From a virus (Duplodnaviria; Caudoviricetes), in IMG/VR virus record IMGVR_UViG_3300044716_000122, positions 31,046 to 95,045 of that record: a stretch of 64,000 nucleotides of DNA; one strand, given 5' to 3'. The position numbers and the translations under genes were made by a program. Under the pieces are notes generated by a model, which was not told where the DNA came from, did not search any database, and was given only the letters and a program-made list of their open reading frames with translations. Below are positions 1 to 64,000 of the stretch, piece by piece. The first letter of the stretch is position 1; every line of letters begins with the position of its first letter.

Positions 1-3000
1 ATCTTTAAGAGTAAGTTCAGATTGTGAAATAGTAGTAAGATCTATTATATTCTTTCTAGACAAGTTGTAGTCTTTGTAATAGTTTAAAGTAACAGGAATA
101 TTTTTACTACCATATAACTCTGGATGATTTTCCTTAAAGCGAGCTGTAAAAGAATCCATAAACTCTGAAGTACCTTCTTCTAACTGTGCTTCGTAACTTG
201 AGATAAAGTTAGTAATTACAGAAGACATAGGGAAAGTATAGATAGACTCAGGAATCAAAGGCAAGTAAGAGTCAAACTTTTTATTAAGTTGTGTACCCAA
301 AATACCTGCATAAGCAAACGCTTTAAAGAATCCTTGCATATCTGCTATCAACTGCGCATCAGATAGATTAGTAGGATCTAAAGAAGGATGAGACCAGTTA
401 AAGCCTTTTTCAAACTCCTCTTTGTAGATATCTACAGAGAACTCTAGCTCAGTCTGTTTTAATCCTGTTCTTACAAATGTAGAGTTGATATCAGAGTTAA
501 TAGACACTAAGCCAAAGATATCGTTCTCAGCAGTGATTCCTCGTTGAATAAGTCTAGACTTAAGATTCGTATACAAAGAACCTATGTTTCCAGGATTCTT
601 CTTGTCCAAGAACTGTTCAAACATACCTGCTTGAGGTACGTTATTTAAGAACAAAGCATACAACAAGTCATTCTTAAACACTCTAGAGTAACGATCATAG
701 TCAAGTTTACGATTAGTTTCCTTAGCAACAGCAAACTGTCTTAAAATTCTATTTGTAATCTTAGGGTTAGCAGAGATAGGGAATACCTCAACAAACTTAT
801 CCAATACACCTTGTTGTACTTGGAAAGGAGACACTACAGTATTTCCTATTACATCTAGCAAACCTTGTCTGTTAAATATTGTACTCTTCTCTCCACCTTC
901 TTTTAAGTAAGGAATAAGTTCTAAAGAAGCAGAACGGAAAGACTCAAAGTTCTGTGGTGAGAATGTATCGTAGTCTACAGCCAAAGAAATTGTAGCTAAG
1001 TCTCTTGTTTGATCTTCTAACTCCAAGAATACAGCCAAACGTCTTACATCAAACAAAGGCTCTTCTTTATTGAATAGTTCTTCACGAGCTGTCTCTTGAG
1101 TTGTCTTAGCATACATCTGTGAGTAAACGTTAGAGATAAACTTGTTACGACTAATTGCACCGTACTTATTCCTAGAGTTATTAATTAAAGTAGCCTCTAA
1201 GCTATTCTCAGGAACTCTTTCTAGTATAGTCTCAAGAATATCTTCAAGCGACTTACCCTTAGAGTAATCTAAAATAGAAGAACGGAACTTTTTACCATCA
1301 ATTACACTAGGCTTATTTATTAAGTTTACAATGTCATTAAATCTTGTACCAGCCATCAAAACATAATTTACTACAGGAGTAATCAAGTTGTTTAGACCAA
1401 TCGAAGCAATACCATCATTCTTTTCAATATCTACGTGTGCACTAATTGTCTCTCCAGACATCTTAGAGATACGTGTACCATCTACGTTGTTGACTCTACT
1501 GAAGTCAATATATCCGTCAGTAGTACGATTTGACTCTAACAAATATCTTCTAACTGATTTCTCGTCTTCTCTGTAGAAGGTAGTCTTCTGAAGCAAAGAA
1601 TGGAATACGTTATTCTTAGCGTCAGTACCCAAAGCAGTCTTATAAGTATTCAAAGAGAATACATATAACTGATAGATAGGACTAATCAAGTTAGTAAGAC
1701 TTGCAGTAGTAGAATCTGATTTAGTTCCGAACTCTTTAACTGCTTTGTCAATTGTTTCAATAGTGTTGGGAGTAATCAAAGCTTCAAAGATCTCTGGTTG
1801 ACTCAAACGATTAGAGATGTTCAAAAGCAAAGCGTTAGCATATCCGTTTCTAAGATTCTTAAGGTCTTGCAATAAAGATTTTTCTTCCTTTACTAAGTCA
1901 CCTACCCACTCATTCAAGTCTGCTAGGCTATTAGACAATTCTTTTTCAGAAGTAGTACGTAAAACGTTCTTAATTCTTCTTATCTTATCAATGGTTTCTG
2001 CAGATTTTTGCTGCTTTTCAGGAACAAGTTCTCCAGAGAATTTTTTACGAAGTGTTTCCAAGTCACCTTCTGTTACACCTGCATCCATCAACTCTCCTTC
2101 TGATACTCCTTTAAGAGACTTAAGTTCTTGGTAAAGATTACCTAAACGACTGCTAGCATCAAAACCGTTAGTAGTAAGGATATTTCCTAACTCATCTAGA
2201 AGTTCTTTTTTCTCTTCAGTGTACTGTCTCTTAAGCTCTCTAGTTTCTTTTAAGTCAGCAAGCAACTCTTTCTTTCTAACTATTAAGTCTTCTGGAGTAC
2301 TTACTCTGTCTATTAGCATGCTTCCATCATTATTTATAGATGGATCGTAACAGAATAGTTTATCAATATCGTAATCCGATCCAGACTTAATTACCATCTC
2401 ATCGGGAACTAAGATAATCTCTCCACTCTCTTCAGGTAGAAACTCAACTATTTCAAAGTTTTCCATAGTGTTATATCCTTGACCAGGAATACGGATAGCA
2501 ACCATAGACAACTGAGAAGCATAAGTATTTCTAAACTGAGCATCTTTGAGTGCTTCGTTAAGTCTTGTAAGAGCTGTGTAAGGATTTACAGGAATACCAT
2601 TTGCATCAAGTTCCCCAATAGGTTGATTGTCTATAGGAGATAAGAGATTTAACAAAGGATAGTATCCTTTAGAGAAAGATATAATAGCTTCTGCTTTAGA
2701 AATTTTACCGTCTACAATATCATAGTACTTAAGTTTTCTGCTGGGTCTAATTAAAGATACAGGATACTGTACTCGCTGTGCTCCAGGAATCTTTTGACGT
2801 ATGATTTGATTTTTAACACTAGCAACAATTGCACTCTCCATAATAGTACGATCAATCATACTATCTAGGGTATACATAAGAGTATTATCAGTCTTTAACT
2901 GTAGTAAGTCTTTTGTAGACTCAGCTGCATTCTTCTTAGAGATTTCTTTTATCAAGAATTCAACTAACTTCTCTTTATCTTGTAGTTGTTCTAAGAAGTT

Positions 3001-6000
3001 AAGTTTATCAAAGTTAGTCAAGTTTTCAATAATTGACTTATACTCTTGATATCCAGCCAATTCAGACTCTGTAGTAGCATCCTTATAAACAAGTTTACGG
3101 AACTGAGTACTAAAGATACTGTTAAAGTCTTCTTTATTCTCAATCAATACTTGTTCTTTAAGATACTTAAGATCTACTACTCCTGTAGGAACAGCTTGTG
3201 ACTTAACTTTACCTTTACCATCAAACAAACTTACTGGTGCTATTGTCTCAGAAATCTTAGTACCTGAACTAAATACTGCATAGTCTGCAGAAGAAGTATG
3301 TAACTTTTGTAGAATAGAAGCAAGTTCTGGATTATCTACCATTTCAGAAGGTAAGATAGGTTTCATAGAGTACTTGTGGAATACAGGTACTGACTCTCCG
3401 CTTTCTATTTTATTGTGTCCAGAGTACTGAAGTTTCTTAATAGTAAATTTATAAGTAGATTTCTTGTTAAGTAAAGCCTCTAGTTCTTCTCTGACAGTAT
3501 CTTCTGCATAATCAGGAGCAGTCTGTAACTCTAAGTATTTTTTATAGATGTCATCCTGTCTCTTAAACTCTTCCATCATTTCTGGAGTAACTCCAGTAGA
3601 GATAGAATAGAACTTACGGAAGAAATCTATAGTACAGAAAGCCGCAGCATCTTGCTTAGCAGAGCTTTTATCGTTTGTGTAAGCGTCTTTATTTTCTCCG
3701 TATGACTTACTCTTAGAAGCAGTAGTAGACTTAACAGCTTCATCCTTAAGAACTATATAAGATATTTGATCAATATTAGCTCTGTTTGGATTTACTTTAA
3801 TGTTATTTTGTTGAGCGTAGGTGTGAAGTGCATCTCTTCCAGAGTTAACACTTAAGCCAGACTGACCTGATTCTAAATACTCTAAGTTCTGTGGATCAAT
3901 AATAGCATAAGAACCAAATGCATTCCAAGCACTTAAACGCTTTTCAATATCTTTAACATTCTTGTAGTAATAAGGATGTCCAAAGAAAAGTTTATGTTGC
4001 TCTATTCTTCCAATAGCAGAGAAGAAGTGATACTTCATAAGTTCTGAGTCAGGAAGGTTATAAGTCTCCCCTAAGATAATCTTAGATTTGTTAGCCTGAG
4101 AATTAATGTACTGTCCAAATCTAGTGTAGATATCTTTGTTTCCATTAATAGATTCAAATATCTTGTCTAAAGACATATTAGATGCAGGACTCTTGAATGC
4201 ACTAAATAAAGCAGTCCTTTGTTCTGGAGTGAAAATCTTGTGGAAGTAAGTAAGCTTTGGACTTCCATCAGTATCGTAAGCGTCAATCTTAAACTTATTA
4301 GAACCCTTAGCAGTAACCTGAACCTCAGCTTCAATCAAAGGGACAATTCTTTTTATAAATAAATCATAAGGAACTTGATCAGCACCACTCAAGATAAATG
4401 GATCAGCTTGGTTATTAGCTGGCAATAATCCTAAGTAGTCTCTAAGCTTTCTATCAAATACTAAACCTCTTGTAGTTGACTTACCACTTAAGCGATTAAT
4501 CTCTTCAATTCCTGCTTTAGTTAATCCGATAATATCTGAGTAGTGTTTCTGTGATTCGTTAGAGTCAATAGTCTTTTCACCTTCAATATCTTTGATACCA
4601 AGTAGGTTACCTAACTCTACTTTACGAGGTACTTCAATACCTTGATATTTGTCTTTTCTTCTTTTACCTCCTTCGTTAAACAAGTAAGATAAAACAAAAG
4701 AAGACTTAGCGTTAGGATTGTTTTGTGGATTTAAGTGAGGTAACTCAGCATAAACTTCATCAAGTGTAGGATACAAATTACCATCATTCAAGACATTTAA
4801 AGTCTTACTCATAAATGTATGTTGATTGATAGACCAAATCTGTTTGTTAACAGCATTGTATCTCATGTCATTTACATACTGAGGATTAGCTTCTACTTCA
4901 TATTGAATAACAGAACTTACGTTACCACTTTCTCCTGCTACCTTAACATCTTCTTCATTTACGTGATCAGAAGAAAGATCACTCAATGGTTCCATAATGT
5001 AAGCCTGAGTCTGAGACAAAGACTTAAGTTTATTATAAATTAATTTAACTAATCTTTCCTGTACATCAGCATTCTCTTTGACAAATAACTCTTCTGCATT
5101 AGGACTCAAGTTAAAACCTAAAGGCTTCAACATTTCCAAAAGACTTAAGTTATATTCAGCAAAGTCCTCTTCATCTTTTGGAGCAGTAGGAACACCTGGG
5201 AAAGTAGCAAAGTATTTATCTGTATCTAAATAGAAAGTTCCTGTAGTGTTATTTCTTTTAGAGTAAGCACTAGGATTTAAAGAGAAGTCTGTATCAAACT
5301 TACTGCGAAGGTTAATAGCATCTAAAGACTGTGCTTGGAATATTTTTGTCTCTTTAATATTTCCCTCTTCGTCTCTTGTAATTTCTGTAGTATATCCTTC
5401 AATGTAAGGCATACTAAAAATTTTATAGAACTCATTCTTAAAGTTAAGCGAACTTCTCTTATCAATACTCTCAGTGGGAGAAGGGAGATAACTTATAAAT
5501 TGTTGGAACTGAGGGTACTCCTCTTTTAATTCTTGTAATCTAGAATAAAGATCTTCATAAGAATTACTGCCTGACAACCTACGTTGTAAGATGTTCCAGT
5601 TTATATTAAAGTCACTGAGTCTAGGTACACTGTATACAGGATGCAATACAATCTCTCCGTTTTCGTATCTAGGAAGCGTTTTAAGAGCATTAATTAAAGT
5701 CTGTGAAGCAATCTGCTTCTGAGACATTTCATTCACGCTAGCCTCAAAAGTAGCAAACTCTACATTAGCTTGTTCTATAGAAACAATCTGTTCAGAAACC
5801 AACTGCTTTCTAATGTTATCACTAAATAAAGTAGAGTTAGTTTTATGAAACTGTGTAACGTTATTAAAGTCTTCCAGGATCTTTCTTAAGTTCTCGATAG
5901 TAGGAAGAAGAGACTCATCATTGTTTTTATTATATTGTTCTACTAGAGAGTCATGATCGTCTAGTAAACTCTTAGCTAAGTAACTATAAGTTTTGTTTGC

Positions 6001-9000
6001 TGCTACAGGGCTAGAAAGTACGTTGATAAGCGTAGCATTTTGATTAGCAAACATGTTGTTAGCCAAGTAAACATAAATACTATCTAGGTCATCCAAGAAA
6101 GCCTTAGAGTCTTTGTAAGACAAAGAAGTTATGTTTCCTGCCTCATCCTCGTATACGTACTTACCAGAGAACAATTGAATAAAGTACTGGTTAGCTTCTT
6201 TACGTTTGAATTGAGTCAAGTTACCCCTATACAAGCGAGAGAAGTAATGATCAACTGTCTTCTTATCAGAGAGCAGGTTAGAGATAAAGTCCCAAATTTG
6301 TTTAAAGATAGATTTAGATTCTTTTGCTTCTGCAATAGATACTGGAAGAACTTTACCTTCACTTAAAGCATAAGCTCTAAAGTCTTCTGCAAGTTTTTCT
6401 TCTAGTTCTACAAAAGACAAATCTCCATAGATGCTTCTTGCTTCTGCATACAAAGCTGCCTTCTGCTCAGGAGTTAAATACAACTGAGAGAATTCATGCC
6501 ATGCTTCGTGGTAAGCTTCTGCATAGTTAGCTCCCTCAAACAAGAAGATACCTGCTTTAGACCATACAGCATAAGCTTCAGGATGACTGATAGTGTTATC
6601 AAAGATAAAAGGAGTGTTCTTGAAGATAGGATGATTAGCTACCCAGTTCTTAGCAGCTTCATTTTGTTTCTTGGTAATGTTATTTCTTAAGGTCTTGTTC
6701 CTATTAAATTTTACAGGACCTTCACCCGTATTAAGATTGTTTAACGTACTACGTAAACGATCAATCTTAGAAGTTGTAGGTGCAACAGGTTGTTCTAAAG
6801 CAGCTATTTCTAAATCGTATCTAAAATTAATCTCATCTCTTTTTTCTTGCCTAGTTTTCTGATCTTGCTCGTTTTTAGCAAGACGTTCTTTCTGTTCTCT
6901 TGTTGGGAATTCTTCAAGTATTAAGGGGTATAGAAGTTCTACATTCTCTTCTCGACTCAACTCCTCTTGTCTTCTTTTTTCTATACCCGCTTTAGCATCT
7001 ATAGGTTGTGTAGCAGCAGGTTGAACAGGAAGATTATCGTTAGTAGCATCAACTACATCAGATACATTAGGTTCAATAACTCTGTAGTCTGGACTAAATG
7101 ATAGAGTTCTGTTTTCTTCTCTAATAAAAGTAGCACCGAACTCAGGGCTCTTAACAAAGTCTGAGTATGTGTTGTAGTTTTTAGTAACTACTTCTCCAGA
7201 CTCTTTAACAACTAATGCTGTGTAAGGAGCATTCTGTTCTACTAATCTAGCACTAACTAGCTTATAGGAAGACTCTCCTAGTTTAAGCAAGTCTTCTTGT
7301 TGATTCTTAGAAGGTTTGATATATTTCTTCTTGTCCTTACCTTCTACTGGATATTCAACAACTATTTTATTTCCAGAAGTTGCAGTAAGATAAAGGTTAG
7401 CTTTCTTAAAGAAACGCATACCACTCTTAGCACCCCCCTCTTTAGTTTTTACAAAAGTAGAGTTAACCTGCTGACTCATGTAATCTAGGAAGATAGCAGC
7501 ATCTGTTCTGATAGACTCGCTTAGAGTCTGAGGTAAAGTACCATTGTTAAAAGCATTTATAAGAGTCTGTACAGTATTACCATTAGTAGGAATACTAACA
7601 CCTGTGTAAGGGTTACGTGCTCCTTCTTTTACGATGTGTACACTTCCAGGATTTAACACATAATTCTTTTGTGCTCCTGTAAGAGTTCTAGAGATAGGAT
7701 CTGTGTGCACGTAGATGTTTTCTCCTACAGCTTTTGCTAGAGGACGAGCATCTTGAGCACCCCAACCATATCCAGATACTACTCCGTTTATAGATGATAC
7801 TATAATCTTACCTTCTGTTGCTTGCTTGCGTACAGAAGCCATCTCTGGACTTACGTTTTTATTAGGAAGAACAGGAACAGAAATTAAAGAAGTCTTAGCC
7901 TTAGATGGCTTACCTAACTTAGTAAACCTAACTAACTCTCCGTCTGAATTAACAAATACACTAGAGATACCAGAACCAATCTTTGAAGGATTCTCTTTAA
8001 CATACTCCATGAAAGGTTGATTGTGAATAGGTACTCCGTTAACAGTTAAGAGAGAAACCAACTCAGTCTTTTCTTCTTCAGTCAAAGAAGACTTTTCCTT
8101 AAATGCTTTAAGTCTTTCTACCTTGGGAGCATCAAAGATAAATTCATAGATACCCATTACAGATTGTATACGAAGATCCAAATCTGTTACTTTGTTTGCA
8201 CGAGTATCTTCAGAGTAAACAGTAACTATATTATCTATTAAAAGAGCTGCAGGATCTTGAACAGTTTGATTCTCTTTATTAGTTGTGATTGTAGCTATGT
8301 GTAAGCCACGTTCTCCCTTAATAGTAAATTCTTTATCTTCTTTAGCTTTAGTTTCCTGAGCTGACTCGTAGTTGTCTGATTCGATTACACTATCCGTAAT
8401 TAACTCAGGCGCTTCTTCTATTACCTCATCTGTTGTAGGTACGTTTACTATATCTTCTGGAGTAGCTGTTTGAGATACTTGAGTTTGAGAAACTAACTTA
8501 GCAATTACGCCTTGTACAAATTCTTTTCTTTTACCTGTAACAAAAGTAAGTCCGCTTACATCAACAATACCTTCAGATGCTTTTGCAAATGTATCTTCAA
8601 TACTCTGAGCATCATCAGGATAAAGACCTAAGAGAGCACTTCTAACTTGATTTAAGTTTTCTAGATTGTCTAGATTTCTAAGAGCATTCTTAATTAATTC
8701 AGATACTTGTCCTTTAACTTCATCAATGTCTGCATCTGGATTAGATACTAGATCATTGAGGTCAGATAAAAGCAAAGCGTACTCATCAAATACATCTTGA
8801 TCTACATCTAGTACTTTTCCAGGAGTAGGTTTTTGAGTAGGTGTAGGTACTTCTTGGGGTTGAGGACTAAAGTTATTAACTATAGGAGCATTTAGTCTAG
8901 CTTCCATAGCAGCCTTATTCATTTCAAGGATTTTAGCTCTAGTATTATTAGCATCTAATCCTAAAACAGCTTTACCATAATCATTGTAAATGATTGTATT

Positions 9001-12000
9001 TAGTTGATTCTCTAAAGCAGTAAGTTCGTCAGGATTCTGTTCCTTAAGTATCTTATGCAATTCTAATTGTTGAGCTAAGTCGAATCTTTGACTACTAGTT
9101 AAGTGATCATGAACACCTTCTTCTAATTCTCCCGACTCTAATTCTTCAGGAGATAACTCAGCAATTGCAAGTAGTTTTTCTTGCAAAGCTTTAGTCTCTG
9201 GATTTTGTAAGTTACGAGTTGCTTCAAACTGAAACTCTCCTTCATTTAAAATCTGTCTTGTAGAAAGTTCGTCTAAGATATTTTGAATTAACTCAGGAGC
9301 ATTAGGTCCAGGTTCTGTAGGTTGTATTAAAGGAGAGTTTTCTAAAGTATACTGTGCATCAATTGCATTCATCCTATCAACTGCAGGATAAAAAGTATGT
9401 GCTGCAAGTTGTAACTCTAACCTTGTAAGGTTTTGTGGATTAGTATCAAGTGTTTGACTAAATCTTCCAAGTCTTTCTTGAATGCTAGCATCTATCTTGT
9501 CTTGGAATTTTTTATACTCCTCACTTACAAAAGTATATCTGTCATCGTTAACAGGAACACTTAAAAGAGATTGTCTTGTTTGTTCTGCTATTCCTATAAG
9601 AGTAGATAGATTAGTATCTGCATTTGTTGCAGCATTTGCTTGTGTTTCAAACAATTTACTAATGATAGATTTCTTTTCTGTTTCATCTAGTCCTACATAC
9701 TTGTCTGCAAGTTTAACAGTACTTAAGATAGAGTTACTAGTATTGGCTAATAGATCTTCATAACTCTTTACTTGTTCAGGAGATAATTCAGTAGTATCTA
9801 CGTTTAATAAATCTTCTTGAAACAAACGATTATTAAAGTGTGCAAACTGAAGTTCTTTGTCATCTAGTAGATTGGTTAGACTTTTAACATTGTTAAGTTC
9901 AGTCATACTATCTAATCTTCTAGCAATGTTATCAATGGCCGCAGTCTTCTTTAAACCTTCTTCTTTAGTTATCTGTTGATTAGATACTCTATTTGCAATT
10001 AGTTGTTTGTATTGTTCAGGATTGTTTGCAATGTTCCATCTAGCTTGACTTAAACGTTCCTGCCTCATTGCATTCCTAGAACTCAAGTTAGTTGCGCCTG
10101 ATATAAACAAAGACGGGATAAACCCTTCTATGAAAGTATCTAAGGTAGAACTTAAGTTAAACTTATTAGTCTCTTCTACTTCAAAGTTTTGTTGAGTAGA
10201 GTATTTATCTACAAGATAGTTACCAGCTAAAGCTGCAACTTCTTCAAATGCTTCTTGAGTAGCACCCGATACAAGTCTTCTAGTTGCAGTAGGAGCCATT
10301 AACAATGCTGCGTTAAACTTAGACAAAGAATTTTTTGGAACTAATCCTAATAGTATATCTCTACGTCTAGTAAGATTACTTAATGCAGTAGGATCTAGCT
10401 TACCTAGTTTTGCAAACACATCATCTAAAGCACCATAAGCAATTCCTCCATCAAATAATTTCACATCTGGAGTAATACTCTCTGTAAGTCCTTCTACAAT
10501 TGCTCTGAGACCTGCTACTCTAAAAGCAGTACTTCCATCTTTAAAGTTTGAACGTTCTTCTGCATAGAATCTAGGAAAGGTAGTTGCCGTAACAGTACCC
10601 ATAGTAGAAATTCTAGGAGCTACACTCTTTAAAAAAGTAGCTGTATTAGCTTCAGATAAGCCTGCGGCACCTGCTACTCTAGCCCAACCGAAACCTGCAG
10701 TTCTTGCTCCCATACCTATTCCCTTAGAAAGAAAAACAGTATTAAGCACATCCATAGAAATTGGAAGAATCTGTTCAGCAGGAGACCAAAAGTTCCAAGT
10801 CGTATTACCTTTTTTATCTGTCCAGCTTACTTGACTAAAAGTAACTTTGTTATCATGAATATCACGAGTTATCTCAGAGTCATCAATCTTGTTATTCTTA
10901 TTTAAATCTTTACCAACAAAAAATGTTGGAGGAGCAATATAATCAGCCTTAGATCTTAGTCTATAAGCTCCTGAAGGATCATCAAGTAATGAATGTATTC
11001 CCGATAACTGTTTAGCTACATTAGAACGGTAGTATCCTACGTTTCTACTAAGTGTTTCAGCCCAAGAACCTTGATCTCCTTCTGCAAGTCTTTCGTTTTT
11101 AAAAACTTCTTGTTTTTGTTTTGCTTTTTTACGACTATACTCTTCTGGATAAAAACTTTTTAAATAAGTATCTTCTACAGTCAAGGGTTTTAGTTTTTCA
11201 CTTAACTTCTTAACATAGGATAGTTCTTGATTTAAAGATGTTTTTTGTATTGCAAGTAGATTCTTTTGTTCTTGATTATAAGTATCTTTTATCTTATTAT
11301 CAATATCAGAAATTTGTTTTTCATAGTCATAGATCTTATTATCCGCAGCATTCTTAATAGCATAGTTATACTGCATCTCCATACCAGCATTTAAGTCTTG
11401 ATCTGTAGAAAAGTAAGAAGCTTTATAAGCAGCTAGATCCTCAGGATTATAAAGTCTAGACCCTACCCTATTAGATTCTAAATCAGCTAGTTGATTAATA
11501 ATATCTTCATTTTTTGTTTGCTTAGACTTTAAAGCAAAGCTTAATCTTTTATTTGTAGCATCAAAAGTACTTAAGAACTTTTCTCGATCTTGTAATGTAT
11601 TTTCTGAAAGGTAGGCATCAAAGTTTTTGCTAGCTCGTTTAGAACGATTAATTCCATTGACTTGTTCAACCATATCAGAATATGATTTTCTTAATGATTC
11701 TTTATCGACAAAACTAAGAGTTGAATTAGCAATTTTATTATACTTATCTCTTAACTCTCCCAAAGCTTTTTGACTTTCTTCAATTGTACCTTCAGTTAAG
11801 GTCTTTTTAAAGATAGAAGCGGCAGAGTTAATATTTTTCTTTGTTTCTGCATCCGCATCTACCATCTTAGCAGTAAGATCCCCAAAAGCCAAATCACCTG
11901 CTTGTTTCAAAAAGGACTGACCTTCAACAGATTGTTTTGCTTTATCTAGAGATAAGTCACTTGTTAAAATACTACTAACACCTGACTCAATCTGTTTATC

Positions 12001-12165
12001 TTGATCTATCTTATATTGAGTATAAGCACTAGGACCAGAAATTGCATTAATAGTATTTATTTCCTGTTCGTTACGTAATAGATCAGAATGTATTTGTTCA
12101 GAAGTTTTACCTGTTTTTGCAAGGTGTATCTTATCAATCTCGTTTCTTAGAGGATTAAAGGGCAT
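1..12165 (-). CDS. Giant virion-packaged RNA polymerase polyprotein (>4055 aa, truncated by the window edge), with an N-terminal ejection/membrane region, a zincin-like protease domain and a two-barrel RNAP
   Basis: ATG at 12165 (MPFNPLRNEIDK...). The frame is open at every place I translated and at the left edge, and the ORF track lists no minus-strand ORF in 1-12200, as expected if there is no stop. Catalytic motif GSDYDIDK (DYDID at 2376-2362) is preceded by RIPGQG. HEAWH lies at 6510-6496 with downstream EEKLAEDF. Gly/Ala-rich hydrophobic segments and EAFEE occur near 10200-10760. Confidence 0.92.
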   Translation of the reverse strand, partial: MPFNPLRNEIDKIHLAKTGKTSEQIHSDLLRNEQEINTINAISGPSAYTQYKIDQDKQIESGVSSILTSDLSLDKAKQSVEGQSFLKQAGDLAFGDLTAKMVDADAETKKNINSAASIFKKTLTEGTIEESQKALGELRDKYNKIANSTLSFVDKESLRKSYSDMVEQVNGINRSKRASKNFDAYLSENTLQDREKFLSTFDATNKRLSFALKSKQTKNEDIINQLADLESNRVGSRLYNPEDLAAYKASYFSTDQDLNAGMEMQYNYAIKNAADNKIYDYEKQISDIDNKIKDTYNQEQKNLLAIQKTSLNQELSYVKKLSEKLKPLTVEDTYLKSFYPEEYSRKKAKQKQEVFKNERLAEGDQGSWAETLSRNVGYYRSNVAKQLSGIHSLLDDPSGAYRLRSKADYIAPPTFFVGKDLNKNNKIDDSEITRDIHDNKVTFSQVSWTDKKGNTTWNFWSPAEQILPISMDVLNTVFLSKGIGMGARTAGFGWARVAGAAGLSEANTATFLKSVAPRISTMGTVTATTFPRFYAEERSNFKDGSTAFRVAGLRAIVEGLTESITPDVKLFDGGIAYGALDDVFAKLGKLDPTALSNLTRRRDILLGLVPKNSLSKFNAALLMAPTATRRLVSGATQEAFEEVAALAGNYLVDKYSTQQNFEVEETNKFNLSSTLDTFIEGFIPSLFISGATNLSSRNAMRQERLSQARWNIANNPEQYKQLIANRVSNQQITKEEGLKKTAAIDNIARRLDSMTELNNVKSLTNLLDDKELQFAHFNNRLFQEDLLNVDTTELSPEQVKSYEDLLANTSNSILSTVKLADKYVGLDETEKKSIISKLFETQANAATNADTNLSTLIGIAEQTRQSLLSVPVNDDRYTFVSEEYKKFQDKIDASIQERLGRFSQTLDTNPQNLTRLELQLAAHTFYPAVDRMNAIDAQYTLENSPLIQPTEPGPNAPELIQNILDELSTRQILNEGEFQFEATRNLQNPETKALQEKLLAIAELSPEELESGELEEGVHDHLTSSQRFDLAQQLELHKILKEQNPDELTALENQLNTIIYNDYGKAVLGLDANNTRAKILEMNKAAMEARLNAPIVNNFSPQPQEVPTPTQKPTPGKVLDVDQDVFDEYALLLSDLNDLVSNPDADIDEVKGQVSELIKNALRNLDNLENLNQVRSALLGLYPDDAQSIEDTFAKASEGIVDVSGLTFVTGKRKEFVQGVIAKLVSQTQVSQTATPEDIVNVPTTDEVIEEAPELITDSVIESDNYESAQETKAKEDKEFTIKGERGLHIATITTNKENQTVQDPAALLIDNIVTVYSEDTRANKVTDLDLRIQSVMGIYEFIFDAPKVERLKAFKEKSSLTEEEKTELVSLLTVNGVPIHNQPFMEYVKENPSKIGSGISSVFVNSDGELVRFTKLGKPSKAKTSLISVPVLPNKNVSPEMASVRKQATEGKIIVSSINGVVSGYGWGAQDARPLAKAVGENIYVHTDPISRTLTGAQKNYVLNPGSVHIVKEGARNPYTGVSIPTNGNTVQTLINAFNNGTLPQTLSESIRTDAAIFLDYMSQQVNSTFVKTKEGGAKSGMRFFKKANLYLTATSGNKIVVEYPVEGKDKKKYIKPSKNQQEDLLKLGESSYKLVSARLVEQNAPYTALVVKESGEVVTKNYNTYSDFVKSPEFGATFIREENRTLSFSPDYRVIEPNVSDVVDATNDNLPVQPAATQPIDAKAGIEKRRQEELSREENVELLYPLILEEFPTREQKERLAKNEQDQKTRQEKRDEINFRYDLEIAALEQPVAPTTSKIDRLRSTLNNLNTGEGPVKFNRNKTLRNNITKKQNEAAKNWVANHPIFKNTPFIFDNTISHPEAYAVWSKAGIFLFEGANYAEAYHEAWHEFSQLYLTPEQKAALYAEARSIYGDLSFVELEEKLAEDFRAYALSEGKVLPVSIAEAKESKSIFKQIWDFISNLLSDKKTVDHYFSRLYRGNLTQFKRKEANQYFIQLFSGKYVYEDEAGNITSLSYKDSKAFLDDLDSIYVYLANNMFANQNATLINVLSSPVAANKTYSYLAKSLLDDHDSLVEQYNKNNDESLLPTIENLRKILEDFNNVTQFHKTNSTLFSDNIRKQLVSEQIVSIEQANVEFATFEASVNEMSQKQIASQTLINALKTLPRYENGEIVLHPVYSVPRLSDFNINWNILQRRLSGSNSYEDLYSRLQELKEEYPQFQQFISYLPSPTESIDKRSSLNFKNEFYKIFSMPYIEGYTTEITRDEEGNIKETKIFQAQSLDAINLRSKFDTDFSLNPSAYSKRNNTTGTFYLDTDKYFATFPGVPTAPKDEEDFAEYNLSLLEMLKPLGFNLSPNAEELFVKENADVQERLVKLIYNKLKSLSQTQAYIMEPLSDLSSDHVNEEDVKVAGESGNVSSVIQYEVEANPQYVNDMRYNAVNKQIWSINQHTFMSKTLNVLNDGNLYPTLDEVYAELPHLNPQNNPNAKSSFVLSYLFNEGGKRRKDKYQGIEVPRKVELGNLLGIKDIEGEKTIDSNESQKHYSDIIGLTKAGIEEINRLSGKSTTRGLVFDRKLRDYLGLLPANNQADPFILSGADQVPYDLFIKRIVPLIEAEVQVTAKGSNKFKIDAYDTDGSPKLTYFHKIFTPEQRTALFSAFKSPASNMSLDKIFESINGNKDIYTRFGQYINSQANKSKIILGETYNLPDSELMKYHFFSAIGRIEQHKLFFGHPYYYKNVKDIEKRLSAWNAFGSYAIIDPQNLEYLESGQSGLSVNSGRDALHTYAQQNNIKVNPNRANIDQISYIVLKDEAVKSTTASKSKSYGENKDAYTNDKSSAKQDAAAFCTIDFFRKFYSISTGVTPEMMEEFKRQDDIYKKYLELQTAPDYAEDTVREELEALLNKKSTYKFTIKKLQYSGHNKIESGESVPVFHKYSMKPILPSEMVDNPELASILQKLHTSSADYAVFSSGTKISETIAPVSLFDGKGKVKSQAVPTGVVDLKYLKEQVLIENKEDFNSIFSTQFRKLVYKDATTESELAGYQEYKSIIENLTNFDKLNFLEQLQDKEKLVEFLIKEISKKNAAESTKDLLQLKTDNTLMYTLDSMIDRTIMESAIVASVKNQIIRQKIPGAQRVQYPVSLIRPSRKLKYYDIVDGKISKAEAIISFSKGYYPLLNLLSPIDNQPIGELDANGIPVNPYTALTRLNEALKDAQFRNTYASQLSMVAIRIPGQGYNTMENFEIVEFLPEESGEIILVPDEMVIKSGSDYDIDKLFCYDPSINNDGSMLIDRVSTPEDLIVRKKELLADLKETRELKRQYTEEKKELLDELGNILTTNGFDASSRLGNLYQELKSLKGVSEGELMDAGVTEGDLETLRKKFSGELVPEKQQKSAETIDKIRRIKNVLRTTSEKELSNSLADLNEWVGDLVKEEKSLLQDLKNLRNGYANALLLNISNRLSQPEIFEALITPNTIETIDKAVKEFGTKSDSTTASLTNLISPIYQLYVFSLNTYKTALGTDAKNNVFHSLLQKTTFYREDEKSVRRYLLESNRTTDGYIDFSRVNNVDGTRISKMSGETISAHVDIEKNDGIASIGLNNLITPVVNYVLMAGTRFNDIVNLINKPSVIDGKKFRSSILDYSKGKSLEDILETILERVPENSLEATLINNSRNKYGAISRNKFISNVYSQMYAKTTQETAREELFNKEEPLFDVRRLAVFLELEDQTRDLATISLAVDYDTFSPQNFESFRSASLELIPYLKEGGEKSTIFNRQGLLDVIGNTVVSPFQVQQGVLDKFVEVFPISANPKITNRILRQFAVAKETNRKLDYDRYSRVFKNDLLYALFLNNVPQAGMFEQFLDKKNPGNIGSLYTNLKSRLIQRGITAENDIFGLVSINSDINSTFVRTGLKQTELEFSVDIYKEEFEKGFNWSHPSLDPTNLSDAQLIADMQGFFKAFAYAGILGTQLNKKFDSYLPLIPESIYTFPMSSVITNFISSYEAQLEEGTSEFMDSFTARFKENHPELYGSKNIPVTLNYYKDYNLSRKNIIDLTTISQSELTLKD

Positions 12166-12207
12166 AGTTAAGTAAGTTTAATATTTAATATTTATTGATA
12201 GATAAAT

Positions 12208-13809
12208 TTATTCTTCGTCCTCTACAACATCCGTTAGAGGATTAACCTGTTGAGCAGCAGTAAGGAAAGGATTGGCTTTACGTCTACCTGAATAAGTTTC
12301 TACTGTATTGCTTCTAGCCATACTTTTTATAATATCTAAGTCAGAAACATATAAGTCTTTAATGTTTTCTCCAGTAACTAGCATAGTCTGACCCTCCTTT
12401 AACTCCACAACATAAGAATCAGTATCTTTAACATTTTTTAAATAAGTTAAGAAAGATTCTACAATAGCCTTCTGTGGGCCCGAAGGAGTAACATTAAGTA
12501 CTTTAGATGGGTCACTAAGTATCTCAGAGACACGTAGTTTATCTATATCAAGGTTAGTAGTATTCATATCAAACATCATTGGAACATTATAAAAGTCCTG
12601 CTGGTCAACTTTTGCCATACTCATAAGTTCTTTTTTCTGCTTAAGAAGATTTTCTGGTTTTTGTCTTTCAAGTTTTTGTTTATACTCCTCTTTAATTAAA
12701 TCGTTTTGAAAAGCCCTAGTTTGTCTAGCATCTGCTCTAGCTTCTTTCCAATATTCATTACTAATAAGATCTCTGCTTACTTTTTTAGTAGCATACATGT
12801 TACCCATGTTTGTAGCAAACATATCTTCATAGATTTCCATATATTCTCCTAAGTCAAAATCCTCTAAAGTAGTAGCAGCCTTCTGTTCAGCTAGTAACCT
12901 AGACTGCTCATAGTAAACTGCTCTTTGTTTGGTCTGTTCTAGTTGTGCTTTAACTGTAGCTGAACCTGTAGTATTGTAAACTTGTTGGAGTCGATCTGTC
13001 TCTGCCCTAAACAATTCAGCATTTTTAGCAGCTGTAGTAGCTTTAGCTTGCATATCTTCTACGTAACCTTGGTGAGCACTTTCTGTTCCGACTTGCTCTA
13101 GACTATAGCCAGCATCCATTTGAAACTGACGTACTTTATTAGGATCACTAGCAATAAATGATTTAAATTTATTAGCTAAATCTGTAGTGTTATATCCTTC
13201 TTCTGTTACCTTTTCTATATAAGCAGGTCCAAATCCAGAATTCATATTAAAAGATTCTTCTTGATCAGGTTTTTGAGTTTTCATAAACTCCATCCAATCT
13301 TTAGAAAGATCTACATAAGGAGTATACTCTTTACCATAGCCAATCTTTTGACCTAATTTACCACTCTTCATGTAGTCTTGAACATCCTTCATATAAAAAT
13401 AATCATTAACTACACTACGTTCTCCTGGCTTCATCTTAGTTAACTGATCTTGTCTACGAGCTACTTCTTTTCCATTAGAGATAGCAGTAGTTATATACTG
13501 ATCTCTCTCTAAAGGTTTACCTACGTTTAGTACTGCTTGTACATTTGCTTTGTTAGAGAAGTCTAATCCTGCACTATTACTAATAGACTTAACCAAGTTA
13601 CCCATAGACTTATCAAAATATTCTTTCTCTACATCTGTAAGGATAGAACTTCTAAGACTATTGTAAGTATCGAGATTCTGTTGTATTTTAAATACACCCT
13701 CATCATACATCTCTTGTTTCTTTTGAGCAAACTTAAGTAAGTCGTCTGCTGGTAAAGGCGAGATATAATCTGGATATACAAATTTAGTATGTTGTGCTGA
13801 AATTGGCAT
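12208..13809 (-). CDS. Internal virion/ejected (cargo) protein, helical
   Basis: 533-aa coiled-coil-rich ORF directly upstream of the vRNAP gene, the position of ejection proteins in crAss-like phages. Confidence 0.6.
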   Translation of the reverse strand: MPISAQHTKFVYPDYISPLPADDLLKFAQKKQEMYDEGVFKIQQNLDTYNSLRSSILTDVEKEYFDKSMGNLVKSISNSAGLDFSNKANVQAVLNVGKPLERDQYITTAISNGKEVARRQDQLTKMKPGERSVVNDYFYMKDVQDYMKSGKLGQKIGYGKEYTPYVDLSKDWMEFMKTQKPDQEESFNMNSGFGPAYIEKVTEEGYNTTDLANKFKSFIASDPNKVRQFQMDAGYSLEQVGTESAHQGYVEDMQAKATTAAKNAELFRAETDRLQQVYNTTGSATVKAQLEQTKQRAVYYEQSRLLAEQKAATTLEDFDLGEYMEIYEDMFATNMGNMYATKKVSRDLISNEYWKEARADARQTRAFQNDLIKEEYKQKLERQKPENLLKQKKELMSMAKVDQQDFYNVPMMFDMNTTNLDIDKLRVSEILSDPSKVLNVTPSGPQKAIVESFLTYLKNVKDTDSYVVELKEGQTMLVTGENIKDLYVSDLDIIKSMARSNTVETYSGRRKANPFLTAAQQVNPLTDVVEDEE

Positions 13810-13812
13810 GGT

Positions 13813-16179
13813 TTAATATTTAGATTTTTTATACATTCCTTTTTTAGCCTTAGCAGCTACTGGAGGAGTTACTGCGGGTGTTACCGCAGGCTTTGCAGGA
13901 GTTACTGCTGCATTCTTGGCTTCTTGTTCTTTTATGTAGTTATACATATCAAACATATATTTTGCATCTTGGGGCATTGATGGATTTCCAGTAGAATTCC
14001 AGTTAAAGGTAGGGGATAAAATTGGAATACCCAAAGCTTTTAAACTTTCATCTTGTTCAAATTTAGCTTTATTAGTTACAAGACTTGCAACAGCTGCTTG
14101 TTTTTCTGCAGATTGTGCATCCCTAGCTTGAGCTATTTGATTATTATATACACGATCAAATGCTCCTGCATTAAATTGATCTGCTTGAAAACTCATTTGT
14201 GCATTAGCCATATCTGCCCTTGTTCTTCCCTCTGCATCATAATTCTGTTTGGTTTGGAAAGCCTTTTGTTTAGCATCTAATCCTGCAATGTAAGCCATGT
14301 TAGGATCTGCTCCTGCTCTCATTGCAGCTGTTCCCATGTTGTCTATATCTTGAAGTTCGCTTTGAATATTTAAAGTCTGGGGACGAAGATAAGGAGCATC
14401 TATCTCAGGAATAGCATAAGAATAAATTTCTTGTGCTTGAGCAAGTCCCATAGCTTGGGGAATTGCTTGATACAAAGGAAACTGCCCAGGAGTATATTTA
14501 CCTGTCTTTCCAGGAGTTACATCATTTATTTTTGTTCCATCAGGAGGAGTACCACTACTACCTTCTGGAGGAGTTACTGGCTTTTCTGGGGGAATAGGTT
14601 TTGCATCTAAGTGTTCAAATCCAAAAGCTTTATCATTTCCTTTCTTAGGTCTAAATTGTCCTTCAGGTAAATACTTTTGAAACTTAGGATAAAATACACT
14701 CTCCCTAAAGTAATCATCATTGTAGAGTTTGCTAGCGTCATTAATATCATAACTACTAGGATCTACTCCTAAAATTTCAAATGCTTTCTTACGAGTATCT
14801 AATTCGTTTAATTTTCCTGCTTCTTCTTTTCCTAAACGTTCTCTAACTATTTTTTGCTCAAAGTCTTGAGGAGAAAGTCCTGCATTAAATCCTTTAACCT
14901 GAGGTGCTCCTGCAATTCTTGAATTAGAACTTTGTACTAGGTTTGTAATACCATAAGCCTCTGCCGCTTTTGCTATGTTACTCTTAGCATCAAAGTCTAA
15001 GTTAGAAGGAATCTCTAATCTATATACTCCTAGACTTTTATCTGTTTTTTGGAAACCTGGATCCCATTTAGCATATTGCCTAAGTTCTGGCGGTAAAGTT
15101 GTAATATCTGGTTGAGGATTTTTCTTACCCCCACCATCCATTTGTAGAGTCTGTGCTTCTTGGACATTTCCTCCGTATTGCATTTCTGCAAGTATTTTAT
15201 CTTGCACACTTTGAGGAAGTGCTCTGAAGCCTGCATTGTTTATGCCTGCTCCATTCTTTGCTTCTAACTCTCCATTAGAATTACCATTAAGAGCTTGTTG
15301 ATCATTAAACAAACTATCAAGTATTTTCTGGTTACGTTGCATCATAATACCCGCAGTATCTTTATCTACCTGTTTAGCAAAAGGATTATCAAGAGTCTTC
15401 TTATATGATGTAAGGTCATAGTTCTTAGCCATTTGAGCAAAGGTTTTCTTAGAACCTTCTGGCTTTAGACTGTTAGAATATACACGAGTTTGATCAGGAA
15501 GGTTTGTAGGTATACCTCCATTAGAATGAGAAGGGCCTATTGCCATTTCTGTTTCAAAGTTTGGAAGTTGGATAAATTCTCCACCTTCGATCTCTACGTT
15601 ATTGTTTCCTCCAGAAGAATAACGTTTGTTTATTTTTGCACCCATTTCTGCTTTAATTGTAGGTTGATATTCTGTACCCCCACTTGTTGTACGACCATAC
15701 ATATAGTTGTAATCGTAAAGAGGTTTTGATTTTCTTTGTTGTATTGACTCGTTAAGTTTACGTTGATTTTCTAAATCTTGATTGTATCCAAGAGCAGAAT
15801 CTATTCCTAGTAGTCCTAAACCTACAAGTGCATCTTCCTGTCCTTTAAACTGATCAAAAAAGTTTTTATCTAAAGAACCTGAATCTACAGTCTTAGTTAA
15901 CTCATCTGACTTAGAAAACCTTTGATCTTCTGTAGGTACTTGCTCTTTCCCTAATGTAACAAAAGAAGATGAGTTTAAATTAGGTATTTTGATTTCTGGA
16001 TTAACCTTCTTCTGCCAATCATATTTCTCTAGCTCACTAGGAATAAACCCAGGAATATTAAGAAGTTCTCCTGCATTATCTGGATTATCTGTAAGTTGTG
16101 GATTAGACAAGTTAGTGGCTTTAGGATTAAGATCCTCTCCTCCATTACCAAATCTTTTAAATAAGCGATTTCTTAACAT
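13813..16179 (-). CDS. Internal virion (cargo) protein with xxGG motifs
   Basis: 788 aa; VEIEGGE...GPSHSNGG motif, several xxGG/xxGA motifs, Gln/Ala-rich helical C-terminal part. Confidence 0.6.
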   Translation of the reverse strand: MLRNRLFKRFGNGGEDLNPKATNLSNPQLTDNPDNAGELLNIPGFIPSELEKYDWQKKVNPEIKIPNLNSSSFVTLGKEQVPTEDQRFSKSDELTKTVDSGSLDKNFFDQFKGQEDALVGLGLLGIDSALGYNQDLENQRKLNESIQQRKSKPLYDYNYMYGRTTSGGTEYQPTIKAEMGAKINKRYSSGGNNNVEIEGGEFIQLPNFETEMAIGPSHSNGGIPTNLPDQTRVYSNSLKPEGSKKTFAQMAKNYDLTSYKKTLDNPFAKQVDKDTAGIMMQRNQKILDSLFNDQQALNGNSNGELEAKNGAGINNAGFRALPQSVQDKILAEMQYGGNVQEAQTLQMDGGGKKNPQPDITTLPPELRQYAKWDPGFQKTDKSLGVYRLEIPSNLDFDAKSNIAKAAEAYGITNLVQSSNSRIAGAPQVKGFNAGLSPQDFEQKIVRERLGKEEAGKLNELDTRKKAFEILGVDPSSYDINDASKLYNDDYFRESVFYPKFQKYLPEGQFRPKKGNDKAFGFEHLDAKPIPPEKPVTPPEGSSGTPPDGTKINDVTPGKTGKYTPGQFPLYQAIPQAMGLAQAQEIYSYAIPEIDAPYLRPQTLNIQSELQDIDNMGTAAMRAGADPNMAYIAGLDAKQKAFQTKQNYDAEGRTRADMANAQMSFQADQFNAGAFDRVYNNQIAQARDAQSAEKQAAVASLVTNKAKFEQDESLKALGIPILSPTFNWNSTGNPSMPQDAKYMFDMYNYIKEQEAKNAAVTPAKPAVTPAVTPPVAAKAKKGMYKKSKY

Positions 16180-16242
16180 GTTTTAATTATTTATGTTATT
16201 AACATAGAAGGTTAATAACTGCTTGAGTTTAAGCTAGTTATA

Positions 16243-16272
16243 CAAATATACAAGATTAAGATAAAAAAGCAA
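16243..16272 (-). promoter_or_regulatory. Bacteroidota sigma-A type promoter
   Basis: TTG-N19-TATATTTG on the minus strand upstream of the gene starting at 16179. Confidence 0.7.
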
Positions 16273-16291
16273 GGGTTGATTTCTCAACCCT
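16263..16291 (-). terminator. Intrinsic terminator
   Basis: AGGGTTGA/TCAACCCT 8-bp stem with 4-nt loop, followed by a T-run on the minus strand. Confidence 0.6.
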
Positions 16292-16436
16292 GTCCTCTAC
16301 TTTTCTTGAGATAATTTTTGCTAGACTTTGACTTAGATGCCTTAGTCTTTGCTACAACTCCTTTTCTTCTTACCTTAGGTTTAACCTTGAACTTTGAAGA
16401 TGAAGATGTATTTGATTTAGATGCTTTAGCGGCCAT
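16284..16436 (-). CDS. Small highly basic protein (50 aa, not in ORF track)
   Basis: MAAKASKSNTSSSSKFKVKPKVRRKGVVAKTKASKSKSSKNYLKKSRGQG*, with an A-rich leader; fills the intergenic gap. Confidence 0.7.
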   Translation of the reverse strand: MAAKASKSNTSSSSKFKVKPKVRRKGVVAKTKASKSKSSKNYLKKSRGQG

Positions 16437-16459
16437 GTATTTAGGTTTAGTTTTTTAGT

Positions 16460-17032
16460 TTAGCATTTCCAGCGTTTACGTGCTTGACGTATTCTGCTGT
16501 TAGGATCATTCTGTGTAGCCTGTGAAGACTGACGTAACTGACCTAATGAACGAGCACAGTAAGATTTTCTACGACCAGCTGCTTTACTTCCTGCTTTAAC
16601 CTTACCTGTAACTGCTGTACTTAGTTTAGATCCAGGGTTAGCTCTACGATAAGCCATAACTCCTTTTTGAGTCATACCTGCTCCTGACTTAGTAGGACGA
16701 TAGTTTGCTCCTGGTCCTTTAGTAGTCTTAGCAATAGTTCCCCCTTTAGCCATATAAGCTGCTTTAAGTCTACCACCAGCCATAAACTTGTATCCGTACT
16801 TAGAAGCATCTTGTCTAGCCTCAGATACATTTCCTTTATTAGCTGCTACGAATCTTGCCTTAGCAACTGCTGTAGGCATCTTACCACCATCAGCCATTTC
16901 ACGTTTAATCTTACGTTCTTGTTTAAGCATCTCTGGAGTAGGCTTCTTTCCAGAACCTCTCTTTGCACGGATGTTATCCCACAAACCTCGTTGTGAATAA
17001 GACCCATCTTTACGTTTTATCATCTGTTTCAT
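16460..17032 (-). CDS. Basic internal virion protein, DUF6321-like C-terminal domain
   Basis: K/R-rich; GMTQKGV..YRRANPGSKL...RRKSYCAR...NSRIRQARKRWKC motif; three xxGG motifs. Confidence 0.65.
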   Translation of the reverse strand: MKQMIKRKDGSYSQRGLWDNIRAKRGSGKKPTPEMLKQERKIKREMADGGKMPTAVAKARFVAANKGNVSEARQDASKYGYKFMAGGRLKAAYMAKGGTIAKTTKGPGANYRPTKSGAGMTQKGVMAYRRANPGSKLSTAVTGKVKAGSKAAGRRKSYCARSLGQLRQSSQATQNDPNSRIRQARKRWKC

Positions 17033-18957
17033 TTTTTTACTTTTGATTTAGCTAGGAAAGAAGATAAGTCATACTTTACCTTTTCTCTATTGAATTGTTT
17101 AGATAGTTGGTTAGCCAACTTTAATCTATTTGATTTACTTTCTACTCTACGAAGGATACTAGCTATTCCGTCAACCATTTCTTTATCATCAGAGTGATCT
17201 ACTTTACCTCCATTCTTTTGTTTCATATAAACAGGTTTACCTGAAGCATCTTTCTTATAATAGAATCTATCATAAAAGTCGTAAGGTTTTCTATTGCTTC
17301 CGTAAACCACTTTATCCATTAAAGGCATATTAAAATCATAAGTGTCATACATAGACACATAATCACCTTTCTCATCAGTTCCTTGAGATAGTTTAAATTG
17401 TTGTACAGGATCAGTTTCACTAAAAGGTAAGTCCTCAGAGTTTAAAGCTGGATTAGAAACAAAAGGAGCCAAAGACTTCATTCGTACACTTTTTCCAGGT
17501 TTCCCTTTAGTTTTATCCATGTAAGCATTAATTAACTTCTGTGGATCATACACATTATTTAAAGAATAGTATTCTGTATTAGGATCTTCCGAGTTACTAG
17601 GTTTGTACTTAGAAGGAGTTAAGTACTTAGACTTAGTAGGTAAACCTAAAGCTGTTCTCCATGCTTCTTCTCCTATTGAATAATCTCCTTCTTGATCCCT
17701 ACTTGGAGAAGCACTGTTTCCGAATAAGCCACCTATTGCTTCAGGAATACTTGGATAAGATACTGGACGGTAGTTATTAAACATAGCTTCTTTACTAACG
17801 TCTCCTACTTTTTGAGCAACTCTATTTACTCCTTTTGCTGTAGTAGCTACACCTGCTGCAAGTTGGGGATTGTTTCCTACTATTTTAGAAAACATATTTC
17901 CAAAGAAGTTAGATACTTTAGAAGCAGAGTTTGCAAGAGTATTCATCTCTCTATCTGCAGTAGTACCTCTTTTGGTGTATTCTTTACTTCCTACTCTTGT
18001 GTTAGCCTTAATATATACAGGTTGCATCCTGTCAGGAGAACTAGGCGTAGAAGTTTCTGGACCAGATGTAACTCCTCCATTAGGCATCTGACGTTTTTGA
18101 GAGTTTACCATGCCATCCTTAGCTTTACGCAGTCTTCCACCATCTTTTAATTGATTAATATCTACACCTTGATATGGTATATCACTAACAGAGCCATACT
18201 TCTGCAAAGCCTTAGCTTTGTTTTCATTTGACATATAGTTAAACTGTTGAATAACAGGTTTATTATAGCCAATCTTTTTTACAGGGGGTTCTATTGGAGT
18301 AACTGGTAAAGGAGTTTGTACTACATCAGGAATAATTTCTGGTTTATTATAAATAGGTTGTGATACCTTAGTTAATATTGATTTTTTAGATGGTGTTGGT
18401 TTTGTGTTTACTTTATAATATATAGGTGCTACAGGTTTTTTAAATCTAGCATACCCAATAAACATATCATCTCCACTCCTGTTATTCAAATGACTTCCAG
18501 GAACTATTTCATTATTTTTAAAGTTTACTTTATAATCTTGTCTATCATTACCAAAAATTTTTTCTGTTAATGTTAATGGTTTTTGAATATAACTTTCATA
18601 AGAGTTTTGATAAGGATTCATCAAATAACCATTAGGGCCACGATAAGCATCCAACTTTGTAAGAGATACAGTGTCACTTTTTATATTATAATTTTTTCTA
18701 AAGTCTGCATTTTTAGGACTTCTAGCACTATCCATAATTTTTTTAATAGATCTATATCTATCTTCACCATAATTATAGGCACTCATACTATCATTAAATT
18801 TTAATAGTCTAGGATCTCTTGGATTTGATGTATATCTCGAAGGTAATGTTCCACCATTAGGCATCTTACGCTTCTTAGAATTCTTATACGCACCCTTAAG
18901 TCTTGAACCTGAGGGTGCATTAGAAATTATAGAACCATTTACTTCTGGAATAAACAT
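17029..18957 (-). CDS. Modular internal virion protein with xxGG motifs
   Basis: 642 aa; MPNGG twice, LKDGG, KAKDG and QKNGG separate unrelated segments. Confidence 0.55.
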   Translation of the reverse strand: MFIPEVNGSIISNAPSGSRLKGAYKNSKKRKMPNGGTLPSRYTSNPRDPRLLKFNDSMSAYNYGEDRYRSIKKIMDSARSPKNADFRKNYNIKSDTVSLTKLDAYRGPNGYLMNPYQNSYESYIQKPLTLTEKIFGNDRQDYKVNFKNNEIVPGSHLNNRSGDDMFIGYARFKKPVAPIYYKVNTKPTPSKKSILTKVSQPIYNKPEIIPDVVQTPLPVTPIEPPVKKIGYNKPVIQQFNYMSNENKAKALQKYGSVSDIPYQGVDINQLKDGGRLRKAKDGMVNSQKRQMPNGGVTSGPETSTPSSPDRMQPVYIKANTRVGSKEYTKRGTTADREMNTLANSASKVSNFFGNMFSKIVGNNPQLAAGVATTAKGVNRVAQKVGDVSKEAMFNNYRPVSYPSIPEAIGGLFGNSASPSRDQEGDYSIGEEAWRTALGLPTKSKYLTPSKYKPSNSEDPNTEYYSLNNVYDPQKLINAYMDKTKGKPGKSVRMKSLAPFVSNPALNSEDLPFSETDPVQQFKLSQGTDEKGDYVSMYDTYDFNMPLMDKVVYGSNRKPYDFYDRFYYKKDASGKPVYMKQKNGGKVDHSDDKEMVDGIASILRRVESKSNRLKLANQLSKQFNREKVKYDLSSFLAKSKVKK

Positions 18958-18966
18958 TACTTTTTA

Positions 18967-19479
18967 TTATAATTTTTTTCTAACTATTTTTTTAGGATAT
19001 GCTACTGAATCTTTAGTAATATTATACCTTTGATTAAATTCTTCTTGAGTCACCATCTGCATGTCACGTTTACTAACATTATAGTTTGGTCCTTTTTTCT
19101 TATTAAAAGCAACCTCCGAAACAAATTCTTGGTTCTCAGGATTCTTTACATTATCCTTCCATCTTACTACAAGTGTAGGTTTAGGTTTAGGTTGAGAATT
19201 AGGACTAGGCTTTTGAGAATTTAACATACCATCTTCTCCCTTACGCATTCCTGAAAGAGTTTTAGCTAAGTTAGCTCTCTTAACAGTAGTAGAAGAGTAA
19301 GCACCTTTATTGCTAAGTACTTTATTACGGAATGCAGGTACAGACATACCAGCCTTCTTAGCTTGGGCAGTAAAAGATCCTGGCTTCTTGATAGCACCTT
19401 TGATCCAATTACCCCCTGATTTCATTTTCTTACCACCGCATTCCATGCAGCCCATGTAAGAGTCTTTTAGACGACCCAT
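18967..19479 (-). CDS. Basic internal virion protein
   Basis: NWIKGAIKKPGSFT...KRANLAKTL module; MECGG, MKSGG and GEDG motifs. Confidence 0.55.
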   Translation of the reverse strand: MGRLKDSYMGCMECGGKKMKSGGNWIKGAIKKPGSFTAQAKKAGMSVPAFRNKVLSNKGAYSSTTVKRANLAKTLSGMRKGEDGMLNSQKPSPNSQPKPKPTLVVRWKDNVKNPENQEFVSEVAFNKKKGPNYNVSKRDMQMVTQEEFNQRYNITKDSVAYPKKIVRKKL

Positions 19480-19489
19480 ATATTTTATT

Positions 19490-19885
19490 TTAAGTTAGTG
19501 TTAGTAAGTAAAGAGTCTCAGTAATAAGACCAATAATCTCATCAATGATATTTTGAATGTGAGTGTTCTCCATACCCAATACTCCTCTGTGTTTGAAGAC
19601 GTAATCTTTCATGTAGGTTAAGTGAGTCTTAGAGTTCATGTATTCAGATGCAGGGATCTTAATGTTAAGACGTTTTCCTACAGTACCAAAGTATGATTCA
19701 GTAAGAGAATCAATAAGGTCAAGAATTCCATCATAATAAGAATTCAAAGCTTTGTGTTCTGAAAACGAAGTACTTTGAAGGTGAGTCAAGTGCATTATAT
19801 CACGTGACTGAAACAATTGGCCGATAAAGATCTCAGGCTTAATTGTTGTGAATAATTCTTTTTCTTTCATGTTGAAGTTGCTCAT
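19490..19885 (-). CDS. Ferritin/Dps-like four-helix protein (DUF5856-like)
   Basis: HLTHLQSTSFSEHKALNSYYD...IDSLTE..G and terminal TLYLLTL pattern. Confidence 0.7.
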   Translation of the reverse strand: MSNFNMKEKELFTTIKPEIFIGQLFQSRDIMHLTHLQSTSFSEHKALNSYYDGILDLIDSLTESYFGTVGKRLNIKIPASEYMNSKTHLTYMKDYVFKHRGVLGMENTHIQNIIDEIIGLITETLYLLTLT

Positions 19886-22800
19886 GGATTGGTTTGGGTT
19901 ATTTGTATAGTATTGATAAACTTAAATCTAGAGTAAGCATCTTGTATAAGTCTTACTTTAGCAAAGTCTGATTTAATTTTATTCTTCTGATAGGAAACAG
20001 AAGTAGGTCTTACACTCTTAGTGTTTGGAACCTTATCAATTGGATACTGAGTTACTAGATCTCCCCACTGAGTAGACCAAAGTGGTTGTCCATTTCCTTG
20101 TGCTGCAACGTTCCAAAATCCATTAAAGGTATAAAGCTGTTCTCTGCGAGAGATAAGAGCTTCTATGCCCGTTGCTGTCATTCTAGGATAGGTTATCTTC
20201 TGTCTTGTGTTACCGAACTCTTCAGGAATCAATTTAATAATACCAGAAGACTGTTCTTTGTTATAGATAATCGCCTTAGTAAAGTTTGCTAAGTTCTTTT
20301 TATTTGCAGTAGACAAAGAGTAGTACTCGTAATCAGAGTAGTATTCTTGGATGTCTTGCATCAAAGTAACAGAGTTAACCGTAGATACCTGAGGGAATGA
20401 GTTTGCATTATATTCTAGTATGTAAGGATACAAAGTTCCGTAGTAAGTCTGGTAAGTAAATATAGACAAGTTATGATTCCAAGTAGTAGCACCTGCACTT
20501 GTATTAATAATAGTTTGGAAATGTCCTAACAAAGGAATAAAGAAGTTAGGAAGGAAAGAATAGAAAGAAATAAAGTTCTTAAGCTTAGGAGAGTATGCAA
20601 CTGTCCAAGACTTATTCTCGAAGTAAGTTGAATTAGTTAACTGAACTTCTGTAAAGATAGCCCCATCTTGGTAATAAAATTTACGATCCTCGAAAGTTAC
20701 TGTACCAGTAAGATCTTTTCTTACTCTGTAATCTAACTTAGTGATAAATACTCTTTCATATCTTTCATCCCAGCCCATTACAATACCTAATCCTGCTTGT
20801 GGAGTATCTATATCTACAGTAGGGAAGTCTTTAATTATTTGGAAAGGAAGATTGTTCTTAAACCAGTTAAAGTTATTCTCTGTTTTAATTTCATTAAATC
20901 CTTCTCCTGTGATCTGATAGATATGACCACGCTTAGCATCTACCCAGAATGTTCCATACTCACACTTAACATAAGCTCTGTGTTGAGTTCCTATGTAACC
21001 TAGATCTGTCTTAGAAAGATCTACAGGCTTTTGTTTAAACATCTCTGCATTACCAATCTCTAACTGATAAGGAGAAGTAGTGCTTAGAGTAATACGAGAG
21101 TTGTATACTTTAGTTGTATTCTCAAACCTAGCATATACTCTTTCGTTCTCTCCTGAGTTTAGATCTATTAAGCGACCTCCTTGCTTAGGAAAGTCATAGA
21201 AGTTTCCTGGACGGAATACTCTCCAAGCATCTGAAAGATAGTTAGAAGCATTGGCAGGGTCTGAATAGATTACTCTGTTTTGATGATAAGCCAAACATCC
21301 TAGTTCAGGATACTTTAATCTATAAGGAAGGTTAGGACTTAAGTTCTGTGCAGAGTAAGTAGCGTTGTAACTATAGAAATTGTCATACTTAATAGGTACG
21401 TTTACTTCATGCAACCAATCATCTGGAATACCTTCTCCTACATTAGGATAGAAGTTTTCTTCTAAGTCGTTTCTTCCATGACGTAAGTCTACATTAATAT
21501 CAGACTCTACATAGAATATAGGTATACCGTAAGAAGCTGTATAGAAATAACCTTCATGGGTAAGAGCTAGGTTAGGATTTCTTGCATCTAAATTTGTCTT
21601 AGGCAGGAAGTCATTAAATACAGAAGCAATGGTAGCAGCTAAAGCCTGATCTGCCAATATATCAAGAGCGATAGCAGGTACTGTAGCTCCAGGAATTAAT
21701 TTACCAAGTGCAGCTAAAAGTTTAGGAGCAAATGCTACTACTAAAGCTCCTGTTAAAGTGCCAACTATATCTCCTGTAGTAATAGGTTCAGAACTGTTTC
21801 CTACATAGTAAGTAGGATATCCAAGATTCGGGAATAACCAATAGTCAAAAGGAACATTATCTACCTTAGCAGGAAGATTAGCCAAGTTACGGGTGAAGAA
21901 AGAATGTTTACGCTTTAGTGCAAACTTATTAATGTAAGTATCTCCTCCAAATGCAGGATAATACTTTCTTTCAAGAGTATATACCCCACTAGAGTTTAAA
22001 TAAAACTTAGCTGAGTACCCAGTAGAAACATATTTAATGTTTTCTATAGCACCATATTGATTAGGAAAGTTTCTTTTAATAGAAGCATAGTACGCTCGTG
22101 TATTAGACTCTACTTCTTGTAAAGGATTGTCTTCCAGGTTTGCTTGCTTTATTGTAAAACGAGTAGTATCTTTAGATAAAGTAGGATTATGAATTGGAAA
22201 AGATCCACTTGTTTTTAAATAAACAGAAGTCTCCCTTAGTCTATTGTGAAGGGGAGCATCATCATTTAACTCTACAATTTTATCATTAGCGTAAAGTCCT
22301 ATATCTAAGAATCTTCTTTTATTGCCTGCATTAGGAATAGATTCGTACCGACTATATTTACCTACTGAATTGTATTGGTAAGCCATGTTTTTATTAGGAA
22401 CAATCTTTTCTAAAAGATCTCTCATAATACTCATATTACTGAGCATGCTTGTAATATCACTACGAGAAGTAACTGTGTTTCCTCCATCTAATAATGTAAC
22501 TTTTGTTTGAGATTCAATTACAGTAGCTAATGCTCCTGCTATAATTCCAATTAAACTATTTGCTGTACTATCTAAAAGCCTATACTGAGGATGATCTAGT
22601 ACAGGAACAAAGTGGCCCTTTACTTTACCATACTCTAAAGTTTCTAGTTTAAGTTCTGTTCCAATCTTAGGAAGTTGGAAGTGTGTATCAGGAGAATGAA
22701 ATATATACCTAGATCCAATAGTGTTGAATCCCTCATGCAACTGCATTCCAAAATCAGAATCATCAATTCCTCTATCTCCTTTATTATACCAGTCTGGAGT

Positions 22801-24750
22801 AGATTTAATATAAGCATCAGGACCTAAATCATTGTAAGGATAGTTAGGATAGTAAAACTTTTTATTTGATTTAACATCTTTAAAAGTTCCTACATCATAA
22901 ACAAGCCCCTTAGCTATGACTGATTTATTGTTTACACGATTACCTCTTACTAGCTCATAGCCACAGATTAATCCTTTAACAGGAATTAAGTTATTGCCTT
23001 GGGTGTTTAAAGGATCTTGAATAGAAGCAGTTTGTAATAATGCTTCTAGTTGAGTTTCATTAATACGTACTCCTATAGGATAGATTAAATCTTTATCATC
23101 TGCATGAATGTGATTTACAGCACTATCAGGAAACTTGTGGAATCTAATAGGCAGTCCTGCTAAGCTTCCCCATACTGATTCGTAACAAGGATAAGTTTCT
23201 GTAGACTCCCAATAAGCAAACTTTCCAGATTTACTTGATACAATCTTACAACTATACTGTTCTTCTTGTTTAGTAGGCGTATTAGTAGGGGGAACATATC
23301 CACTATCTGCTGTATTATATACTTCCCACTTAAAAGGATCTCTTCCAATAATGCAATCATTTTCTATTACAAACGAATCATTGTTTGTTGATTTCGGAAT
23401 AGTACTATTTTCTCCTGCAGCAGGATCAATTATTCTTCCAGGTATATGAAATACATCTGTATACTTTCCGTTCTGTAGTCTAAACTTAATACCAAAAGGA
23501 TAAACTTCATCTCTTTGGTATGTACGGAAGAAATAAGCAATCTCTGGGTTAGAGTAATCAAACTTATTATCTACAGGCATCTCTACAGTTTCCCACCTTA
23601 ACTCAATCTCATTGGCTAGGAGTTGGAAGTTATACTTAGGAGTCTCTGTAAGATCTGCAAGCATTAGAATATCAGTTTGCTTCTCAATGATTCCTGCATT
23701 ACTATAATGAGGGCTTCTAATTAAGGGAACAATAGATGAGAATGTAGAAGAGTAGTCTCCTGAGTAAGTTAAAGAATCTTTGTTTGTAGAAAGATTTACT
23801 CTATACGTACCTACCAGATGGTATGTAGTTACTTCATTTATGTTTTCAGCTACTACTAAGTTAAAGTAATCAAACAAAGTAGTACTATGTTCTATAGCAA
23901 CTCTGATAGATTTAGAAGTCTCGTATTCAGTTTGCTCTGTAATAGCACGTTCAAAGATTGGAAGAGGGTTACAGAAATCAATATAGTCTGTAAGTTCTTT
24001 TCCATTCTCATCTGAATAAGCAATTGAAAAAGAGTATACACCTCCCTTGAGTCTTCCTCCTGAATCTACTGAAGTCGGATAAATAACTGCTTGGCAAAAG
24101 TCTGGAAATAATTTTAGTCTGTCACAAGCTGTAGCCAAGTCAGGAATAGGAACCCCACACTGATCATTACCAAAAGGTTCTTCTAACCAGAAGTACTTAG
24201 GAGTAATGTTCTTACCAATAAAGTAAACTTTAGTTTTACAATCATCAATACGATACTCTGCAAATACAGGATAGTCTGGACTAAGTCCTAAACAACACTT
24301 ACCATTAGGGCAAGTATCATTCATAATAATATTAAAGCTACAACAATTTACACTATCTCCTGCTCCTTCTCCGTAGTATGCTTCTACAGTACTTGATACA
24401 ACTGTTCCAGAAATACAACCACAATCTGTTTCTGATTTAACTAATTGATTACAATCTTTGCTGAGGTTTATAACCTCACCTATCATAGACCTCCCATCAG
24501 GATGAGCTAGGAATACAAGTAACTTAGATTGTTCTGTAATATTTAAAACTCCGACAATCTTAAACCCAGGGAATGTAGAAGTAAAGTCAACACAGACTTG
24601 ATTGGAGGGCTCATTAGTATATGTAGTTGAATTACCATCGTGAGATTGAATGTTTGCGTTTAAAGCAAACGTAATCATATTCTCCTTTATCTGGTAGTTA
24701 ACTGAATCTAAATTTAACCCAGCAATGTTCTGATTGATTTTATTCTCCAT
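19882..24750 (-). CDS. Tail stabilisation/muzzle protein
   Basis: 1622 aa, beta-rich; GGDTYI, FWVDAKRG and SWTVAYS...FISFYSFLP motifs; expected position in the crAss tail module. Confidence 0.75.
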   Translation of the reverse strand: MENKINQNIAGLNLDSVNYQIKENMITFALNANIQSHDGNSTTYTNEPSNQVCVDFTSTFPGFKIVGVLNITEQSKLLVFLAHPDGRSMIGEVINLSKDCNQLVKSETDCGCISGTVVSSTVEAYYGEGAGDSVNCCSFNIIMNDTCPNGKCCLGLSPDYPVFAEYRIDDCKTKVYFIGKNITPKYFWLEEPFGNDQCGVPIPDLATACDRLKLFPDFCQAVIYPTSVDSGGRLKGGVYSFSIAYSDENGKELTDYIDFCNPLPIFERAITEQTEYETSKSIRVAIEHSTTLFDYFNLVVAENINEVTTYHLVGTYRVNLSTNKDSLTYSGDYSSTFSSIVPLIRSPHYSNAGIIEKQTDILMLADLTETPKYNFQLLANEIELRWETVEMPVDNKFDYSNPEIAYFFRTYQRDEVYPFGIKFRLQNGKYTDVFHIPGRIIDPAAGENSTIPKSTNNDSFVIENDCIIGRDPFKWEVYNTADSGYVPPTNTPTKQEEQYSCKIVSSKSGKFAYWESTETYPCYESVWGSLAGLPIRFHKFPDSAVNHIHADDKDLIYPIGVRINETQLEALLQTASIQDPLNTQGNNLIPVKGLICGYELVRGNRVNNKSVIAKGLVYDVGTFKDVKSNKKFYYPNYPYNDLGPDAYIKSTPDWYNKGDRGIDDSDFGMQLHEGFNTIGSRYIFHSPDTHFQLPKIGTELKLETLEYGKVKGHFVPVLDHPQYRLLDSTANSLIGIIAGALATVIESQTKVTLLDGGNTVTSRSDITSMLSNMSIMRDLLEKIVPNKNMAYQYNSVGKYSRYESIPNAGNKRRFLDIGLYANDKIVELNDDAPLHNRLRETSVYLKTSGSFPIHNPTLSKDTTRFTIKQANLEDNPLQEVESNTRAYYASIKRNFPNQYGAIENIKYVSTGYSAKFYLNSSGVYTLERKYYPAFGGDTYINKFALKRKHSFFTRNLANLPAKVDNVPFDYWLFPNLGYPTYYVGNSSEPITTGDIVGTLTGALVVAFAPKLLAALGKLIPGATVPAIALDILADQALAATIASVFNDFLPKTNLDARNPNLALTHEGYFYTASYGIPIFYVESDINVDLRHGRNDLEENFYPNVGEGIPDDWLHEVNVPIKYDNFYSYNATYSAQNLSPNLPYRLKYPELGCLAYHQNRVIYSDPANASNYLSDAWRVFRPGNFYDFPKQGGRLIDLNSGENERVYARFENTTKVYNSRITLSTTSPYQLEIGNAEMFKQKPVDLSKTDLGYIGTQHRAYVKCEYGTFWVDAKRGHIYQITGEGFNEIKTENNFNWFKNNLPFQIIKDFPTVDIDTPQAGLGIVMGWDERYERVFITKLDYRVRKDLTGTVTFEDRKFYYQDGAIFTEVQLTNSTYFENKSWTVAYSPKLKNFISFYSFLPNFFIPLLGHFQTIINTSAGATTWNHNLSIFTYQTYYGTLYPYILEYNANSFPQVSTVNSVTLMQDIQEYYSDYEYYSLSTANKKNLANFTKAIIYNKEQSSGIIKLIPEEFGNTRQKITYPRMTATGIEALISRREQLYTFNGFWNVAAQGNGQPLWSTQWGDLVTQYPIDKVPNTKSVRPTSVSYQKNKIKSDFAKVRLIQDAYSRFKFINTIQITQTNP

Positions 24751-24755
24751 TAAGT

Positions 24756-25592
24756 TTATTGGATATGAAATTTAATAAAGCGATTACGCATCTTAGCTAC
24801 GTTATCTGCCATCTGTTGTTTGGTGTAAGTTAACAAATAACCATTAGCTGCTTGCAATTTATTAAGTTGATCTTGTCTATAGTACTGAAACTTAGCCTCT
24901 ACCTGACGTTGACTCTCGTCTACTACTGAATGCCAAAGTTGTTCAAAAAACTTAAACTTAAGATAAGACTTGATATACTCTTCCACTTCAAGAATTTCTG
25001 GAACCATAGGTAAGTTATCATCGTCCATTGGACGTGAGAAATATCTAACGTATATGCAACCAGTTTCAAACGTAGATGTGACAGTTTTATTAGGATGAAT
25101 TTGAATAACATCATTTGAAGAAGTACTAAGGTTAGGACAGTCCTCTACACAAAGTGCTTTAGATCCATAGTAAACTTTAATCCAAGTAGGTTGCTTCATT
25201 GTGATTTTAAAGCCAGGAGTAGAAACAGATACTGTTTCATACATCTCTTCTTTAAGTCCGCAGTCTGTACAACCGTTAGTACATTGAATAGACTTATACC
25301 AACTACCTCTAACAGAGTTTACTCCTTGAGACCAGAAGATCTCAGAGTCATAGTGTATAGCATAGTCTAGTAGTCCAAAGTCGCAAGGAAGTTCTGACTT
25401 GTAGTTGTGAAAAGACAAAACCAATTCTTCTGGTTTCAAGACCATTACCCTAAGCTTACGAAGTGACTGATCTATGTAAGTAGGAATCATCACTTCACTT
25501 ATTGCACCTGCCTCAAAGTACGACTTTAACTCTTGCTTTACTTCCGCAATTAAAGGCTCTGATGAAATAAAGTTAGTGTTATCGTAATTCAT
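24756..25592 (-). CDS. Tail ring/tubular protein
   Basis: 278 aa next to the muzzle gene; IYVRY...P.DDDNLPMVP motif. Confidence 0.6.
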   Translation of the reverse strand: MNYDNTNFISSEPLIAEVKQELKSYFEAGAISEVMIPTYIDQSLRKLRVMVLKPEELVLSFHNYKSELPCDFGLLDYAIHYDSEIFWSQGVNSVRGSWYKSIQCTNGCTDCGLKEEMYETVSVSTPGFKITMKQPTWIKVYYGSKALCVEDCPNLSTSSNDVIQIHPNKTVTSTFETGCIYVRYFSRPMDDDNLPMVPEILEVEEYIKSYLKFKFFEQLWHSVVDESQRQVEAKFQYYRQDQLNKLQAANGYLLTYTKQQMADNVAKMRNRFIKFHIQ

Positions 25593-25603
25593 GTTTTTAT
25601 ATT

Positions 25604-26095
25604 TTAAGACTGTATGTCTATTTTGTTTTCTCTTATAGCTTGCGCTAGTACTGATTTGTGTTTGTTAGACACTCTTAAATCGTAGAAGCCAAACTGTACT
25701 ACCCTCTTATAGTAAGGATACAAGTGAAACTTATAGATGGCACCATTGGTATGTGTGTTTCTATAAGGCACTTTGACACCAGTTTCGTGGTAGAGTTTCC
25801 AGTTAATAATCGTATGTTTACCTTTTGCAATTGCATTTTCTGTTTTTACAACTTTAATGGAACCTAAGTTTGGAAATCTAATAGCGTATCTACCACGTAA
25901 CAATCTTTCCATAAGCTTTAAGTGAATCTTTTTAGGGATGCCACAGAATTCTCTATAGGTGATATCTTTACGTTTGGTTTCTTTTAAGAACATTTCGTAA
26001 GCAGCAAGAGCAGTGTAGTTAGTATCTGACGCTGTATCTTTCTCTTTTTGTCTTACTGTGGATTGCTGGTTTTTTCGTATGAAGTCTCTCGACAT
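25604..26095 (-). CDS. IHF/HU-like DNA-binding protein
   Basis: Basic, IRFPNLGSIKV motif; crAss-like phages carry such a gene among the tail genes. Confidence 0.55.
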   Translation of the reverse strand: MSRDFIRKNQQSTVRQKEKDTASDTNYTALAAYEMFLKETKRKDITYREFCGIPKKIHLKLMERLLRGRYAIRFPNLGSIKVVKTENAIAKGKHTIINWKLYHETGVKVPYRNTHTNGAIYKFHLYPYYKRVVQFGFYDLRVSNKHKSVLAQAIRENKIDIQS

Positions 26096-26097
26096 AA

Positions 26098-26739
26098 TTA
26101 GTTGGGTTCATCTCGGTTGTTATCTTCTAGGTCTTGAGGAATTCTTTGATAGTTCATCAATGACTGAGTACACATTTCAATCAATGCGTCTGTTAGATAA
26201 CCTGGAAATTTAAATTGTTTATCGTACATACTTAAACATTCTGTACCATCTATGTCTTCTATAGACTCAGTAAAGTAAGCGTACATATTAACACACTCTA
26301 CATCAGGATCTAAAACATACAAATATCCATTACGAATGGTGTAGTATTTTTTAGGGGTCTTAAAGCGTAAGCGGGAGTGGTTGATAAAATCTCTAATAGT
26401 TGTAGGGAAAAGTTCTTCTGAGTTTGAAGTATTGAATACCCCCTGAATGAAATATGAATATAAACCTTCATCTATGCTTGGTAGTTTGTTTTTAGTTCTG
26501 CGTACAGGACAACCTAAATCACACTCTGATCCTTTAGCTTCAATTAAATGTACACACTCGTAAGCTTGATAAACATTATCTGAAGTAAGCAACCTTCTTA
26601 AGTTGATCTCTCTACGTAGTAAAGTAGATGCTTTAGTTTTTAATAAACCATAAATATAACGATCACTAATTAAGTCATCGTCACTAACAAACTTGTTAGC
26701 ACTCTTAACTCTACCGATCAATTCTGAATTTGTGTACAT
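26098..26739 (-). CDS. Tail ring protein
   Basis: 213 aa; YYTIRNGYLYV and terminal PQDLEDN; position in the tail module. Confidence 0.55.
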   Translation of the reverse strand: MYTNSELIGRVKSANKFVSDDDLISDRYIYGLLKTKASTLLRREINLRRLLTSDNVYQAYECVHLIEAKGSECDLGCPVRRTKNKLPSIDEGLYSYFIQGVFNTSNSEELFPTTIRDFINHSRLRFKTPKKYYTIRNGYLYVLDPDVECVNMYAYFTESIEDIDGTECLSMYDKQFKFPGYLTDALIEMCTQSLMNYQRIPQDLEDNNRDEPN

Positions 26740-26775
26740 CTCAGGATATAGTTTGGGTTAATTTAAGGTTCATTA

Positions 26776-26806
26776 CAAATATAATTTAATTTTAAGTTTA
26801 AGTCAA
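26776..26806 (-). promoter_or_regulatory. Bacteroidota sigma-A type promoter
   Basis: TTG-N20-TATATTTG. Confidence 0.7.
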
Positions 26807-26821
26807 GGGTTAATTTGAAAA

Positions 26822-26854
26822 CTAGAAGAGCCTACTTTCGCAGGCTCCTACTAG
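26822..26854 (-). terminator. Probable terminator hairpin
   Basis: CTAG..GAGCCT/AGGCTC..CTAG imperfect stem followed by Ts on the minus strand. Confidence 0.4.
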
Positions 26855-26899
26855 CAAGATGACAGGAAAACCAACCAAAAAATCCTGCCAAGATTTTTA

Positions 26900-28807
26900 T
26901 TAAGGTAGAATTGTGTAAGACAATCCTCCTAAAACAATTTCAACATTAACACCTGCTGTACCGTATACTACAGTACTTGCAGGGTAAGTAGGATAAGCAA
27001 TCAATCTCAACACTCCTGAACTATCTAAAGATACCATAGCATCAAATGATCCAGTAGGCTCAATAAAAGGAGTAGTACCTTTAAGGTAAACTTTAGCTTG
27101 AAGATATATTGTACCTGCAGGTCTAATTGCTACAGGAGCAGTTGCTATGTCTACAGGAGTTCCCGAAGTTAAAGCAAGTGTACCAGTAGAAGTTATACGA
27201 ATGTTTCCATTCAAAGTAACCATTTGTCCATGCAATACACCCATCAAGTATCCTGAACCAGGAGTTGTAGGAAATGATAAAGAGTTTCCATTAATAGCAC
27301 CTGTTACAGTAACAGGAGTAAAGTTATATCTTACAGGAGTAGCTAAGGTAGCTTCTAAGTTGACAGTTATATCTGTAGCATTGTTTGCACGAGTTGCAGT
27401 AACTGTTCCTCCAGTAGAAGTAAAGATAAGTTCTTTGTTTACAAACTCAGAGCCATTCCAGAATAAGGTATGATAAATTGCAGGAGCAGAAGTAACTACA
27501 TCTGCTAAAGCATTTATAGAACAACTGTTAAGCTGTGAGCAAACAAAACGAACTCCTGAAGCTAATGATAGATTTAATCCATCAGCATCACTTGTAGATA
27601 CAAAGTCAGATCCGTTTATTTTAAGTTTAAGTCTACCTAGAGTATCTACTACACGACCTAACTGAGTAGCTAGAGTTGTGCTACTGTTAGTGTAACCAAA
27701 AGTGTATCCGTAGTAAGGAGTAGAACCAAAGTTTGTGGTCCAAGTCAAAGCAAAATTTGCAGGGGCAAGAGAAGCTACAGTACTATTTAAAGAAGCAATC
27801 TGACTTGTAAACAAGATAGCTGCTGCACTTAAAGTACTAGTAGAAGATCCTCCTGACAAAGCAGAAGTATTAATAGATGCAGGAACTGCACTACCTCCTG
27901 AGATATAAGTTTTAAGAGCATTAGCTGCAGCTGTTGCAGTACCAATACTATAACTTTGTGATACGTACATGCCACACACATTAGTAGTAATCCAGTTAAT
28001 ATAATCTGATACTACGCTACTAGAAGGCTTAGTAGTCCATGAATAAGTAATACAAGGATCTGGAACCACCCCTGTCATATCTATACTTGTAGTAGTAGTA
28101 CAAAGTTTAGTTCCGTATGCAGTTAACACTTGACCTAAGGTAGAACTACCAGAAGTAATTCCTGTAACACATCCAGGTACTGTAAAAGTAGGAGTCTCTA
28201 CTGAAATTACTCTAGTGTTTAAAGAACATAAAGCAGCAGCACTAGCCTCAATAAATTGTTGAGCACTTGTAATAGAACTACCTACACTACTTAAGTTTCC
28301 TCCTACACGCAAACATCCGTAAGTAAATACAGAATAATCCAATCCTGAAGGAGTAGCTAAACAGATTCTTGCGTTAAGACTAGCAATAACTGTATCTAAG
28401 TTATTAGGAGAAGAAATCAAAGGGACTAAACTTAAAACTGCAATAGTTAAGTTATTAGCAGTAGTAGCTCCTCCGATAGTTGCACCTGCTACAGTCAAGA
28501 CATCATTAATTGTATATCCTGTACCAGGAGCTATAAGAGTAACTTTATATACAAGAGACCCTACAGTACGAGTTACCTTAACACTAAGACCACTACCAGT
28601 TCCTCCCGTAGGACTTACGGTGTAATCAGTAGTAGTTCCAGGGTTTACTGCAACTCCTGTAAAGTTAAAAGTTTTTACTCCTCCTGTTGCACAGAACAAG
28701 TCTGGACCAGAATAAGTAATACACTTGGCATAATTAGTTGAAATACAACCCACAGTAGCACAAGGGTCAATAGAATTAGTTCCGTAGCAATCAATACAAG
28801 TAGACAT
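26900..28807 (-). CDS. Cys/Thr/Ser-rich structural protein (fibre or hub-associated)
   Basis: ATG at 28807 (MSTCIDC) preferred over the TTG at 28822; beta-rich C-terminal domain. Confidence 0.55.
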   Translation of the reverse strand: MSTCIDCYGTNSIDPCATVGCISTNYAKCITYSGPDLFCATGGVKTFNFTGVAVNPGTTTDYTVSPTGGTGSGLSVKVTRTVGSLVYKVTLIAPGTGYTINDVLTVAGATIGGATTANNLTIAVLSLVPLISSPNNLDTVIASLNARICLATPSGLDYSVFTYGCLRVGGNLSSVGSSITSAQQFIEASAAALCSLNTRVISVETPTFTVPGCVTGITSGSSTLGQVLTAYGTKLCTTTTSIDMTGVVPDPCITYSWTTKPSSSVVSDYINWITTNVCGMYVSQSYSIGTATAAANALKTYISGGSAVPASINTSALSGGSSTSTLSAAAILFTSQIASLNSTVASLAPANFALTWTTNFGSTPYYGYTFGYTNSSTTLATQLGRVVDTLGRLKLKINGSDFVSTSDADGLNLSLASGVRFVCSQLNSCSINALADVVTSAPAIYHTLFWNGSEFVNKELIFTSTGGTVTATRANNATDITVNLEATLATPVRYNFTPVTVTGAINGNSLSFPTTPGSGYLMGVLHGQMVTLNGNIRITSTGTLALTSGTPVDIATAPVAIRPAGTIYLQAKVYLKGTTPFIEPTGSFDAMVSLDSSGVLRLIAYPTYPASTVVYGTAGVNVEIVLGGLSYTILP

Positions 28808-28809
28808 AG

Positions 28810-29340
28810 TTATGGGCAACAATCACAAAGTTTAACAATAATAGCTTGAAGTAATCCTCTAAGCGTAAGAATCTCATCACCAGAACAAGGATCATCTCCT
28901 AAACAACCATTAGCAGCTAACCAAGTTTTGAAAGAAGTATCTAAAGGAAGATCCATCCAAAATATATTACCTGAGTTAGTATTAATATTTCCTGCAGACA
29001 AGTAGTTTAAGCGAGAACGCAACTCACAAATAACTGCTACAAGTTTAAGTACAACTTCAGCAGAATAATATTTATCATCTGTTACTGTAAGACCTACTGT
29101 AGAAATTACCGAAGTAGTTCCACATGCTGTGTTAGCATTATCAAATGCAGTTTTATTTAATCCTACACGAGTGTCTATGTTAACTACTTTATCATCTAAC
29201 AACTTAAGCAAGTCGTTTAAGTAAGGGTCACAAGAATCAAAAGAATCTATAAGTCCTCCTGGAGTAGGAGTACCAGTGTATTTGACGCACCCAGAAGGAA
29301 CGATCTCGACACAGTTATTGGTAGGGCAGCATTTAGTCAT
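28810..29340 (-). CDS. Cys-rich structural protein
   Basis: 176 aa; N-terminal C..CVKYTG resembles the CITYSG start of the neighbouring gene. Confidence 0.5.
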   Translation of the reverse strand: MTKCCPTNNCVEIVPSGCVKYTGTPTPGGLIDSFDSCDPYLNDLLKLLDDKVVNIDTRVGLNKTAFDNANTACGTTSVISTVGLTVTDDKYYSAEVVLKLVAVICELRSRLNYLSAGNINTNSGNIFWMDLPLDTSFKTWLAANGCLGDDPCSGDEILTLRGLLQAIIVKLCDCCP

Positions 29341-29344
29341 TTTC

Positions 29345-29533
29345 TTACAATTTAATTTTTAGGGTTGCATTTGTATCGCAGTCTAAACAATCAGCATACT
29401 TAAGGAAGCGTGCTAATGCTCTAGACTTTTTGTAATAGGGTTTTGTTAAGTACTTGATATGCTGTAGTTCCTTGTAGGCAGCCATAGCTAGTTTTTTCTT
29501 AACAGTCAAGCTCAAATCTTCTGAGTAGGTCAT
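29345..29533 (-). CDS. Small hypothetical structural protein
   Basis: ATG at 29533 (MTYSEDL) gives a 62-aa product that fills the gap. Confidence 0.5.
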   Translation of the reverse strand: MTYSEDLSLTVKKKLAMAAYKELQHIKYLTKPYYKKSRALARFLKYADCLDCDTNATLKIKL

Positions 29534-30005
29534 CGGCTTTCTTATATAATTCAGTAGCTTTTGCAGGATTGCAAAGGTCAGCATGTGCCTCAGCTCCCTT
29601 AAGCAAAAACTCAATTTTGTCTAAGTAATATAACATCTTCTCATCATCACAGCAGTCTACATGTTTAGCCCACTGAACTCCAAGACGACAATCAATTTTG
29701 CAGGTACGCAAATGGTACCTAGTACATACTCCTACATTAGGGCAAGGAGCAAATTCCAATTTGTACACACCATCAGGAAGTGGAGTAAAGCTATCTGTCT
29801 CCTCTACTGTTAGTCCAAAAGAATAAGCAGTAAATATGTTTACCTCACTTACTACAAACTCAAAGTTAAAAGGGTCATCAAACCCAGGTAGAGTAATACT
29901 AATTTCTGCACTAGTGGGAACTACTGGATAAAATGATGTATCCAAGATAGATAAGAAAGCGCAGTCTTTGGCTTTTAATGCTTCGATGTTTAGTTGTACA
30001 TTCAT
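29499..30005 (-). CDS. Tail hub-like structural protein
   Basis: 168 aa; LPDGVY motif followed by a helical C-terminus. Confidence 0.5.
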   Translation of the reverse strand: MNVQLNIEALKAKDCAFLSILDTSFYPVVPTSAEISITLPGFDDPFNFEFVVSEVNIFTAYSFGLTVEETDSFTPLPDGVYKLEFAPCPNVGVCTRYHLRTCKIDCRLGVQWAKHVDCCDDEKMLYYLDKIEFLLKGAEAHADLCNPAKATELYKKADDLLRRFELDC

Positions 30006-30009
30006 GTTT

Positions 30010-30034
30010 AAAAAAGGGGAGTGTTACCTCCCCT
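30010..30034 (-). terminator. Intrinsic terminator/attenuator
   Basis: AGGGGAG/CTCCCCT stem with a T6 tract on the minus strand. Confidence 0.65.
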
Positions 30035-30049
30035 ATTTATTTTAAAAAA

Positions 30050-30346
30050 TTAGTGAAGGGCTACCCAAGCTGAAGCAGCATAAGCCTCAATTTTTGTAGT
30101 TGTAGAATTGTAAATAATAGTGCCATTTACTACACCAGTCAAAGCATTACGCTCAGTTGTAGTATATGTTTTTAGAGTTACAGTAGAGTTACTAACTTGA
30201 CCCCCTGCAAGATTCTTTACACAGCAAGTAGGATTAGCCAAAACACTTATTACAAAATTCTCCAAAGATTCTCCAGGGATAGAGTTTGTATGTGATGTCT
30301 TAGTCTCCTTAAGGTATGTACCTGATTTTAGAATAATATCTTTCAT
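30050..30346 (-). CDS. Small structural protein (fibre-like C-terminal module)
   Basis: TTTERNAL...GTIIYNSTT...Y....W repeat-type module. Confidence 0.55.
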   Translation of the reverse strand: MKDIILKSGTYLKETKTSHTNSIPGESLENFVISVLANPTCCVKNLAGGQVSNSTVTLKTYTTTERNALTGVVNGTIIYNSTTTKIEAYAASAWVALH

Positions 30347-30369
30347 TTTTGTTTTATTTAATTAAGGTT

Positions 30370-30397
30370 AAAAAAGGGGAGAGTATTAATCTCCCCT
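30370..30397 (-). terminator. Intrinsic terminator/attenuator
   Basis: AGGGGAGA/TCTCCCCT stem with a T6 tract. Confidence 0.65.
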
Positions 30398-30404
30398 ATT
30401 TAGA

Positions 30405-32000
30405 TTAGACGTGAAGACTAGTTGGCAATACGTTATTCAACGCAGTAGCAACCGCAGCAGTTACACCTGACGCAGCCAAGATGATAACAGAGTGAGTGTT
30501 CTCAGACTTCTTCTCAAATCCTACTGGAGAAGCGTCAAGATAAGTGATCTCATACATATCGTAAGTTGTAGCACTATTTACGTACAAGAAATTGTTTGAA
30601 TCTTCGTTGTAAATAGGATTCCAATACCTACGAGCATCAGAAGTTGCAGGCAAGTTGTTACCAAAGTAATGACGTTCCATTTCAGCCATAGCCTTACCTT
30701 CACCCAAAGGATACTTAATATCTTGAGTAGTAGTTACAGGAATAGCAGCACAGAAGTTTTCGATATCGAAATCTTGAGTATTGTAAGGACCTTCGTGGAT
30801 GCTTACTTTGAAACGTACCAAGTTGAATACATAAGGAACTGCATCAGGAACACAAGCGTTTCCGAATTCATCCATAGCATTACCAACAAGTTTAACACCA
30901 CAAGCAGTTACAGCAGCAGCAGTTACCAATACTTTCTCCCATGCAATGTTATTGTAAAGAGGCATCAAAGTGATGTCAGAAATCAAAGGAGTTGCAATTT
31001 CAAACATACTGTTACCCAAAGAATCTGCATCTGAATCTCCATCTGTATCAGCAGTAAAAGTGATTGCACCATAAGTTGCAGCAGGGTAGTATGCTTTCAA
31101 AGCATTTAACAAAGTACCTTCTGCTCCAGTAGTAGCAGTAACAGTGATAGTAAAGTCATCAGCAGTAGTAGTACCACCTGTGATTTTAGTACCAAGAAAA
31201 GTGATTACTTCTCCGATAGCGTACCCAGAACCTGCCGCATTAACTGTAACTGCAGTCAAAATTCCTCCTGCAACAGTAAAGTTAAAGGAAGCACTAGTAC
31301 CACTACCAGAAGTAGAACTTTGAGTAATAGCAGTATAACTACCATCAGTAAATCCAGTAGCAGCAGTAGTATTTAATACAACAGTTGATGCACCACCTAC
31401 GTTTGTACCTGGATCAGGAAGAGTCAAAGTATACTTGTAAGTAGGCAAAGTACCTTTATAAACATAACTAGCAGTTACATACTTGCTCAACAAAGGAGAA
31501 GCGTTAATCTTACCAGCAAGATCGCTCATGTAAGTAGAGCAACCCAAAGAGTCACATCCACCTGCACAATCAGCGCAACAAGCAGTCTTAATGCTTACTG
31601 ACTCTTGGATCATAGGTTGGAAAACACCTTTGCTCCAGTATTCGTCAATTTTCAAAGTAACAACATACTCTTCATCGCAAGAGAAAGAAGGAGACTTAGA
31701 GTCGTTAACTTCGTCAAAACCGATGTAAGAGATTTGTTGTTTAATGCTAGTATCAGCTACAGTCTTAACTGCAGAGATAATGTTAGAAACTTTAATAGCA
31801 GAAGTCTTGAAAGAACCGTATTTGCTACCAACTGCAGCAGATCCGATAGCTACCAAGAAATCAGCATCAGCAGTAGTACCACCGATGTTAGAAAAAGTAG
31901 TAGGGTTATAAATACCCAATACTTGCAGACCCAAAGCGTCAGTAGTCAATGAAGTACTAACTGAGCTAGGTACGAAAATTTGTGTGATTTTGTGATTCAT
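30405..32000 (-). CDS. Auxiliary capsid/structural protein with an inserted beta domain
   Basis: 531 aa downstream of the major capsid gene; GEGKAMAEME and YDMYEITY motifs. Confidence 0.55.
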   Translation of the reverse strand: MNHKITQIFVPSSVSTSLTTDALGLQVLGIYNPTTFSNIGGTTADADFLVAIGSAAVGSKYGSFKTSAIKVSNIISAVKTVADTSIKQQISYIGFDEVNDSKSPSFSCDEEYVVTLKIDEYWSKGVFQPMIQESVSIKTACCADCAGGCDSLGCSTYMSDLAGKINASPLLSKYVTASYVYKGTLPTYKYTLTLPDPGTNVGGASTVVLNTTAATGFTDGSYTAITQSSTSGSGTSASFNFTVAGGILTAVTVNAAGSGYAIGEVITFLGTKITGGTTTADDFTITVTATTGAEGTLLNALKAYYPAATYGAITFTADTDGDSDADSLGNSMFEIATPLISDITLMPLYNNIAWEKVLVTAAAVTACGVKLVGNAMDEFGNACVPDAVPYVFNLVRFKVSIHEGPYNTQDFDIENFCAAIPVTTTQDIKYPLGEGKAMAEMERHYFGNNLPATSDARRYWNPIYNEDSNNFLYVNSATTYDMYEITYLDASPVGFEKKSENTHSVIILAASGVTAAVATALNNVLPTSLHV

Positions 32001-32011
32001 AATTTTATGTT

Positions 32012-32728
32012 TTATTCAGAGTTTTTGATTAGACGATCTTCAGCAAACACAGCTTGTGCTTGATTGTCATTTGATTGAGCAGCAAACTTAACAGCTAGGT
32101 CGACAATGTCAGACTTAGCATATTCAGGGAGTTCACAGTCTTGATTAACAGAACTACTTCCATCAAACTTTACGTAACCCTGGACATCTATGCTAAGGGG
32201 ATAACGTAAGTATGTAACGTAGACTTGGTCAACTGTAAACTTACCATCAGTATAGACTGTTAAATTATCATTCCCCAGTGTGGCTATCGTAGTTCTCCAC
32301 TTAAACGAAGGGTTATAATTATCATCTAGATACTTAGTAGTAAGTTCTCCGTGTCTAATTAGGTCTACTGTTAAGGGTTCAGAACATTTGTTCTGTGTAC
32401 CTATAGCGTAAGACGAAATATAGAACATATAGTTTACTGCATCTTCCAAAGGGCAGTCATAGCCAATGTGAAAGAGATCGTTTGTTTTATTTGGTTTTAA
32501 AAGAACGTTAGATTGTTTTAACACTTGTAGGTCATCAATCCGTTTTCTGATAGAATCGTATCCTACTTTATAAACGTTGTTAGGATTAAGTTTAGTCTTA
32601 ACCCAACTAACTTGAGCCTTGTTGAGGTAAACCATAATGTCTTCAATCGGGATATCAATATTATCCTGACGGTTGACTTTGTTTAGGGTTAACTTAAACT
32701 CATAGATGAGTTCCTCAACTGGGATCAT
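32012..32728 (-). CDS. Head-tail adaptor/ring protein
   Basis: YLNKAQ, KRIDDL, YLRYP and CELPE...IVDLAV motifs. Confidence 0.65.
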   Translation of the reverse strand: MIPVEELIYEFKLTLNKVNRQDNIDIPIEDIMVYLNKAQVSWVKTKLNPNNVYKVGYDSIRKRIDDLQVLKQSNVLLKPNKTNDLFHIGYDCPLEDAVNYMFYISSYAIGTQNKCSEPLTVDLIRHGELTTKYLDDNYNPSFKWRTTIATLGNDNLTVYTDGKFTVDQVYVTYLRYPLSIDVQGYVKFDGSSSVNQDCELPEYAKSDIVDLAVKFAAQSNDNQAQAVFAEDRLIKNSE

Positions 32729-32743
32729 AGTTTGTGTTTATTT

Positions 32744-33682
32744 TTAGAGAGCGTCAATTCTAGCTTTATTCTTTAACTTGTCCTTAAAGGAATCGTATTC
32801 TTCAGTGTGCTTAGGGTCAGTTAAGAAAAGTTCAAACTCTTCAATTGACTTAGCCCATACATGTTCACCTTCGTATACAATAGAACCTTTAATTCTTACT
32901 ATGTTTTTATCTACTAGGTCTTTAACAAGAGCCTTAACATCAAGCAAGTCATCACTATAAGAAGTGATCTTTGCAAACTGTTCAATAGGATCTCTGTCCA
33001 TTGCACTAGCAGGTGTACGTAAGAATTCATCTATAGCATTATAAACTTCTTCTTCTGTACTATCCATTGGCAATCCTAAGCCGATAAGTTTTTGAATCTT
33101 CTTACGCTTAACTGCAGTCATCTTATCAAGAGATGCAATAGCGCTGTTGATCTTCTTCTTACGTTCAAAGGTTACCTTTGTTTCAACTTCTCCATTGTAA
33201 ACATAAAACTTTACAATTGAGGTGTCTACTTTTCCACTTTCAATGTCATCTAATGAATTGGCTACCATATCGGTTTCCATAATCCAATAGAAATTTACAG
33301 CTTCACGGGGGTTCTCCATGTTAAAGATGTTTTCACCATCTTCTAGGGTAACTCCGTTTTCTTTCATTTCGTCATAGAACGTACTATTAGGTTCTAAAGA
33401 TTCGTCAAGGATCGACTCATAGTAATCTTTCAATTGCTTGATTCGTTGTACCTCAGCTTCCTTTACTTTAGGATCAAAGATGGCTCTGATTTTTGGAGAG
33501 TTCTCATCTAATCCTGTCCTAATAACTCCACGTGAATCTACACGAGGATAAAACTTTCTTGTTGTTCCTGGAATGAATGAGTATCCATTCTGGTACAATG
33601 ATCCTTCTAACGTACGCATGTTAGATGGTTCTCTTTTGTAAGGGCGAATAATGCGCATACCCTTAAGGTTGTTGTTACTCAT
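32744..33682 (-). CDS. Conserved crAss-like protein downstream of the major capsid gene
   Basis: 312-aa ORF in the capsid module. Confidence 0.55.
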   Translation of the reverse strand: MSNNNLKGMRIIRPYKREPSNMRTLEGSLYQNGYSFIPGTTRKFYPRVDSRGVIRTGLDENSPKIRAIFDPKVKEAEVQRIKQLKDYYESILDESLEPNSTFYDEMKENGVTLEDGENIFNMENPREAVNFYWIMETDMVANSLDDIESGKVDTSIVKFYVYNGEVETKVTFERKKKINSAIASLDKMTAVKRKKIQKLIGLGLPMDSTEEEVYNAIDEFLRTPASAMDRDPIEQFAKITSYSDDLLDVKALVKDLVDKNIVRIKGSIVYEGEHVWAKSIEEFELFLTDPKHTEEYDSFKDKLKNKARIDAL

Positions 33683-33725
33683 TTGGTTTGGTTTTTGGTT
33701 TAGGGGTTCTAATCTTTATCTATTT

Positions 33726-33749
33726 GGGAGGAGTGATTAAACCCCTCCC
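33726..33749 (-). terminator. Hairpin after the major capsid gene
   Basis: GGGAGG/CCTCCC stem without a clear U-tract. Confidence 0.35.
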
Positions 33750-33764
33750 TTATAGAATCGTTAA

Positions 33765-35294
33765 TTAGATACGAGGGAATTCTTTAATGATTACTGACTT
33801 AGTAGGATCTTCCAAGAAGATACCGCAGAAGTCTTTCATCATGTAGGTGGAGTAAGGATCTTTGCTAGCAACAACAGTTTGTTGGCTTCCGAATCCTACT
33901 GAACCTGGGATATACTGATAGTACATGTTAGGACGAGTAGACAATTTTACTTCACGGATTCCAGCGTCATCTTGACCACTGATATCCAAAATGATGAAGA
34001 TTGGAGGAGTCTTCTTGTTAGGACCCAATTCCAAGAAAGTTGCATGCTCATTCAATTGCTCTAGTTCTACGAACTCAACTGGACCAGTTTCAGTAGTCAT
34101 GAAGTGATCAAATTGGAAAGCATAACCTTGCTTCAAACGATCTTTACCATCCATGAACTTACCTGCATCTACCATGAAGTTCTGACCGTTGAAATCTTTA
34201 CGGATAGCAGTAGCTGCTAATTCCATACCAGAACGGTTAGTGTAGATTTTAACGCTACGATCTTTGATCAACACACGGTTGTAGAACAAATCTCCAACAG
34301 CAGCACGAATCAAGTTCAAAGAGAACTGACCACGATCATAATAGATAACGTTACCCAAGTGAAGTTGTTGCCACAAACCTTGCTTAGCACGAGTTGGACG
34401 ACCTTTCTCATCTTTAGCGTTACCTTGACGACCCCACATCAATGTGTTGGCCTTCATACGCATCATCTCCATACGAAGCAAACGAGATACTGTAGGCTCC
34501 CAACCAACGATTTTGGTTTTTTCGCCAATAGCATTAACATCAGTTACAGAGTAGTAAGTAATATCTAAAGGATTACCTGTAGCGTCTGTCTGCATACCCA
34601 ACTTGGTTGCATCAGCCCAGTCAGTGATAGTGTGTTCAACACCATACTGTTGCAATACATCAGCCATAACTTCTAAGTTACCATCAAACACTCCCAAGCT
34701 AGAGAATGAAGTGGTGTACTCACCCAAGATGTTACCAATCTTGAAGTACTCAGTACCTACTTGTAAGAAACGTTGGTTAACGAAATCAGAACTAGAAGCA
34801 CCAATTGCACGAGCACGGTACTTAAAACCATTCTGATACTTTTCACCTTCAGCTACAACTTGGATCTGAGTTTCTTGCTCATAACGATGTGCAGTGATGA
34901 TATCGTTTACAACGAATACATTTTTGTCAAACACAATCTCGAACTCTTGTCCATCAATACCAGGTTTAGCAATGCTAGAAGCCAAGTTAACAATAACTTT
35001 AGGCAATTCAGCACGCTTCTTGATTTTGTAGGTGAACACACCATTAGGATCGTTAACCATGAAAGGCTTACCGCTTTTCATAACTAGGTCGATCAAATCG
35101 TTAGAATACAATTTAGTGTCAGTGAATAGACGGATCATCATTTTGTCATACTGGTCAGGCTTAGTGCGCAACATAGTTTCAACAAAATTCTTGTCAGTCA
35201 ATTTACCCAAACCATTCTTAGAATAGAATGAGCTGGTCATGTGGGCGTTAGCTATAACTCTCCCGTTAACCCTTGGAATACTTTGATTAGGCAT
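33765..35294 (-). CDS. Major capsid protein
   Basis: 509 aa; portal-scaffold-MCP gene order, LMWG...GLWQQL motif, codon bias typical of high expression. Confidence 0.85.
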   Translation of the reverse strand: MPNQSIPRVNGRVIANAHMTSSFYSKNGLGKLTDKNFVETMLRTKPDQYDKMMIRLFTDTKLYSNDLIDLVMKSGKPFMVNDPNGVFTYKIKKRAELPKVIVNLASSIAKPGIDGQEFEIVFDKNVFVVNDIITAHRYEQETQIQVVAEGEKYQNGFKYRARAIGASSSDFVNQRFLQVGTEYFKIGNILGEYTTSFSSLGVFDGNLEVMADVLQQYGVEHTITDWADATKLGMQTDATGNPLDITYYSVTDVNAIGEKTKIVGWEPTVSRLLRMEMMRMKANTLMWGRQGNAKDEKGRPTRAKQGLWQQLHLGNVIYYDRGQFSLNLIRAAVGDLFYNRVLIKDRSVKIYTNRSGMELAATAIRKDFNGQNFMVDAGKFMDGKDRLKQGYAFQFDHFMTTETGPVEFVELEQLNEHATFLELGPNKKTPPIFIILDISGQDDAGIREVKLSTRPNMYYQYIPGSVGFGSQQTVVASKDPYSTYMMKDFCGIFLEDPTKSVIIKEFPRI

Positions 35295-35323
35295 AGTAGT
35301 AATTTATTTTTGTTTTGTTTTGT

Positions 35324-36475
35324 TTATTTGAAATACTTTGAGAATACATCTTCGTTTCCTTTATTAGAAGGTGAAGACTTCTTGCTCTTAGTTTTAAGAT
35401 TATTGAACAGAGAATTGGTTTCTTCTGTTACTGCTTTTCTTTTTACAGGAGACAAGTCCAAATTGCTTTGAACTAGTTTTGCTACAGCTAAGAACTTACT
35501 AGGATCCTCTTGACGCATACGAGCTAGTTTATATTCAAAGTCACTAATACGTTGTCCGTTTGGAAGAACGTGAGGCTTAGATAAAACGAAATCAAATAGT
35601 TCGTTTGCAGCTTGTTCGTTTAAAGGATAACCTTCAATAGTACCAGAAGCAATTGCTTTATCTAGTACGTCTGCATATAACTGTTCTCTTTCTTCTTCTT
35701 TTTGCTTCATTACTTGAACCCTTGCTTCACTCTCTTGAGCAAGTACTGCTCTTTCCTGTTGCATCTTCTCTACAAGTTTACCGTGGTATTTTTGAGAGTA
35801 GGCTTCTAAGCGATCATTGTCCCTAGCGTAGTTAAGTTGATCTTGGATTTCATCTTCGTCCATTCCTGTCTTAGCTAGATACAAACGGAAAACTCTTTCC
35901 TGATTTGCTTCTACACCCAAGTCTACATTTTCTACAATCTGTTCGTTAGAGAACATCTGTAGGTATTCTTGTACTGGAACTTTATTGATGAAGATATCTT
36001 CGATCATCTGTACTCCTGCTTCTCCGTAAGTCTCTGTTGCAAGTTGCTCTAGTTGATTCCAAGCCTTGTCTTCGATGGTATCATTCATCTTAGCTAAGAA
36101 GGTTTGTTCATTCCATTCGATCTCTTCGCCTTCTTCTACATTAAGCATTCCTGCTTGTATAAGACCATTGGCAAAAATCTCAAATTGATTTTCATCTCCT
36201 TCTTCATCTTCGTCATCTTCTAGGTTTACTTCTTCCTCTTCTTCTTCTGCAGGTGCAGGAGGAGTTTTCTTTTTAGGAAGTGGCAACTCTTCATCTTCTA
36301 AAGGATCTTGAGAACCTTCTGGTTCTGTTTCCTCAGCTAGGGGATCGTAATCTTCCCCATTTAAGATGTCTGGTTTGACGTTGGCATTGGGATCTTCTGC
36401 GGCATCCTCAAAAGGATCATCCACGGAAAAACTGTCAAAGAACTCTAAGTTCTCTAATGGATTATCATTAGTCAT
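35324..36475 (-). CDS. Scaffolding protein
   Basis: Very acidic N-terminus with coiled coil, between portal and capsid genes. Confidence 0.7.
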   Translation of the reverse strand: MTNDNPLENLEFFDSFSVDDPFEDAAEDPNANVKPDILNGEDYDPLAEETEPEGSQDPLEDEELPLPKKKTPPAPAEEEEEEVNLEDDEDEEGDENQFEIFANGLIQAGMLNVEEGEEIEWNEQTFLAKMNDTIEDKAWNQLEQLATETYGEAGVQMIEDIFINKVPVQEYLQMFSNEQIVENVDLGVEANQERVFRLYLAKTGMDEDEIQDQLNYARDNDRLEAYSQKYHGKLVEKMQQERAVLAQESEARVQVMKQKEEEREQLYADVLDKAIASGTIEGYPLNEQAANELFDFVLSKPHVLPNGQRISDFEYKLARMRQEDPSKFLAVAKLVQSNLDLSPVKRKAVTEETNSLFNNLKTKSKKSSPSNKGNEDVFSKYFK

Positions 36476-36496
36476 AATGGTTAGTTTGGTTTAATT

Positions 36497-36526
36497 CAAA
36501 AATAGTATTTTAAAAAATTAACACAA
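36497..36526 (-). promoter_or_regulatory. Bacteroidota sigma-A type promoter
   Basis: TTG-N19-TATTTTTG upstream of the scaffold gene. Confidence 0.65.
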
Positions 36527-36611
36527 GAGATTAATTATTTATGATACGTTATATACAATATGTTGAAATGGGAGATTTTCTGGCTCACAAACCTCCCAAT
36601 TTCAGTTCATT

Positions 36612-39065
36612 CTATTTCTTTTTTGAGCCAGAATCGTATTTGTTTTTATTTGTTTGAGCTATTTTTAGCTTGGTATCTATGTCTTTCTCCTTGAGTGCTA
36701 GCTCTTTCTCTTTCAAACTGAGCTCTTTATTCTTAGTTACTTTCTCGAAAGTTTGCTTAGAAATATCTTGAGCTATTTTAGTTTGTTCAATTAAGAGTCC
36801 AGTAGTATCTACGTCAGGATTGTAAGAACCTTCGTTAGCAATACCTTGAAGTTGTACAATCTGAAGTTTGTTCTCACGATCAAGTTGTTTGTTCATGTCA
36901 TCACGTTGAGCTTCTTTCTCATCTTGGGCAGCTTCCATTTGCATCTTCTGCTGGAACTGTTCTTGTTGTTGTTGCAACTCTTGTTGTTTAAGTGCTTGGT
37001 CTTGTTGACGAATAGCTTCTTTACGTTTCTGTACATCACCTAAAGTCTTACGAAGACTTCTTTCAGAGTTAGCAGTAAACAAGTCTACCATCTCAGAAAG
37101 CTCTGCTCCATTCTGCATAGCAGGCTGAGCCAATTGCTTTAACTGTTCTAGAGTTACTTTGTCTTCTGCGTACGAGGATACAAACACAAACAACTCATGA
37201 AGTAGTTCGTTCTTACTTACTCTTAAGAATACATTCTCTAGTTCAGAGTTAAGATAGTTAAGCGTAGAAGTAGGTTTCTGCAATTCAATGTACTGAGCCA
37301 TATCTAGAATAGTCTGATATACTCTCTGAAGTACGTTGTCATGCCAAGCAAACCAAGTCTCTGTTTGAGCAAAAGATTGAATCAAAGCATTGTTAGCAGC
37401 TGTTGCTGTATCTGATGCCTGTGAGTTACCTAAACGTTGACGAGTAATACCTACCAACTCATAAGCTTCTAGACGAAGTTGTTGAGCCAACTGAATACGT
37501 GCTTGGATTTCTTGAGAACGTGTAAGGTCAATACGAGAGAACTGGTTAAACTGTACAGCTCCTCCTGTATTCTCGATTGAAGTATCAATCAAAAGAGTAC
37601 CTCTGTTCTTAGCATTCCACAACATTGTCTCAATAGGATCCTGAGAGTCTTTCTTAGGAACAACTTTAAGGTCACCTAAGAACACTACTCCAATCTCTTT
37701 CTCTAGTAGTTCCCATAACTGGTTCATACAAATGTTATAAAGAACTTGGTAAGGCTTAAGAAGATCTAATAAAGATTTACCTTGAGTGTTACGAGAAGTA
37801 TTAATGATTCCTACTAGGGGACAATCTTGAATAAATTCTAAAGGTTCTATGTTTACGTAGATGTTAGCTCCAATCTTGATTCCTCTCCACCACTCGTTGA
37901 TCCAAAGTTCTTCAACAGAAATATCTCCTAGAGTTTTATCCATCTTATACTCTTCAGATACAAACATCTCTTGCTGGTATCCTTCTTCATCTAGGAAAGT
38001 TCTTTTAAAGATCTTTTTCTTAGACTGCCAGTAACAGGTAATTACCGTATAGGCATGCTGAGAGTTAAATGAGAATACGTTATGGTCAATACCTCCGTTA
38101 GCAAAGTCACCTACGTTCTCAAATGTCAACTGCCACAAAGGATCGTTAGGATCTGGAAGAGCAGGAGCCATAGGAGAGTATTCGTTGTTTCTTAAGTTCT
38201 GAAGAGAACGATCTCTTAAATGTTCTACTTCTTCTCCTGTTAAAGTATAGCGATCTACAATCTCAGTCATTGAAAGAACTTCAATAAGTCCTAGTGCCCA
38301 ACAGTCTGTTGTATACTGAGCATTACGGTTACCTAAGTACCATACGTTAGAAGGGTTCTCTACTTTATAATTAAATCCTAAACGAGAGTTATCAGGGTAG
38401 AAGTGGTGAAACTCTTTACCTGTTACCAAGAAGTCTAGGAATGATTGTTGAGATTTATCTCTAAAGTTAAAATGATATTTAAGAGCATTAAGAGTTTTGT
38501 TACCCCACTCTTCAGCAACTGAAGTATAATCCAAGATTTTATTCTGGATTTCTTGCTCCATCTGTGCTCTCTGTTCAGGGTCAATCTCTTGTCCTTCTAG
38601 TTGAGCCTCAAGGTTTTTTAAGAAGTGTTCTTTAATCAACTCAGTTCTAAAGTCAATAGTTTCGTTAATTGCTTCATCATCTACAGCTTTTACTTTGTAT
38701 TTGTGAGGACGGTTAATCAACTCTCCCTTTAACTGATTGATAGGAGGGTTTACTATTGGATAATGTTTTAAGTGCTGAGGAACTTCTGGATCTTGGTTAG
38801 GAGCATCTTCCAAGTAACTGATTAGCTCTTGATAATCTGCAACGTTTGTATAGTCAGCAAAGTTAAATTCTCCGTTAAGTAAGCGGTAGTTCTTTCTAAA
38901 TTCTACATTCTGCTTGTATTGTGCAAATGCAATATTTGCAAAATAGTCCATAGTAGACTTTATCCAATGTTCAGACTGCTTCTCTTTTAAGCTTACAAAT
39001 TGCTCGGGGTAGAAGTAGGCATGATTGACAGGGTCAGTATGCTCTTTAAATGCTTCAATAATCAT
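36612..39065 (-). CDS. Portal protein
   Basis: 817 aa; HYPIVNPPINQLKGE, WINEWWRG, LLKPYQVLYN and GITRQRLG motifs; Gln-rich C-terminal barrel. Confidence 0.88.
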   Translation of the reverse strand: MIIEAFKEHTDPVNHAYFYPEQFVSLKEKQSEHWIKSTMDYFANIAFAQYKQNVEFRKNYRLLNGEFNFADYTNVADYQELISYLEDAPNQDPEVPQHLKHYPIVNPPINQLKGELINRPHKYKVKAVDDEAINETIDFRTELIKEHFLKNLEAQLEGQEIDPEQRAQMEQEIQNKILDYTSVAEEWGNKTLNALKYHFNFRDKSQQSFLDFLVTGKEFHHFYPDNSRLGFNYKVENPSNVWYLGNRNAQYTTDCWALGLIEVLSMTEIVDRYTLTGEEVEHLRDRSLQNLRNNEYSPMAPALPDPNDPLWQLTFENVGDFANGGIDHNVFSFNSQHAYTVITCYWQSKKKIFKRTFLDEEGYQQEMFVSEEYKMDKTLGDISVEELWINEWWRGIKIGANIYVNIEPLEFIQDCPLVGIINTSRNTQGKSLLDLLKPYQVLYNICMNQLWELLEKEIGVVFLGDLKVVPKKDSQDPIETMLWNAKNRGTLLIDTSIENTGGAVQFNQFSRIDLTRSQEIQARIQLAQQLRLEAYELVGITRQRLGNSQASDTATAANNALIQSFAQTETWFAWHDNVLQRVYQTILDMAQYIELQKPTSTLNYLNSELENVFLRVSKNELLHELFVFVSSYAEDKVTLEQLKQLAQPAMQNGAELSEMVDLFTANSERSLRKTLGDVQKRKEAIRQQDQALKQQELQQQQEQFQQKMQMEAAQDEKEAQRDDMNKQLDRENKLQIVQLQGIANEGSYNPDVDTTGLLIEQTKIAQDISKQTFEKVTKNKELSLKEKELALKEKDIDTKLKIAQTNKNKYDSGSKKK

Positions 39066-39094
39066 TTTAGTATATTTGTTTTAGTTTAGTAGTA

Positions 39095-41104
39095 TTAGTA
39101 TCGGAAGGGGGATGAGGTTGTACGGAACAAAGAGTTCCCTTTCTTTTCTCGGAAGTAAGCCTGGATTCTATTATCATCGTTTGAGTTAGAAATAATAACC
39201 TGAGTAGTAAGAGTCTTAGCCATAGCTAGAGTTAATCCAAATGAAATAACTCGGTCAACGTTTAACTTAGGGGTAAACTTAATTAACTCCTTAATCAAAA
39301 GAGGATCTAACATTCTGGTTACTCCTAGTCTTTCTTTTACAATAGCTCCATCTTCGTCTCTCTCTACTTCTATTACCTCGGTTATGTATTCGATAATAAG
39401 AGACATCAAATAGTTTTTAATGTCTTTAGTCATGTGAATACCATAGTCACGATTAACTGTAGAGTTAGGGTGAATGTCATTTAGGAACTTAGGCGTCTTC
39501 TCTAGAACCTTGGGAGATTCATTCTTGTCTACACAGTGCTGGATAAAACCATAGTCCATGTTTTCACAAAGAGTTTTAGCATTGTAATACTTAAGAAGCA
39601 TCTTAGTTATCTCATACCAAGTCTCAATCTTCTTAGGACGACCTGTGTAACAAGCTACAACTATATTCTGCCAACCTTCTCCGCTTAGATTGTGGACCCT
39701 CTTATAAATATAAGTAGAACCCAAAGAAGTTGAGTAGTGTGCCTGCGACTGTTTGTATGGATCCGTTCCTGCTGTATAAAGTCCATAGGGGGCTTCTGAC
39801 AGAGGATATTCCCAAATCTGAACACAACCCTCAATGGGATCTGTGGACTTAACAGGGAAGTTAATAACGGGCTTCTTGTCTGTAAACTTGTGTCTTATCT
39901 TTCCATCAGAGTTAATGTAGAGTTCTACATTGTCTGCTTGGATTTCTTGAGCACTTAATTTCTGTAGTTGTTCTTGAAGTAAGTCTACAGGAAATATGTT
40001 CTGAGATAGTTCTAAGAAACACTCTTCGTGATTCAAAGGATAGTACATTACTTCTTTTAAGTAAGCTTCTAAACCGTTTGATTTCTTAGTCTGTTCTCTA
40101 GACTTTAAGATAAGTTCTTTTCCTTTCTCTTCGTCTGCTACCCAAATCTTAATTATGTCTAACTCAGAAGGATCTTCTTTACCTAAGTAAAGTCCTAGGG
40201 GAGTTTCTTGCTTTGGAACTTTCAAAGAACGTGTACCTGGAATAAAGAGTCCATAAGACTTTCCTGTTTCATTAGACTCTACAGGAAGAAAGTTATAAGC
40301 TTCAGGATTGTTAAATAACTCTTCTAGGTCTGCTGCCTTAGTCATATCTCCAGAAGTTCCAATTACAAAAGGAGAACAACGCCAGCCATAAGGACTGTCA
40401 AAACAAGGAGTAGTTGCCGCTAAGCAAGAAAGGATCTTTCCTTTTCCTCCTTCTTCTAAAAGAAACGAAGATAGAGTAAGACCTGCCGCTGCTTCCGTAT
40501 TGTTGCCTTCATCAAAGTTTCTTACGTGGAACTTAGACCACTCATTACGAGAGTTAGTTCTCTTATCTTTAAATCCTAAAGTTACCTGTCTCTTCCAGTC
40601 ATCCTCAATACGAGGGAACCTAAAGTAGTCAGGAAGATTTCTAATACCTAAGTCTACGTAGTCTGTGATTACTTTTAAGTCAGGTTGGTTAAGCGCAGAT
40701 ATCAAGTTGTCAGAACCTTTCTGTGTAATGGCTTTGTGAGCCATATAAGAAGAAGTTAGAACTGACTTAGAGATACGTCTAGATCCTACCATCACAACTC
40801 CTTTCTTTCCGTCTATATGATTCTCTGCTTTATGGATAGTTTCATCTACTGCTAAGTAGGTATCCCAAAGCTGAGGTTTGTCTAGCTTTCTAATTTGACG
40901 CTTACCTACCATTGTATCTACATAAATAGACCAGTAGTTTAAATGCCAATAAATAAAAGGCGAGAAATAAAATCCATTAATAGTTACACCTTCTGTAATC
41001 TTTTTGTCTTCGTTCTCCCAAAATGCATCATACTCCTCTGAGCCAATCTCAGGGAAGGACTTAACATTAATAAAGAATTCTGGACTTTCTAGATTAGCGT
41101 GCAT
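39095..41104 (-). CDS. terL: Terminase large subunit
   Basis: Walker A-like GSRRISKS, Walker B FLLEEGG, nuclease motifs GTDPY and NVDRV. Confidence 0.9.
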   Translation of the reverse strand: MHANLESPEFFINVKSFPEIGSEEYDAFWENEDKKITEGVTINGFYFSPFIYWHLNYWSIYVDTMVGKRQIRKLDKPQLWDTYLAVDETIHKAENHIDGKKGVVMVGSRRISKSVLTSSYMAHKAITQKGSDNLISALNQPDLKVITDYVDLGIRNLPDYFRFPRIEDDWKRQVTLGFKDKRTNSRNEWSKFHVRNFDEGNNTEAAAGLTLSSFLLEEGGKGKILSCLAATTPCFDSPYGWRCSPFVIGTSGDMTKAADLEELFNNPEAYNFLPVESNETGKSYGLFIPGTRSLKVPKQETPLGLYLGKEDPSELDIIKIWVADEEKGKELILKSREQTKKSNGLEAYLKEVMYYPLNHEECFLELSQNIFPVDLLQEQLQKLSAQEIQADNVELYINSDGKIRHKFTDKKPVINFPVKSTDPIEGCVQIWEYPLSEAPYGLYTAGTDPYKQSQAHYSTSLGSTYIYKRVHNLSGEGWQNIVVACYTGRPKKIETWYEITKMLLKYYNAKTLCENMDYGFIQHCVDKNESPKVLEKTPKFLNDIHPNSTVNRDYGIHMTKDIKNYLMSLIIEYITEVIEVERDEDGAIVKERLGVTRMLDPLLIKELIKFTPKLNVDRVISFGLTLAMAKTLTTQVIISNSNDDNRIQAYFREKKGNSLFRTTSSPFRY

Positions 41105-41105
41105 A

Positions 41106-41423
41106 TTAACTGAATTGTTTCATCTTACCATTAATTTCTTGAGAACCTCTAGCTTCTGCTTTCTGTTCTTCTTTCTCTCTCAACCTATCTACTACTTCTA
41201 GAAGAGCTAAATACTCTTTCATAGTATCTCTTAAAGATTTGATTTGAGATTCTTGGCTAGCAATAACCATAGGCATAGTTCCGCCTTTAGCTGTTGGCTT
41301 CCACTCAATTCTATCTTTCAAAGAGTTGATAGGGTTGTTATCTATATAAGCTCTCCATTCAGTTAGGCGTTGTTCTGCCCACTCTAGTTCTGCTGATATG
41401 TATGATAATTTCTTAACGGCCAT
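41106..41423 (-). CDS. Probable terminase small subunit
   Basis: 105-aa helical protein directly upstream of terL, C-terminal ARG motif. Confidence 0.45.
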   Translation of the reverse strand: MAVKKLSYISAELEWAEQRLTEWRAYIDNNPINSLKDRIEWKPTAKGGTMPMVIASQESQIKSLRDTMKEYLALLEVVDRLREKEEQKAEARGSQEINGKMKQFS

Positions 41424-41616
41424 TTGAGTATTTCTTTAAAAATTCTTCTTGAGACATGTTCATGATGTCCTCTAGCACACGTGCATAGAAGTCTTCATCT
41501 CTGCCTGTTTTACTGTACGAAAACCCTGCTTTCCAAAATATCTTAAATGTCTCAAATAAGTTATCTTGTAAAGTAAAGTTTACGTATGGCTGGGGGTTTG
41601 GTTGGTTGTCTATCAT
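41413..41616 (-). CDS. Hypothetical protein
   Basis: 67-aa ORF tightly packed in the operon. Confidence 0.55.
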   Translation of the reverse strand: MIDNQPNPQPYVNFTLQDNLFETFKIFWKAGFSYSKTGRDEDFYARVLEDIMNMSQEEFLKKYSNGR

Positions 41617-41617
41617 C

Positions 41618-41746
41618 TTACTTTGCTTTAGAAGAAACCTTTACTAAAGGTTTGTCGGCAGGCAAGAAGTAGATCTGAACTCCACACTTGCTACCTGGTT
41701 TTTTGTCGCAACCATTCTTGATGGTTACTGTTCTGTGCTTTTCCAT
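41618..41746 (-). CDS. Small hypothetical protein (42 aa, not in ORF track)
   Basis: MEKHRTVTIKNGCDKKPGSKCGVQIYFLPADKPLVKVSSKAK* fills the gap exactly. Confidence 0.5.
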   Translation of the reverse strand: MEKHRTVTIKNGCDKKPGSKCGVQIYFLPADKPLVKVSSKAK

Positions 41747-42102
41747 TTTAATTCTATTTTATGTAAAGGGTGTTCTGCGTTCCAATCTGCTATTCCACAA
41801 TCTGAAGATAGAGATGCCGTTTTGTAGGTAGCGATGCAGCCACAAAATGAACAGTGAAGTTCGTTTCTGTCAGTGCTGTAGTGCTTGCCTGTGAGTTGTA
41901 CATACTCGGGAGAAGTGACTGCGTTTCTTGAATTGTAGGGACAATTAATACAAATGTCCATTCTGTCTGCGATAATGTTCTGTTTTTCATGGCTTAGTAG
42001 TTTAAATTGATTCGCTGTCTTCGTTGCTACTCCCTCCAATACTTTGTTCAAATTCTTTAGCCCCTTCAGGCTCAGGGCCATGTACTCTTTGTAAGGATTC
42101 AT
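41725..42102 (-). CDS. Cys-rich, putative metal-binding protein
   Basis: RMDICINCP...CSFCGC...K...C motif. Confidence 0.6.
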   Translation of the reverse strand: MNPYKEYMALSLKGLKNLNKVLEGVATKTANQFKLLSHEKQNIIADRMDICINCPYNSRNAVTSPEYVQLTGKHYSTDRNELHCSFCGCIATYKTASLSSDCGIADWNAEHPLHKIELKWKSTEQ

Positions 42103-42547
42103 ATAATTTCTGGTGGTTTAATATTTGTGTCTGATATGTTCTATCCATATACTCTATGGTTTGTTGGTTATAGAGTTTTTTAGATTGTCCTCTTTCGTAT
42201 CTTTCTTTAAATAGTCTAAGCCAATCTTCTAACATGTAGTAGTTAGCATAACCTCTGATTGCTGTGAGTCCTTGTCTTTCTGTCTCATAAGTTAATAGAT
42301 ACTCGGACTTAAGTTTCTTAGCTATTAGTTTGATTGCTCTAGAAGGATTAAAAACTAAAACTCCTAAGCCAGACAATCTAACTTTAACTGTAGGTAGCTC
42401 TACTATTTCCTCAATGGTTTTCTTTAAGTACCATTCGTATACAGTACTTACCTTATCAATAGTAAGACCCATTTCTTTTGCTACATCTGAATAGGCAGCA
42501 TAGGTCTTTATCTCAATGGTTTCGTATGTATCCTTTATTGAGGTCAT
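42002..42547 (-). CDS. IHF/HU-like protein
   Basis: Two N-terminal helices followed by VRLSGLGVL. Confidence 0.5.
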   Translation of the reverse strand: MTSIKDTYETIEIKTYAAYSDVAKEMGLTIDKVSTVYEWYLKKTIEEIVELPTVKVRLSGLGVLVFNPSRAIKLIAKKLKSEYLLTYETERQGLTAIRGYANYYMLEDWLRLFKERYERGQSKKLYNQQTIEYMDRTYQTQILNHQKLYESLQRVHGPEPEGAKEFEQSIGGSSNEDSESI

Positions 42548-42897
42548 GCAGTTGCTAAAGCTTCTTGCTTAAGAACAGGTTGATCTAAAGTAGAAAGAAC
42601 CAAAGTAAGTGTGACACCTTGCTTGCTAGTAGGACACAGTCTTGGGTTGACTGCATTCTTTTCTAAGATGCCCATCTTTCTTAACTTAGTTATTCCATTA
42701 GAAATAACTTGGATTGATGTGTCAAACTCACTGGCGATTCTTTCTTTTACTACTTTGTCTAAAGTACCGTAAAATGAACTATGGGCTAATATACTGGTGT
42801 ACAGGTCTGATAACCTATACCCCGCAAGTCTAAGTAATACATCAATGTATGCCTGATGCAACTTAACTCCTTCTTCGTATTTACGTGCTACTTTCAT
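42544..42897 (-). CDS. Winged helix-turn-helix protein
   Basis: IASEFDTSIQVISNGITKLRKMGIL; start moved to ATG 42897 (AAACCAACCAATG leader, promoter just upstream). Confidence 0.55.
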   Translation of the reverse strand: MKVARKYEEGVKLHQAYIDVLLRLAGYRLSDLYTSILAHSSFYGTLDKVVKERIASEFDTSIQVISNGITKLRKMGILEKNAVNPRLCPTSKQGVTLTLVLSTLDQPVLKQEALATA

Positions 42898-42921
42898 TGG
42901 TTGGTTTTGTTTTAACGTAAA

Positions 42922-42951
42922 CAAATATACTATCTTAACAAAAAAAGTCAA
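42922..42951 (-). promoter_or_regulatory. Bacteroidota sigma-A type promoter
   Basis: TTG-N19-TATATTTG. Confidence 0.7.
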
Positions 42952-43069
42952 GTTATATGTTAACTCAAAGAATACTTTTAACTTAAGATATTAACCGTGT
43001 TAACCCAACTCTTAACACCTATGGTTATTTTAGTGAAAAACTATGTCTAGACAAAAAATAATTAAAGAT

Positions 43070-43087
43070 TATATTTGTACAAGGAGG
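43070..43087 (+). promoter_or_regulatory. -7 promoter element and Shine-Dalgarno sequence
   Basis: TATATTTG at 43070-43077; AAGGAGG at 43081-43087, 7 nt before ATG 43095. Confidence 0.55.
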
Positions 43088-43094
43088 ATTTGTT

Positions 43095-43367
43095 ATGTCG
43101 ATGGATAAAATTAAAAAACCAAATGCCCAGGAAGTATTTGATATTTTCTTACTAGCACTCCAAGATGAGCAGGTAAAGCTAGAAGGAGATATAGGAGGAT
43201 TTAAATTAGCTCTCTATGATGGCTTTAAAGCATTCACTTATCGTAAAAAGTATAACGAAGAAATGCTTTTTGACTACATTGAAGAAGCATTAACAGAACT
43301 TTTAGATGAAGACCAACCTATGCAACAGACTGACTACATGCATGCTCAGAAGTCAGCAGGAATTTAA
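43095..43367 (+). CDS. Small acidic hypothetical protein (the only convincing plus-strand gene)
   Basis: 90 aa, lies in a region free of real minus-strand genes, has its own promoter element and SD. Confidence 0.7.
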   Translation: MSMDKIKKPNAQEVFDIFLLALQDEQVKLEGDIGGFKLALYDGFKAFTYRKKYNEEMLFDYIEEALTELLDEDQPMQQTDYMHAQKSAGI

Positions 43368-43397
43368 TCCCACAATTTATCCACAGAGCAAACAGTT

Positions 43398-43700
43398 GAC
43401 TACAAAATGTAGTTACCTTCGTAGTGACATCACATCTTTGTGTTCGCAGACGAGGATTTAAAAGTAATCTGCTAGAAGTTGGATTGTATGAGTAGCCCTC
43501 AGAGGTGAAAAGAGGTTTCTCCGATAGTGTCAAAATGTTCTAATAAAGTTTACAGTGCTCTAACCTACAACCAATAGACCGTAGGCAATAAGTGGACAGA
43601 ATAGAGACTTAGCTCTGAGGAGCTATTTGGTTAAAAACTGCTGTAATATAAGTTAGAATAGAAAGTCAAAATAGACTACTTCTCGGAGAGAGAAGGAACC
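43398..43700 (+). ncRNA. Candidate structured non-coding RNA
   Basis: Several long-range complementary segments whose non-Watson-Crick pairs are G-U on the plus strand (see findings); boundaries approximate. Confidence 0.55.
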
Positions 43701-43704
43701 TATC

Positions 43705-44151
43705 CTATTTTAAACTCTCAAACCCACTCTTAAACGACTTCTCTAAAGCTTTAGAATAAGCTTTTCTGTTATGAGGAATACCTTCTACAGAAACAAACAT
43801 AGCATTAACGTAAACTACTTTACTAGCTTCTCCTTGAAGAAGAATTCCATTTACGTTAATTTCTGTACTTACAATGTATTCTCGTTTAAGAAACTGTAAG
43901 CCTACAATATTTACAAGTTGTTCTGGCATTGCAATGGATTTGATTTTTCCTGAAATAGGACTGCCCTCATTACATAATTGGTACTTGGCTGAAGCAATCT
44001 CTTCTAGAGTAGTTTGTGCTCCAAAGATTATAGGTCTTCCTCCTATCTCTGTTACAGTAGCAATTGAGGTTACAGTGTCAATCTTATAGCATTGAGCACT
44101 CAGAGAAGTCATCATAGTGACTAAAGCGGAAAGTATAAATAGTTTTTTCAT
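43705..44151 (-). CDS. Exported protein with signal peptide
   Basis: MKKLFILSALVTMMTSLSA-Q signal, alpha/beta mature domain. Confidence 0.7.
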   Translation of the reverse strand: MKKLFILSALVTMMTSLSAQCYKIDTVTSIATVTEIGGRPIIFGAQTTLEEIASAKYQLCNEGSPISGKIKSIAMPEQLVNIVGLQFLKREYIVSTEINVNGILLQGEASKVVYVNAMFVSVEGIPHNRKAYSKALEKSFKSGFESLK

Positions 44152-44161
44152 AATTTAATAG

Positions 44162-45145
44162 TTAGTAGGTTACTGCTCCAGCATAACCAGGAGCTATTAT
44201 GTAGAGATTTAAAGTTCCTCCACTAGTTAAAGTAGAAGTTGTATGAGTGGAAACTCCAGGATAAGTTGCACGTACATTTGTAGTAGCCGCTTTAATTGCA
44301 TTGTATTGAGAAGTAGTAAAGATTCTTACGTCAGGAGCTGTTCTCCACTTAGAAAACCTTCCTGCTTTTCTTGCAGCCACATAATACTTGTCTGCTACTG
44401 AAAGTAATCCATCTTCATTTACATCATACATGTGAAAAGACAAACCATTTCTTGTAGTTTTTCCTAGTATAGTATTAGATACTCCTTGGATATCTGAGGT
44501 TGCATAAGCCTGGACTCTAGTAGGGGCAGCTATCTCTATGTAGTACTCCTTAGAAGGATCATAAGTCTCAGAAATAGAATAGTAACCCGAAGAGTTAGTA
44601 TAAATAGTTTTATAAAGGGTCCAAGAAGAAGTTGTTACTATGTAATCAAATTCTATAACATAAGCCAGACTACTACTATTGTTTAAATCATTCCACTTAC
44701 CGCTACCTACAAATTGAATGTAGTCTTCATTACCTGAGTTATTGGGTTCTCCTGAGTTCCAGTTTGTGTAAGAAAAAGTTTCTCCTGTTACCCATTTCCA
44801 AGTCCCCTCTGTTACTTCATCTGTTAGTCCTATCCAACCAGAAGGCCAAAGATTAAATAAGAAACTATTTTCACCTGAACTTGTAACTGTTACTAAATAA
44901 CCACCCATAGCAACACAGTTAGCTTTAGCTGTAGTCCAGTTAGCTGTTCCTGTAGAACGATAGTAAGAGTGCCCATTATAATTACTCTGAGAAGTAAATC
45001 CTGTTATAGTAGAATTTGTCCTTCTATATAGCTTTACAGCCACGTTGTTTGCACCAGATCCATTTGCATTATACAAGTATCCAGAATAAGTGAATTGTGC
45101 ACTCAGTGCGTTCACAAAGAAGAATAGAACAATAACCCACCTCAT
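44162..45145 (-). CDS. Exported C-type lectin plus dockerin-like protein
   Basis: Signal peptide ending LSA-Q; CTL motifs YNGHSYY, WIGLTD, WNSGEPNN and WND; Ca-loop DVNEDGLLSVAD. Confidence 0.8.
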   Translation of the reverse strand: MRWVIVLFFFVNALSAQFTYSGYLYNANGSGANNVAVKLYRRTNSTITGFTSQSNYNGHSYYRSTGTANWTTAKANCVAMGGYLVTVTSSGENSFLFNLWPSGWIGLTDEVTEGTWKWVTGETFSYTNWNSGEPNNSGNEDYIQFVGSGKWNDLNNSSSLAYVIEFDYIVTTSSWTLYKTIYTNSSGYYSISETYDPSKEYYIEIAAPTRVQAYATSDIQGVSNTILGKTTRNGLSFHMYDVNEDGLLSVADKYYVAARKAGRFSKWRTAPDVRIFTTSQYNAIKAATTNVRATYPGVSTHTTSTLTSGGTLNLYIIAPGYAGAVTY

Positions 45146-46605
45146 ATCAATAACTTTGCTCCCATTAAGATTTGAAAGTTGAGAATGTCCTGACCTGCTA
45201 CATAAGTTCCTCCTCCTGTAATACCTAGACCAAATGTCTTAGTCATCTTCCAGGTAAGGTTTACAAAAGGAATTACAATAGGCTTAGCTTTAAATAAAGA
45301 CTCTGTATAATACTTAGAGTAGGGAGAATAGATACCTGCCATAATAATTGTAGCATCTATATGTTTAGTAAGTTTTCCCTTATACATAAATCCCCCTATA
45401 ACAATAGTAGAGATCATTTGTTCTCCGTAGAGTTTACCATAAGTTCCAGCAGCTCCGTAGAGTGCTGTAAAGTTCTTGACTGAATTTACTCTAACAAACA
45501 GAGCTGTGTTAGAGAAGGCTTTAGGCATCAGACTCATTCCATCTGATACTACACTAATGTGTTTATGCCCTTTTTTGTTTGCTCCTATCCATGAACGGAC
45601 ACAGGAGATATTACCGATCTTAGCATTAAGCATATAATCGGCTGAAAACCCAAGAGAAGAAGTACCATCTCCTTTTACTCTTGTAAAGGAAGCAGTACCT
45701 CTTGCATCTTGTGCTCCATCAGACTTAGTCTGAATACCAACTAAATCACCCGTTACTATGATCGCAGGCTTAGCAACTTCGGCTTTAGCTTTATTGGCTG
45801 CTTTCACAGTACCACCAGACTGAGACTTTTGTTGCTCAGTCTTAGTTTCTTCTACTTTTTGTTCTGAGGGTTTCTCGGTTTGTACTTCCGTTTTTTCTTC
45901 GGTTTTACCACTGGAGGAGCCACTACTTCCTGAGCCACTTCCACTTCCACTGCTACCACTGGAGCTTCCGCTACTACTTCCACTACTTCCACTACTGGAG
46001 TTGTCACCACTGCTTCCTGCATTACCGTCTCCGCTGCTTCCACTACTGGATTGGTTACTGCCTGAGGTTTCTGAGGAGTTACCTCCACCGTTTGATTGTC
46101 CGTTTTCTCCTGACGAGCTGCCAGAATTACCAGAACCACTAGAGCTACTGCTAGTACGATTCCGAGAGTTAGTTCGATTGTCATTGCTATTGGTTTTATT
46201 GTTAGTTCCTACGTTAGTTCCTGAAGAAGTACTCCCACCTACATCTACGTTAACACTTCCTACATTTGATATGGCCCCTAGATTCATAACATTACTTACA
46301 ATGTTTAAGGTCGCATTTGTAGTCGTTGTTGTTGTAGTAGTTACTCCAACTCCTTGACAGGGTGATGTATTTTTATACTTCAAATATACACTATTTATCC
46401 AATTATCAAATGTTCCATCTGTTAATTCTGTATAAGAGAAAGTTTGTACCTGTCCATAGTAAGCAATTACTATAGGACTAGACATATTTGCGTTAATAAA
46501 TTTTAACTCTTGTGTACACGGATCTGTGTAAGAATACATAAAGCTCTGGCCTTTGAGGGACAGAGCTATCATGAATAGGATTAATATCTTAGTTTTTAAA
46601 TACAC
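45142..46605 (-). CDS. Exported protein with Ser/Gly linker and probable C-terminal outer-membrane beta-barrel
   Basis: Signal peptide ending LKG-Q, long S/G linker, alternating hydrophobic strands ending FQILMGAKLLI. Confidence 0.6.
   Translation of the reverse strand: MYLKTKILILFMIALSLKGQSFMYSYTDPCTQELKFINANMSSPIVIAYYGQVQTFSYTELTDGTFDNWINSVYLKYKNTSPCQGVGVTTTTTTTTNATLNIVSNVMNLGAISNVGSVNVDVGGSTSSGTNVGTNNKTNSNDNRTNSRNRTSSSSSGSGNSGSSSGENGQSNGGGNSSETSGSNQSSSGSSGDGNAGSSGDNSSSGSSGSSSGSSSGSSGSGSGSGSSGSSSGKTEEKTEVQTEKPSEQKVEETKTEQQKSQSGGTVKAANKAKAEVAKPAIIVTGDLVGIQTKSDGAQDARGTASFTRVKGDGTSSLGFSADYMLNAKIGNISCVRSWIGANKKGHKHISVVSDGMSLMPKAFSNTALFVRVNSVKNFTALYGAAGTYGKLYGEQMISTIVIGGFMYKGKLTKHIDATIIMAGIYSPYSKYYTESLFKAKPIVIPFVNLTWKMTKTFGLGITGGGTYVAGQDILNFQILMGAKLLI
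45852..46184 (-). CDS. Nested out-of-frame gene: membrane-anchored protein with basic tail
   Basis: ATG with leader AACAATAAAACCAATAGCA, a clean TM helix, a V/E/A/P stalk and a KPKKKRKYKPR tail. Confidence 0.5.
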   Translation of the reverse strand: MTIELTLGIVLAVALVVLVILAARQEKTDNQTVEVTPQKPQAVTNPVVEAAETVMQEAVVTTPVVEVVEVVAEAPVVAVEVEVAQEVVAPPVVKPKKKRKYKPRNPQNKK

Positions 46606-47278
46606 CTGCCTTAATGAGATTTTGAATCACATTAGTACAAGCAGTTTCTAAAGACTTTCTGGTAGCTTTACCGACAGTACTTTGAGAAAACTTCATATCG
46701 TCTAGAGACTTTAAGAAAGATTCGCCTACCTTTTGTGATTCGCCTTCTCCAGATCCAATGTATATCTGACCTGTCTTTGCGTCAACAAAACGCACTTGTA
46801 AGCGAATAAAGGTAGTAACAGCAACCTTCGACTTAAGACCATCAACTTGCTCATCTTCATCAACAGCAAAATCGGCCACAGTAACATAAACAAAGTAGTG
46901 AGCAGGTTTAATCTTACCTTTTCCATCAATGGGTTCATCAAATACACCTTTCTTTGAAGCTTTAAACTGAGTTACCATCCTCTCCTTGATCTCACTCTTC
47001 TCCTCAGTAAATATAAAACGATTCGTTTCATCTAAATAATCTAATACGGATTCAGCAAAACCTAAGCCTACGTTCTTCTCCTGTAATGCAGGATACAAAC
47101 TTAAGACTTTTGTCATGTCTACACTAACTACTTGAACTGTTTTTTTAATAGAATCTGTGTAACCAGAAACACTTGAGATGTCCTTAGATACTACAGGCTC
47201 ATCATCTGTGGTTGTTTTCATACTACCACAAGCAAACAATACAACAGTCAACAATAGACTACCAAGGATCTTCTTCAT
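46589..47278 (-). CDS. CsgG-like lipoprotein
   Basis: Start at ATG 47278 (MKKILGSLLLTVVLFA-C lipobox); L.ETNRF...E and LQVRFVDAKTGQI..G.GEG motifs of the CsgG fold. Confidence 0.7.
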   Translation of the reverse strand: MKKILGSLLLTVVLFACGSMKTTTDDEPVVSKDISSVSGYTDSIKKTVQVVSVDMTKVLSLYPALQEKNVGLGFAESVLDYLDETNRFIFTEEKSEIKERMVTQFKASKKGVFDEPIDGKGKIKPAHYFVYVTVADFAVDEDEQVDGLKSKVAVTTFIRLQVRFVDAKTGQIYIGSGEGESQKVGESFLKSLDDMKFSQSTVGKATRKSLETACTNVIQNLIKAGVFKN

Positions 47279-47576
47279 CTGGTTGAGGTTTAGTAGCAGG
47301 AGCAGGAGTAGCAGCAGGCTTTGAAACCTCTTTCTCTCTGATGATGGTAGTAGTACCTCCACCTGATTGCTTTTGCTGGTTAGTGTTGTTGTTCTCTAAG
47401 TTAACGTTAATAACAGGCTGAGCAGATTGTTCTGTCTTAGCATCTTCTTTAGGTTCTTCGCCTCCTCCTAGATGAGTAGCAAACCAAGCACCACCTGCTG
47501 TAACAGCAGTAGTAATTGCTCCAATGATAGTTTTTTTGATAGCGGACATACCGCTTTCTTCTTTTTCTTCTGACAT
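47259..47576 (-). CDS. Small membrane-anchored protein
   Basis: One hydrophobic helix, low-complexity linker, C-terminal EEDPW. Confidence 0.6.
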   Translation of the reverse strand: MSEEKEESGMSAIKKTIIGAITTAVTAGGAWFATHLGGGEEPKEDAKTEQSAQPVINVNLENNNTNQQKQSGGGTTTIIREKEVSKPAATPAPATKPQPDEEDPW

Positions 47577-47580
47577 GATA

Positions 47581-47841
47581 TTAATTTTTATTTATAAGTT
47601 CTTCTACGTATTTATCTCTTTGCTCCATTAGGTACTGATTACGCTCAATCATTCTAGCTCTTTCATCATCAGTAAGTTTAAGGATTAAAGTTTCTTTATC
47701 AGTTATCATCTTTTTATACTCTTCTAACTGAATTTTAAAGTTCATGTTCTGGTAGTACAGGATACCCACTAATAATATAATAGTGAAAGATTGCTCTTTC
47801 AGCTTCTCAAAAAATGTTTTACCCATAGATCCTTCTTCCAT
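47581..47841 (-). CDS. TM plus coiled-coil protein
   Basis: FTIILLVGILYY followed by heptad repeats. Confidence 0.6.
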   Translation of the reverse strand: MEEGSMGKTFFEKLKEQSFTIILLVGILYYQNMNFKIQLEEYKKMITDKETLILKLTDDERARMIERNQYLMEQRDKYVEELINKN

Positions 47842-47842
47842 A

Positions 47843-48313
47843 TTAGTTTGTTTGTCCTAATGCTTGTATATAAGAGTCAATGATTCTAGACACGGCTTCA
47901 GGCTTTTCATCGGCTTTAAATTTAACTTTAATCTTAGCCATCCCTGAAGAACTTGGATTGATTCCTGAGTCTACTTCAATTCCTTTTATATTGTGTTCGT
48001 ACCCCTTCTTCTTAAATAGTCCCAGTAGAGACTTCTTAAGACTGGATACTTCCTTCTCCTCATCCCCAAAAATTAATCTAGCTTCAAACTCTATATCTAA
48101 CTCATCTAGTCCAATAGAAGAGTGATCTGCTAGAATATAAAGAGGCACTAGTAACTCCTTGTCCCCAATCATAAAGTTTGTAACCTTTGGAGTACCATCC
48201 TCATTAAAGTAATTTCGTAGAGCATTAATGTGTTGTCTTTCACTAATACTCTGAGAAACCATGGCGGCCTCTAATAGACCGCCTACAAGTTCCTCAATGT
48301 TTAATCTTGCCAT
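47843..48313 (-). CDS. DUF2589-family protein (short partner)
   Basis: L..AA..SQ, VPL..LA.H..I.L.EL.IEFE and PEAVSRIID motifs. Confidence 0.7.
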   Translation of the reverse strand: MARLNIEELVGGLLEAAMVSQSISERQHINALRNYFNEDGTPKVTNFMIGDKELLVPLYILADHSSIGLDELDIEFEARLIFGDEEKEVSSLKKSLLGLFKKKGYEHNIKGIEVDSGINPSSSGMAKIKVKFKADEKPEAVSRIIDSYIQALGQTN

Positions 48314-48339
48314 ACAGCAAAGTTAGTTAAATTTTCTGA

Positions 48340-48930
48340 TTAAGATTCTTTACTCAACGGAACCAAAGAAGGCTCTAACATTGCAGTAAGGAAGTCAGAT
48401 AATTTAAGCATGCCTTCTGTTGGAGGCAACTGTTCTGCATGTACTTTTACTTCGTACTTAGCTGAGTTATCAGTCTGCCTAGTGTTCTCTTTGTGAGCAC
48501 TTACGCTACCAGATACCTTAGCATTGAAACTCATACCCCACCATTTGCCACCTGCAGTTACTTCATAAGCTGTCTCAGAATCGTTAGATTCTTTAGACAT
48601 GTCTGAAGTTTTTACTTCCATAGTGAAATTGATGTCAGCAGAAGTAATTGCCAAAGAAGGCAACGGAACCAAAGGAAGCATAGGAACTTTACTGTAAACA
48701 GTCTTAAGTTCTTGAACTCCTGTGTCTCCGTCTGTGAATACACGTTGCATCTCTACATCAAGTGAGCGTGCAACATTAGCATCACCTTTTTTCTCAAAAG
48801 CTACCTCAGAGATGTATCTCCAAGTTACTTCATTTAATTTAGCTTGTCCTTTTGCCATTCCGACAATAGGGCTTACAATAAGGTCTTCGATAGGAAGTCC
48901 TCTGAACTGATCTGCAATTGAATCTGCCAT
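48340..48930 (-). CDS. DUF2589-family protein
   Basis: F.GLPIEDLI..P, VPMLPLVPLPSLAI....INF.MEVK and R.TDNSAKY.V.V.A.Q.PP.EG motifs. Confidence 0.75.
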   Translation of the reverse strand: MADSIADQFRGLPIEDLIVSPIVGMAKGQAKLNEVTWRYISEVAFEKKGDANVARSLDVEMQRVFTDGDTGVQELKTVYSKVPMLPLVPLPSLAITSADINFTMEVKTSDMSKESNDSETAYEVTAGGKWWGMSFNAKVSGSVSAHKENTRQTDNSAKYEVKVHAEQLPPTEGMLKLSDFLTAMLEPSLVPLSKES

Positions 48931-48957
48931 AATTTATATATTAGTTTGTGTTGTTTT

Positions 48958-49161
48958 TTATTTAAATTTAACTGTACCCTGGTACGATTTCTTGACACTT
49001 TCTATTTCCTTAATTGCAGAGTAGAAGGATGTTTTTATTTCTTCATTTATTGTGAAGTTAAAGATAGTACTGCAGTGTGGACACCCAGACTTAGGATTCT
49101 TTAAGATAAACTTTAAGTCTAAGCCTAGGGGTTCTTTACACATCGGACAGGGTATAGCCAT
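48958..49161 (-). CDS. Zinc-ribbon protein
   Basis: CPMC...CPHC. Confidence 0.65.
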   Translation of the reverse strand: MAIPCPMCKEPLGLDLKFILKNPKSGCPHCSTIFNFTINEEIKTSFYSAIKEIESVKKSYQGTVKFK

Positions 49162-49163
49162 GA

Positions 49164-49766
49164 TTAAGGATTACTTGTATTAGATAAAGACTTTTTACAA
49201 TTTGTATTATGCCATCTTGAGATTGCAGCAGGTTGTGCCATAAAGCCACAAACCTCACATGATACTTTTGATTTTGGGTATTTATAATTTGCAGTATTTT
49301 CTCTAGGCTTACGCATCTTCTCTATAGCTTCAGGAGTATGTTTAATTCCTCGTATTGTATTTGCAAGTTTATCTTTTGATTCTTGCGTCCATACTCTACC
49401 TGGTTTTCCTTTTTTATCTAAACTGATTTGGAATTGTCTTATCTTCTCTCGTGTTTCTTGTTTTACAATTACACCAGTACCACCATCACCTCCATCTGTT
49501 TGATTTGCTAGAAAACCTTCAGACTTATCTTTTCTCCCGTATAATTTAATGAGTTCCTTTTCCTTTTCACAAGCCTCTTCCCAACTTAAGTCATTCATAA
49601 TAATATCTACTCTATAGTTTGTTTTGGCTATAATATTATGCCAATACTCATTACGATGCTCTTTTGCTTTAGACCTCTTAAATTTTCCTTCATTATCATC
49701 TACGCCTACTCCAATATAAAATGGAATATTCGTATCTAATCTAATATGTCTATACACGTAAGCCAT
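49164..49766 (-). CDS. Free-standing GIY-YIG-like homing endonuclease with NUMOD3 motifs
   Basis: YVY..(11)..FYIG, E..LI..YG, LANQTDGG, G.KHTPEAIEKMR and a terminal CxxC. Confidence 0.75.
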   Translation of the reverse strand: MAYVYRHIRLDTNIPFYIGVGVDDNEGKFKRSKAKEHRNEYWHNIIAKTNYRVDIIMNDLSWEEACEKEKELIKLYGRKDKSEGFLANQTDGGDGGTGVIVKQETREKIRQFQISLDKKGKPGRVWTQESKDKLANTIRGIKHTPEAIEKMRKPRENTANYKYPKSKVSCEVCGFMAQPAAISRWHNTNCKKSLSNTSNP

Positions 49767-49778
49767 AAGTAAATATAC

Positions 49779-50147
49779 TTAATTTTCTTCTCTTTTACTA
49801 TATTTAGCAGCTATGATTTCTGGGGTATCGTCTTCCTCATCTACTTTAGAGATTAACATTTTATCTCTATCTTCAGAATTGAACCAGTAGTCAACTACTT
49901 TGTTTAAGTTACCTACAAAGGCACCCAACAAAATAAGTAACATTTCTTTCCAATCTTCTCCAATAGATGCTCCTAAAAATACTGCTGCATTAATACCAAC
50001 AATAATTAAAGTAAACAAACCTAATACAATTGCTGTAATTCTCCAACGATTAGCTTGCATTTGTTGTAGCATATAGTAGAACCTGTTCTTAGGATCTACT
50101 GCTACTGGCTCTGCTTGGGTAAAACCAAGTGTTTTTTTAATGTTCAT
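49779..50147 (-). CDS. Two-TM membrane protein (holin-like)
   Basis: Two hydrophobic helices, VVDYWF.S motif. Confidence 0.55.
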   Translation of the reverse strand: MNIKKTLGFTQAEPVAVDPKNRFYYMLQQMQANRWRITAIVLGLFTLIIVGINAAVFLGASIGEDWKEMLLILLGAFVGNLNKVVDYWFNSEDRDKMLISKVDEEDDTPEIIAAKYSKREEN

Positions 50148-52045
50148 TTTTGTACAATTATTTTTGAATGTAATACTTCTGTCTCAGTTGTTACAGAAAG
50201 GATATAGAGGCCATTAGAAAGACGATCTAGGTTTGCACTATACTTGTACTTACCTGCGGGCATACGTTGTTTTAAAATAGTCTGTATGCGTCTTCCTACC
50301 TCATCAGAGATAGCCATGTCTACGTTAGAGTCTTCTTTAATCTTGAATTGAATCTGAATATCTCCTTCTGTAGGATTAGGAAATACTATAATAGAGTTTA
50401 AATCATTAAGCGAAACAGTTCCTTTGTTAACTCTACGTACTTCAATAATACCCATAGCAGGAGTGATGTTCATATCCTTAGAGTTTTTGTCTCCTACGTA
50501 TTTAGCACCTGTCCATAAAGCTGCACTTGCCCAACTATCTTGAGGCTTCTTAGCAATGAACTGAACATTGAAAGCCTGTTCTCCGTCATTAAGCATGTTC
50601 TCGTTAGTTAAGTCAGCACCTCCCCAAGATACTATACCATTAGAAGGGTTCATATAAGTAGTCCACTTCATCATCTTCTCAGAGTTCTCAATACCTTTAA
50701 ACTCTAAGTAAGCTGTGTCGTACTTAAGATCTAACTGTAATGCACCTAAGTTCTTTCCGTTAGTTAAAACTTTAACAGGAATGTTAACTAGGTTTCCTTC
50801 TTCTACACTTACTTTGGGCATGTTTACCTCAATAGTTTCTGCAGGGAAATCATAACTTACAGTTTCGTCAATAATGTAACGCTTTGCATTAGCAGAGTTA
50901 ACAATCTTAATAGGAGTTAAACGAGCCATCTTAAATCCTGTAGAGTTTGCATCTCCTTTAACAGCTACATAGTAAGTAATAGAATCTCTTCCATCTACAG
51001 AGTAAGTAAAGTTATTTACAGTAGAGTAAGTAGCAGTTAAGTTAGAAGCAGATCCGTTGATTGAATTATATTCAGCAACTGTGAAGAACATTACATCTTT
51101 CTTTGAGTTAGGCCAAGCAGAGAATCTACCTGCCAAACGTCCGTATACAGAGTATACATCAGCAATAGAAATATCACCAGTAGTACCGTTTACATCCATT
51201 GTGTAGTAATCAAATCCTGCGGGAGTGTATTGACCTAAGATAGCTTGGTTAACCTTCTGTGCATCTGCAGTAGAGAATACGTTACCTGGAGTCATTGTAT
51301 CACCTTTAACTGCAATACGTACATCCCAATAAGTAGTATCTAAGAACTTACGGAATACAGTAACCCCGTTAGAGTTAGTTTTCTGTGCAGCAACTTCAGT
51401 CCAGGTAGAAGAACCTTTAGCTCTTTTCTCTAAGCTAACTGTTAAGTTCTTAGCATCTGTACCTGTAACGTTCTTAAACTTAGTAGCAAATCTTAATACC
51501 TTTTGGTTGAAACGTCCACCATAAGAGTAAACTACCAAAGTAGTGTCGTTACCCCAGTTAGTAGCAGCTCTATTAGAGAATGACTTAACACCTGCAACTT
51601 TTAAAGTCTTGATAGAATCTAAACTGTTCCATACAGACTCAGCAGCGTGAGTGAAAGTCAAATCAAATGTAGCTCCGTTAGAATAGTTGTAAGTAGAACT
51701 AGTACCTGTGTAAGCCAAGGTAACTGTTAAGAATCCTTGTGTGTTACTATCTACGTACTGAAGATATTGATCTGTAGTAGAAATCTTAAGAGAAGGAACG
51801 ACTGCAGTAAAAGCTGTTTTGTCGTAGAACACACGGAATTGCATACCTGTGATCTTCTCTGAAGTAGAAGTGTTATAGAAATGTAGAGGAGCAACTGTCT
51901 GACCTACAGTGTTAGTAGCTACTTGATAGCCTGAGTCAATGACTACCCAGTGACCTGTACCTGGAGAGGTAGCAGAACTTTGTGCTGATACATTGCCAAC
52001 CAACAATGTAAGCACCCCGATGAAGACTTTAATTAATTTGTTCAT
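50144..52045 (-). CDS. T9SS-secreted protein: cohesin, Ig/dockerin, cohesin, type A CTD
   Basis: Signal peptide VSA-Q; cohesin-like ITGMQFRVFYD and VNIPVKV...LGALQLDLKYD..YLEF; DVNG..GDISIAD; C-terminal VFPNP...GR...LSNGLYIL...KIIVQK. Confidence 0.8.
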   Translation of the reverse strand: MNKLIKVFIGVLTLLVGNVSAQSSATSPGTGHWVVIDSGYQVATNTVGQTVAPLHFYNTSTSEKITGMQFRVFYDKTAFTAVVPSLKISTTDQYLQYVDSNTQGFLTVTLAYTGTSSTYNYSNGATFDLTFTHAAESVWNSLDSIKTLKVAGVKSFSNRAATNWGNDTTLVVYSYGGRFNQKVLRFATKFKNVTGTDAKNLTVSLEKRAKGSSTWTEVAAQKTNSNGVTVFRKFLDTTYWDVRIAVKGDTMTPGNVFSTADAQKVNQAILGQYTPAGFDYYTMDVNGTTGDISIADVYSVYGRLAGRFSAWPNSKKDVMFFTVAEYNSINGSASNLTATYSTVNNFTYSVDGRDSITYYVAVKGDANSTGFKMARLTPIKIVNSANAKRYIIDETVSYDFPAETIEVNMPKVSVEEGNLVNIPVKVLTNGKNLGALQLDLKYDTAYLEFKGIENSEKMMKWTTYMNPSNGIVSWGGADLTNENMLNDGEQAFNVQFIAKKPQDSWASAALWTGAKYVGDKNSKDMNITPAMGIIEVRRVNKGTVSLNDLNSIIVFPNPTEGDIQIQFKIKEDSNVDMAISDEVGRRIQTILKQRMPAGKYKYSANLDRLSNGLYILSVTTETEVLHSKIIVQK

Positions 52046-52512
52046 TTTGTTTTTATTTTACTTAGTTTGTGTATTTGTTCTACAGCGTTTGCCTGTAACC
52101 AAGGCTCTGGGGTTGGTAGTTTATTTATAAAACTTAGTTCGTATATGTAACACTTAAGTTCTTCTTCATCTAGACTCTGTACTACTGGATGTAGCAAGTA
52201 GCTTAGGTGAAGACTTTCATGTACAAGAACGCAAGCTAAGTTAGCAATTGAGTTCATCTTTGCATCTCCTACGGCTATGTAAATAGTGTTTCCGTCTTGA
52301 GATATGTTGTTAGAAGAATAGGGACTAATCCAAAAGTCTACTATGTCGCAGACATCTATCAATCTAGTGTATATGTTGACATCTGTTTGAGCAATTAATG
52401 CTAAGGCTGAGTCTACCTTTAAATCCCAACCATCCCCTGCCTTCATCACTTTAATCTGAGAAGAACAGGGGATAGAGAGAATCAGAAAAAGACTTACTAG
52501 AAGTCCTTTCAT
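52042..52512 (-). CDS. Exported zincin-like metallopeptidase
   Basis: Signal peptide; LVHESLH...EE motif. Confidence 0.65.
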   Translation of the reverse strand: MKGLLVSLFLILSIPCSSQIKVMKAGDGWDLKVDSALALIAQTDVNIYTRLIDVCDIVDFWISPYSSNNISQDGNTIYIAVGDAKMNSIANLACVLVHESLHLSYLLHPVVQSLDEEELKCYIYELSFINKLPTPEPWLQANAVEQIHKLSKIKTK

Positions 52513-53100
52513 TTATTTAATATCTTTAGACTCGATAAGAGTGTACGTAAAAGAATTACCACCCAATGTTGCAGCCTTCTTACAGATAGCCAAGAATGCA
52601 TCAAAGTCGGCAGACTTCTTAAACACTTGGCAACCTTCTGACCAGTTCTCAACGTAGGTAGAGTCTGCACCAGCTTTATGAATGTTAATACCGAAGATCC
52701 CTTCTTGTATCTTGGACTCATCATAGTTCATGTCTTTGTTAGCATCACGGTAAACTTTAACGTTAGCCTTTTGCTTAAGGGCTTCGTATTTACCTTGGTG
52801 TAATGCAATGTGGTGTGAACCTGAGTATTGACCAGGTACTAAACGTGCAACACCTGCAGCGTTATGGAATTCTTTAACTCCCTTAGTTCCTGGATCTGTA
52901 GTAGCAGGCCAGATTTTAAATTTCCACTCTCCACCTTCTTTGTAAGAAAGAGTCAAGTGATCGTCAAATACGTTAGTTACTTTAGTACCAGTAGCAGAGT
53001 TTCTAACACCAATGATATTGATATTAAAGTCTCCGTTTTCAAAGTACTTGTAACCTTTAGCTTTCATAGCCGCTTCGATTTGTTCTCTTGTGTAGCTCAT
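52513..53100 (-). CDS. Probable endolysin with L,D-transpeptidase-like His/Cys motif
   Basis: GINIH...WSEGCQV; no signal peptide; adjacent to a holin-like gene. Confidence 0.6.
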   Translation of the reverse strand: MSYTREQIEAAMKAKGYKYFENGDFNINIIGVRNSATGTKVTNVFDDHLTLSYKEGGEWKFKIWPATTDPGTKGVKEFHNAAGVARLVPGQYSGSHHIALHQGKYEALKQKANVKVYRDANKDMNYDESKIQEGIFGINIHKAGADSTYVENWSEGCQVFKKSADFDAFLAICKKAATLGGNSFTYTLIESKDIK

Positions 53101-53134
53101 AGTTTATAGTTTATAGTTTATAATTTATAGTAAA

Positions 53135-53383
53135 TTAGTCTTCGCTAGGTGCTTCTGGCTTCTTCATGATTTTCTCAACAGAAGTCAAACCTAAACAACC
53201 AAAAGCCAACAAAGCAACTGCATCCACCAAAGGAACAGAAGGAGCAAAGTGAGCTTCAGTAAAAGAGTTAGCGTACAATGTAGCGCATAGTGTAATTGTG
53301 CATGCTAATCCGCACAATCGTTTCATGGAGACAGAACCCTTCTCATCTTTGAAGAGTCCGCCAATAAAGTTTAATAGTTTCAT
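53135..53383 (-). CDS. Probable holin
   Basis: 82 aa, G..SMKR followed by two TM helices. Confidence 0.6.
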   Translation of the reverse strand: MKLLNFIGGLFKDEKGSVSMKRLCGLACTITLCATLYANSFTEAHFAPSVPLVDAVALLAFGCLGLTSVEKIMKKPEAPSED

Positions 53384-53502
53384 ATGTTACCTTTTTTATT
53401 CTTTAAGAATTTAATAATGTCTTCTATAACCCACTTAGAAAGTAGAGCAGTGAGAAAAACAGTTAAACTCACCAGCACAGTGGTATCTGAAAGGATGTTC
53501 AA
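53380..53502 (-). CDS. Small single-TM protein coupled to the holin (TTG start or frameshifted ATG)
   Basis: LNILSDTTVLVSLTVFLTALLSKWVIEDIIKFLKNKKGNI*; its stop overlaps the holin start (ATGA). Confidence 0.45.
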   Translation of the reverse strand: MNILSDTTVLVSLTVFLTALLSKWVIEDIIKFLKNKKGNI

Positions 53503-53556
53503 AGCAACTTCGGACTTTCATAAACGGTACTTAGGTGAGAAAAGGTTGGTTATGGG

Positions 53557-53586
53557 CAAAGATAAACCTTTAAAAAAATAAGTCAA
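53557..53586 (-). promoter_or_regulatory. Bacteroidota sigma-A type promoter of the lysis/envelope operon
   Basis: TTG-N19-TATCTTTG. Confidence 0.7.
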
Positions 53587-53603
53587 CTACTTGTAGATTA
53601 AAC

Positions 53604-53632
53604 AAAAAACCCCCAGATTTCTCTGAGGGTTT
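53604..53632 (-). terminator. Intrinsic terminator
   Basis: AAACCCCCAGA/TCTGAGGGTTT near-perfect stem with a T-run on the minus strand. Confidence 0.65.
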
Positions 53633-53659
53633 CTTTAAACTAATAGTTTAATAAATTAC

Positions 53660-53959
53660 TTAAATTACTTCTGCCTGAGTAAAGGGAACTACAGGAGTTT
53701 CTTCAGCAGGTACTTCAGCAGGGATGTGCTCAAATGAATCCAAGTTGATTTGACCTTTACCATAGTTAGCTTCAATAGATTGGAAGAACTCATTCTGTTC
53801 TTTTACTACTTCTGCCATTGCTTCTTTTACTTTCTCTTTTACAGAAAGCAAGTCATTCATCTGGAGTTCAATCTTACCCAAATCCATAATTACGTTTTGA
53901 GTCTTCTGCTGGAAGCCTTTGATTGCTTCAATTTCTTGTTCGTTTAATTTAGTTGCCAT
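53660..53959 (-). CDS. Small coiled-coil protein
   Basis: 99 aa, YGKGQINL motif, own promoter. Confidence 0.65.
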   Translation of the reverse strand: MATKLNEQEIEAIKGFQQKTQNVIMDLGKIELQMNDLLSVKEKVKEAMAEVVKEQNEFFQSIEANYGKGQINLDSFEHIPAEVPAEETPVVPFTQAEVI

Positions 53960-53984
53960 GATTTATATGTTTAGTTGGTTTATG

Positions 53985-54017
53985 CAAATATAATGCTTTT
54001 TTATAAATCCTGCCAAA
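53985..54017 (-). promoter_or_regulatory. Bacteroidota sigma-A type promoter
   Basis: TTTG-N21-TATATTTG. Confidence 0.65.
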
Positions 54018-54524
54018 TTAGCAGTCTTCTACCTTAGCAGCAGTGAATAAGCTGACAAGTTTTGCTTTCAAGTGGCTGTAGCCAAATGCAAAAATGTCAA
54101 CACCTTCAGCTGAAGATAAATCAGGAACTGTGTTAGTTACTGTGTATTCCTCGGTAACTTCTTCAGTAGTGTACTCTTTTACAGTGTACTCTTCTGATAC
54201 CTCTTCACCTTCTGCGTTAGTGATAGTACGAGTCTTAACTACGTCCTTCTCTACTGGTTGCATCATAGTGCGAGTCTTTACCTCTTCTACTTGCTTAGTC
54301 AAAGGAACAGATAAGTACTCACCAATTGCTTGGTTACGTGCTTGATCTCCACCCATAGGGCCCATAGAAGCGTTACTAGGAGTAGCATCAGCTTCACTTA
54401 AGTAAAGTTGGATGCGGAAGTTAGCGTTACCAGATTTAGAAATTTGGTAGTCAGCAATACGGACATAGGCTTCAGAAGTTATCCCCTTATCCGTCCCGAT
54501 GTTTTTTGTGATTTTAAGTGCCAT
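54018..54524 (-). CDS. Tail fibre-associated protein
   Basis: MAL...AYVRI...Y.HLK...F....DC pattern, downstream of the tail fibre gene. Confidence 0.5.
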   Translation of the reverse strand: MALKITKNIGTDKGITSEAYVRIADYQISKSGNANFRIQLYLSEADATPSNASMGPMGGDQARNQAIGEYLSVPLTKQVEEVKTRTMMQPVEKDVVKTRTITNAEGEEVSEEYTVKEYTTEEVTEEYTVTNTVPDLSSAEGVDIFAFGYSHLKAKLVSLFTAAKVEDC

Positions 54525-54560
54525 TGTTTTATAATTATAATTTTAGATTTGTATACATAA

Positions 54561-54591
54561 CAAATATACTCAATAAAGTTTATTTTGTCAA
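54561..54591 (-). promoter_or_regulatory. Bacteroidota sigma-A type promoter
   Basis: TTG-N20-TATATTTG. Confidence 0.7.
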
Positions 54592-54592
54592 G

Positions 54593-57500
54593 TTACTTGT
54601 TTTTTAATAGTTCTATCTCAGCCCTTAAAGCCTCGATCATTGTTTGTTGTTCTTTCATTGCTTCTACCAATAGAGGGATAACTTTAGTGTAAGCCAAGTT
54701 CTTGTATCCATCTTCTTGAGTAGTAACCGCTTCTGGAAGTACTGCCTCAACATCTTGAGCAATAAGACCTACATCATGTGTGCCTACGTGCTCACCTGAG
54801 TTCCAATCAAACTCTACACCACGTAGAGATTTAATCTTTTCTACAGGAGTAGTAATAGGAGTGAGGTTATCCTTAAGTCTAGAATCTGAAGGCTGAACAA
54901 CTGTGTAGTCAAAAATTACTTGGTTTAAGCCTCTTGGAACGTAGAACATTCTTGAGTCTGTACTGTTCTCTGCAATACGTCTGAATTCAATGTCTTGACC
55001 TCCTGCATCTCCAGTAAGAAGTATCTTAAATGTTTTCCAACTAGAATCTGCTTGACCTCTCAATAAGAAGTAAGTCAAAGGATCTTGGTTATACCCTACG
55101 TTAGAGTGAACTTGTAAACCTGTTCCATTACTTCCAGCAACAGTACAAGTATTACCTACTTGGTTTACTACAGTTTTCCAAGCACTCCAGCTACCATTAT
55201 ATCCAGATCTATAAGCCAAAGCTCTGTATGCACCTCCAGTATTAGCAACATCTTCAGGGAAGTACATTTGCATCAAAGGACCTCCAGTTTCACCATAAGA
55301 TAAAACAGTACCATAACCATAAGAATCACTAGGTCTATTAGCTCCAGTGTGACCTAATGCATTAGATACAATTAACTTAGCAGTAATAAAATAGCTATTC
55401 CAATCTTGACCATAGATATCTCCAAACTTAGTAAGCTGTTGTGATATTGTAGCGTAACTTACAGATTGGCTAGCGATGTTTCCTGTATTAATTGCTCCAG
55501 ATACAGTTTGATAAGTACCACTAGATTCATAGGCCATAGACCCTAATCCTAATTGAGACTTAACGTGAGCAACACTAGACTTCCTTAACCATCCATCTCC
55601 ATTACTTGTATAGAATGAGTTGATAGTTGGGTTCTCTGTTTCAGATACGTTTGAGTTAATGTAATGAGCATAGATGTAGTTGTTAGCATCTCTAATAACC
55701 ACTGTGTTTGCACCTACACTACCAGAAGGAGCATATCCACCTACAGTGGCAGCGCTACCCGTAGTATTCTGATTCCAAGTAGGAACTGTTCCAGTTAATC
55801 CTGAATAAGCCACGTTGGTGGCTGTTGCTGCATTACCTGATACCGAAATACTCCATGTACCACTTGCCCCAGTACCCGTTAGTGTAGGAGAATAACTTGT
55901 GTAATTAACTGAAGTTAAAATATCACAAAAAGCTCCCCAAGTACTATCAATACCTTTTCTTAATCTTAAGCCAGGATTTCCAGAACCATTAACACCTGTT
56001 TGATTAACAAATGCTAACTGATAAGAAGAATCTCCTGTAGAGGAAGTTGTGCCATCCCAAGGATTAAATTGTAATAAACCTGCATAGTTACCTACAGCAC
56101 CTACACTTCCTGCTCCTACAAATGAAAATCTAAATGATCTAGCTGATGTTGTAGGATAGTGATTTGCACTACCTGGATTTCTGTCGTCATCATTATAAGA
56201 GTACCAACCTCCTGTATTAGCTAAGCCAGCAAAAGTAGGAGAGTTACCTGTACCTACACTCTGGTTAATGGTGTATGCTGTAATGTTACTAGCTGTTCCT
56301 GAGATACTAGCACTTGATGTAATATAACCACTTGGGTTTGTAGCATTGTACGGAGTAAAGCCTAATGCTGTGGTTACGTTACCTGAGTTAATTCCTGTAA
56401 TATAACCAGAGTTATTCGTAAACTGAGAAATGTTCATGCTAGTTAAAACACCTGCTTCATCAGCATATCCAGCAGCTGCTTTTGTCCAACTTCCCCAACT
56501 ACCACCTTCTTGTGTTCTATAATAAGTATACTTACGAGCATGATCTCTTGCTACAGCAGTCATTAATCCATAAGTACCATATGCATAATCATTGCCTAGA
56601 CCTTGTGTCTGTACATAGTATTGAGAACCTGATTGTGGAGTATCGTTAGCAGTAGAGCCTTGCATAAACCAAACACCAAAGTTTGGAATTGCTCCAAATG
56701 TTTGATACGTGCTATGTCCTTGTCCACTGTTATTCCAAAGTTGTATTTTGCTCAAGCCATTAAGCTGAGCTGAATTAGTTACTGATTGGCTTCCAATGTT
56801 AGCAGTTGTAATTGCATCTGTAATTCCATAACCACTAATTGTAGTTGGCTTAGATGAAACGTTTGCAAATGAAATACCTGTAATATACCCACTAGGATTT
56901 GTACTATTGTATGGGGTAAATCCAAGAGAAGCCTGCTTACTATCAAGAGCTGTTTGTAATCCTGTTACATCTGATATAGCGTGAGTATGTGCAGTAATAG
57001 AAGTTAAAAATCCTCCATAGTTACCTAGATCGTTTGTAAATTGAGACAAGGCAGTAGGACGAGAACTTACGTTAGTCCATGCTACTGATCCAGCAGATCC
57101 AGTAACACTAATGCTCCAAGTTCCTGAAGCACCTGTTCCTGCAAGAGACGGAGAGTAAGCTGTATAGTTTGCATCGTTAAGTAGTACTCTCCAAGGGTTA
57201 AATGAACCAGCATCGCCATTTCTTGTTCTAAAGGCAATACCTGTTCCACTACCACTATAGGCAGCGTTAAGTTGTAATGAGTATCCTGGTTCACTAAATC
57301 TAGCAATAGGTCCTGTATATGGAGCATTTACTGAATATGTAAATCCTGTAGAGTTAGCGTCCATTGTATTAGCATCAAGAGTAAATCCTTGATAATACAT
57401 TACATAAGACGGTTTACTTGATACATTACCCCATGCTACTGCATTTGCTGTACCTGCTGTTGTTGCGTAAGACACGGATTGACTTCCAATATTAGAAGTA

Positions 57501-60500
57501 GTAATTAATCCTAAATTAGAAATAAAAGTAGCAGGTGTTTGAAATCTTACATAGTCATCATCCGAACAATATATCTTGGTTATAGCAGAAGAGAATACTC
57601 CAGAAGGAGTATTAATCCATCCTGCTTGAATATATCCATTTGCATCAGTTCTAACAATTTTATTTGCTTCGTTATTTCTACTACTATGAACAGCTAATCC
57701 TCCTGCTGTGGATGCATTACTTACTGACTGAGACCCAATGTTACCTGTATTAATTGCAGATGCAATTGGTTGAGCCCAAGAAGAATAGTTAGATGAGTCT
57801 AGTACAGTTGCTTGAGCTCCAGCGCCATATGCATTTTTGTGACAATATAATGTACCACTTTCCCAATAGAACTGCCATCCATAGGCGTTGTTGTGAAATC
57901 CAGTTGTGTTAGAGGTTGGATTTACCATCAATGATACGTTTCCATTTGATGCATTAAACTCAATTCCGTTCCATCCATTTCTAGTGCCAGTAACTAGCCA
58001 GGGACCATAACTTCCATCATTAGGTCTTAAATGAGCACCATTTGTTGGAGAGTATAATCCATAAATACCATTAAGTTGAATCCAACTTTCAGGAATTAAA
58101 TAACCACTTCCATTTCTAGTAGGAATAGTATTAGCACTAGCTCCTACAGATACACTATATCCTCCTACAGTAGAGGAGTTACCTCCATTAGCTGGAGCAG
58201 AACCTGCTGTAGTGGCATAAGTAGCAGTAGCAGCATTACCGCTAATATTTGTCTGGTCACCTGTATTTGTACCACTTAAATTTGATGCAGACAATGTTCC
58301 TGCAAAATATCCATTACCTGTGCTAAGACCAATATATGCTCGTAATCCATTTGCTCCACCTCCAATAAAACCAATTGAATTACCTTCCATACCACCAACA
58401 GCAGAATCAATTTGCCTATGGTAAATACCCCAGTTTGAACCAGTGTCTGCACTATCTAGATAAATCCAAGAGTCTCTATCGTTTGGTTGACTGTATAAAA
58501 ATACGTTTGAAGAAGGGTTAACTGTTGTAAAACTATTAAGAATTAAACTGTTATTACCTCTATATCTTTCTGCAGTAATAGAAGAACTTGTAGTAGATCC
58601 TCTTCCAGTAACAGTAGCCAATGTATCTGTTTCTGTATATCCTGTAATATAACCAGAGTTATTTGTGAATTGAGAGATGTTCATTGAAGTTAACGCACCC
58701 GATGTAGTAGCATAACTTACAGATTGTGAACCTATATTACTTGTAGTAATTGCAGTTGAAGCAGCTTGATAGCCAGCACTTGCATGATTTCCCCACCCAT
58801 AAGCTGTATTCCATTGTGTGGAATCTCCATAACCAGAAGAGTAAATTACAGCTGCTATAAAGTTTTCATACGATCCCCCTGGGTTATTTCTAATAGCCAT
58901 TCTACCACTAGATTCCATCATGATACTAGAAGCAACAACACCCCCCCAATGGAATGCTAACTGAGGTGCATATATTTCGTTTGTATTTCCACTTCCTCCA
59001 CTATTCTCTCTTACTTGATAATTCGTTGTATAAGATGTTCCTGTTGAAGTACTTTGGATAGTACCAAGCCCAGAAAGATTTGTAGCATTACCAGCACTTC
59101 CTGAACTGCCAGTTACATTAATACTCCAAGTACCACTGTTATAAACATAATCGGTATTATTTGAGTGTTTTAATCTTCCACCATATATGTAAACAGTTCC
59201 ACCACCATTGCCAAAGTACATATCCCCACTTGAGTAATGATTAAAATACATTTGATAAACATTACCTGCTCCACCTCTAGTGTCTATATGTAGATTACCG
59301 TTAGAAGTTCTTATACGAGCATATGTTGTATCTGTTGACCAACCACCAAGATGTAAAGCCGCAGCAGCATTATATGAGCTAGCTCCATAAACTATTAATG
59401 CAGCAGCATCCCCATTTACAATTGTATTTGTAACATTTGTATAAACTCCATTAGTCACACTACCCGCACTACCACTAATACTTCCTGATGATGTAATATA
59501 TCCACTAGGATTACTAGAGTTATAAGGAGTATATCCTAAAGCACCTGTTACTTGTCCTGATGTTATTCCTGTTAAGTATCCTGCACTAGCGTGGTTACCC
59601 CAACCAAATGCGGTATTCCAGTTAGAGGATGTTCCATAAGAAGTTGTAGTAATAAGTCCTGAAGTCCAGATACCTGAACCAATAGCTGTTTGGGTAACAC
59701 CATTATCCATGAATAAAGCCTGATGCCCTAAGCCAGATTTAGATTGTCCTCCTACATTTGTATGTGTCCATGCAATACCATAAAGATTTCCAGTAGTTGT
59801 ACCATTAGCAGCCAACTTATAAGAGTCCCCCATTGCAAATACACCTTGGTATCTCTCAGCAGAATAAAGACCTACAAGACCATTACCATAGTTTCCATCT
59901 GTGTAAACATTACTATAAGAACGTAGTGTGTCAGCATTAACAGTAACTAATCTAGAAGTACTATTAGGATCTAAATAATAATTTGTATCCTGTGAATCAT
60001 AAAAAATTGGCGCTCTCATTTGAGAGGCTGCATCTACACGATATAAATTACTAGTACTATTAGGATCTAAATAGTAACTAGTATTATTTGAATCATAAAA
60101 AATAGTACCATAAAAAGCACCACTCTTTTCTATTTTAGTATTTCCAATTGTTTTGTCATAAATAGGATAATCAGTATCTACTCCAACAAATAAATTTGCA
60201 AGAAAAATTGTATCACCACTAGCATTGTAATCGGTTAAGAATCCTAATTTAGCAGAAGCTGTACCTGGAGGAAACTTACCTCCAGCATTTGTACCACTAT
60301 AATCTACACCGTCCATTATACCTACATAGTTTGTCCATGTAGTTGGTACAATAGTGTATCCCAAAGCAATGTACTTATATGTACCACCTGCACTACCATT
60401 ACTTAACTTAGTACCAGAAGCAATAGAAGGACCATTCCAAGGACTAATCAGAGTAATAGTATTAGTGGCGTAGTTAACAGCTCCAGGATCCCATCTTCCT

Positions 60501-61903
60501 CCGTACCAGTTTTGAGAATAAGTTTCTGGGGGATAAGCATATCCAAATGAGTTAACATAGTTCCAGAATATAAATGATCTGATGTGGGTAGATACTCCTG
60601 CTGTTCCCCCATTTTCCCAGTTAGCAGCACTAGTTAAGTAAACAACTGTATCCCCAGGGTTAAGAGTTTGTGCCAACGTAGTAAGAGTGTTAGCATAATA
60701 CATATGAGTAACTGCAGTAATTGTATTACCATCTACATCAAAAAAGTTTAAATAAGCATAATATGCACCTTGTCCATTTGTAGTTCTTGCCCAAAAATCT
60801 AAACGATATCTTTTCTCTGGATTGACAGGCATTAACTCATCAGTATTTGGAGCTTGGTATTGTCCAGTATATCTAAATGATCCACTTGAGAAATACGCTT
60901 GACTACCATCAAATGTAAATGAAGTAAAGTTTGTGTTGTTACCCATCAAACCTGTTCCATTACTAAGTAAGTTTTCTCCTCTAGACCAGATATACTTCTT
61001 CATAGTATCTAGACTATAGCCTCCTAAAGCACCTGCACCCGTAGCATAATTTACACTTAATGAACTGGCTGTTCCTGTTAACCCTGCTCCTGATCCAATA
61101 AATTGAGATGCTGTATGTGTTCCTACAGAAGAGAAGTTTCCATTACCAAACATTGAATGTTTTATACTCCAATTAGATGAATCAACTCCATCTGAAGCAT
61201 AATAATGTTGTATGGTTCCACTTGCATCCATGTGTCTCAACCACATACTGTCAGAAACAGTATTTCTAAATTGCATTGAAGGATACTGTCCTCTAATGTT
61301 TATAGCTCCTTGGTTAATCCCAGCATTAGCCCAGTTATTATTTAGTCGAATATGACTAAGTACTGAAAGTCCATTAGGATCAAGGTAATATCCAGTATCA
61401 TTAGAATCGTAAAAAATAGGTGCTCTTAGAGATTCGTTATTTTGAAGATAACCACCATTGTCCATTAGAACATTAGCACCACTAAATCTCATCTGCCAAG
61501 TGTTATTACCACCAATATACAACTCATCACCAGCCCCAGCTTTTATCATAGAAGCATTTGTTCCAGCTGATGTAAGTGTTATAATAGAAGACGCATTTAC
61601 GTTAAATGTTGCGGTAGTTAATACACTATTACCATTGGGGTCAAGGTAATAACTAGTATCTGCGGAATCGTAAAAAATTGGAGCACGCATATCAGAGGTA
61701 CTCTGAATGCCAACATTAGAGTTTATACGAGCACCATCCCAGTTTAGATAATTGTTTCCGCCTCCAAAATATATTGCATTACCAATATTAATATTAGTAG
61801 GACCAATGGTTGCAGGTATACTTGTTAAAGCATAACTCCCAATGTTACTTGTTGTGATTACGGCATTTCCGCCTACTGTGGTATTTATTAATAAATTAGC
61901 CAT
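54593..61903 (-). CDS. Long tail fibre with C-terminal intramolecular chaperone (peptidase S74)
   Basis: 2436 aa, G/S/T/N-rich with internal repeats; SDSRLKDN...GLIAQDVE.VLPEAV followed by a coiled coil. Confidence 0.88.
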   Translation of the reverse strand: MANLLINTTVGGNAVITTSNIGSYALTSIPATIGPTNINIGNAIYFGGGNNYLNWDGARINSNVGIQSTSDMRAPIFYDSADTSYYLDPNGNSVLTTATFNVNASSIITLTSAGTNASMIKAGAGDELYIGGNNTWQMRFSGANVLMDNGGYLQNNESLRAPIFYDSNDTGYYLDPNGLSVLSHIRLNNNWANAGINQGAINIRGQYPSMQFRNTVSDSMWLRHMDASGTIQHYYASDGVDSSNWSIKHSMFGNGNFSSVGTHTASQFIGSGAGLTGTASSLSVNYATGAGALGGYSLDTMKKYIWSRGENLLSNGTGLMGNNTNFTSFTFDGSQAYFSSGSFRYTGQYQAPNTDELMPVNPEKRYRLDFWARTTNGQGAYYAYLNFFDVDGNTITAVTHMYYANTLTTLAQTLNPGDTVVYLTSAANWENGGTAGVSTHIRSFIFWNYVNSFGYAYPPETYSQNWYGGRWDPGAVNYATNTITLISPWNGPSIASGTKLSNGSAGGTYKYIALGYTIVPTTWTNYVGIMDGVDYSGTNAGGKFPPGTASAKLGFLTDYNASGDTIFLANLFVGVDTDYPIYDKTIGNTKIEKSGAFYGTIFYDSNNTSYYLDPNSTSNLYRVDAASQMRAPIFYDSQDTNYYLDPNSTSRLVTVNADTLRSYSNVYTDGNYGNGLVGLYSAERYQGVFAMGDSYKLAANGTTTGNLYGIAWTHTNVGGQSKSGLGHQALFMDNGVTQTAIGSGIWTSGLITTTSYGTSSNWNTAFGWGNHASAGYLTGITSGQVTGALGYTPYNSSNPSGYITSSGSISGSAGSVTNGVYTNVTNTIVNGDAAALIVYGASSYNAAAALHLGGWSTDTTYARIRTSNGNLHIDTRGGAGNVYQMYFNHYSSGDMYFGNGGGTVYIYGGRLKHSNNTDYVYNSGTWSINVTGSSGSAGNATNLSGLGTIQSTSTGTSYTTNYQVRENSGGSGNTNEIYAPQLAFHWGGVVASSIMMESSGRMAIRNNPGGSYENFIAAVIYSSGYGDSTQWNTAYGWGNHASAGYQAASTAITTSNIGSQSVSYATTSGALTSMNISQFTNNSGYITGYTETDTLATVTGRGSTTSSSITAERYRGNNSLILNSFTTVNPSSNVFLYSQPNDRDSWIYLDSADTGSNWGIYHRQIDSAVGGMEGNSIGFIGGGANGLRAYIGLSTGNGYFAGTLSASNLSGTNTGDQTNISGNAATATYATTAGSAPANGGNSSTVGGYSVSVGASANTIPTRNGSGYLIPESWIQLNGIYGLYSPTNGAHLRPNDGSYGPWLVTGTRNGWNGIEFNASNGNVSLMVNPTSNTTGFHNNAYGWQFYWESGTLYCHKNAYGAGAQATVLDSSNYSSWAQPIASAINTGNIGSQSVSNASTAGGLAVHSSRNNEANKIVRTDANGYIQAGWINTPSGVFSSAITKIYCSDDDYVRFQTPATFISNLGLITTSNIGSQSVSYATTAGTANAVAWGNVSSKPSYVMYYQGFTLDANTMDANSTGFTYSVNAPYTGPIARFSEPGYSLQLNAAYSGSGTGIAFRTRNGDAGSFNPWRVLLNDANYTAYSPSLAGTGASGTWSISVTGSAGSVAWTNVSSRPTALSQFTNDLGNYGGFLTSITAHTHAISDVTGLQTALDSKQASLGFTPYNSTNPSGYITGISFANVSSKPTTISGYGITDAITTANIGSQSVTNSAQLNGLSKIQLWNNSGQGHSTYQTFGAIPNFGVWFMQGSTANDTPQSGSQYYVQTQGLGNDYAYGTYGLMTAVARDHARKYTYYRTQEGGSWGSWTKAAAGYADEAGVLTSMNISQFTNNSGYITGINSGNVTTALGFTPYNATNPSGYITSSASISGTASNITAYTINQSVGTGNSPTFAGLANTGGWYSYNDDDRNPGSANHYPTTSARSFRFSFVGAGSVGAVGNYAGLLQFNPWDGTTSSTGDSSYQLAFVNQTGVNGSGNPGLRLRKGIDSTWGAFCDILTSVNYTSYSPTLTGTGASGTWSISVSGNAATATNVAYSGLTGTVPTWNQNTTGSAATVGGYAPSGSVGANTVVIRDANNYIYAHYINSNVSETENPTINSFYTSNGDGWLRKSSVAHVKSQLGLGSMAYESSGTYQTVSGAINTGNIASQSVSYATISQQLTKFGDIYGQDWNSYFITAKLIVSNALGHTGANRPSDSYGYGTVLSYGETGGPLMQMYFPEDVANTGGAYRALAYRSGYNGSWSAWKTVVNQVGNTCTVAGSNGTGLQVHSNVGYNQDPLTYFLLRGQADSSWKTFKILLTGDAGGQDIEFRRIAENSTDSRMFYVPRGLNQVIFDYTVVQPSDSRLKDNLTPITTPVEKIKSLRGVEFDWNSGEHVGTHDVGLIAQDVEAVLPEAVTTQEDGYKNLAYTKVIPLLVEAMKEQQTMIEALRAEIELLKNK

Positions 61904-64000
61904 TGTTTTCTAGTGTTTCAATTCTTTGGGTTAATTCTTTTACTGCACCTATAAGAGCAGCAGTTAAGCGTGAGTAGTTGACCCCTACAGGTTCTCCACT
62001 CTCATCATATTGTACAAACTCTGGGTAGACTGTAGCAACTTCTTCTGCAATAAGTCCTAATTCTTTAGTCTGAGACCCAATCTTATTGTAAGTTACTGGT
62101 CTCAAATTTACTACCTTTTCTAAATTTCCCTCGCTTGTTTTTACATTTTCTTTTAGTTTAAGTGAAGATGATTCTGTAAGAAATCCTGCTATAGTTAAAT
62201 TACCTGCATCCATATCTAGAACTATACGATTAGCTCCAGCTCCTACAAATTCAAAATCATTATTATCTCCATTCCATCTAAGTCCCCATGCACTAGAAGG
62301 AGTTGGATGAGATGGATAGTAATCTCTAGAGATTCCCCAAATATCAAAATTTCCGTCACCTACATCTAAGCCTAAAATACCTCCTGGAAATTGAGGTCTA
62401 TTAGCTACGGCAGGAGGAAAGGTTATTTTACCTGTAATAGTATCACCAGCCTTAGATACCTTACCTGCAATACTATTAGTTACTGTAGTAGCAAATGAAG
62501 CATCATCTCCTAATGCAGCAGCCAATTCATCTAGTGTATCTAGTGCTCCTGGTGCTCCTGCAATTAAGTTATTGATTTGGGTGGTTACATAAGATGTAGT
62601 AGCGTAACTCTGAGACCCCACCCAAGATTGAGTAGCAATAGTTCCAGAAATAAGTCCTTGGTTAGAACTAGCCATAACAACATATCCCCAATCACTCCAA
62701 GAAGAGTTATCAGTTTTATTTCTAATTCTCCAACCGTTATTGGGTACACCATAATGAAACAATTGTTGAACTGTTCCTGTTGATCCACCCGCATTCCAAG
62801 ACAAAAGATGTTGGGAGTGCCCAGCAAAACTTACCGGCCTGATTCCATTGTCTGTATAACTATCTAAACTTGCTTCAGCACCTCCAGATAATAAACGTAA
62901 AAACTCAGTAGAATTTTGTCCATCAAGTAAATCAGCATCTAAACCACTTCCACTTCCATCGTTACCTGAGTGCCATACTGTACTTCCACTTACATTAAAT
63001 CCTCCATCAGCTCTCATTACTCCTGGAGTGTAAACGCCTGAAGCATAATGATTTTGATTATTTAATCTAAGCCAAGTATCGTAGTTACCTTCTATTGCAT
63101 TTTTCTCACCTAAATAAATTACAGCATTACCAGTAATTCTCGTAGTCCAACTAGTTCCATTATTTACAGCAATAGCATAGTTTGCAGAAGGAGACACTCT
63201 AGCGTACATACCATAGTCAAGAGCTGCGGCATTTACATATAATCCCCAGTCATTATTGTTTGACTTAGTTACATATAATACAGCATCTGTAGAAGAATCT
63301 CCTGATCCTCCGTCAAATATTCCTCTTCCTAATACATGAAATTTTTCCGAAGGAGATGTAGTCCCAATTCCAACATTGCCTCCATTTGTAACAGTTAGTA
63401 CATCTCCAGCTGTATTGTTTCCTAAAGAAAGATTTGCACCAAAGCCATATACTCTTACAGCATTTCCTGCATTAGGACCATAATCTAGATGCCCTCCAAC
63501 ATAAAAAATGCCATCACTTCTCCAACCAATACCGCCTACACCAGATCCATCATTTCTAATAAAATTAACATTGCTGTAATTACCAGAAGCACCAACAGTA
63601 ATATTTCCTGTAATATATTGATTACCAACTACATGAAGTTTCTCTGTTGGACTATTTGTACCAATACCAACGTTACCTGTGCCACCAGGCATCAAACTAA
63701 TATGTTGATTGGTTCCACTTACAATTCTATAAAAATATGAAGAAGTTATACCCCCAAAACTATAGTCAGCATATTGACTTAAATTTAGTGCCGTAGTTCT
63801 TATAGCTCCAGCTGCATCAGAATTCTCATTGCTAATAACGTGTAATTTAGAACCTGGAGTACTTGTTCCAATACCTACGTTATTTGTTGATAAATTAAAA
63901 GATAGTGCTGGTGTATCTGTATAAGCATTTGATGTAAATCCATATATATTTGATGCAAGTTCACCAAAAAACATATTAGATCCTGTACCATTATTGTATA
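61896..64000 (-). CDS. Tail fibre with peptidase S74 chaperone (5' end outside the window)
   Basis: GNVGIGT repeats, GSGLDADLLDG, APGALDTLDELAAALGDD, SSLKLKEN...GLIAEEV; frame stays open from 63974 to the edge. Confidence 0.85.
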   Translation of the reverse strand, partial: YNNGTGSNMFFGELASNIYGFTSNAYTDTPALSFNLSTNNVGIGTSTPGSKLHVISNENSDAAGAIRTTALNLSQYADYSFGGITSSYFYRIVSGTNQHISLMPGGTGNVGIGTNSPTEKLHVVGNQYITGNITVGASGNYSNVNFIRNDGSGVGGIGWRSDGIFYVGGHLDYGPNAGNAVRVYGFGANLSLGNNTAGDVLTVTNGGNVGIGTTSPSEKFHVLGRGIFDGGSGDSSTDAVLYVTKSNNNDWGLYVNAAALDYGMYARVSPSANYAIAVNNGTSWTTRITGNAVIYLGEKNAIEGNYDTWLRLNNQNHYASGVYTPGVMRADGGFNVSGSTVWHSGNDGSGSGLDADLLDGQNSTEFLRLLSGGAEASLDSYTDNGIRPVSFAGHSQHLLSWNAGGSTGTVQQLFHYGVPNNGWRIRNKTDNSSWSDWGYVVMASSNQGLISGTIATQSWVGSQSYATTSYVTTQINNLIAGAPGALDTLDELAAALGDDASFATTVTNSIAGKVSKAGDTITGKITFPPAVANRPQFPGGILGLDVGDGNFDIWGISRDYYPSHPTPSSAWGLRWNGDNNDFEFVGAGANRIVLDMDAGNLTIAGFLTESSSLKLKENVKTSEGNLEKVVNLRPVTYNKIGSQTKELGLIAEEVATVYPEFVQYDESGEPVGVNYSRLTAALIGAVKELTQRIETLENNG

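Follow-up and report, generated by a model that had tools for sequence, protein, structure and literature searches.

Does the 337-nt intergenic gap between a gene for a 90-aa protein and a convergent gene for a 148-aa protein in this phage host an RNA gene and, if so, what kind of RNA is made from it? A sequence-only reading of the window, i.e., the whole 64,000-nt stretch of DNA analysed here, had placed at this site a plus-strand structured non-coding RNA (ncRNA) of ~300 nt, drawn as a long rod with a crossing 14-bp helix. We conclude that the gap is a genuine structured ncRNA gene on the plus strand, with the RNA proper at positions 43426-43700 (+) and a length of roughly 280 nt, and that its fold is unlike the one first drawn. 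A plus-strand structured RNA of about the proposed size (~280-300 nt) is upheld, with strong covariation and an excess of G-U pairs, and it matches no Rfam family, tRNA or tmRNA.

The gap encodes a structured RNA on the plus strand

The longest open plus-strand frame across the RNA has 31 codons and relatives are separated by 1-nt indels, on which grounds the region is judged not to be coding. The RNA follows, as had been remarked, the sole plus-strand gene of the window: among 13 plus-strand open reading frames (ORFs) of at least 80 aa, the 90-aa gene alone does not overlap a longer minus-strand ORF. The observation that the RNA lies upstream of the packaging genes is likewise correct, the terminase and portal being located downstream in a divergent operon. 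The earlier argument that G-U pairs fix the strand is borne out by 150 G-U against 10 A-C cells in the alignment of 5' domains (A3) and 25 against 3 in that of 3' domains (A4). In addition, RNAalifold run on alignment A2 returned -15.7 for the plus strand and -6.8 for the minus strand.

Evidence for the fold comes from several alignments. In A3, for which 76 distinct 5' domains were aligned to a model in a fitting that favours pairing, 97.5% of cells pair (78.6% in shuffles), double changes occur at 11 of the 20 pairs (274 cells), and the covariation score is 0.512 as against 0.160 in shuffles, with none of 500 shuffles reaching 0.512. In the control with slid partners, pairing occurs in 24-47% of cells. 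The 25 sequences of A2, in an unfitted MAFFT alignment, are 95.6% paired with double changes at 9 of the 20 pairs, again unmatched by any of 500 shuffles. A set of 10 distinct sequences retrieved by a relaxed pattern (A9), also fitted to the model with its preference for pairing, is 100% paired, and the closing pair of helix P4 is G-C in seven and A-U in three of them. For the 3' domain, the MAFFT alignment A4 of 20 distinct sequences shows 98% of cells paired and double changes at 15 of 22 pairs. The covariation check that had been proposed thus yields a strong signal, at 26 of the 42 helix pairs of the 5' and 3' domains.

Comparison of folding energy with shuffled sequences, which the sequence-only reading had named as a check that could tell against it, gave a divided answer. 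The plus strand of the 337-nt gap folds at -82.1 kcal/mol (z of -2.07; 3 of 100 shuffles fold equally well) and the minus strand has a z of -0.45, but the RNA proper reaches a z of -0.64, with 46 of 200 shuffles folding equally well. By itself, thermodynamics does not convincingly beat chance. This unremarkable single-sequence folding energy, the position of the region between convergent genes and a last hairpin that scores as a minus-strand terminator would all suit an explanation without any RNA gene, in which the gap is nothing but terminators for the convergent gene pair, or a site acting at the DNA level (pac or an origin, for instance). Covariation and the excess of G-U cells contradict it, as do a promoter box kept in fixed register, a core conserved across unrelated contexts and the absence of any repeat or GC-skew feature marking the site, and this explanation is already very unlikely. 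A replication origin or terminus at the RNA was rejected as the extremes of cumulative GC-skew are at genome positions 20302 and 94923; the skew is flat at the site, where evidence for the replication role suggested earlier was not found.

A conserved four-way junction and a variable rod

The 5' domain (43426-43531, +) is a four-way junction of helices P1 to P4 with a variable arm, P5 (43484-43519, +). P1 (43426-43430/43527-43531, +), the closing helix, pairs GACAU with GUGUC and its outer pairs covary in both A3 and A9; it is followed by P2 (43431-43434/43439-43442, +), P3 (43446-43450/43468-43472, +) and P4 (43478-43483/43520-43525, +). P1, P2 and P3 are free to vary through compensatory changes, and P4 and the strands surrounding it are almost invariant in sequence, the family consensus for the junction and P4 being YAGAAGUYGGAU ... 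UUUCUCCGAUAGUG. That P4 and its flanks look invariant is in part an artefact, because most members were found via patterns that fix those letters; the TerL-based sample is the sole member set independent of such patterns. Near-invariance of these letters extends to phages with terminases that share only 24% identity or come from different families. Across the family the domain measures 105-147 nt, and in the 95-kb genome the covariance model R1 detects one copy only. Since the 3' extensions differ among lineages, the 5' domain is regarded as the core of the family, and the best explanation is that this junction of ~106 nt is the working part of the RNA.

The 3' domain (43532-43660, +) is a lineage-specific branched rod consisting of helices Ra (43536-43544/43652-43660, conservation judged by eye), Rb (43550-43556/43640-43646), Hc (43558-43562/43602-43606) and Hd (43564-43568/43581-43585) and the He hairpin (43610-43615/43620-43625; 5/5 pairs covary in A4), all on the plus strand, with conserved joining strands that include GGCAAUAAGUGGACAGAA. 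This type of 3' motif is present in 27 of the 76 distinct sequences, and the remaining ones of sufficient length carry other sequence there; other lineages have different 3' extensions or almost none, and in one of them (L121) a terminator-like hairpin with a U run is seen by eye ~40 nt past P1. Beyond the rod is a terminal hairpin, CUUCUC-loop-GAGAAG (43679-43695), whose stem is kept and whose loop is variable. It scores terminator-like on the minus strand only and may serve the convergent 148-aa gene in this way, and an end of the RNA at this hairpin is also possible.

Every complementary stretch listed in the sequence-only reading is present in the DNA at the coordinates assigned to it, and part of the long rod survives comparison with relatives. 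TTACAGT/GCTGTAA (43550-43556/43640-43646) shows double changes in three of seven pairs in A4, and GTTCTAAT/GTTAGAAT (43537-43544/43652-43659) occurs in its own complementary version in each lineage, a covariation that is uncounted and judged by eye because MAFFT sets this helix out of register. The small hairpin at 43446-43472 also stands, being P3, all five pairs of which covary in A3. The outer part of the rod does not hold and is replaced by the four-way junction and the separate branched rod. Here, TTTCTCCGA/TCGGAGAGA and the outer half of AGTGTC/GAC(T)ACT pair in 76% of cells with no covarying pair; the 3' arm of TTTCTCCGA/TCGGAGAGA corresponds to the terminal hairpin's variable loop, and GUGUC pairs in P1 instead. 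TAACC/GGTTA overlaps two covarying helices, CUCUA/UAGAG (5/5 pairs) and CCUAC/GUAGG (2/5 pairs). As for the crossing helix of 14 bp, 14 near relatives show pairing in 91% of cells but covariation at no more than one pair, and its 3' arm forms the local He hairpin. The pseudoknot or switch drawn from it therefore lacks comparative support, and an alternative fold within the near-relative clade is possible. The other small hairpin, at 43398-43414, is upstream of the promoter box and hence outside the RNA.

A promoter box in fixed register and evidence for transcription

The -7 box of Bacteroidota-type promoters has the consensus TAnnTTTG, as given in PMC7366714. A near-consensus box, TACCTTCG (TAnnTTCG; 43414-43421, +), ends 4 nt before P1. 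Across the family, 39 of the 64 distinct upstream regions have TAnnTT[TC]G ending 4-9 nt ahead of P1 (34 with strict TAnnTTTG and five with TTCG), where ~0.012 per region is expected by chance, and the letters T, A, T, T and G of the box are invariant in alignment A1. Judged by its sequence and register, the box at 43414-43421 is the RNA's own promoter, from which the host RNA polymerase would initiate. The predicted transcript would start at or beside P1 (43426) and extend over ~235-275 nt, as far as the rod's end or the terminal hairpin.

Small parts of the stretch are contained in four metatranscriptome runs; this RNA-library support consists of assembled contigs, which do not give strand and ends, from libraries that possibly contain DNA. 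In run X22 a 459-nt contig spans 43428-43865 and takes in 160 nt antisense to the 148-aa gene. The end of one contig lies 2 nt from the predicted start, with adaptor following its other end; as a single contig it fixes neither start nor strand. The extent of the X22 contig is in keeping with a cis-acting element, namely a riboswitch-like leader or a promoter with a structured leader that drives antisense RNA into the convergent gene; the conserved junction and covarying stems are aptamer-like, and in two loci (L051 and L109) co-oriented genes begin ~180-270 nt past the 5' domain. However, in the window and all crAss-like members the RNA is followed by a convergent gene, and so nothing lies downstream there for it to regulate, the downstream neighbours are not conserved but change with lineage, and L122 ends, by eye, in an intrinsic-terminator-like hairpin with U7. 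Membership among riboswitches or cis leaders was rejected on the first two of these grounds, and a cis-acting role appears distinctly improbable.

The RNA belongs to a family absent from Rfam

A search of the whole window against Rfam 15 at the gathering threshold gave no matches. The region 42900-43800 gave six at E <= 10, the best with 18.3 bits against a threshold of 60, and a search of 43420-43540 gave one, with 10.7 bits against a threshold of 80; in the relative L083 none of five matches is near threshold and none runs on the plus strand across the RNA. The Infernal-type test of novelty that had been suggested thus finds no Rfam family at threshold, and the RNA is a family absent from Rfam. 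ARAGORN predicts no genes in the window or in the 95-kb genome, in agreement with the earlier view that this is neither tRNA nor tmRNA. Short words that we take to resemble RNase P RNA, 5S rRNA and the sarcin-ricin loop were noticed in the RNA. RNase P RNA was rejected for want of an Rfam match and since L070 and L041 do not preserve a P4-like pairing seen by eye; likeness to 5S rRNA and to the sarcin-ricin loop was also rejected for want of an Rfam match, and the model of the phi29-type pRNA gives no match either. GOLLD and ROOL, too, have no Rfam match here and would require ~580-800 nt or more as against ~235-275 nt. An adjacent C-type lectin gene prompted the idea of a DGR template repeat; no repeat family in the window includes 43368-43704, and the idea was dropped.

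No prior description of the RNA was found in the literature, although the supplementary candidate tables of PMC10690425 may include it. In that study Fremin, Bhatt and Kyrpides (2023) reported 10,006 candidate structured RNAs from IMG/VR, of which 14 are consistently upstream of a putative large terminase. Because the source data are the same and because of these 14 candidates, the present family may be among them; in the passages of its main text consulted, no RNA of the present architecture is described.

An accessory cassette in varied genomic contexts

The family occurs in more than 100 phage and metagenome loci and is common to many lake and ocean phages. In IMG/VR, 41 of the 61 loci holding the 16-mer are true members, 80 metagenome loci are among the matches listed, and the core is represented by 76 distinct sequences that form 22 clusters at 85% identity. 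One of 185,579 species genomes has the family, on a 3.6-kb MAG contig. No cultured carrier phage was found by blastn against 50,697 phage records, a search that short conserved blocks may evade; a 24-nt match at E = 5 was taken as chance. The nearest isolate by TerL (39.8%), Leptolyngbya phage Lbo-JY46, has a tRNA array in the pre-terminase slot and R1 found nothing in that locus, and a weak R1 match (16 bits) in L017-L020 was discarded, being inside an ORF and without P1.

Among relatives with TerL identity of at least 75%, 32 of the 35 loci that could be assessed carry the RNA, at ~2.3 kb upstream of TerL. It is missing from the usual site in three close relatives (L190-L192), and five whole contigs that lack it there, two of them rated 100% complete, do not have it elsewhere either. 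As complete relatives are without it the RNA is accessory, and the gene behaves as a horizontally moving cassette of its own promoter, RNA and hairpin. In crAss-like relatives the cassette is upstream of the wHTH-to-TerL operon, and it occupies the same slot in L110, whose TerL is 24% identical to that of the window. In L035 it is 190 nt from the TerS of an unrelated terminase system (phrog_83, phrog_9) and in L051 it precedes a TerL of a third family (phrog_2) by 2.3 kb. Other members are at the end of a co-oriented tRNA array (L048, with 19 tRNAs in the locus), before tRNA-Met and tRNA-Thr (L122), near a primase and an integrase (L105) or near an HNH endonuclease and an integrase (L147). Adjacency to terminase is not a general rule, as it holds for the crAss-like members, L035 and L051 and no terminase was found near L109, L130, L105, L147 or L119. 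Nor is adjacency to tRNA genes, which is seen in a minority of loci: tRNA genes are present in 10 of the 67 loci scanned (three of the 67 are without the RNA, and L189 is the L216 contig) and are closely adjacent in L048, L122 and three loci of the L086 group (L096, L112 and L130). The window phage has no tRNA genes. Judged from promoter types, the family seems to cross host phyla.

The recurrent proximity to terminase genes bears on the earlier suggestion of a packaging RNA, i.e., a packaging or assembly RNA like phi29 pRNA that would be made beside the terminase operon, dock on the portal/terminase motor and be needed for DNA packaging. The ~2.3 kb spacing in 32 of 35 assessable crAss-like loci, the slot kept in L110 and the positions in L035 and L051 argue for it, and the present RNA resembles phi29 pRNA in being phage-encoded, structured and apparently stable, with its own promoter and, in many members, a place beside the packaging genes. 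In crAss-like phages, the long conserved synteny between RNA and terminase operon is likewise compatible with a packaging or late-gene role. However, an essential part of the motor should not be dispensable, yet L190-L192 and the five whole contigs lack the RNA, which weakens this role; moreover, members are found in tRNA arrays or by primase, integrase or structural genes, with terminase not found nearby. The RNA differs from phi29 pRNA in having no Rfam pRNA match, in its dispensability in close relatives, in that interlocking-loop pairs were not identified, and in its association with ordinary TerL proteins (and in one phage TerS) and not with phi29-type ATPases. A packaging RNA is thus a possibility that these absences and non-packaging contexts render unlikely.

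Neighbouring protein genes

The gene for the acidic 90-aa protein, p90 (43095-43367, +), is just upstream of the RNA and co-oriented with it. A Bacteroidota-type -7 box, TATATTTG (43070-43077, +), is a putative promoter 17 nt ahead of its ATG. p90 has no match in Pfam, PHROG or Atlas and no named homologue; its homologues are 27-46% identical between subgroups, fall into 88 clusters that are all unnamed or 'hypothetical', and are confined to part of the crAss-like group, so that only some members of the RNA family have the gene alongside. It had been proposed that the RNA is a ribonucleoprotein partner of this protein, and the two could form a complex, perhaps as a counter-defence pair: p90, where present, is always directly upstream and co-oriented, with its stop 39-77 nt before P1, and RNA and p90 are both lost in L017-L021 and L024. 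However, most lineages of the RNA have no p90. A p90 HMM finds none in 35 loci of other lineages (including L035, L048, L051, L071, L086, L105 and L122), in the L041, L070 and L083 group the RNA and the divergent operon have no gene between them, and an acidic protein would be ill-suited to RNA binding. Given the confinement of p90 to part of the crAss-like group and the absence of such a gene in L041, L070 and L083, an obligatory partnership is unlikely, and the complex as a whole ranks below even the cis-acting element in probability.

The divergent operon, which runs to the terminase and portal, begins with p135 (42544-42951, -). Its true start is probably at 42897; the Atlas version begins at residue 19, and the reverse complement of 42922-42929 is TATATTTG. 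p135 is probably a winged-helix DNA-binding protein, to judge from neighbouring Atlas clusters that carry HTH domains and from HTH_Crp_2 matches in 9 of 16 homologues, all HTH signals being sub-threshold. Synteny of p135 with the RNA is seen across relatives. The convergent 148-aa gene (43705-44151, -), which was used to fetch relatives, is not part of the RNA.

Comparison with known RNAs and a proposed role

We count the gene, its strand, fold, distribution and dispensability as established, and on that footing its role can be considered. Few large RNAs combine an intricate fold with near-invariant junctions, and those that do have repeatedly proved to be ribozymes, sensors or unusual assemblies. 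A ribozyme, with the invariant junction as a catalytic core that acts on the RNA itself or on another RNA such as tRNA, would suit the long near-invariant unpaired and junction stretches beside freely covarying helices, the GNRA-type loops on the He hairpin in several lineages, a conservation that, going by promoter types, does not depend on host phylum, and the tRNA genes adjoining some members. However, no known Rfam ribozyme family matches and no conserved cleavage or ligation site is apparent, and we place a ribozyme behind the packaging RNA and ahead of the cis-acting element.

GOLLD and ROOL are phage- or prophage-encoded, independently folded RNAs with many covarying helices, often near tRNA islands and of unknown function (10.1101/2024.12.08.627333, in excerpt). 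GOLLD has one conserved and one variable half, as does the present RNA with its conserved 5' and variable 3' domains, and some members of the present family are likewise in or beside tRNA arrays. In contrast, the present RNA matches neither Rfam model, is 2-3 times smaller (~190-350 nt across the family), has a single four-way junction as its core and is mostly not found by tRNAs. RNAC and RNAD of T4 are small stable RNAs from a tRNA gene cluster, with roles described as unknown in the excerpted text of PMC3014915; L048 and L122 share this placement, in a comparison by description only, and the window phage does not. The 5' domain itself recalls a tRNA in its closing stem, 4-bp arm, 5-bp arm, 5-nt joiner, fourth arm and closing strand, and some members are co-located with tRNA genes. 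It differs in having no T-loop or anticodon-loop geometry and no CCA end, in the negative ARAGORN result, in arms that carry large internal loops and in its length of 105-147 nt.

Based on these comparisons, the overall explanation that we favour, with somewhat better than even confidence, is a free-standing gene for a structured ncRNA outside Rfam, with its own promoter and a junction core as its working part, that is carried as an accessory cassette. Our best guess at its mode of action is more tentative and is rated as less likely than not. The RNA would accumulate as a stable particle and act in trans, its invariant junction serving as the docking surface for a partner conserved across hosts; this partner might, for example, belong to the translation or tRNA machinery or be a conserved factor of defence or RNA processing. 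Stability and termination would come from the variable rod. A bolder reading, which we consider less probable than this guess and yet more so than a packaging RNA, is that the invariant junction is the active centre of a new RNA class spread by phages across several bacterial phyla. Such an RNA might be a ribozyme that acts on tRNA or other RNAs, or it might capture a universal cell component, either as a decoy for a defence or RNA-processing enzyme or as a multimeric particle like ROOL and GOLLD, with the 3' rods as interchangeable scaffolds.

Implications

The family is compact, strongly supported by covariation and abundant in lake and ocean viromes, and it crosses phage lineages with barely related or unrelated terminases, while it was found neither in Rfam nor in the cultured phage genomes searched. 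Its defined start, ~106-nt core and natural variants are enough to synthesise the RNA for study. To the genomes of crAss-like phages it adds what would be a stable RNA gene at the head of the late operon.

Genomic setting of the non-coding gap

The window corresponds to bases 31046-95045 of a single phage contig of 95,045 bp. Its genes switch strand at about 20.3 kb, being on the plus strand to the left of this point and on the minus strand over the remainder. The DNA runs containing the stretch are labelled lake water. Based on the identity of its TerL to those of Leptolyngbya phage Lbo-JY46 (39.8%) and of Cellulophaga and crAss-like phages (28-31%), we regard the phage as a distant crAss-like relative. 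The 90-aa gene p90 (43095-43367, plus strand) had been described as the only plus-strand gene. Among the 13 ORFs of at least 80 aa on this strand of the window, p90 is indeed the sole exception, the other 12 lying within or overlapping longer minus-strand ORFs. The gap of 337 nt (43368-43704) extends from p90 to the stop codon of a convergent 148-aa gene, which ends at 43705 (minus strand). To the left of p90, the gene p135, of roughly 117-135 aa (42544-42951, minus strand) starts an operon that runs to the terminase (39095-41104, minus strand; phrog_6681, E 2e-98) and the portal (same operon and strand; phrog_6547, E 2e-104). The start of p135 is probably its residue 19 (position 42897), at which its Atlas entry begins; a TATATTTG box, the reverse complement of 42922-29, is located 24 nt upstream of this start and faces away from the box of p90 (43070-77), the two forming a divergent candidate promoter pair about 140 nt apart.

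The minus-strand gene at 44162-45145, two genes upstream of the RNA, encodes a protein of 327 aa whose residues 68-163 match a C-type lectin domain (Pfam Lectin_C, E 2.7e-16). No DGR-type repeat was found anywhere in the window. A DGR template was rejected as an identity for the gap, no repeat of the region being found. Giant minus-strand ORFs are present at 1-12165 (4,349 aa in the full genome, adjoined by a 1,926-aa ORF), 54593-61903 (2,436 aa, with several internal direct-repeat families, D1-D8) and 19882-24750 (1,622 aa).

Fold of the RNA

The 5' domain (43426-43531) folds into a four-way junction of plus-strand helices P1 (GACAU/GUGUC), P2 (CACA/UGUG), P3 (GCAGA/UCUGC) and P4 (GUUGGA/UCCGAU), the last enclosing a variable P5 arm. 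Aligned without fitting to a model, 25 sequences have 95.6% of cells (one pair in one sequence) paired, as against 22-49% in slid controls, with double changes in 9 of 20 pairs. When 76 sequences are aligned to R1, a covariance model of this domain to which the alignment is thereby fitted, 97.5% of cells are paired and 11 of the 20 pairs show double changes (274 cells), with a covariation score that none of 500 shuffles reached. The junction strands and P4 flanks are near-invariant. The invariance of P4 in both sets arises partly because the search patterns fixed its letters; in the TerL-based sample and the looser pattern, which were added afterwards, the P4 closing pair switches from A-U to G-C (7 G-C and 3 A-U in 10 distinct sequences). 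The P4/P5 internal loop occurs in two versions, GUAUGAG...AAAAGAGG and GUGAGAG...AAAUUGGU (columns 110-160 of alignment A2), in which both strands change together, as seen on comparing the window with seven loci of otherwise different backgrounds (L004, L013, L040, L043, L055, L057, L059); they represent either a covarying non-Watson-Crick motif or a 35-nt recombination tract.

The 3' domain (43532-43660) is a rod (Ra, Rb) capped by a three-way branch of Hc, with Hd inside, and He. A MAFFT alignment of 20 sequences has 98% of cells paired and double changes in 15 of 22 pairs. All five pairs of He covary, and some lineages have GNRA-type loops there; in L012, L013 and L111, a 12-nt insertion (columns 219-230 of alignment A1) duplicates part of this hairpin and lengthens it with pairing intact. 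The complementary stretches listed in the sequence-only reading are all present, and its GTTCTAAT/GTTAGAAT pairing is Ra. As the alignment slips out of register at this helix, Ra was compared by eye, which shows a different complementary version in every lineage. Its crossing 14-bp helix (43491-504/43613-27), taken together with TTTCTCCGA/TCGGAGAGA and AGTGTC/GAC(T)ACT, did not hold up, with 85.6% of cells paired and a single covarying pair, a result equal to that of shuffles; the 3' arm of that helix instead forms He, a local hairpin. The minimum-energy fold contains the 14-bp helix and differs from the fold backed by related sequences. Folding energy is by itself weak evidence: against shuffles, the whole gap has z -2.07 on the plus strand and -0.45 on the minus strand, and the RNA proper (43426-43700) has z -0.64.

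The window-type 3' motif is present in 27 of 76 distinct sequences. Other members that are long enough carry different 3' extensions, rod-like again in the L086 group; by eye, a terminator-like hairpin lies about 40 nt past P1 in L121, and a terminal hairpin followed by U7 about 300 nt from P1 in L122. Since the 3' extensions differ by lineage, it is the 5' junction that defines the family.

Strand, promoter and transcript

The RNA gene lies on the plus strand. The argument for this strand from G-U pairs is borne out, with 150 G-U against 10 A-C cells in the 5' domain and 25 against 3 in the 3' domain. Of 64 distinct upstream regions, 39 have a TAnnTT[TC]G box whose end lies 4-9 nt ahead of P1 (0.012 per region expected by chance); the box matches the Bacteroidota -7 consensus (PMC7366714). 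Several other members have, by eye, TATAAT-like boxes at the same place instead, suggesting that their hosts belong to other phyla. No plus-strand frame in the gap exceeds 31 codons, and 1-nt indels separate relatives. A metatranscriptome contig spans 43428-43865, and further ones cover p90; these are assembled contigs and carry neither strand nor ends. The terminal hairpin at 43679-95 scores as a minus-strand terminator. That there is no RNA gene at all is barely credible to us. Between the p90 stop and the -7 box of the RNA, a hairpin at 43398-43414 may terminate p90; L011, L012 and L016 differ in sequence here and again have a hairpin.

Relatives and known families

Using the 148-aa protein as query, 24 IMG/VR loci were obtained, of which 18 (DNA identity 78-98.5%) have both p90 and the gap and six have neither. 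L022 shares just 54% identity in this protein but 78% over 183 nt of the gap. An invariant 16-base stretch occurs in 61 IMG/VR loci, 41 being true members by nhmmer and 20 chance matches devoid of the second motif. The two-block pattern, which fixed P4 letters, matched one contig (a 3.6-kb MAG contig) in genomes of 185,579 species and, among the matches listed, 80 metagenomic loci from marine and freshwater samples. The members from these searches comprise, among the matches listed, 76 distinct 5' domains, which fall into 22 clusters at 85% identity; the looser pattern then added 11 loci.

No known family was matched: Rfam gave no match at the gathering threshold and none acceptable at E up to 10. 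No tRNA or tmRNA genes were found in the window or the 95-kb genome, and blastn against 50,697 phage records gave no match to the RNA. Among known kinds, the ornate RNAs GOLLD and ROOL, borne by phages, and the RNAs of the T4 tRNA region come closest; their function is given as unknown in 10.1101/2024.12.08.627333 and PMC3014915, and the window RNA is a member of neither group. PMC10690425 has 10,006 unnamed candidates, of which this RNA may be one.

An accessory, mobile RNA

The RNA is an accessory and mobile element. It is carried, about 2.3 kb upstream of TerL, by 32 of the 35 assessable loci with TerL at least 75% identical (L186, too short, was left out), and the L030/L110 lineage, with TerL 24% identical, keeps the same slot. 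It is absent over the whole contigs of L190-L192, L017 and L024, two of which are rated 100% complete. Outside this group its location varies: in L035 it lies 190 nt from a TerS gene and in L051 2.3 kb before an unrelated TerL; elsewhere it is found at the end of a co-oriented tRNA array (L048; 19 tRNAs in the locus), before tRNA-Met and tRNA-Thr (L122), near a convergent tRNA-Leu (L096, L112 and L130 of the L086 group), near a primase and integrase (L105) or near an HNH endonuclease and integrase (L147). Across these settings, a role as a packaging RNA appears unlikely, and action in cis on adjoining sequence very unlikely. Lbo-JY46 (L087, GenBank PP438436.1) is, judged by TerL, the closest relative in culture; its locus has 14 tRNA genes together with a homing endonuclease at 215-4180, and this tRNA array is placed directly before the terminase operon, which is the slot of the ncRNA in the window phage.

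Homologues of p90 are limited to part of the crAss-like group, and an obligate complex of the RNA with p90, which accompanies it in the 18 loci, is highly improbable. A 115-aa ORF of L048 (5352-5699, minus strand), whose stop codon overlaps the first base of P1, is positioned like p90; the p90 HMM found no similarity to it.

How the RNA acts we infer from its conservation. The invariant junction is kept among unrelated neighbours and in apparently different hosts, and therefore points to a partner or chemistry independent of the particular phage. Chemistry of its own, as in a ribozyme, seems quite unlikely. The reading that we tentatively favour, at rather less than even odds, is that of a stable RNA that would act in trans, docking a conserved component of the cell.

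Follow-up and report, generated by a model that had tools for sequence, protein, structure and literature searches.

A gap between two convergent genes of a crAss-like phage probably contains a stand-alone gene for an accessory structured small RNA that would act in trans. Comparison with related sequences shows that the element is optional among the relatives of this phage and that its 5' domain is shared with unrelated phages. The gap (43368-43704) separates a 90-aa gene (hereafter p90) from a convergent 148-aa gene (p148) in a stretch of 64,000 nt (hereafter the window). The window comes from a crAss-like phage record of 95 kb, its major capsid protein matches Pfam Crass_capsid, and the minus strand carries nearly all of its genes. 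The RNA element runs on the plus strand from 43426 to about 43660-43715, a length of about 235-290 nt, and its two-domain part occupies 43426-43660 (Table 1).

The original prediction for this DNA described a non-coding structured RNA on the plus strand, distinct from tRNA, tmRNA, RNase P and introns, and drew it as one long continuous rod with a crossing 14-bp helix. All sequences quoted in it were found where it had placed them. Covariation in both domains upholds the structured RNA, and the available models (Rfam, ARAGORN) agree with the classes that were set aside. The rod gives way to a conserved fold of two domains, in which three of its five helices are replaced. ARAGORN reports 0 tRNA or tmRNA genes in the window, and a blastn search of GenBank phages with 42950-43750 returned no match. 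A C-type lectin gene lies nearby, and a DGR template repeat was considered and rejected as the gap sequence has no second copy anywhere in the window.

Table 1. Genes, structural elements and signals at the locus (window coordinates).
Feature	Position	Strand	Remarks
Portal gene	36612-39065	-	PHROGs match
Terminase large subunit (TerL) gene	39095-41104	-	PHROGs match
Divergent 135-aa gene (p135)	42544-42951	-	First gene on terminase side; neighbour, outside element
p90, 90-aa gene	43095-43367	+	ORF; sole sizeable plus-strand gene
Promoter -7 box	43414-43421	+	TACCTTCG; Bacteroidota sigma-A consensus TAnnTTTG, one mismatch; predicted +1 G43426
5' domain	43426-43531	+	Four-way junction P1-P4; core common to all lineages
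P1	43426-30 / 43527-31	+	GACAY/GUGUC; compensatory GGCAC/GUGCC in one clade
P2 hairpin	43431-34 / 43439-42	+	
P3 hairpin	43446-50 / 43468-72	+	GCAGA/UCUGC here; elsewhere ACCUG/CAGGU, AGCUG/CAGCU, others
J3/4	43473-77	+	UAGAA
P4	43478-83 / 43520-25	+	Variable apical part
Crossing helix, 5' strand	43491-43504	+	In P4 apical part
Small hairpin in P4 apical part	43495-97 / 43504-06	+	3-bp stem covaries by eye, eight variants
3' domain	43537-43659	+	Rod with three-way junction; crAss-like lineage only
P5	43537-44 / 43652-59	+	Weak support
P6	43550-56 / 43640-46	+	
P9	43558-62 / 43602-06	+	CUCUA/UAGAG here; CCCUG/CAGGG, UUGCG/CGCAA, CUAUG/CAUAG, CCAUA/UAUGG elsewhere
P7 hairpin	43564-68 / 43581-85	+	
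Joining strand	43586-43601	+	Invariant
P8 hairpin	43610-15 / 43620-25	+	Length differs among relatives; nearly palindromic
Crossing helix, 3' strand	43613-43627	+	Overlaps P8; nearly palindromic
Joining strand	43626-39	+	Conserved
Hairpin CTTCTC/GAGAAG	43679-84 / 43690-95		Terminator-like call, minus strand only; stem kept, loop variable in relatives
Convergent 148-aa gene (p148)	43705-44151	-	ORF; neighbour, outside RNA element

A conserved fold of two domains

Better-than-shuffled folding, on which the original prediction had staked the element, holds to a modest degree: the plus strand folds at -82.1 kcal/mol (z -2.07), 3 of 100 shuffles being as good, and the minus strand has a z of -0.45. 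With a single-sequence z of only -2.07 the finding would be weak on folding alone, and its real support comes from comparison with relatives.

Covariation among relatives, the other expectation, is found in both domains. In an alignment of 29 diverse sequences of the 5' domain (A4), 95.7% of cells are paired, and both partners change in 11 of the 20 pairs (74 cells). None of 500 shuffles equals the observed pairing or covariation score, and slid partners are 22-51% paired. A larger alignment (A6; 64 matches, 52 distinct rows) gives 98.2% paired cells and both-side changes in 13 of 20 pairs, and is biased towards structure since its rows were fitted to the model. For P6, P9 and P7 of the 3' domain (alignment A5, 18 sequences), 99.7% of cells are paired against 19-44% in slid-partner controls, with both-side changes in 12 of the 17 pairs (66 cells). 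Compensatory changes therefore exceed what shuffled and slid controls provide. A count of further pair types performs no better than shuffles, 486 of 500 being as good for A5 and 474 of 500 in another test. The relatives of the 3' domain all belong to one phage lineage, and such shared ancestry inflates shuffle statistics, though not the counts of pairs changed on both sides.

These alignments keep some helices of the original drawing and displace others. The hairpin placed at 43446-72 corresponds to P3, in which all five pairs covary. The pairing of TTACAGT with GCTGTAA survives as P6, with 3 of 7 pairs changed on both sides and 99-100% of cells paired. Next to it, the pairing of GTTCTAAT with GTTAGAAT (P5) is plausible: this A/U-rich helix has an equivalent that can be drawn in 23 of 23 sequences and is 87.5% paired in the close clade, but beats 95% of shuffles in only 8 of the 23. 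The outermost rod helix, TTTCTCCGA (43516-24) with TCGGAGAGA (43683-91), is not conserved, as 43520-25 pairs within P4 instead. AGTGTC (43526-31), previously paired with 43674-80, is taken up by P1 and its compensatory variant. TAACC (43561-65) with GGTTA (43629-33) is displaced by P7 and by P9, where five of five pairs covary.

Within the close clade the joining strands at 43473-77, 43516-35, 43586-601 and 43626-39 do not vary, and further out they are almost invariant. The peripheral hairpins vary freely.

A crossing helix specific to the clade

The crossing 14-bp helix lies far above chance in the window, with a duplex energy of -26.3 kcal/mol (z -5.2; 0 of 200 shuffles as good) compared with -7.0 for the P8 region alone. 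In the close clade 93% of its cells are paired, and two variants with an altered 3' strand retain it at -25.4 and -28.1. Of the 18 related sequences tested, 11 have no more than 3 of 200 shuffles as good and three are intermediate, but four (L114, L081, L109 and L065) show no sign of the helix, and other clades replace its 5' strand by a different hairpin. From these comparisons the crossing helix is real but specific to the clade of the window, so that this part of the original prediction holds locally.

The helix is mutually exclusive with P8 and with the small hairpin in the apical part of P4. It could therefore be an inter-domain tie, an alternative state or an intermolecular contact. The suggestion that the RNA is a switch is possible only in this form, as mutual exclusion between the crossing helix and the two local hairpins.

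Strand, promoter box and predicted transcript ends

As originally proposed, G.U pairs fix the strand. The supported helices contain 64 G.U cells against 5 A.C cells, and 859 of 885 cells pair on the plus strand compared with 800 of 885 on the minus strand, where G.U cells become mismatches. The RNA is thus read from the plus strand.

The candidate -7 box ends 4 nt upstream of P1 in the window. Its conservation was followed in a set built from 148 loci with a 20-base motif, of which 138 were long enough; these gave 66 distinct sequences, and 63 were kept after leaving out L117 and L128 (coding sequence, below 18 bits with the model) and L130 (an insertion). TAnnTTTG ends 4-9 nt before P1 exactly in 39 of the 63 and with at most one mismatch in 53. 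The -7 box of Flavobacterium sigma-A is described at -12 to -5 (PMC9723704), and this spacing would place +1 at G43426, the first base of P1. Host RNA polymerase would accordingly be predicted to start there, from a sigma-A type promoter.

Lake-water metagenomes contain the stretch, and parts of it occur in six metatranscriptome runs. RNA contigs were found in three of four runs examined, from three studies, and span 43428-43865, 43467-43676 and 43215-43458. One contig end (43428) is 2 nt from the predicted start. The coverage that the original prediction called for therefore exists, but in contigs that are assembled and strandless, could contain DNA, and come from runs picked using this stretch as query. 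They are a hint of transcription, not proof, and neither the parts of the stretch that the RNA runs leave uncovered nor the small shares in X18-X20 were given weight. The contig 43215-43458 joins the 3' half of p90 to the 5' end of the RNA, so co-transcription with p90, or processing from the p90 3' UTR, may occur. The contig 43428-43865 extends into p148.

The hairpin 43679-43695 probably marks the 3' limit of the RNA and also terminates the convergent operon on the minus strand; transcription of the RNA would stop at or after it. A terminator-like palindrome at 43610-25 is flagged on both strands, and no canonical plus-strand terminator is called in the window. In other clades a hairpin and a T-run follow the RNA, as seen by eye. 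As a candidate independent small RNA gene, the locus shows a conserved promoter box, a contig end near the predicted start and a hairpin called as terminator on the minus strand only.

Distribution among phages

Seventeen viral contigs encode a p90 relative, and the gap sequence lies directly downstream in all 17, with 80-98.5% nucleotide identity where the p90 protein falls to 73%. The RNA core is thus conserved above its coding neighbour. A 19-base motif occurs in 27 viral contigs, and nhmmer on terminase-anchored loci finds matches in 32 of 51, including clades at 75-84% TerL identity. The 20-base motif retrieves 38 viral stretches and 61 metagenome stretches, along with 3 of 185,579 species genomes, one of these apparently by chance. 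L117, L128 and L170 were treated as chance 20-mer matches in coding sequence.

Covariance models were built for the 5' domain (R1) and the 3' domain (R2), which score 105.8 and 144.6 bits at the window RNA; for R1 this is the sole copy in the 95-kb record. R2 matches 9 of 39 sources, all crAss-like, and 0 of 25 R1-positive sources of other lineages. This makes the four-way junction the common core and the 3' domain a lineage-specific addition. Clear R1 matches occur in lineages that otherwise share nothing with the window (L098, L101, L131 and L127). L098 is a phage with HK97-type portal, TerL and Terminase_4 genes, its RNA divergent from the small-terminase gene; in L101 and L131 the RNA is in contigs with tRNA arrays on the same strand. 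A gapped motif scan adds 11 viral contigs that pass R1; the other 10 of 21 new loci tested fail it and were dropped as chance, a number close to chance expectation by a rough estimate.

An integrase adjoins the RNA in L127, which prompted the idea of a host core gene or integration site. This was rejected on the three motif-bearing species genomes mentioned above and on an R1 search of 101 genomes from one order, in which a single metagenome-assembled genome holds two copies and the other 100 have none. Such rarity points to mobile cargo and not to a core host gene. A general linkage to tRNA genes was also discarded. The Rfam scan of 13 related loci places tRNA genes near the RNA in L101, L105, L125 and L131, and ARAGORN on 30 loci adds L179 (1 tRNA) and L183 (19 tRNAs, opposite strand), of which L183 failed R1 and may be a chance motif match; the linkage is thus confined to a minority of loci. 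In L130, a 126-aa Endonuclease_7 gene lies inside the apical loop of P4 and the flanking stem is intact, which marks the loop as peripheral and the RNA gene as a target of mobile endonucleases. No protein neighbour common to the RNA-bearing lineages was found.

An optional cassette beside the terminase-side genes

p90 has no Pfam or PHROGs match. Its homologues are at least 68% identical, a profile search yields 14 clusters only, and its AF2 model is helical at low confidence (pLDDT 60). Sixteen crAss-like representative loci bear the RNA; eight of them have p90 between the RNA and the p135 gene, and the other eight lack p90. This argues against p90 as the obligate ribonucleoprotein partner that the original prediction had in mind, and no p90 homologue was found beside the RNA in other lineages.

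The remaining neighbours are equally changeable. The p135 family adjoins the RNA in 16 of 33 representative loci, all of them crAss-like, and the 132-aa genes upstream of the RNA in one other lineage are unrelated to p135. p148 is replaced by other genes in two RNA-bearing clades (L006 and L029). As the downstream gene is convergent here and varies in strand and family among lineages, the RNA is not a leader or riboswitch.

In RNA-less relatives with 76-81% identical TerL, p148 directly abuts the p135 homologue across a gap of ~60-130 nt in 11 of 12 loci. p90 and the RNA therefore form an optional cassette on the opposite strand. Relatives that have the packaging genes but not this cassette speak against an essential packaging RNA, and leave the replication or packaging role put forward in the original prediction unsupported.

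Possible functions

What role could such an RNA have? In the probable reading given at the outset, the RNA would act in trans, with the invariant junction core as its working surface, and in the clade of the window the 14-bp helix would tie together two domains or two molecules. It is possible, though tentative, that the junction core, by binding a conserved component of the host or of its defences, titrates or redirects that component, by analogy with 6S and decoy RNAs. This is suggested by the missing linked protein, the dispensability of the RNA and a core unchanged across phage lineages; the host-factor idea rests on this conservation pattern and on the absence of a linked protein.

A ribonucleoprotein of p90 and the RNA, confined to the clade of the window and with p90 bound to the 3' domain or the crossing helix, is unlikely. 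The RNA does follow p90 directly in all 17 loci found through p90, both are gained and lost as a unit within one opposite-strand cassette, and an RNA-library contig bridges them; however, half of the crAss-like representative loci and all other lineages have the RNA without p90, p90 evolves much faster than the RNA, and it belongs to no recognisable RNA-binding family, with a model of low confidence. The same low probability attaches to a catalytic or self-assembling RNA, a ribozyme or RNA-only oligomer with the four-way-junction core as its active or assembly centre. Junction strands invariant across unrelated phages beside variable arms, an ORF tolerated in a peripheral loop as in mobile ribozymes, and the lack of a linked protein would suit it, as would the nearly palindromic P8 and a 14-bp complementarity that could pair in trans; phage-associated ornate RNAs are reported as homo-oligomers (PMC12286853). 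Yet no Rfam ribozyme matches even at E up to 10, contig ends and joints (the evidence here being contigs only) show no sign of cleavage, and many members lack the crossing helix. A bolder and similarly improbable extension is that the core represents a new RNA class, ribozyme or homo-oligomer, traded among unrelated phages as a mobile anti-host or anti-defence module; in the homo-oligomer case, separate molecules would be joined through the crossing helix and the palindromic P8.

The position between convergent genes, the terminator-like hairpins at 43610-25 and 43679-95 and the contig running from 43428 into p148 could instead indicate a cis-acting region, either overlapping terminators or 3' UTRs of the convergent units or an antisense regulator of p148. 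This is very unlikely, as a terminator can do without 235 nt, nine covarying helices and joining strands that stay invariant, the promoter box is kept, and elsewhere the RNA has different neighbours or lacks all of these genes. It is highly improbable that the RNA is a strongly diverged form of a known family, such as a reduced RNase P-like RNA, a tRNA-like RNA or the remnant of a group I intron. The four-way junction looks cloverleaf-like by eye, AGAAGUC and ACAGAA-like strings have what we take, also by eye, to be a resemblance to RNase P, some members lie in or beside tRNA arrays, and one carries a homing-type endonuclease ORF in a loop. Against this, no Rfam model of these families reaches E = 10, the covariation-supported helix order fits neither RNase P nor group I topology, and the RNA is intergenic with its own promoter box and has tRNA genes nearby in a minority of loci. 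Least credible of all is a DNA-level or essential replication or packaging element, such as an origin, a pac site or a phi29-like packaging RNA. In crAss-like phages the RNA does come first in the terminase-side module, and in L098 it stands next to a small-terminase gene, but it is missing from 11 of 12 related loci whose terminase, p125, p181 and p135 genes are homologous, the G.U asymmetry indicates a single RNA strand, other lineages place the RNA elsewhere, and neither phage pRNA nor any other Rfam family matches.

Phage genomes are usually read as lists of proteins. Here, an RNA emerges with a covariation-supported structure, a predicted promoter and a pattern of gain and loss, and it is modular, with a universal four-way-junction core and a lineage-specific extension. 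Being dispensable and mobile with an invariant core, it suggests a conserved interaction partner in the host or its defences, and could be an entry to the study of how crAss-like and other aquatic phages take over their hosts by means of RNA. The alignments behind the two covariance models could seed a new RNA database family.

Comparison with known RNA families

As the original prediction anticipated, a search of Rfam 15 (4227 models) over the whole window gives 0 matches at the gathering threshold. The models covered RNase P, tmRNA, 6S, SRP and Y RNA, group I and II introns and self-cleaving ribozymes, as well as GOLLD, ROOL, HEARO, phage pRNA and riboswitches. With E values up to 10, the region 42900-43800 yields matches at chance level only, the best at 12.8-18.3 bits against thresholds of 33-60. 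The distant member L098 has sub-threshold matches only (at most 23.2 bits against thresholds of 40-150), and 13 related loci contain tRNAs and one abiF RNA only, elsewhere in the loci. Strings resembling RNase P and the hairpin ribozyme, picked out by eye, were rejected on the order of the helices, which does not fit, and on the lack of any matching model. A group I intron is at odds with an RNA that is intergenic, has its own promoter box and no Rfam match, and whose helices are nested apart from the clade-specific one.

In the literature, a catalogue based on IMG/VR describes 10,006 candidate structured RNAs, some of them near terminase genes (PMC10690425). These candidates resemble the window RNA in data source and in covariation evidence. 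The main text of that catalogue names no crAss or Bacteroidota motif. No description of the window RNA was found, and searches within PMC10690425, PMC7886860 and PMC9226505 gave nothing relevant. The RNA is thus new with respect to Rfam, GenBank phages and the literature found, and the catalogue in PMC10690425 may list it.

Several known RNAs offer partial parallels. The prohead RNA of phi29 is likewise phage-encoded and structured, and the window RNA shares its place by the packaging genes and a potential for intermolecular loop pairing; however, the window RNA has no Rfam match, occurs with unrelated terminases and is dispensable in relatives, being absent from most of those with closely similar TerL. 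6S and decoy RNAs correspond to the working model, in which host polymerase makes an RNA that acts in trans and would bind a conserved cellular component, but the window RNA is not a rod with a central bubble, does not match the Rfam model, and its functional likeness is conjecture. The small stable RNAs of the phage T4 tRNA cluster are also phage-encoded, and the two kinds share a location beside tRNA genes in some genomes, whereas the window phage has no tRNA gene.

GOLLD and ROOL are large ornate non-coding RNAs, many of them phage-borne and close to tRNA genes. Like the window RNA, they are stand-alone phage RNA genes with conserved junctions, variable arms and no linked protein, and in both cases some copies lie in tRNA arrays. 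GOLLD and ROOL are roughly 580-800 nt in size, well above the window RNA. The latter matches neither Rfam model, has another helix layout and has tRNAs nearby in a minority of loci. The window RNA is therefore of a known kind, the phage-borne structured RNAs exemplified by GOLLD and ROOL, and is unrelated to them in sequence, size and layout.

Variation and Gene Insertion in the P4 Helix

The apical part of P4, a helix in the 5' four-way junction of the RNA gene, is variable, and two short segments within it (window 43487-90 and 43510-15) change jointly among relatives. The pair exists as UAUG with AAGAGG or as UGAG with AUUGGU, and the swap is seen even between sequences that are otherwise near-identical (L019 vs. 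L022). The segments have no complementarity to each other; a recombination patch could account for their joint change, as could a tertiary contact.

In the related locus L130, the P4 apical loop holds an inserted Endonuclease_7 gene, at a site corresponding to window 43484-43515. The segment that forms the clade-specific 14-bp crossing helix in the window is replaced by this gene, and the stem flanking it and the remainder of the RNA are intact. The terminase ORF of the same contig is 1429 aa in length vs. the usual ~669, which suggests, from its length, an insertion or intein. The L042 terminase match comes as two overlapping pieces.

Features in the window and in related contigs
Feature	Location	Strand	Details
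Endonuclease_7 gene	L130:1588-1968	-	126 aa; PF02945, E 1.1e-24
abiF RNA	L156:4172-4207	+	RF03085, 42.6 bits
Giant ORF	window 1-12165	-	>4055 aa
Giant ORF	window 19882-24750	-	over 1622 aa
Giant ORF	window 54593-61903	-	over 2436 aa
Phage gene	window 44162-45145	-	
Phage gene	window 47843-48930	-	
Phage gene	window 50144-52045	-	
327-aa and 487-aa proteins	window 44162-46605	-	mosaic among relatives
Small hairpin ACTAC/GTAGT	window 43399-43413		between p90 stop codon and -7 box

Surroundings of the RNA Gene

The small hairpin noted in the original prediction lies upstream of the -7 box in the predicted sigma-A promoter of the RNA gene; a different hairpin occupies this position in every clade, and it may be a terminator of p90, the upstream 90-aa gene, or a portion of the promoter spacer. 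Other RNAs accompany the RNA gene in relatives. An abiF RNA lies ~1.4 kb from it in one contig, and three motif-matching phage contigs also carry large tRNA arrays: L101 (17 tRNA matches, Rfam), L131 and L183 (19 tRNAs, ARAGORN), but L183 failed R1, the covariance model of the RNA 5' domain. In L101 and L131 the arrays and the RNA share one strand, and in L131 the array is directly downstream of the RNA.

Other Genes of the Window

Many related loci match solely residues 177-327, or 1-112 plus 282-487, of the mosaic 327-aa and 487-aa proteins, a pattern that looks like exchange of middle or N-terminal modules. Domains encoded among the three tabulated phage genes include a C-type lectin, DUF2589 (two proteins) and, in one protein, cohesin with a type IX secretion sorting domain; judged from its domains, this last protein points to a Bacteroidota host. 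Giant ORFs of the size found here are typical of crAss-like phages.
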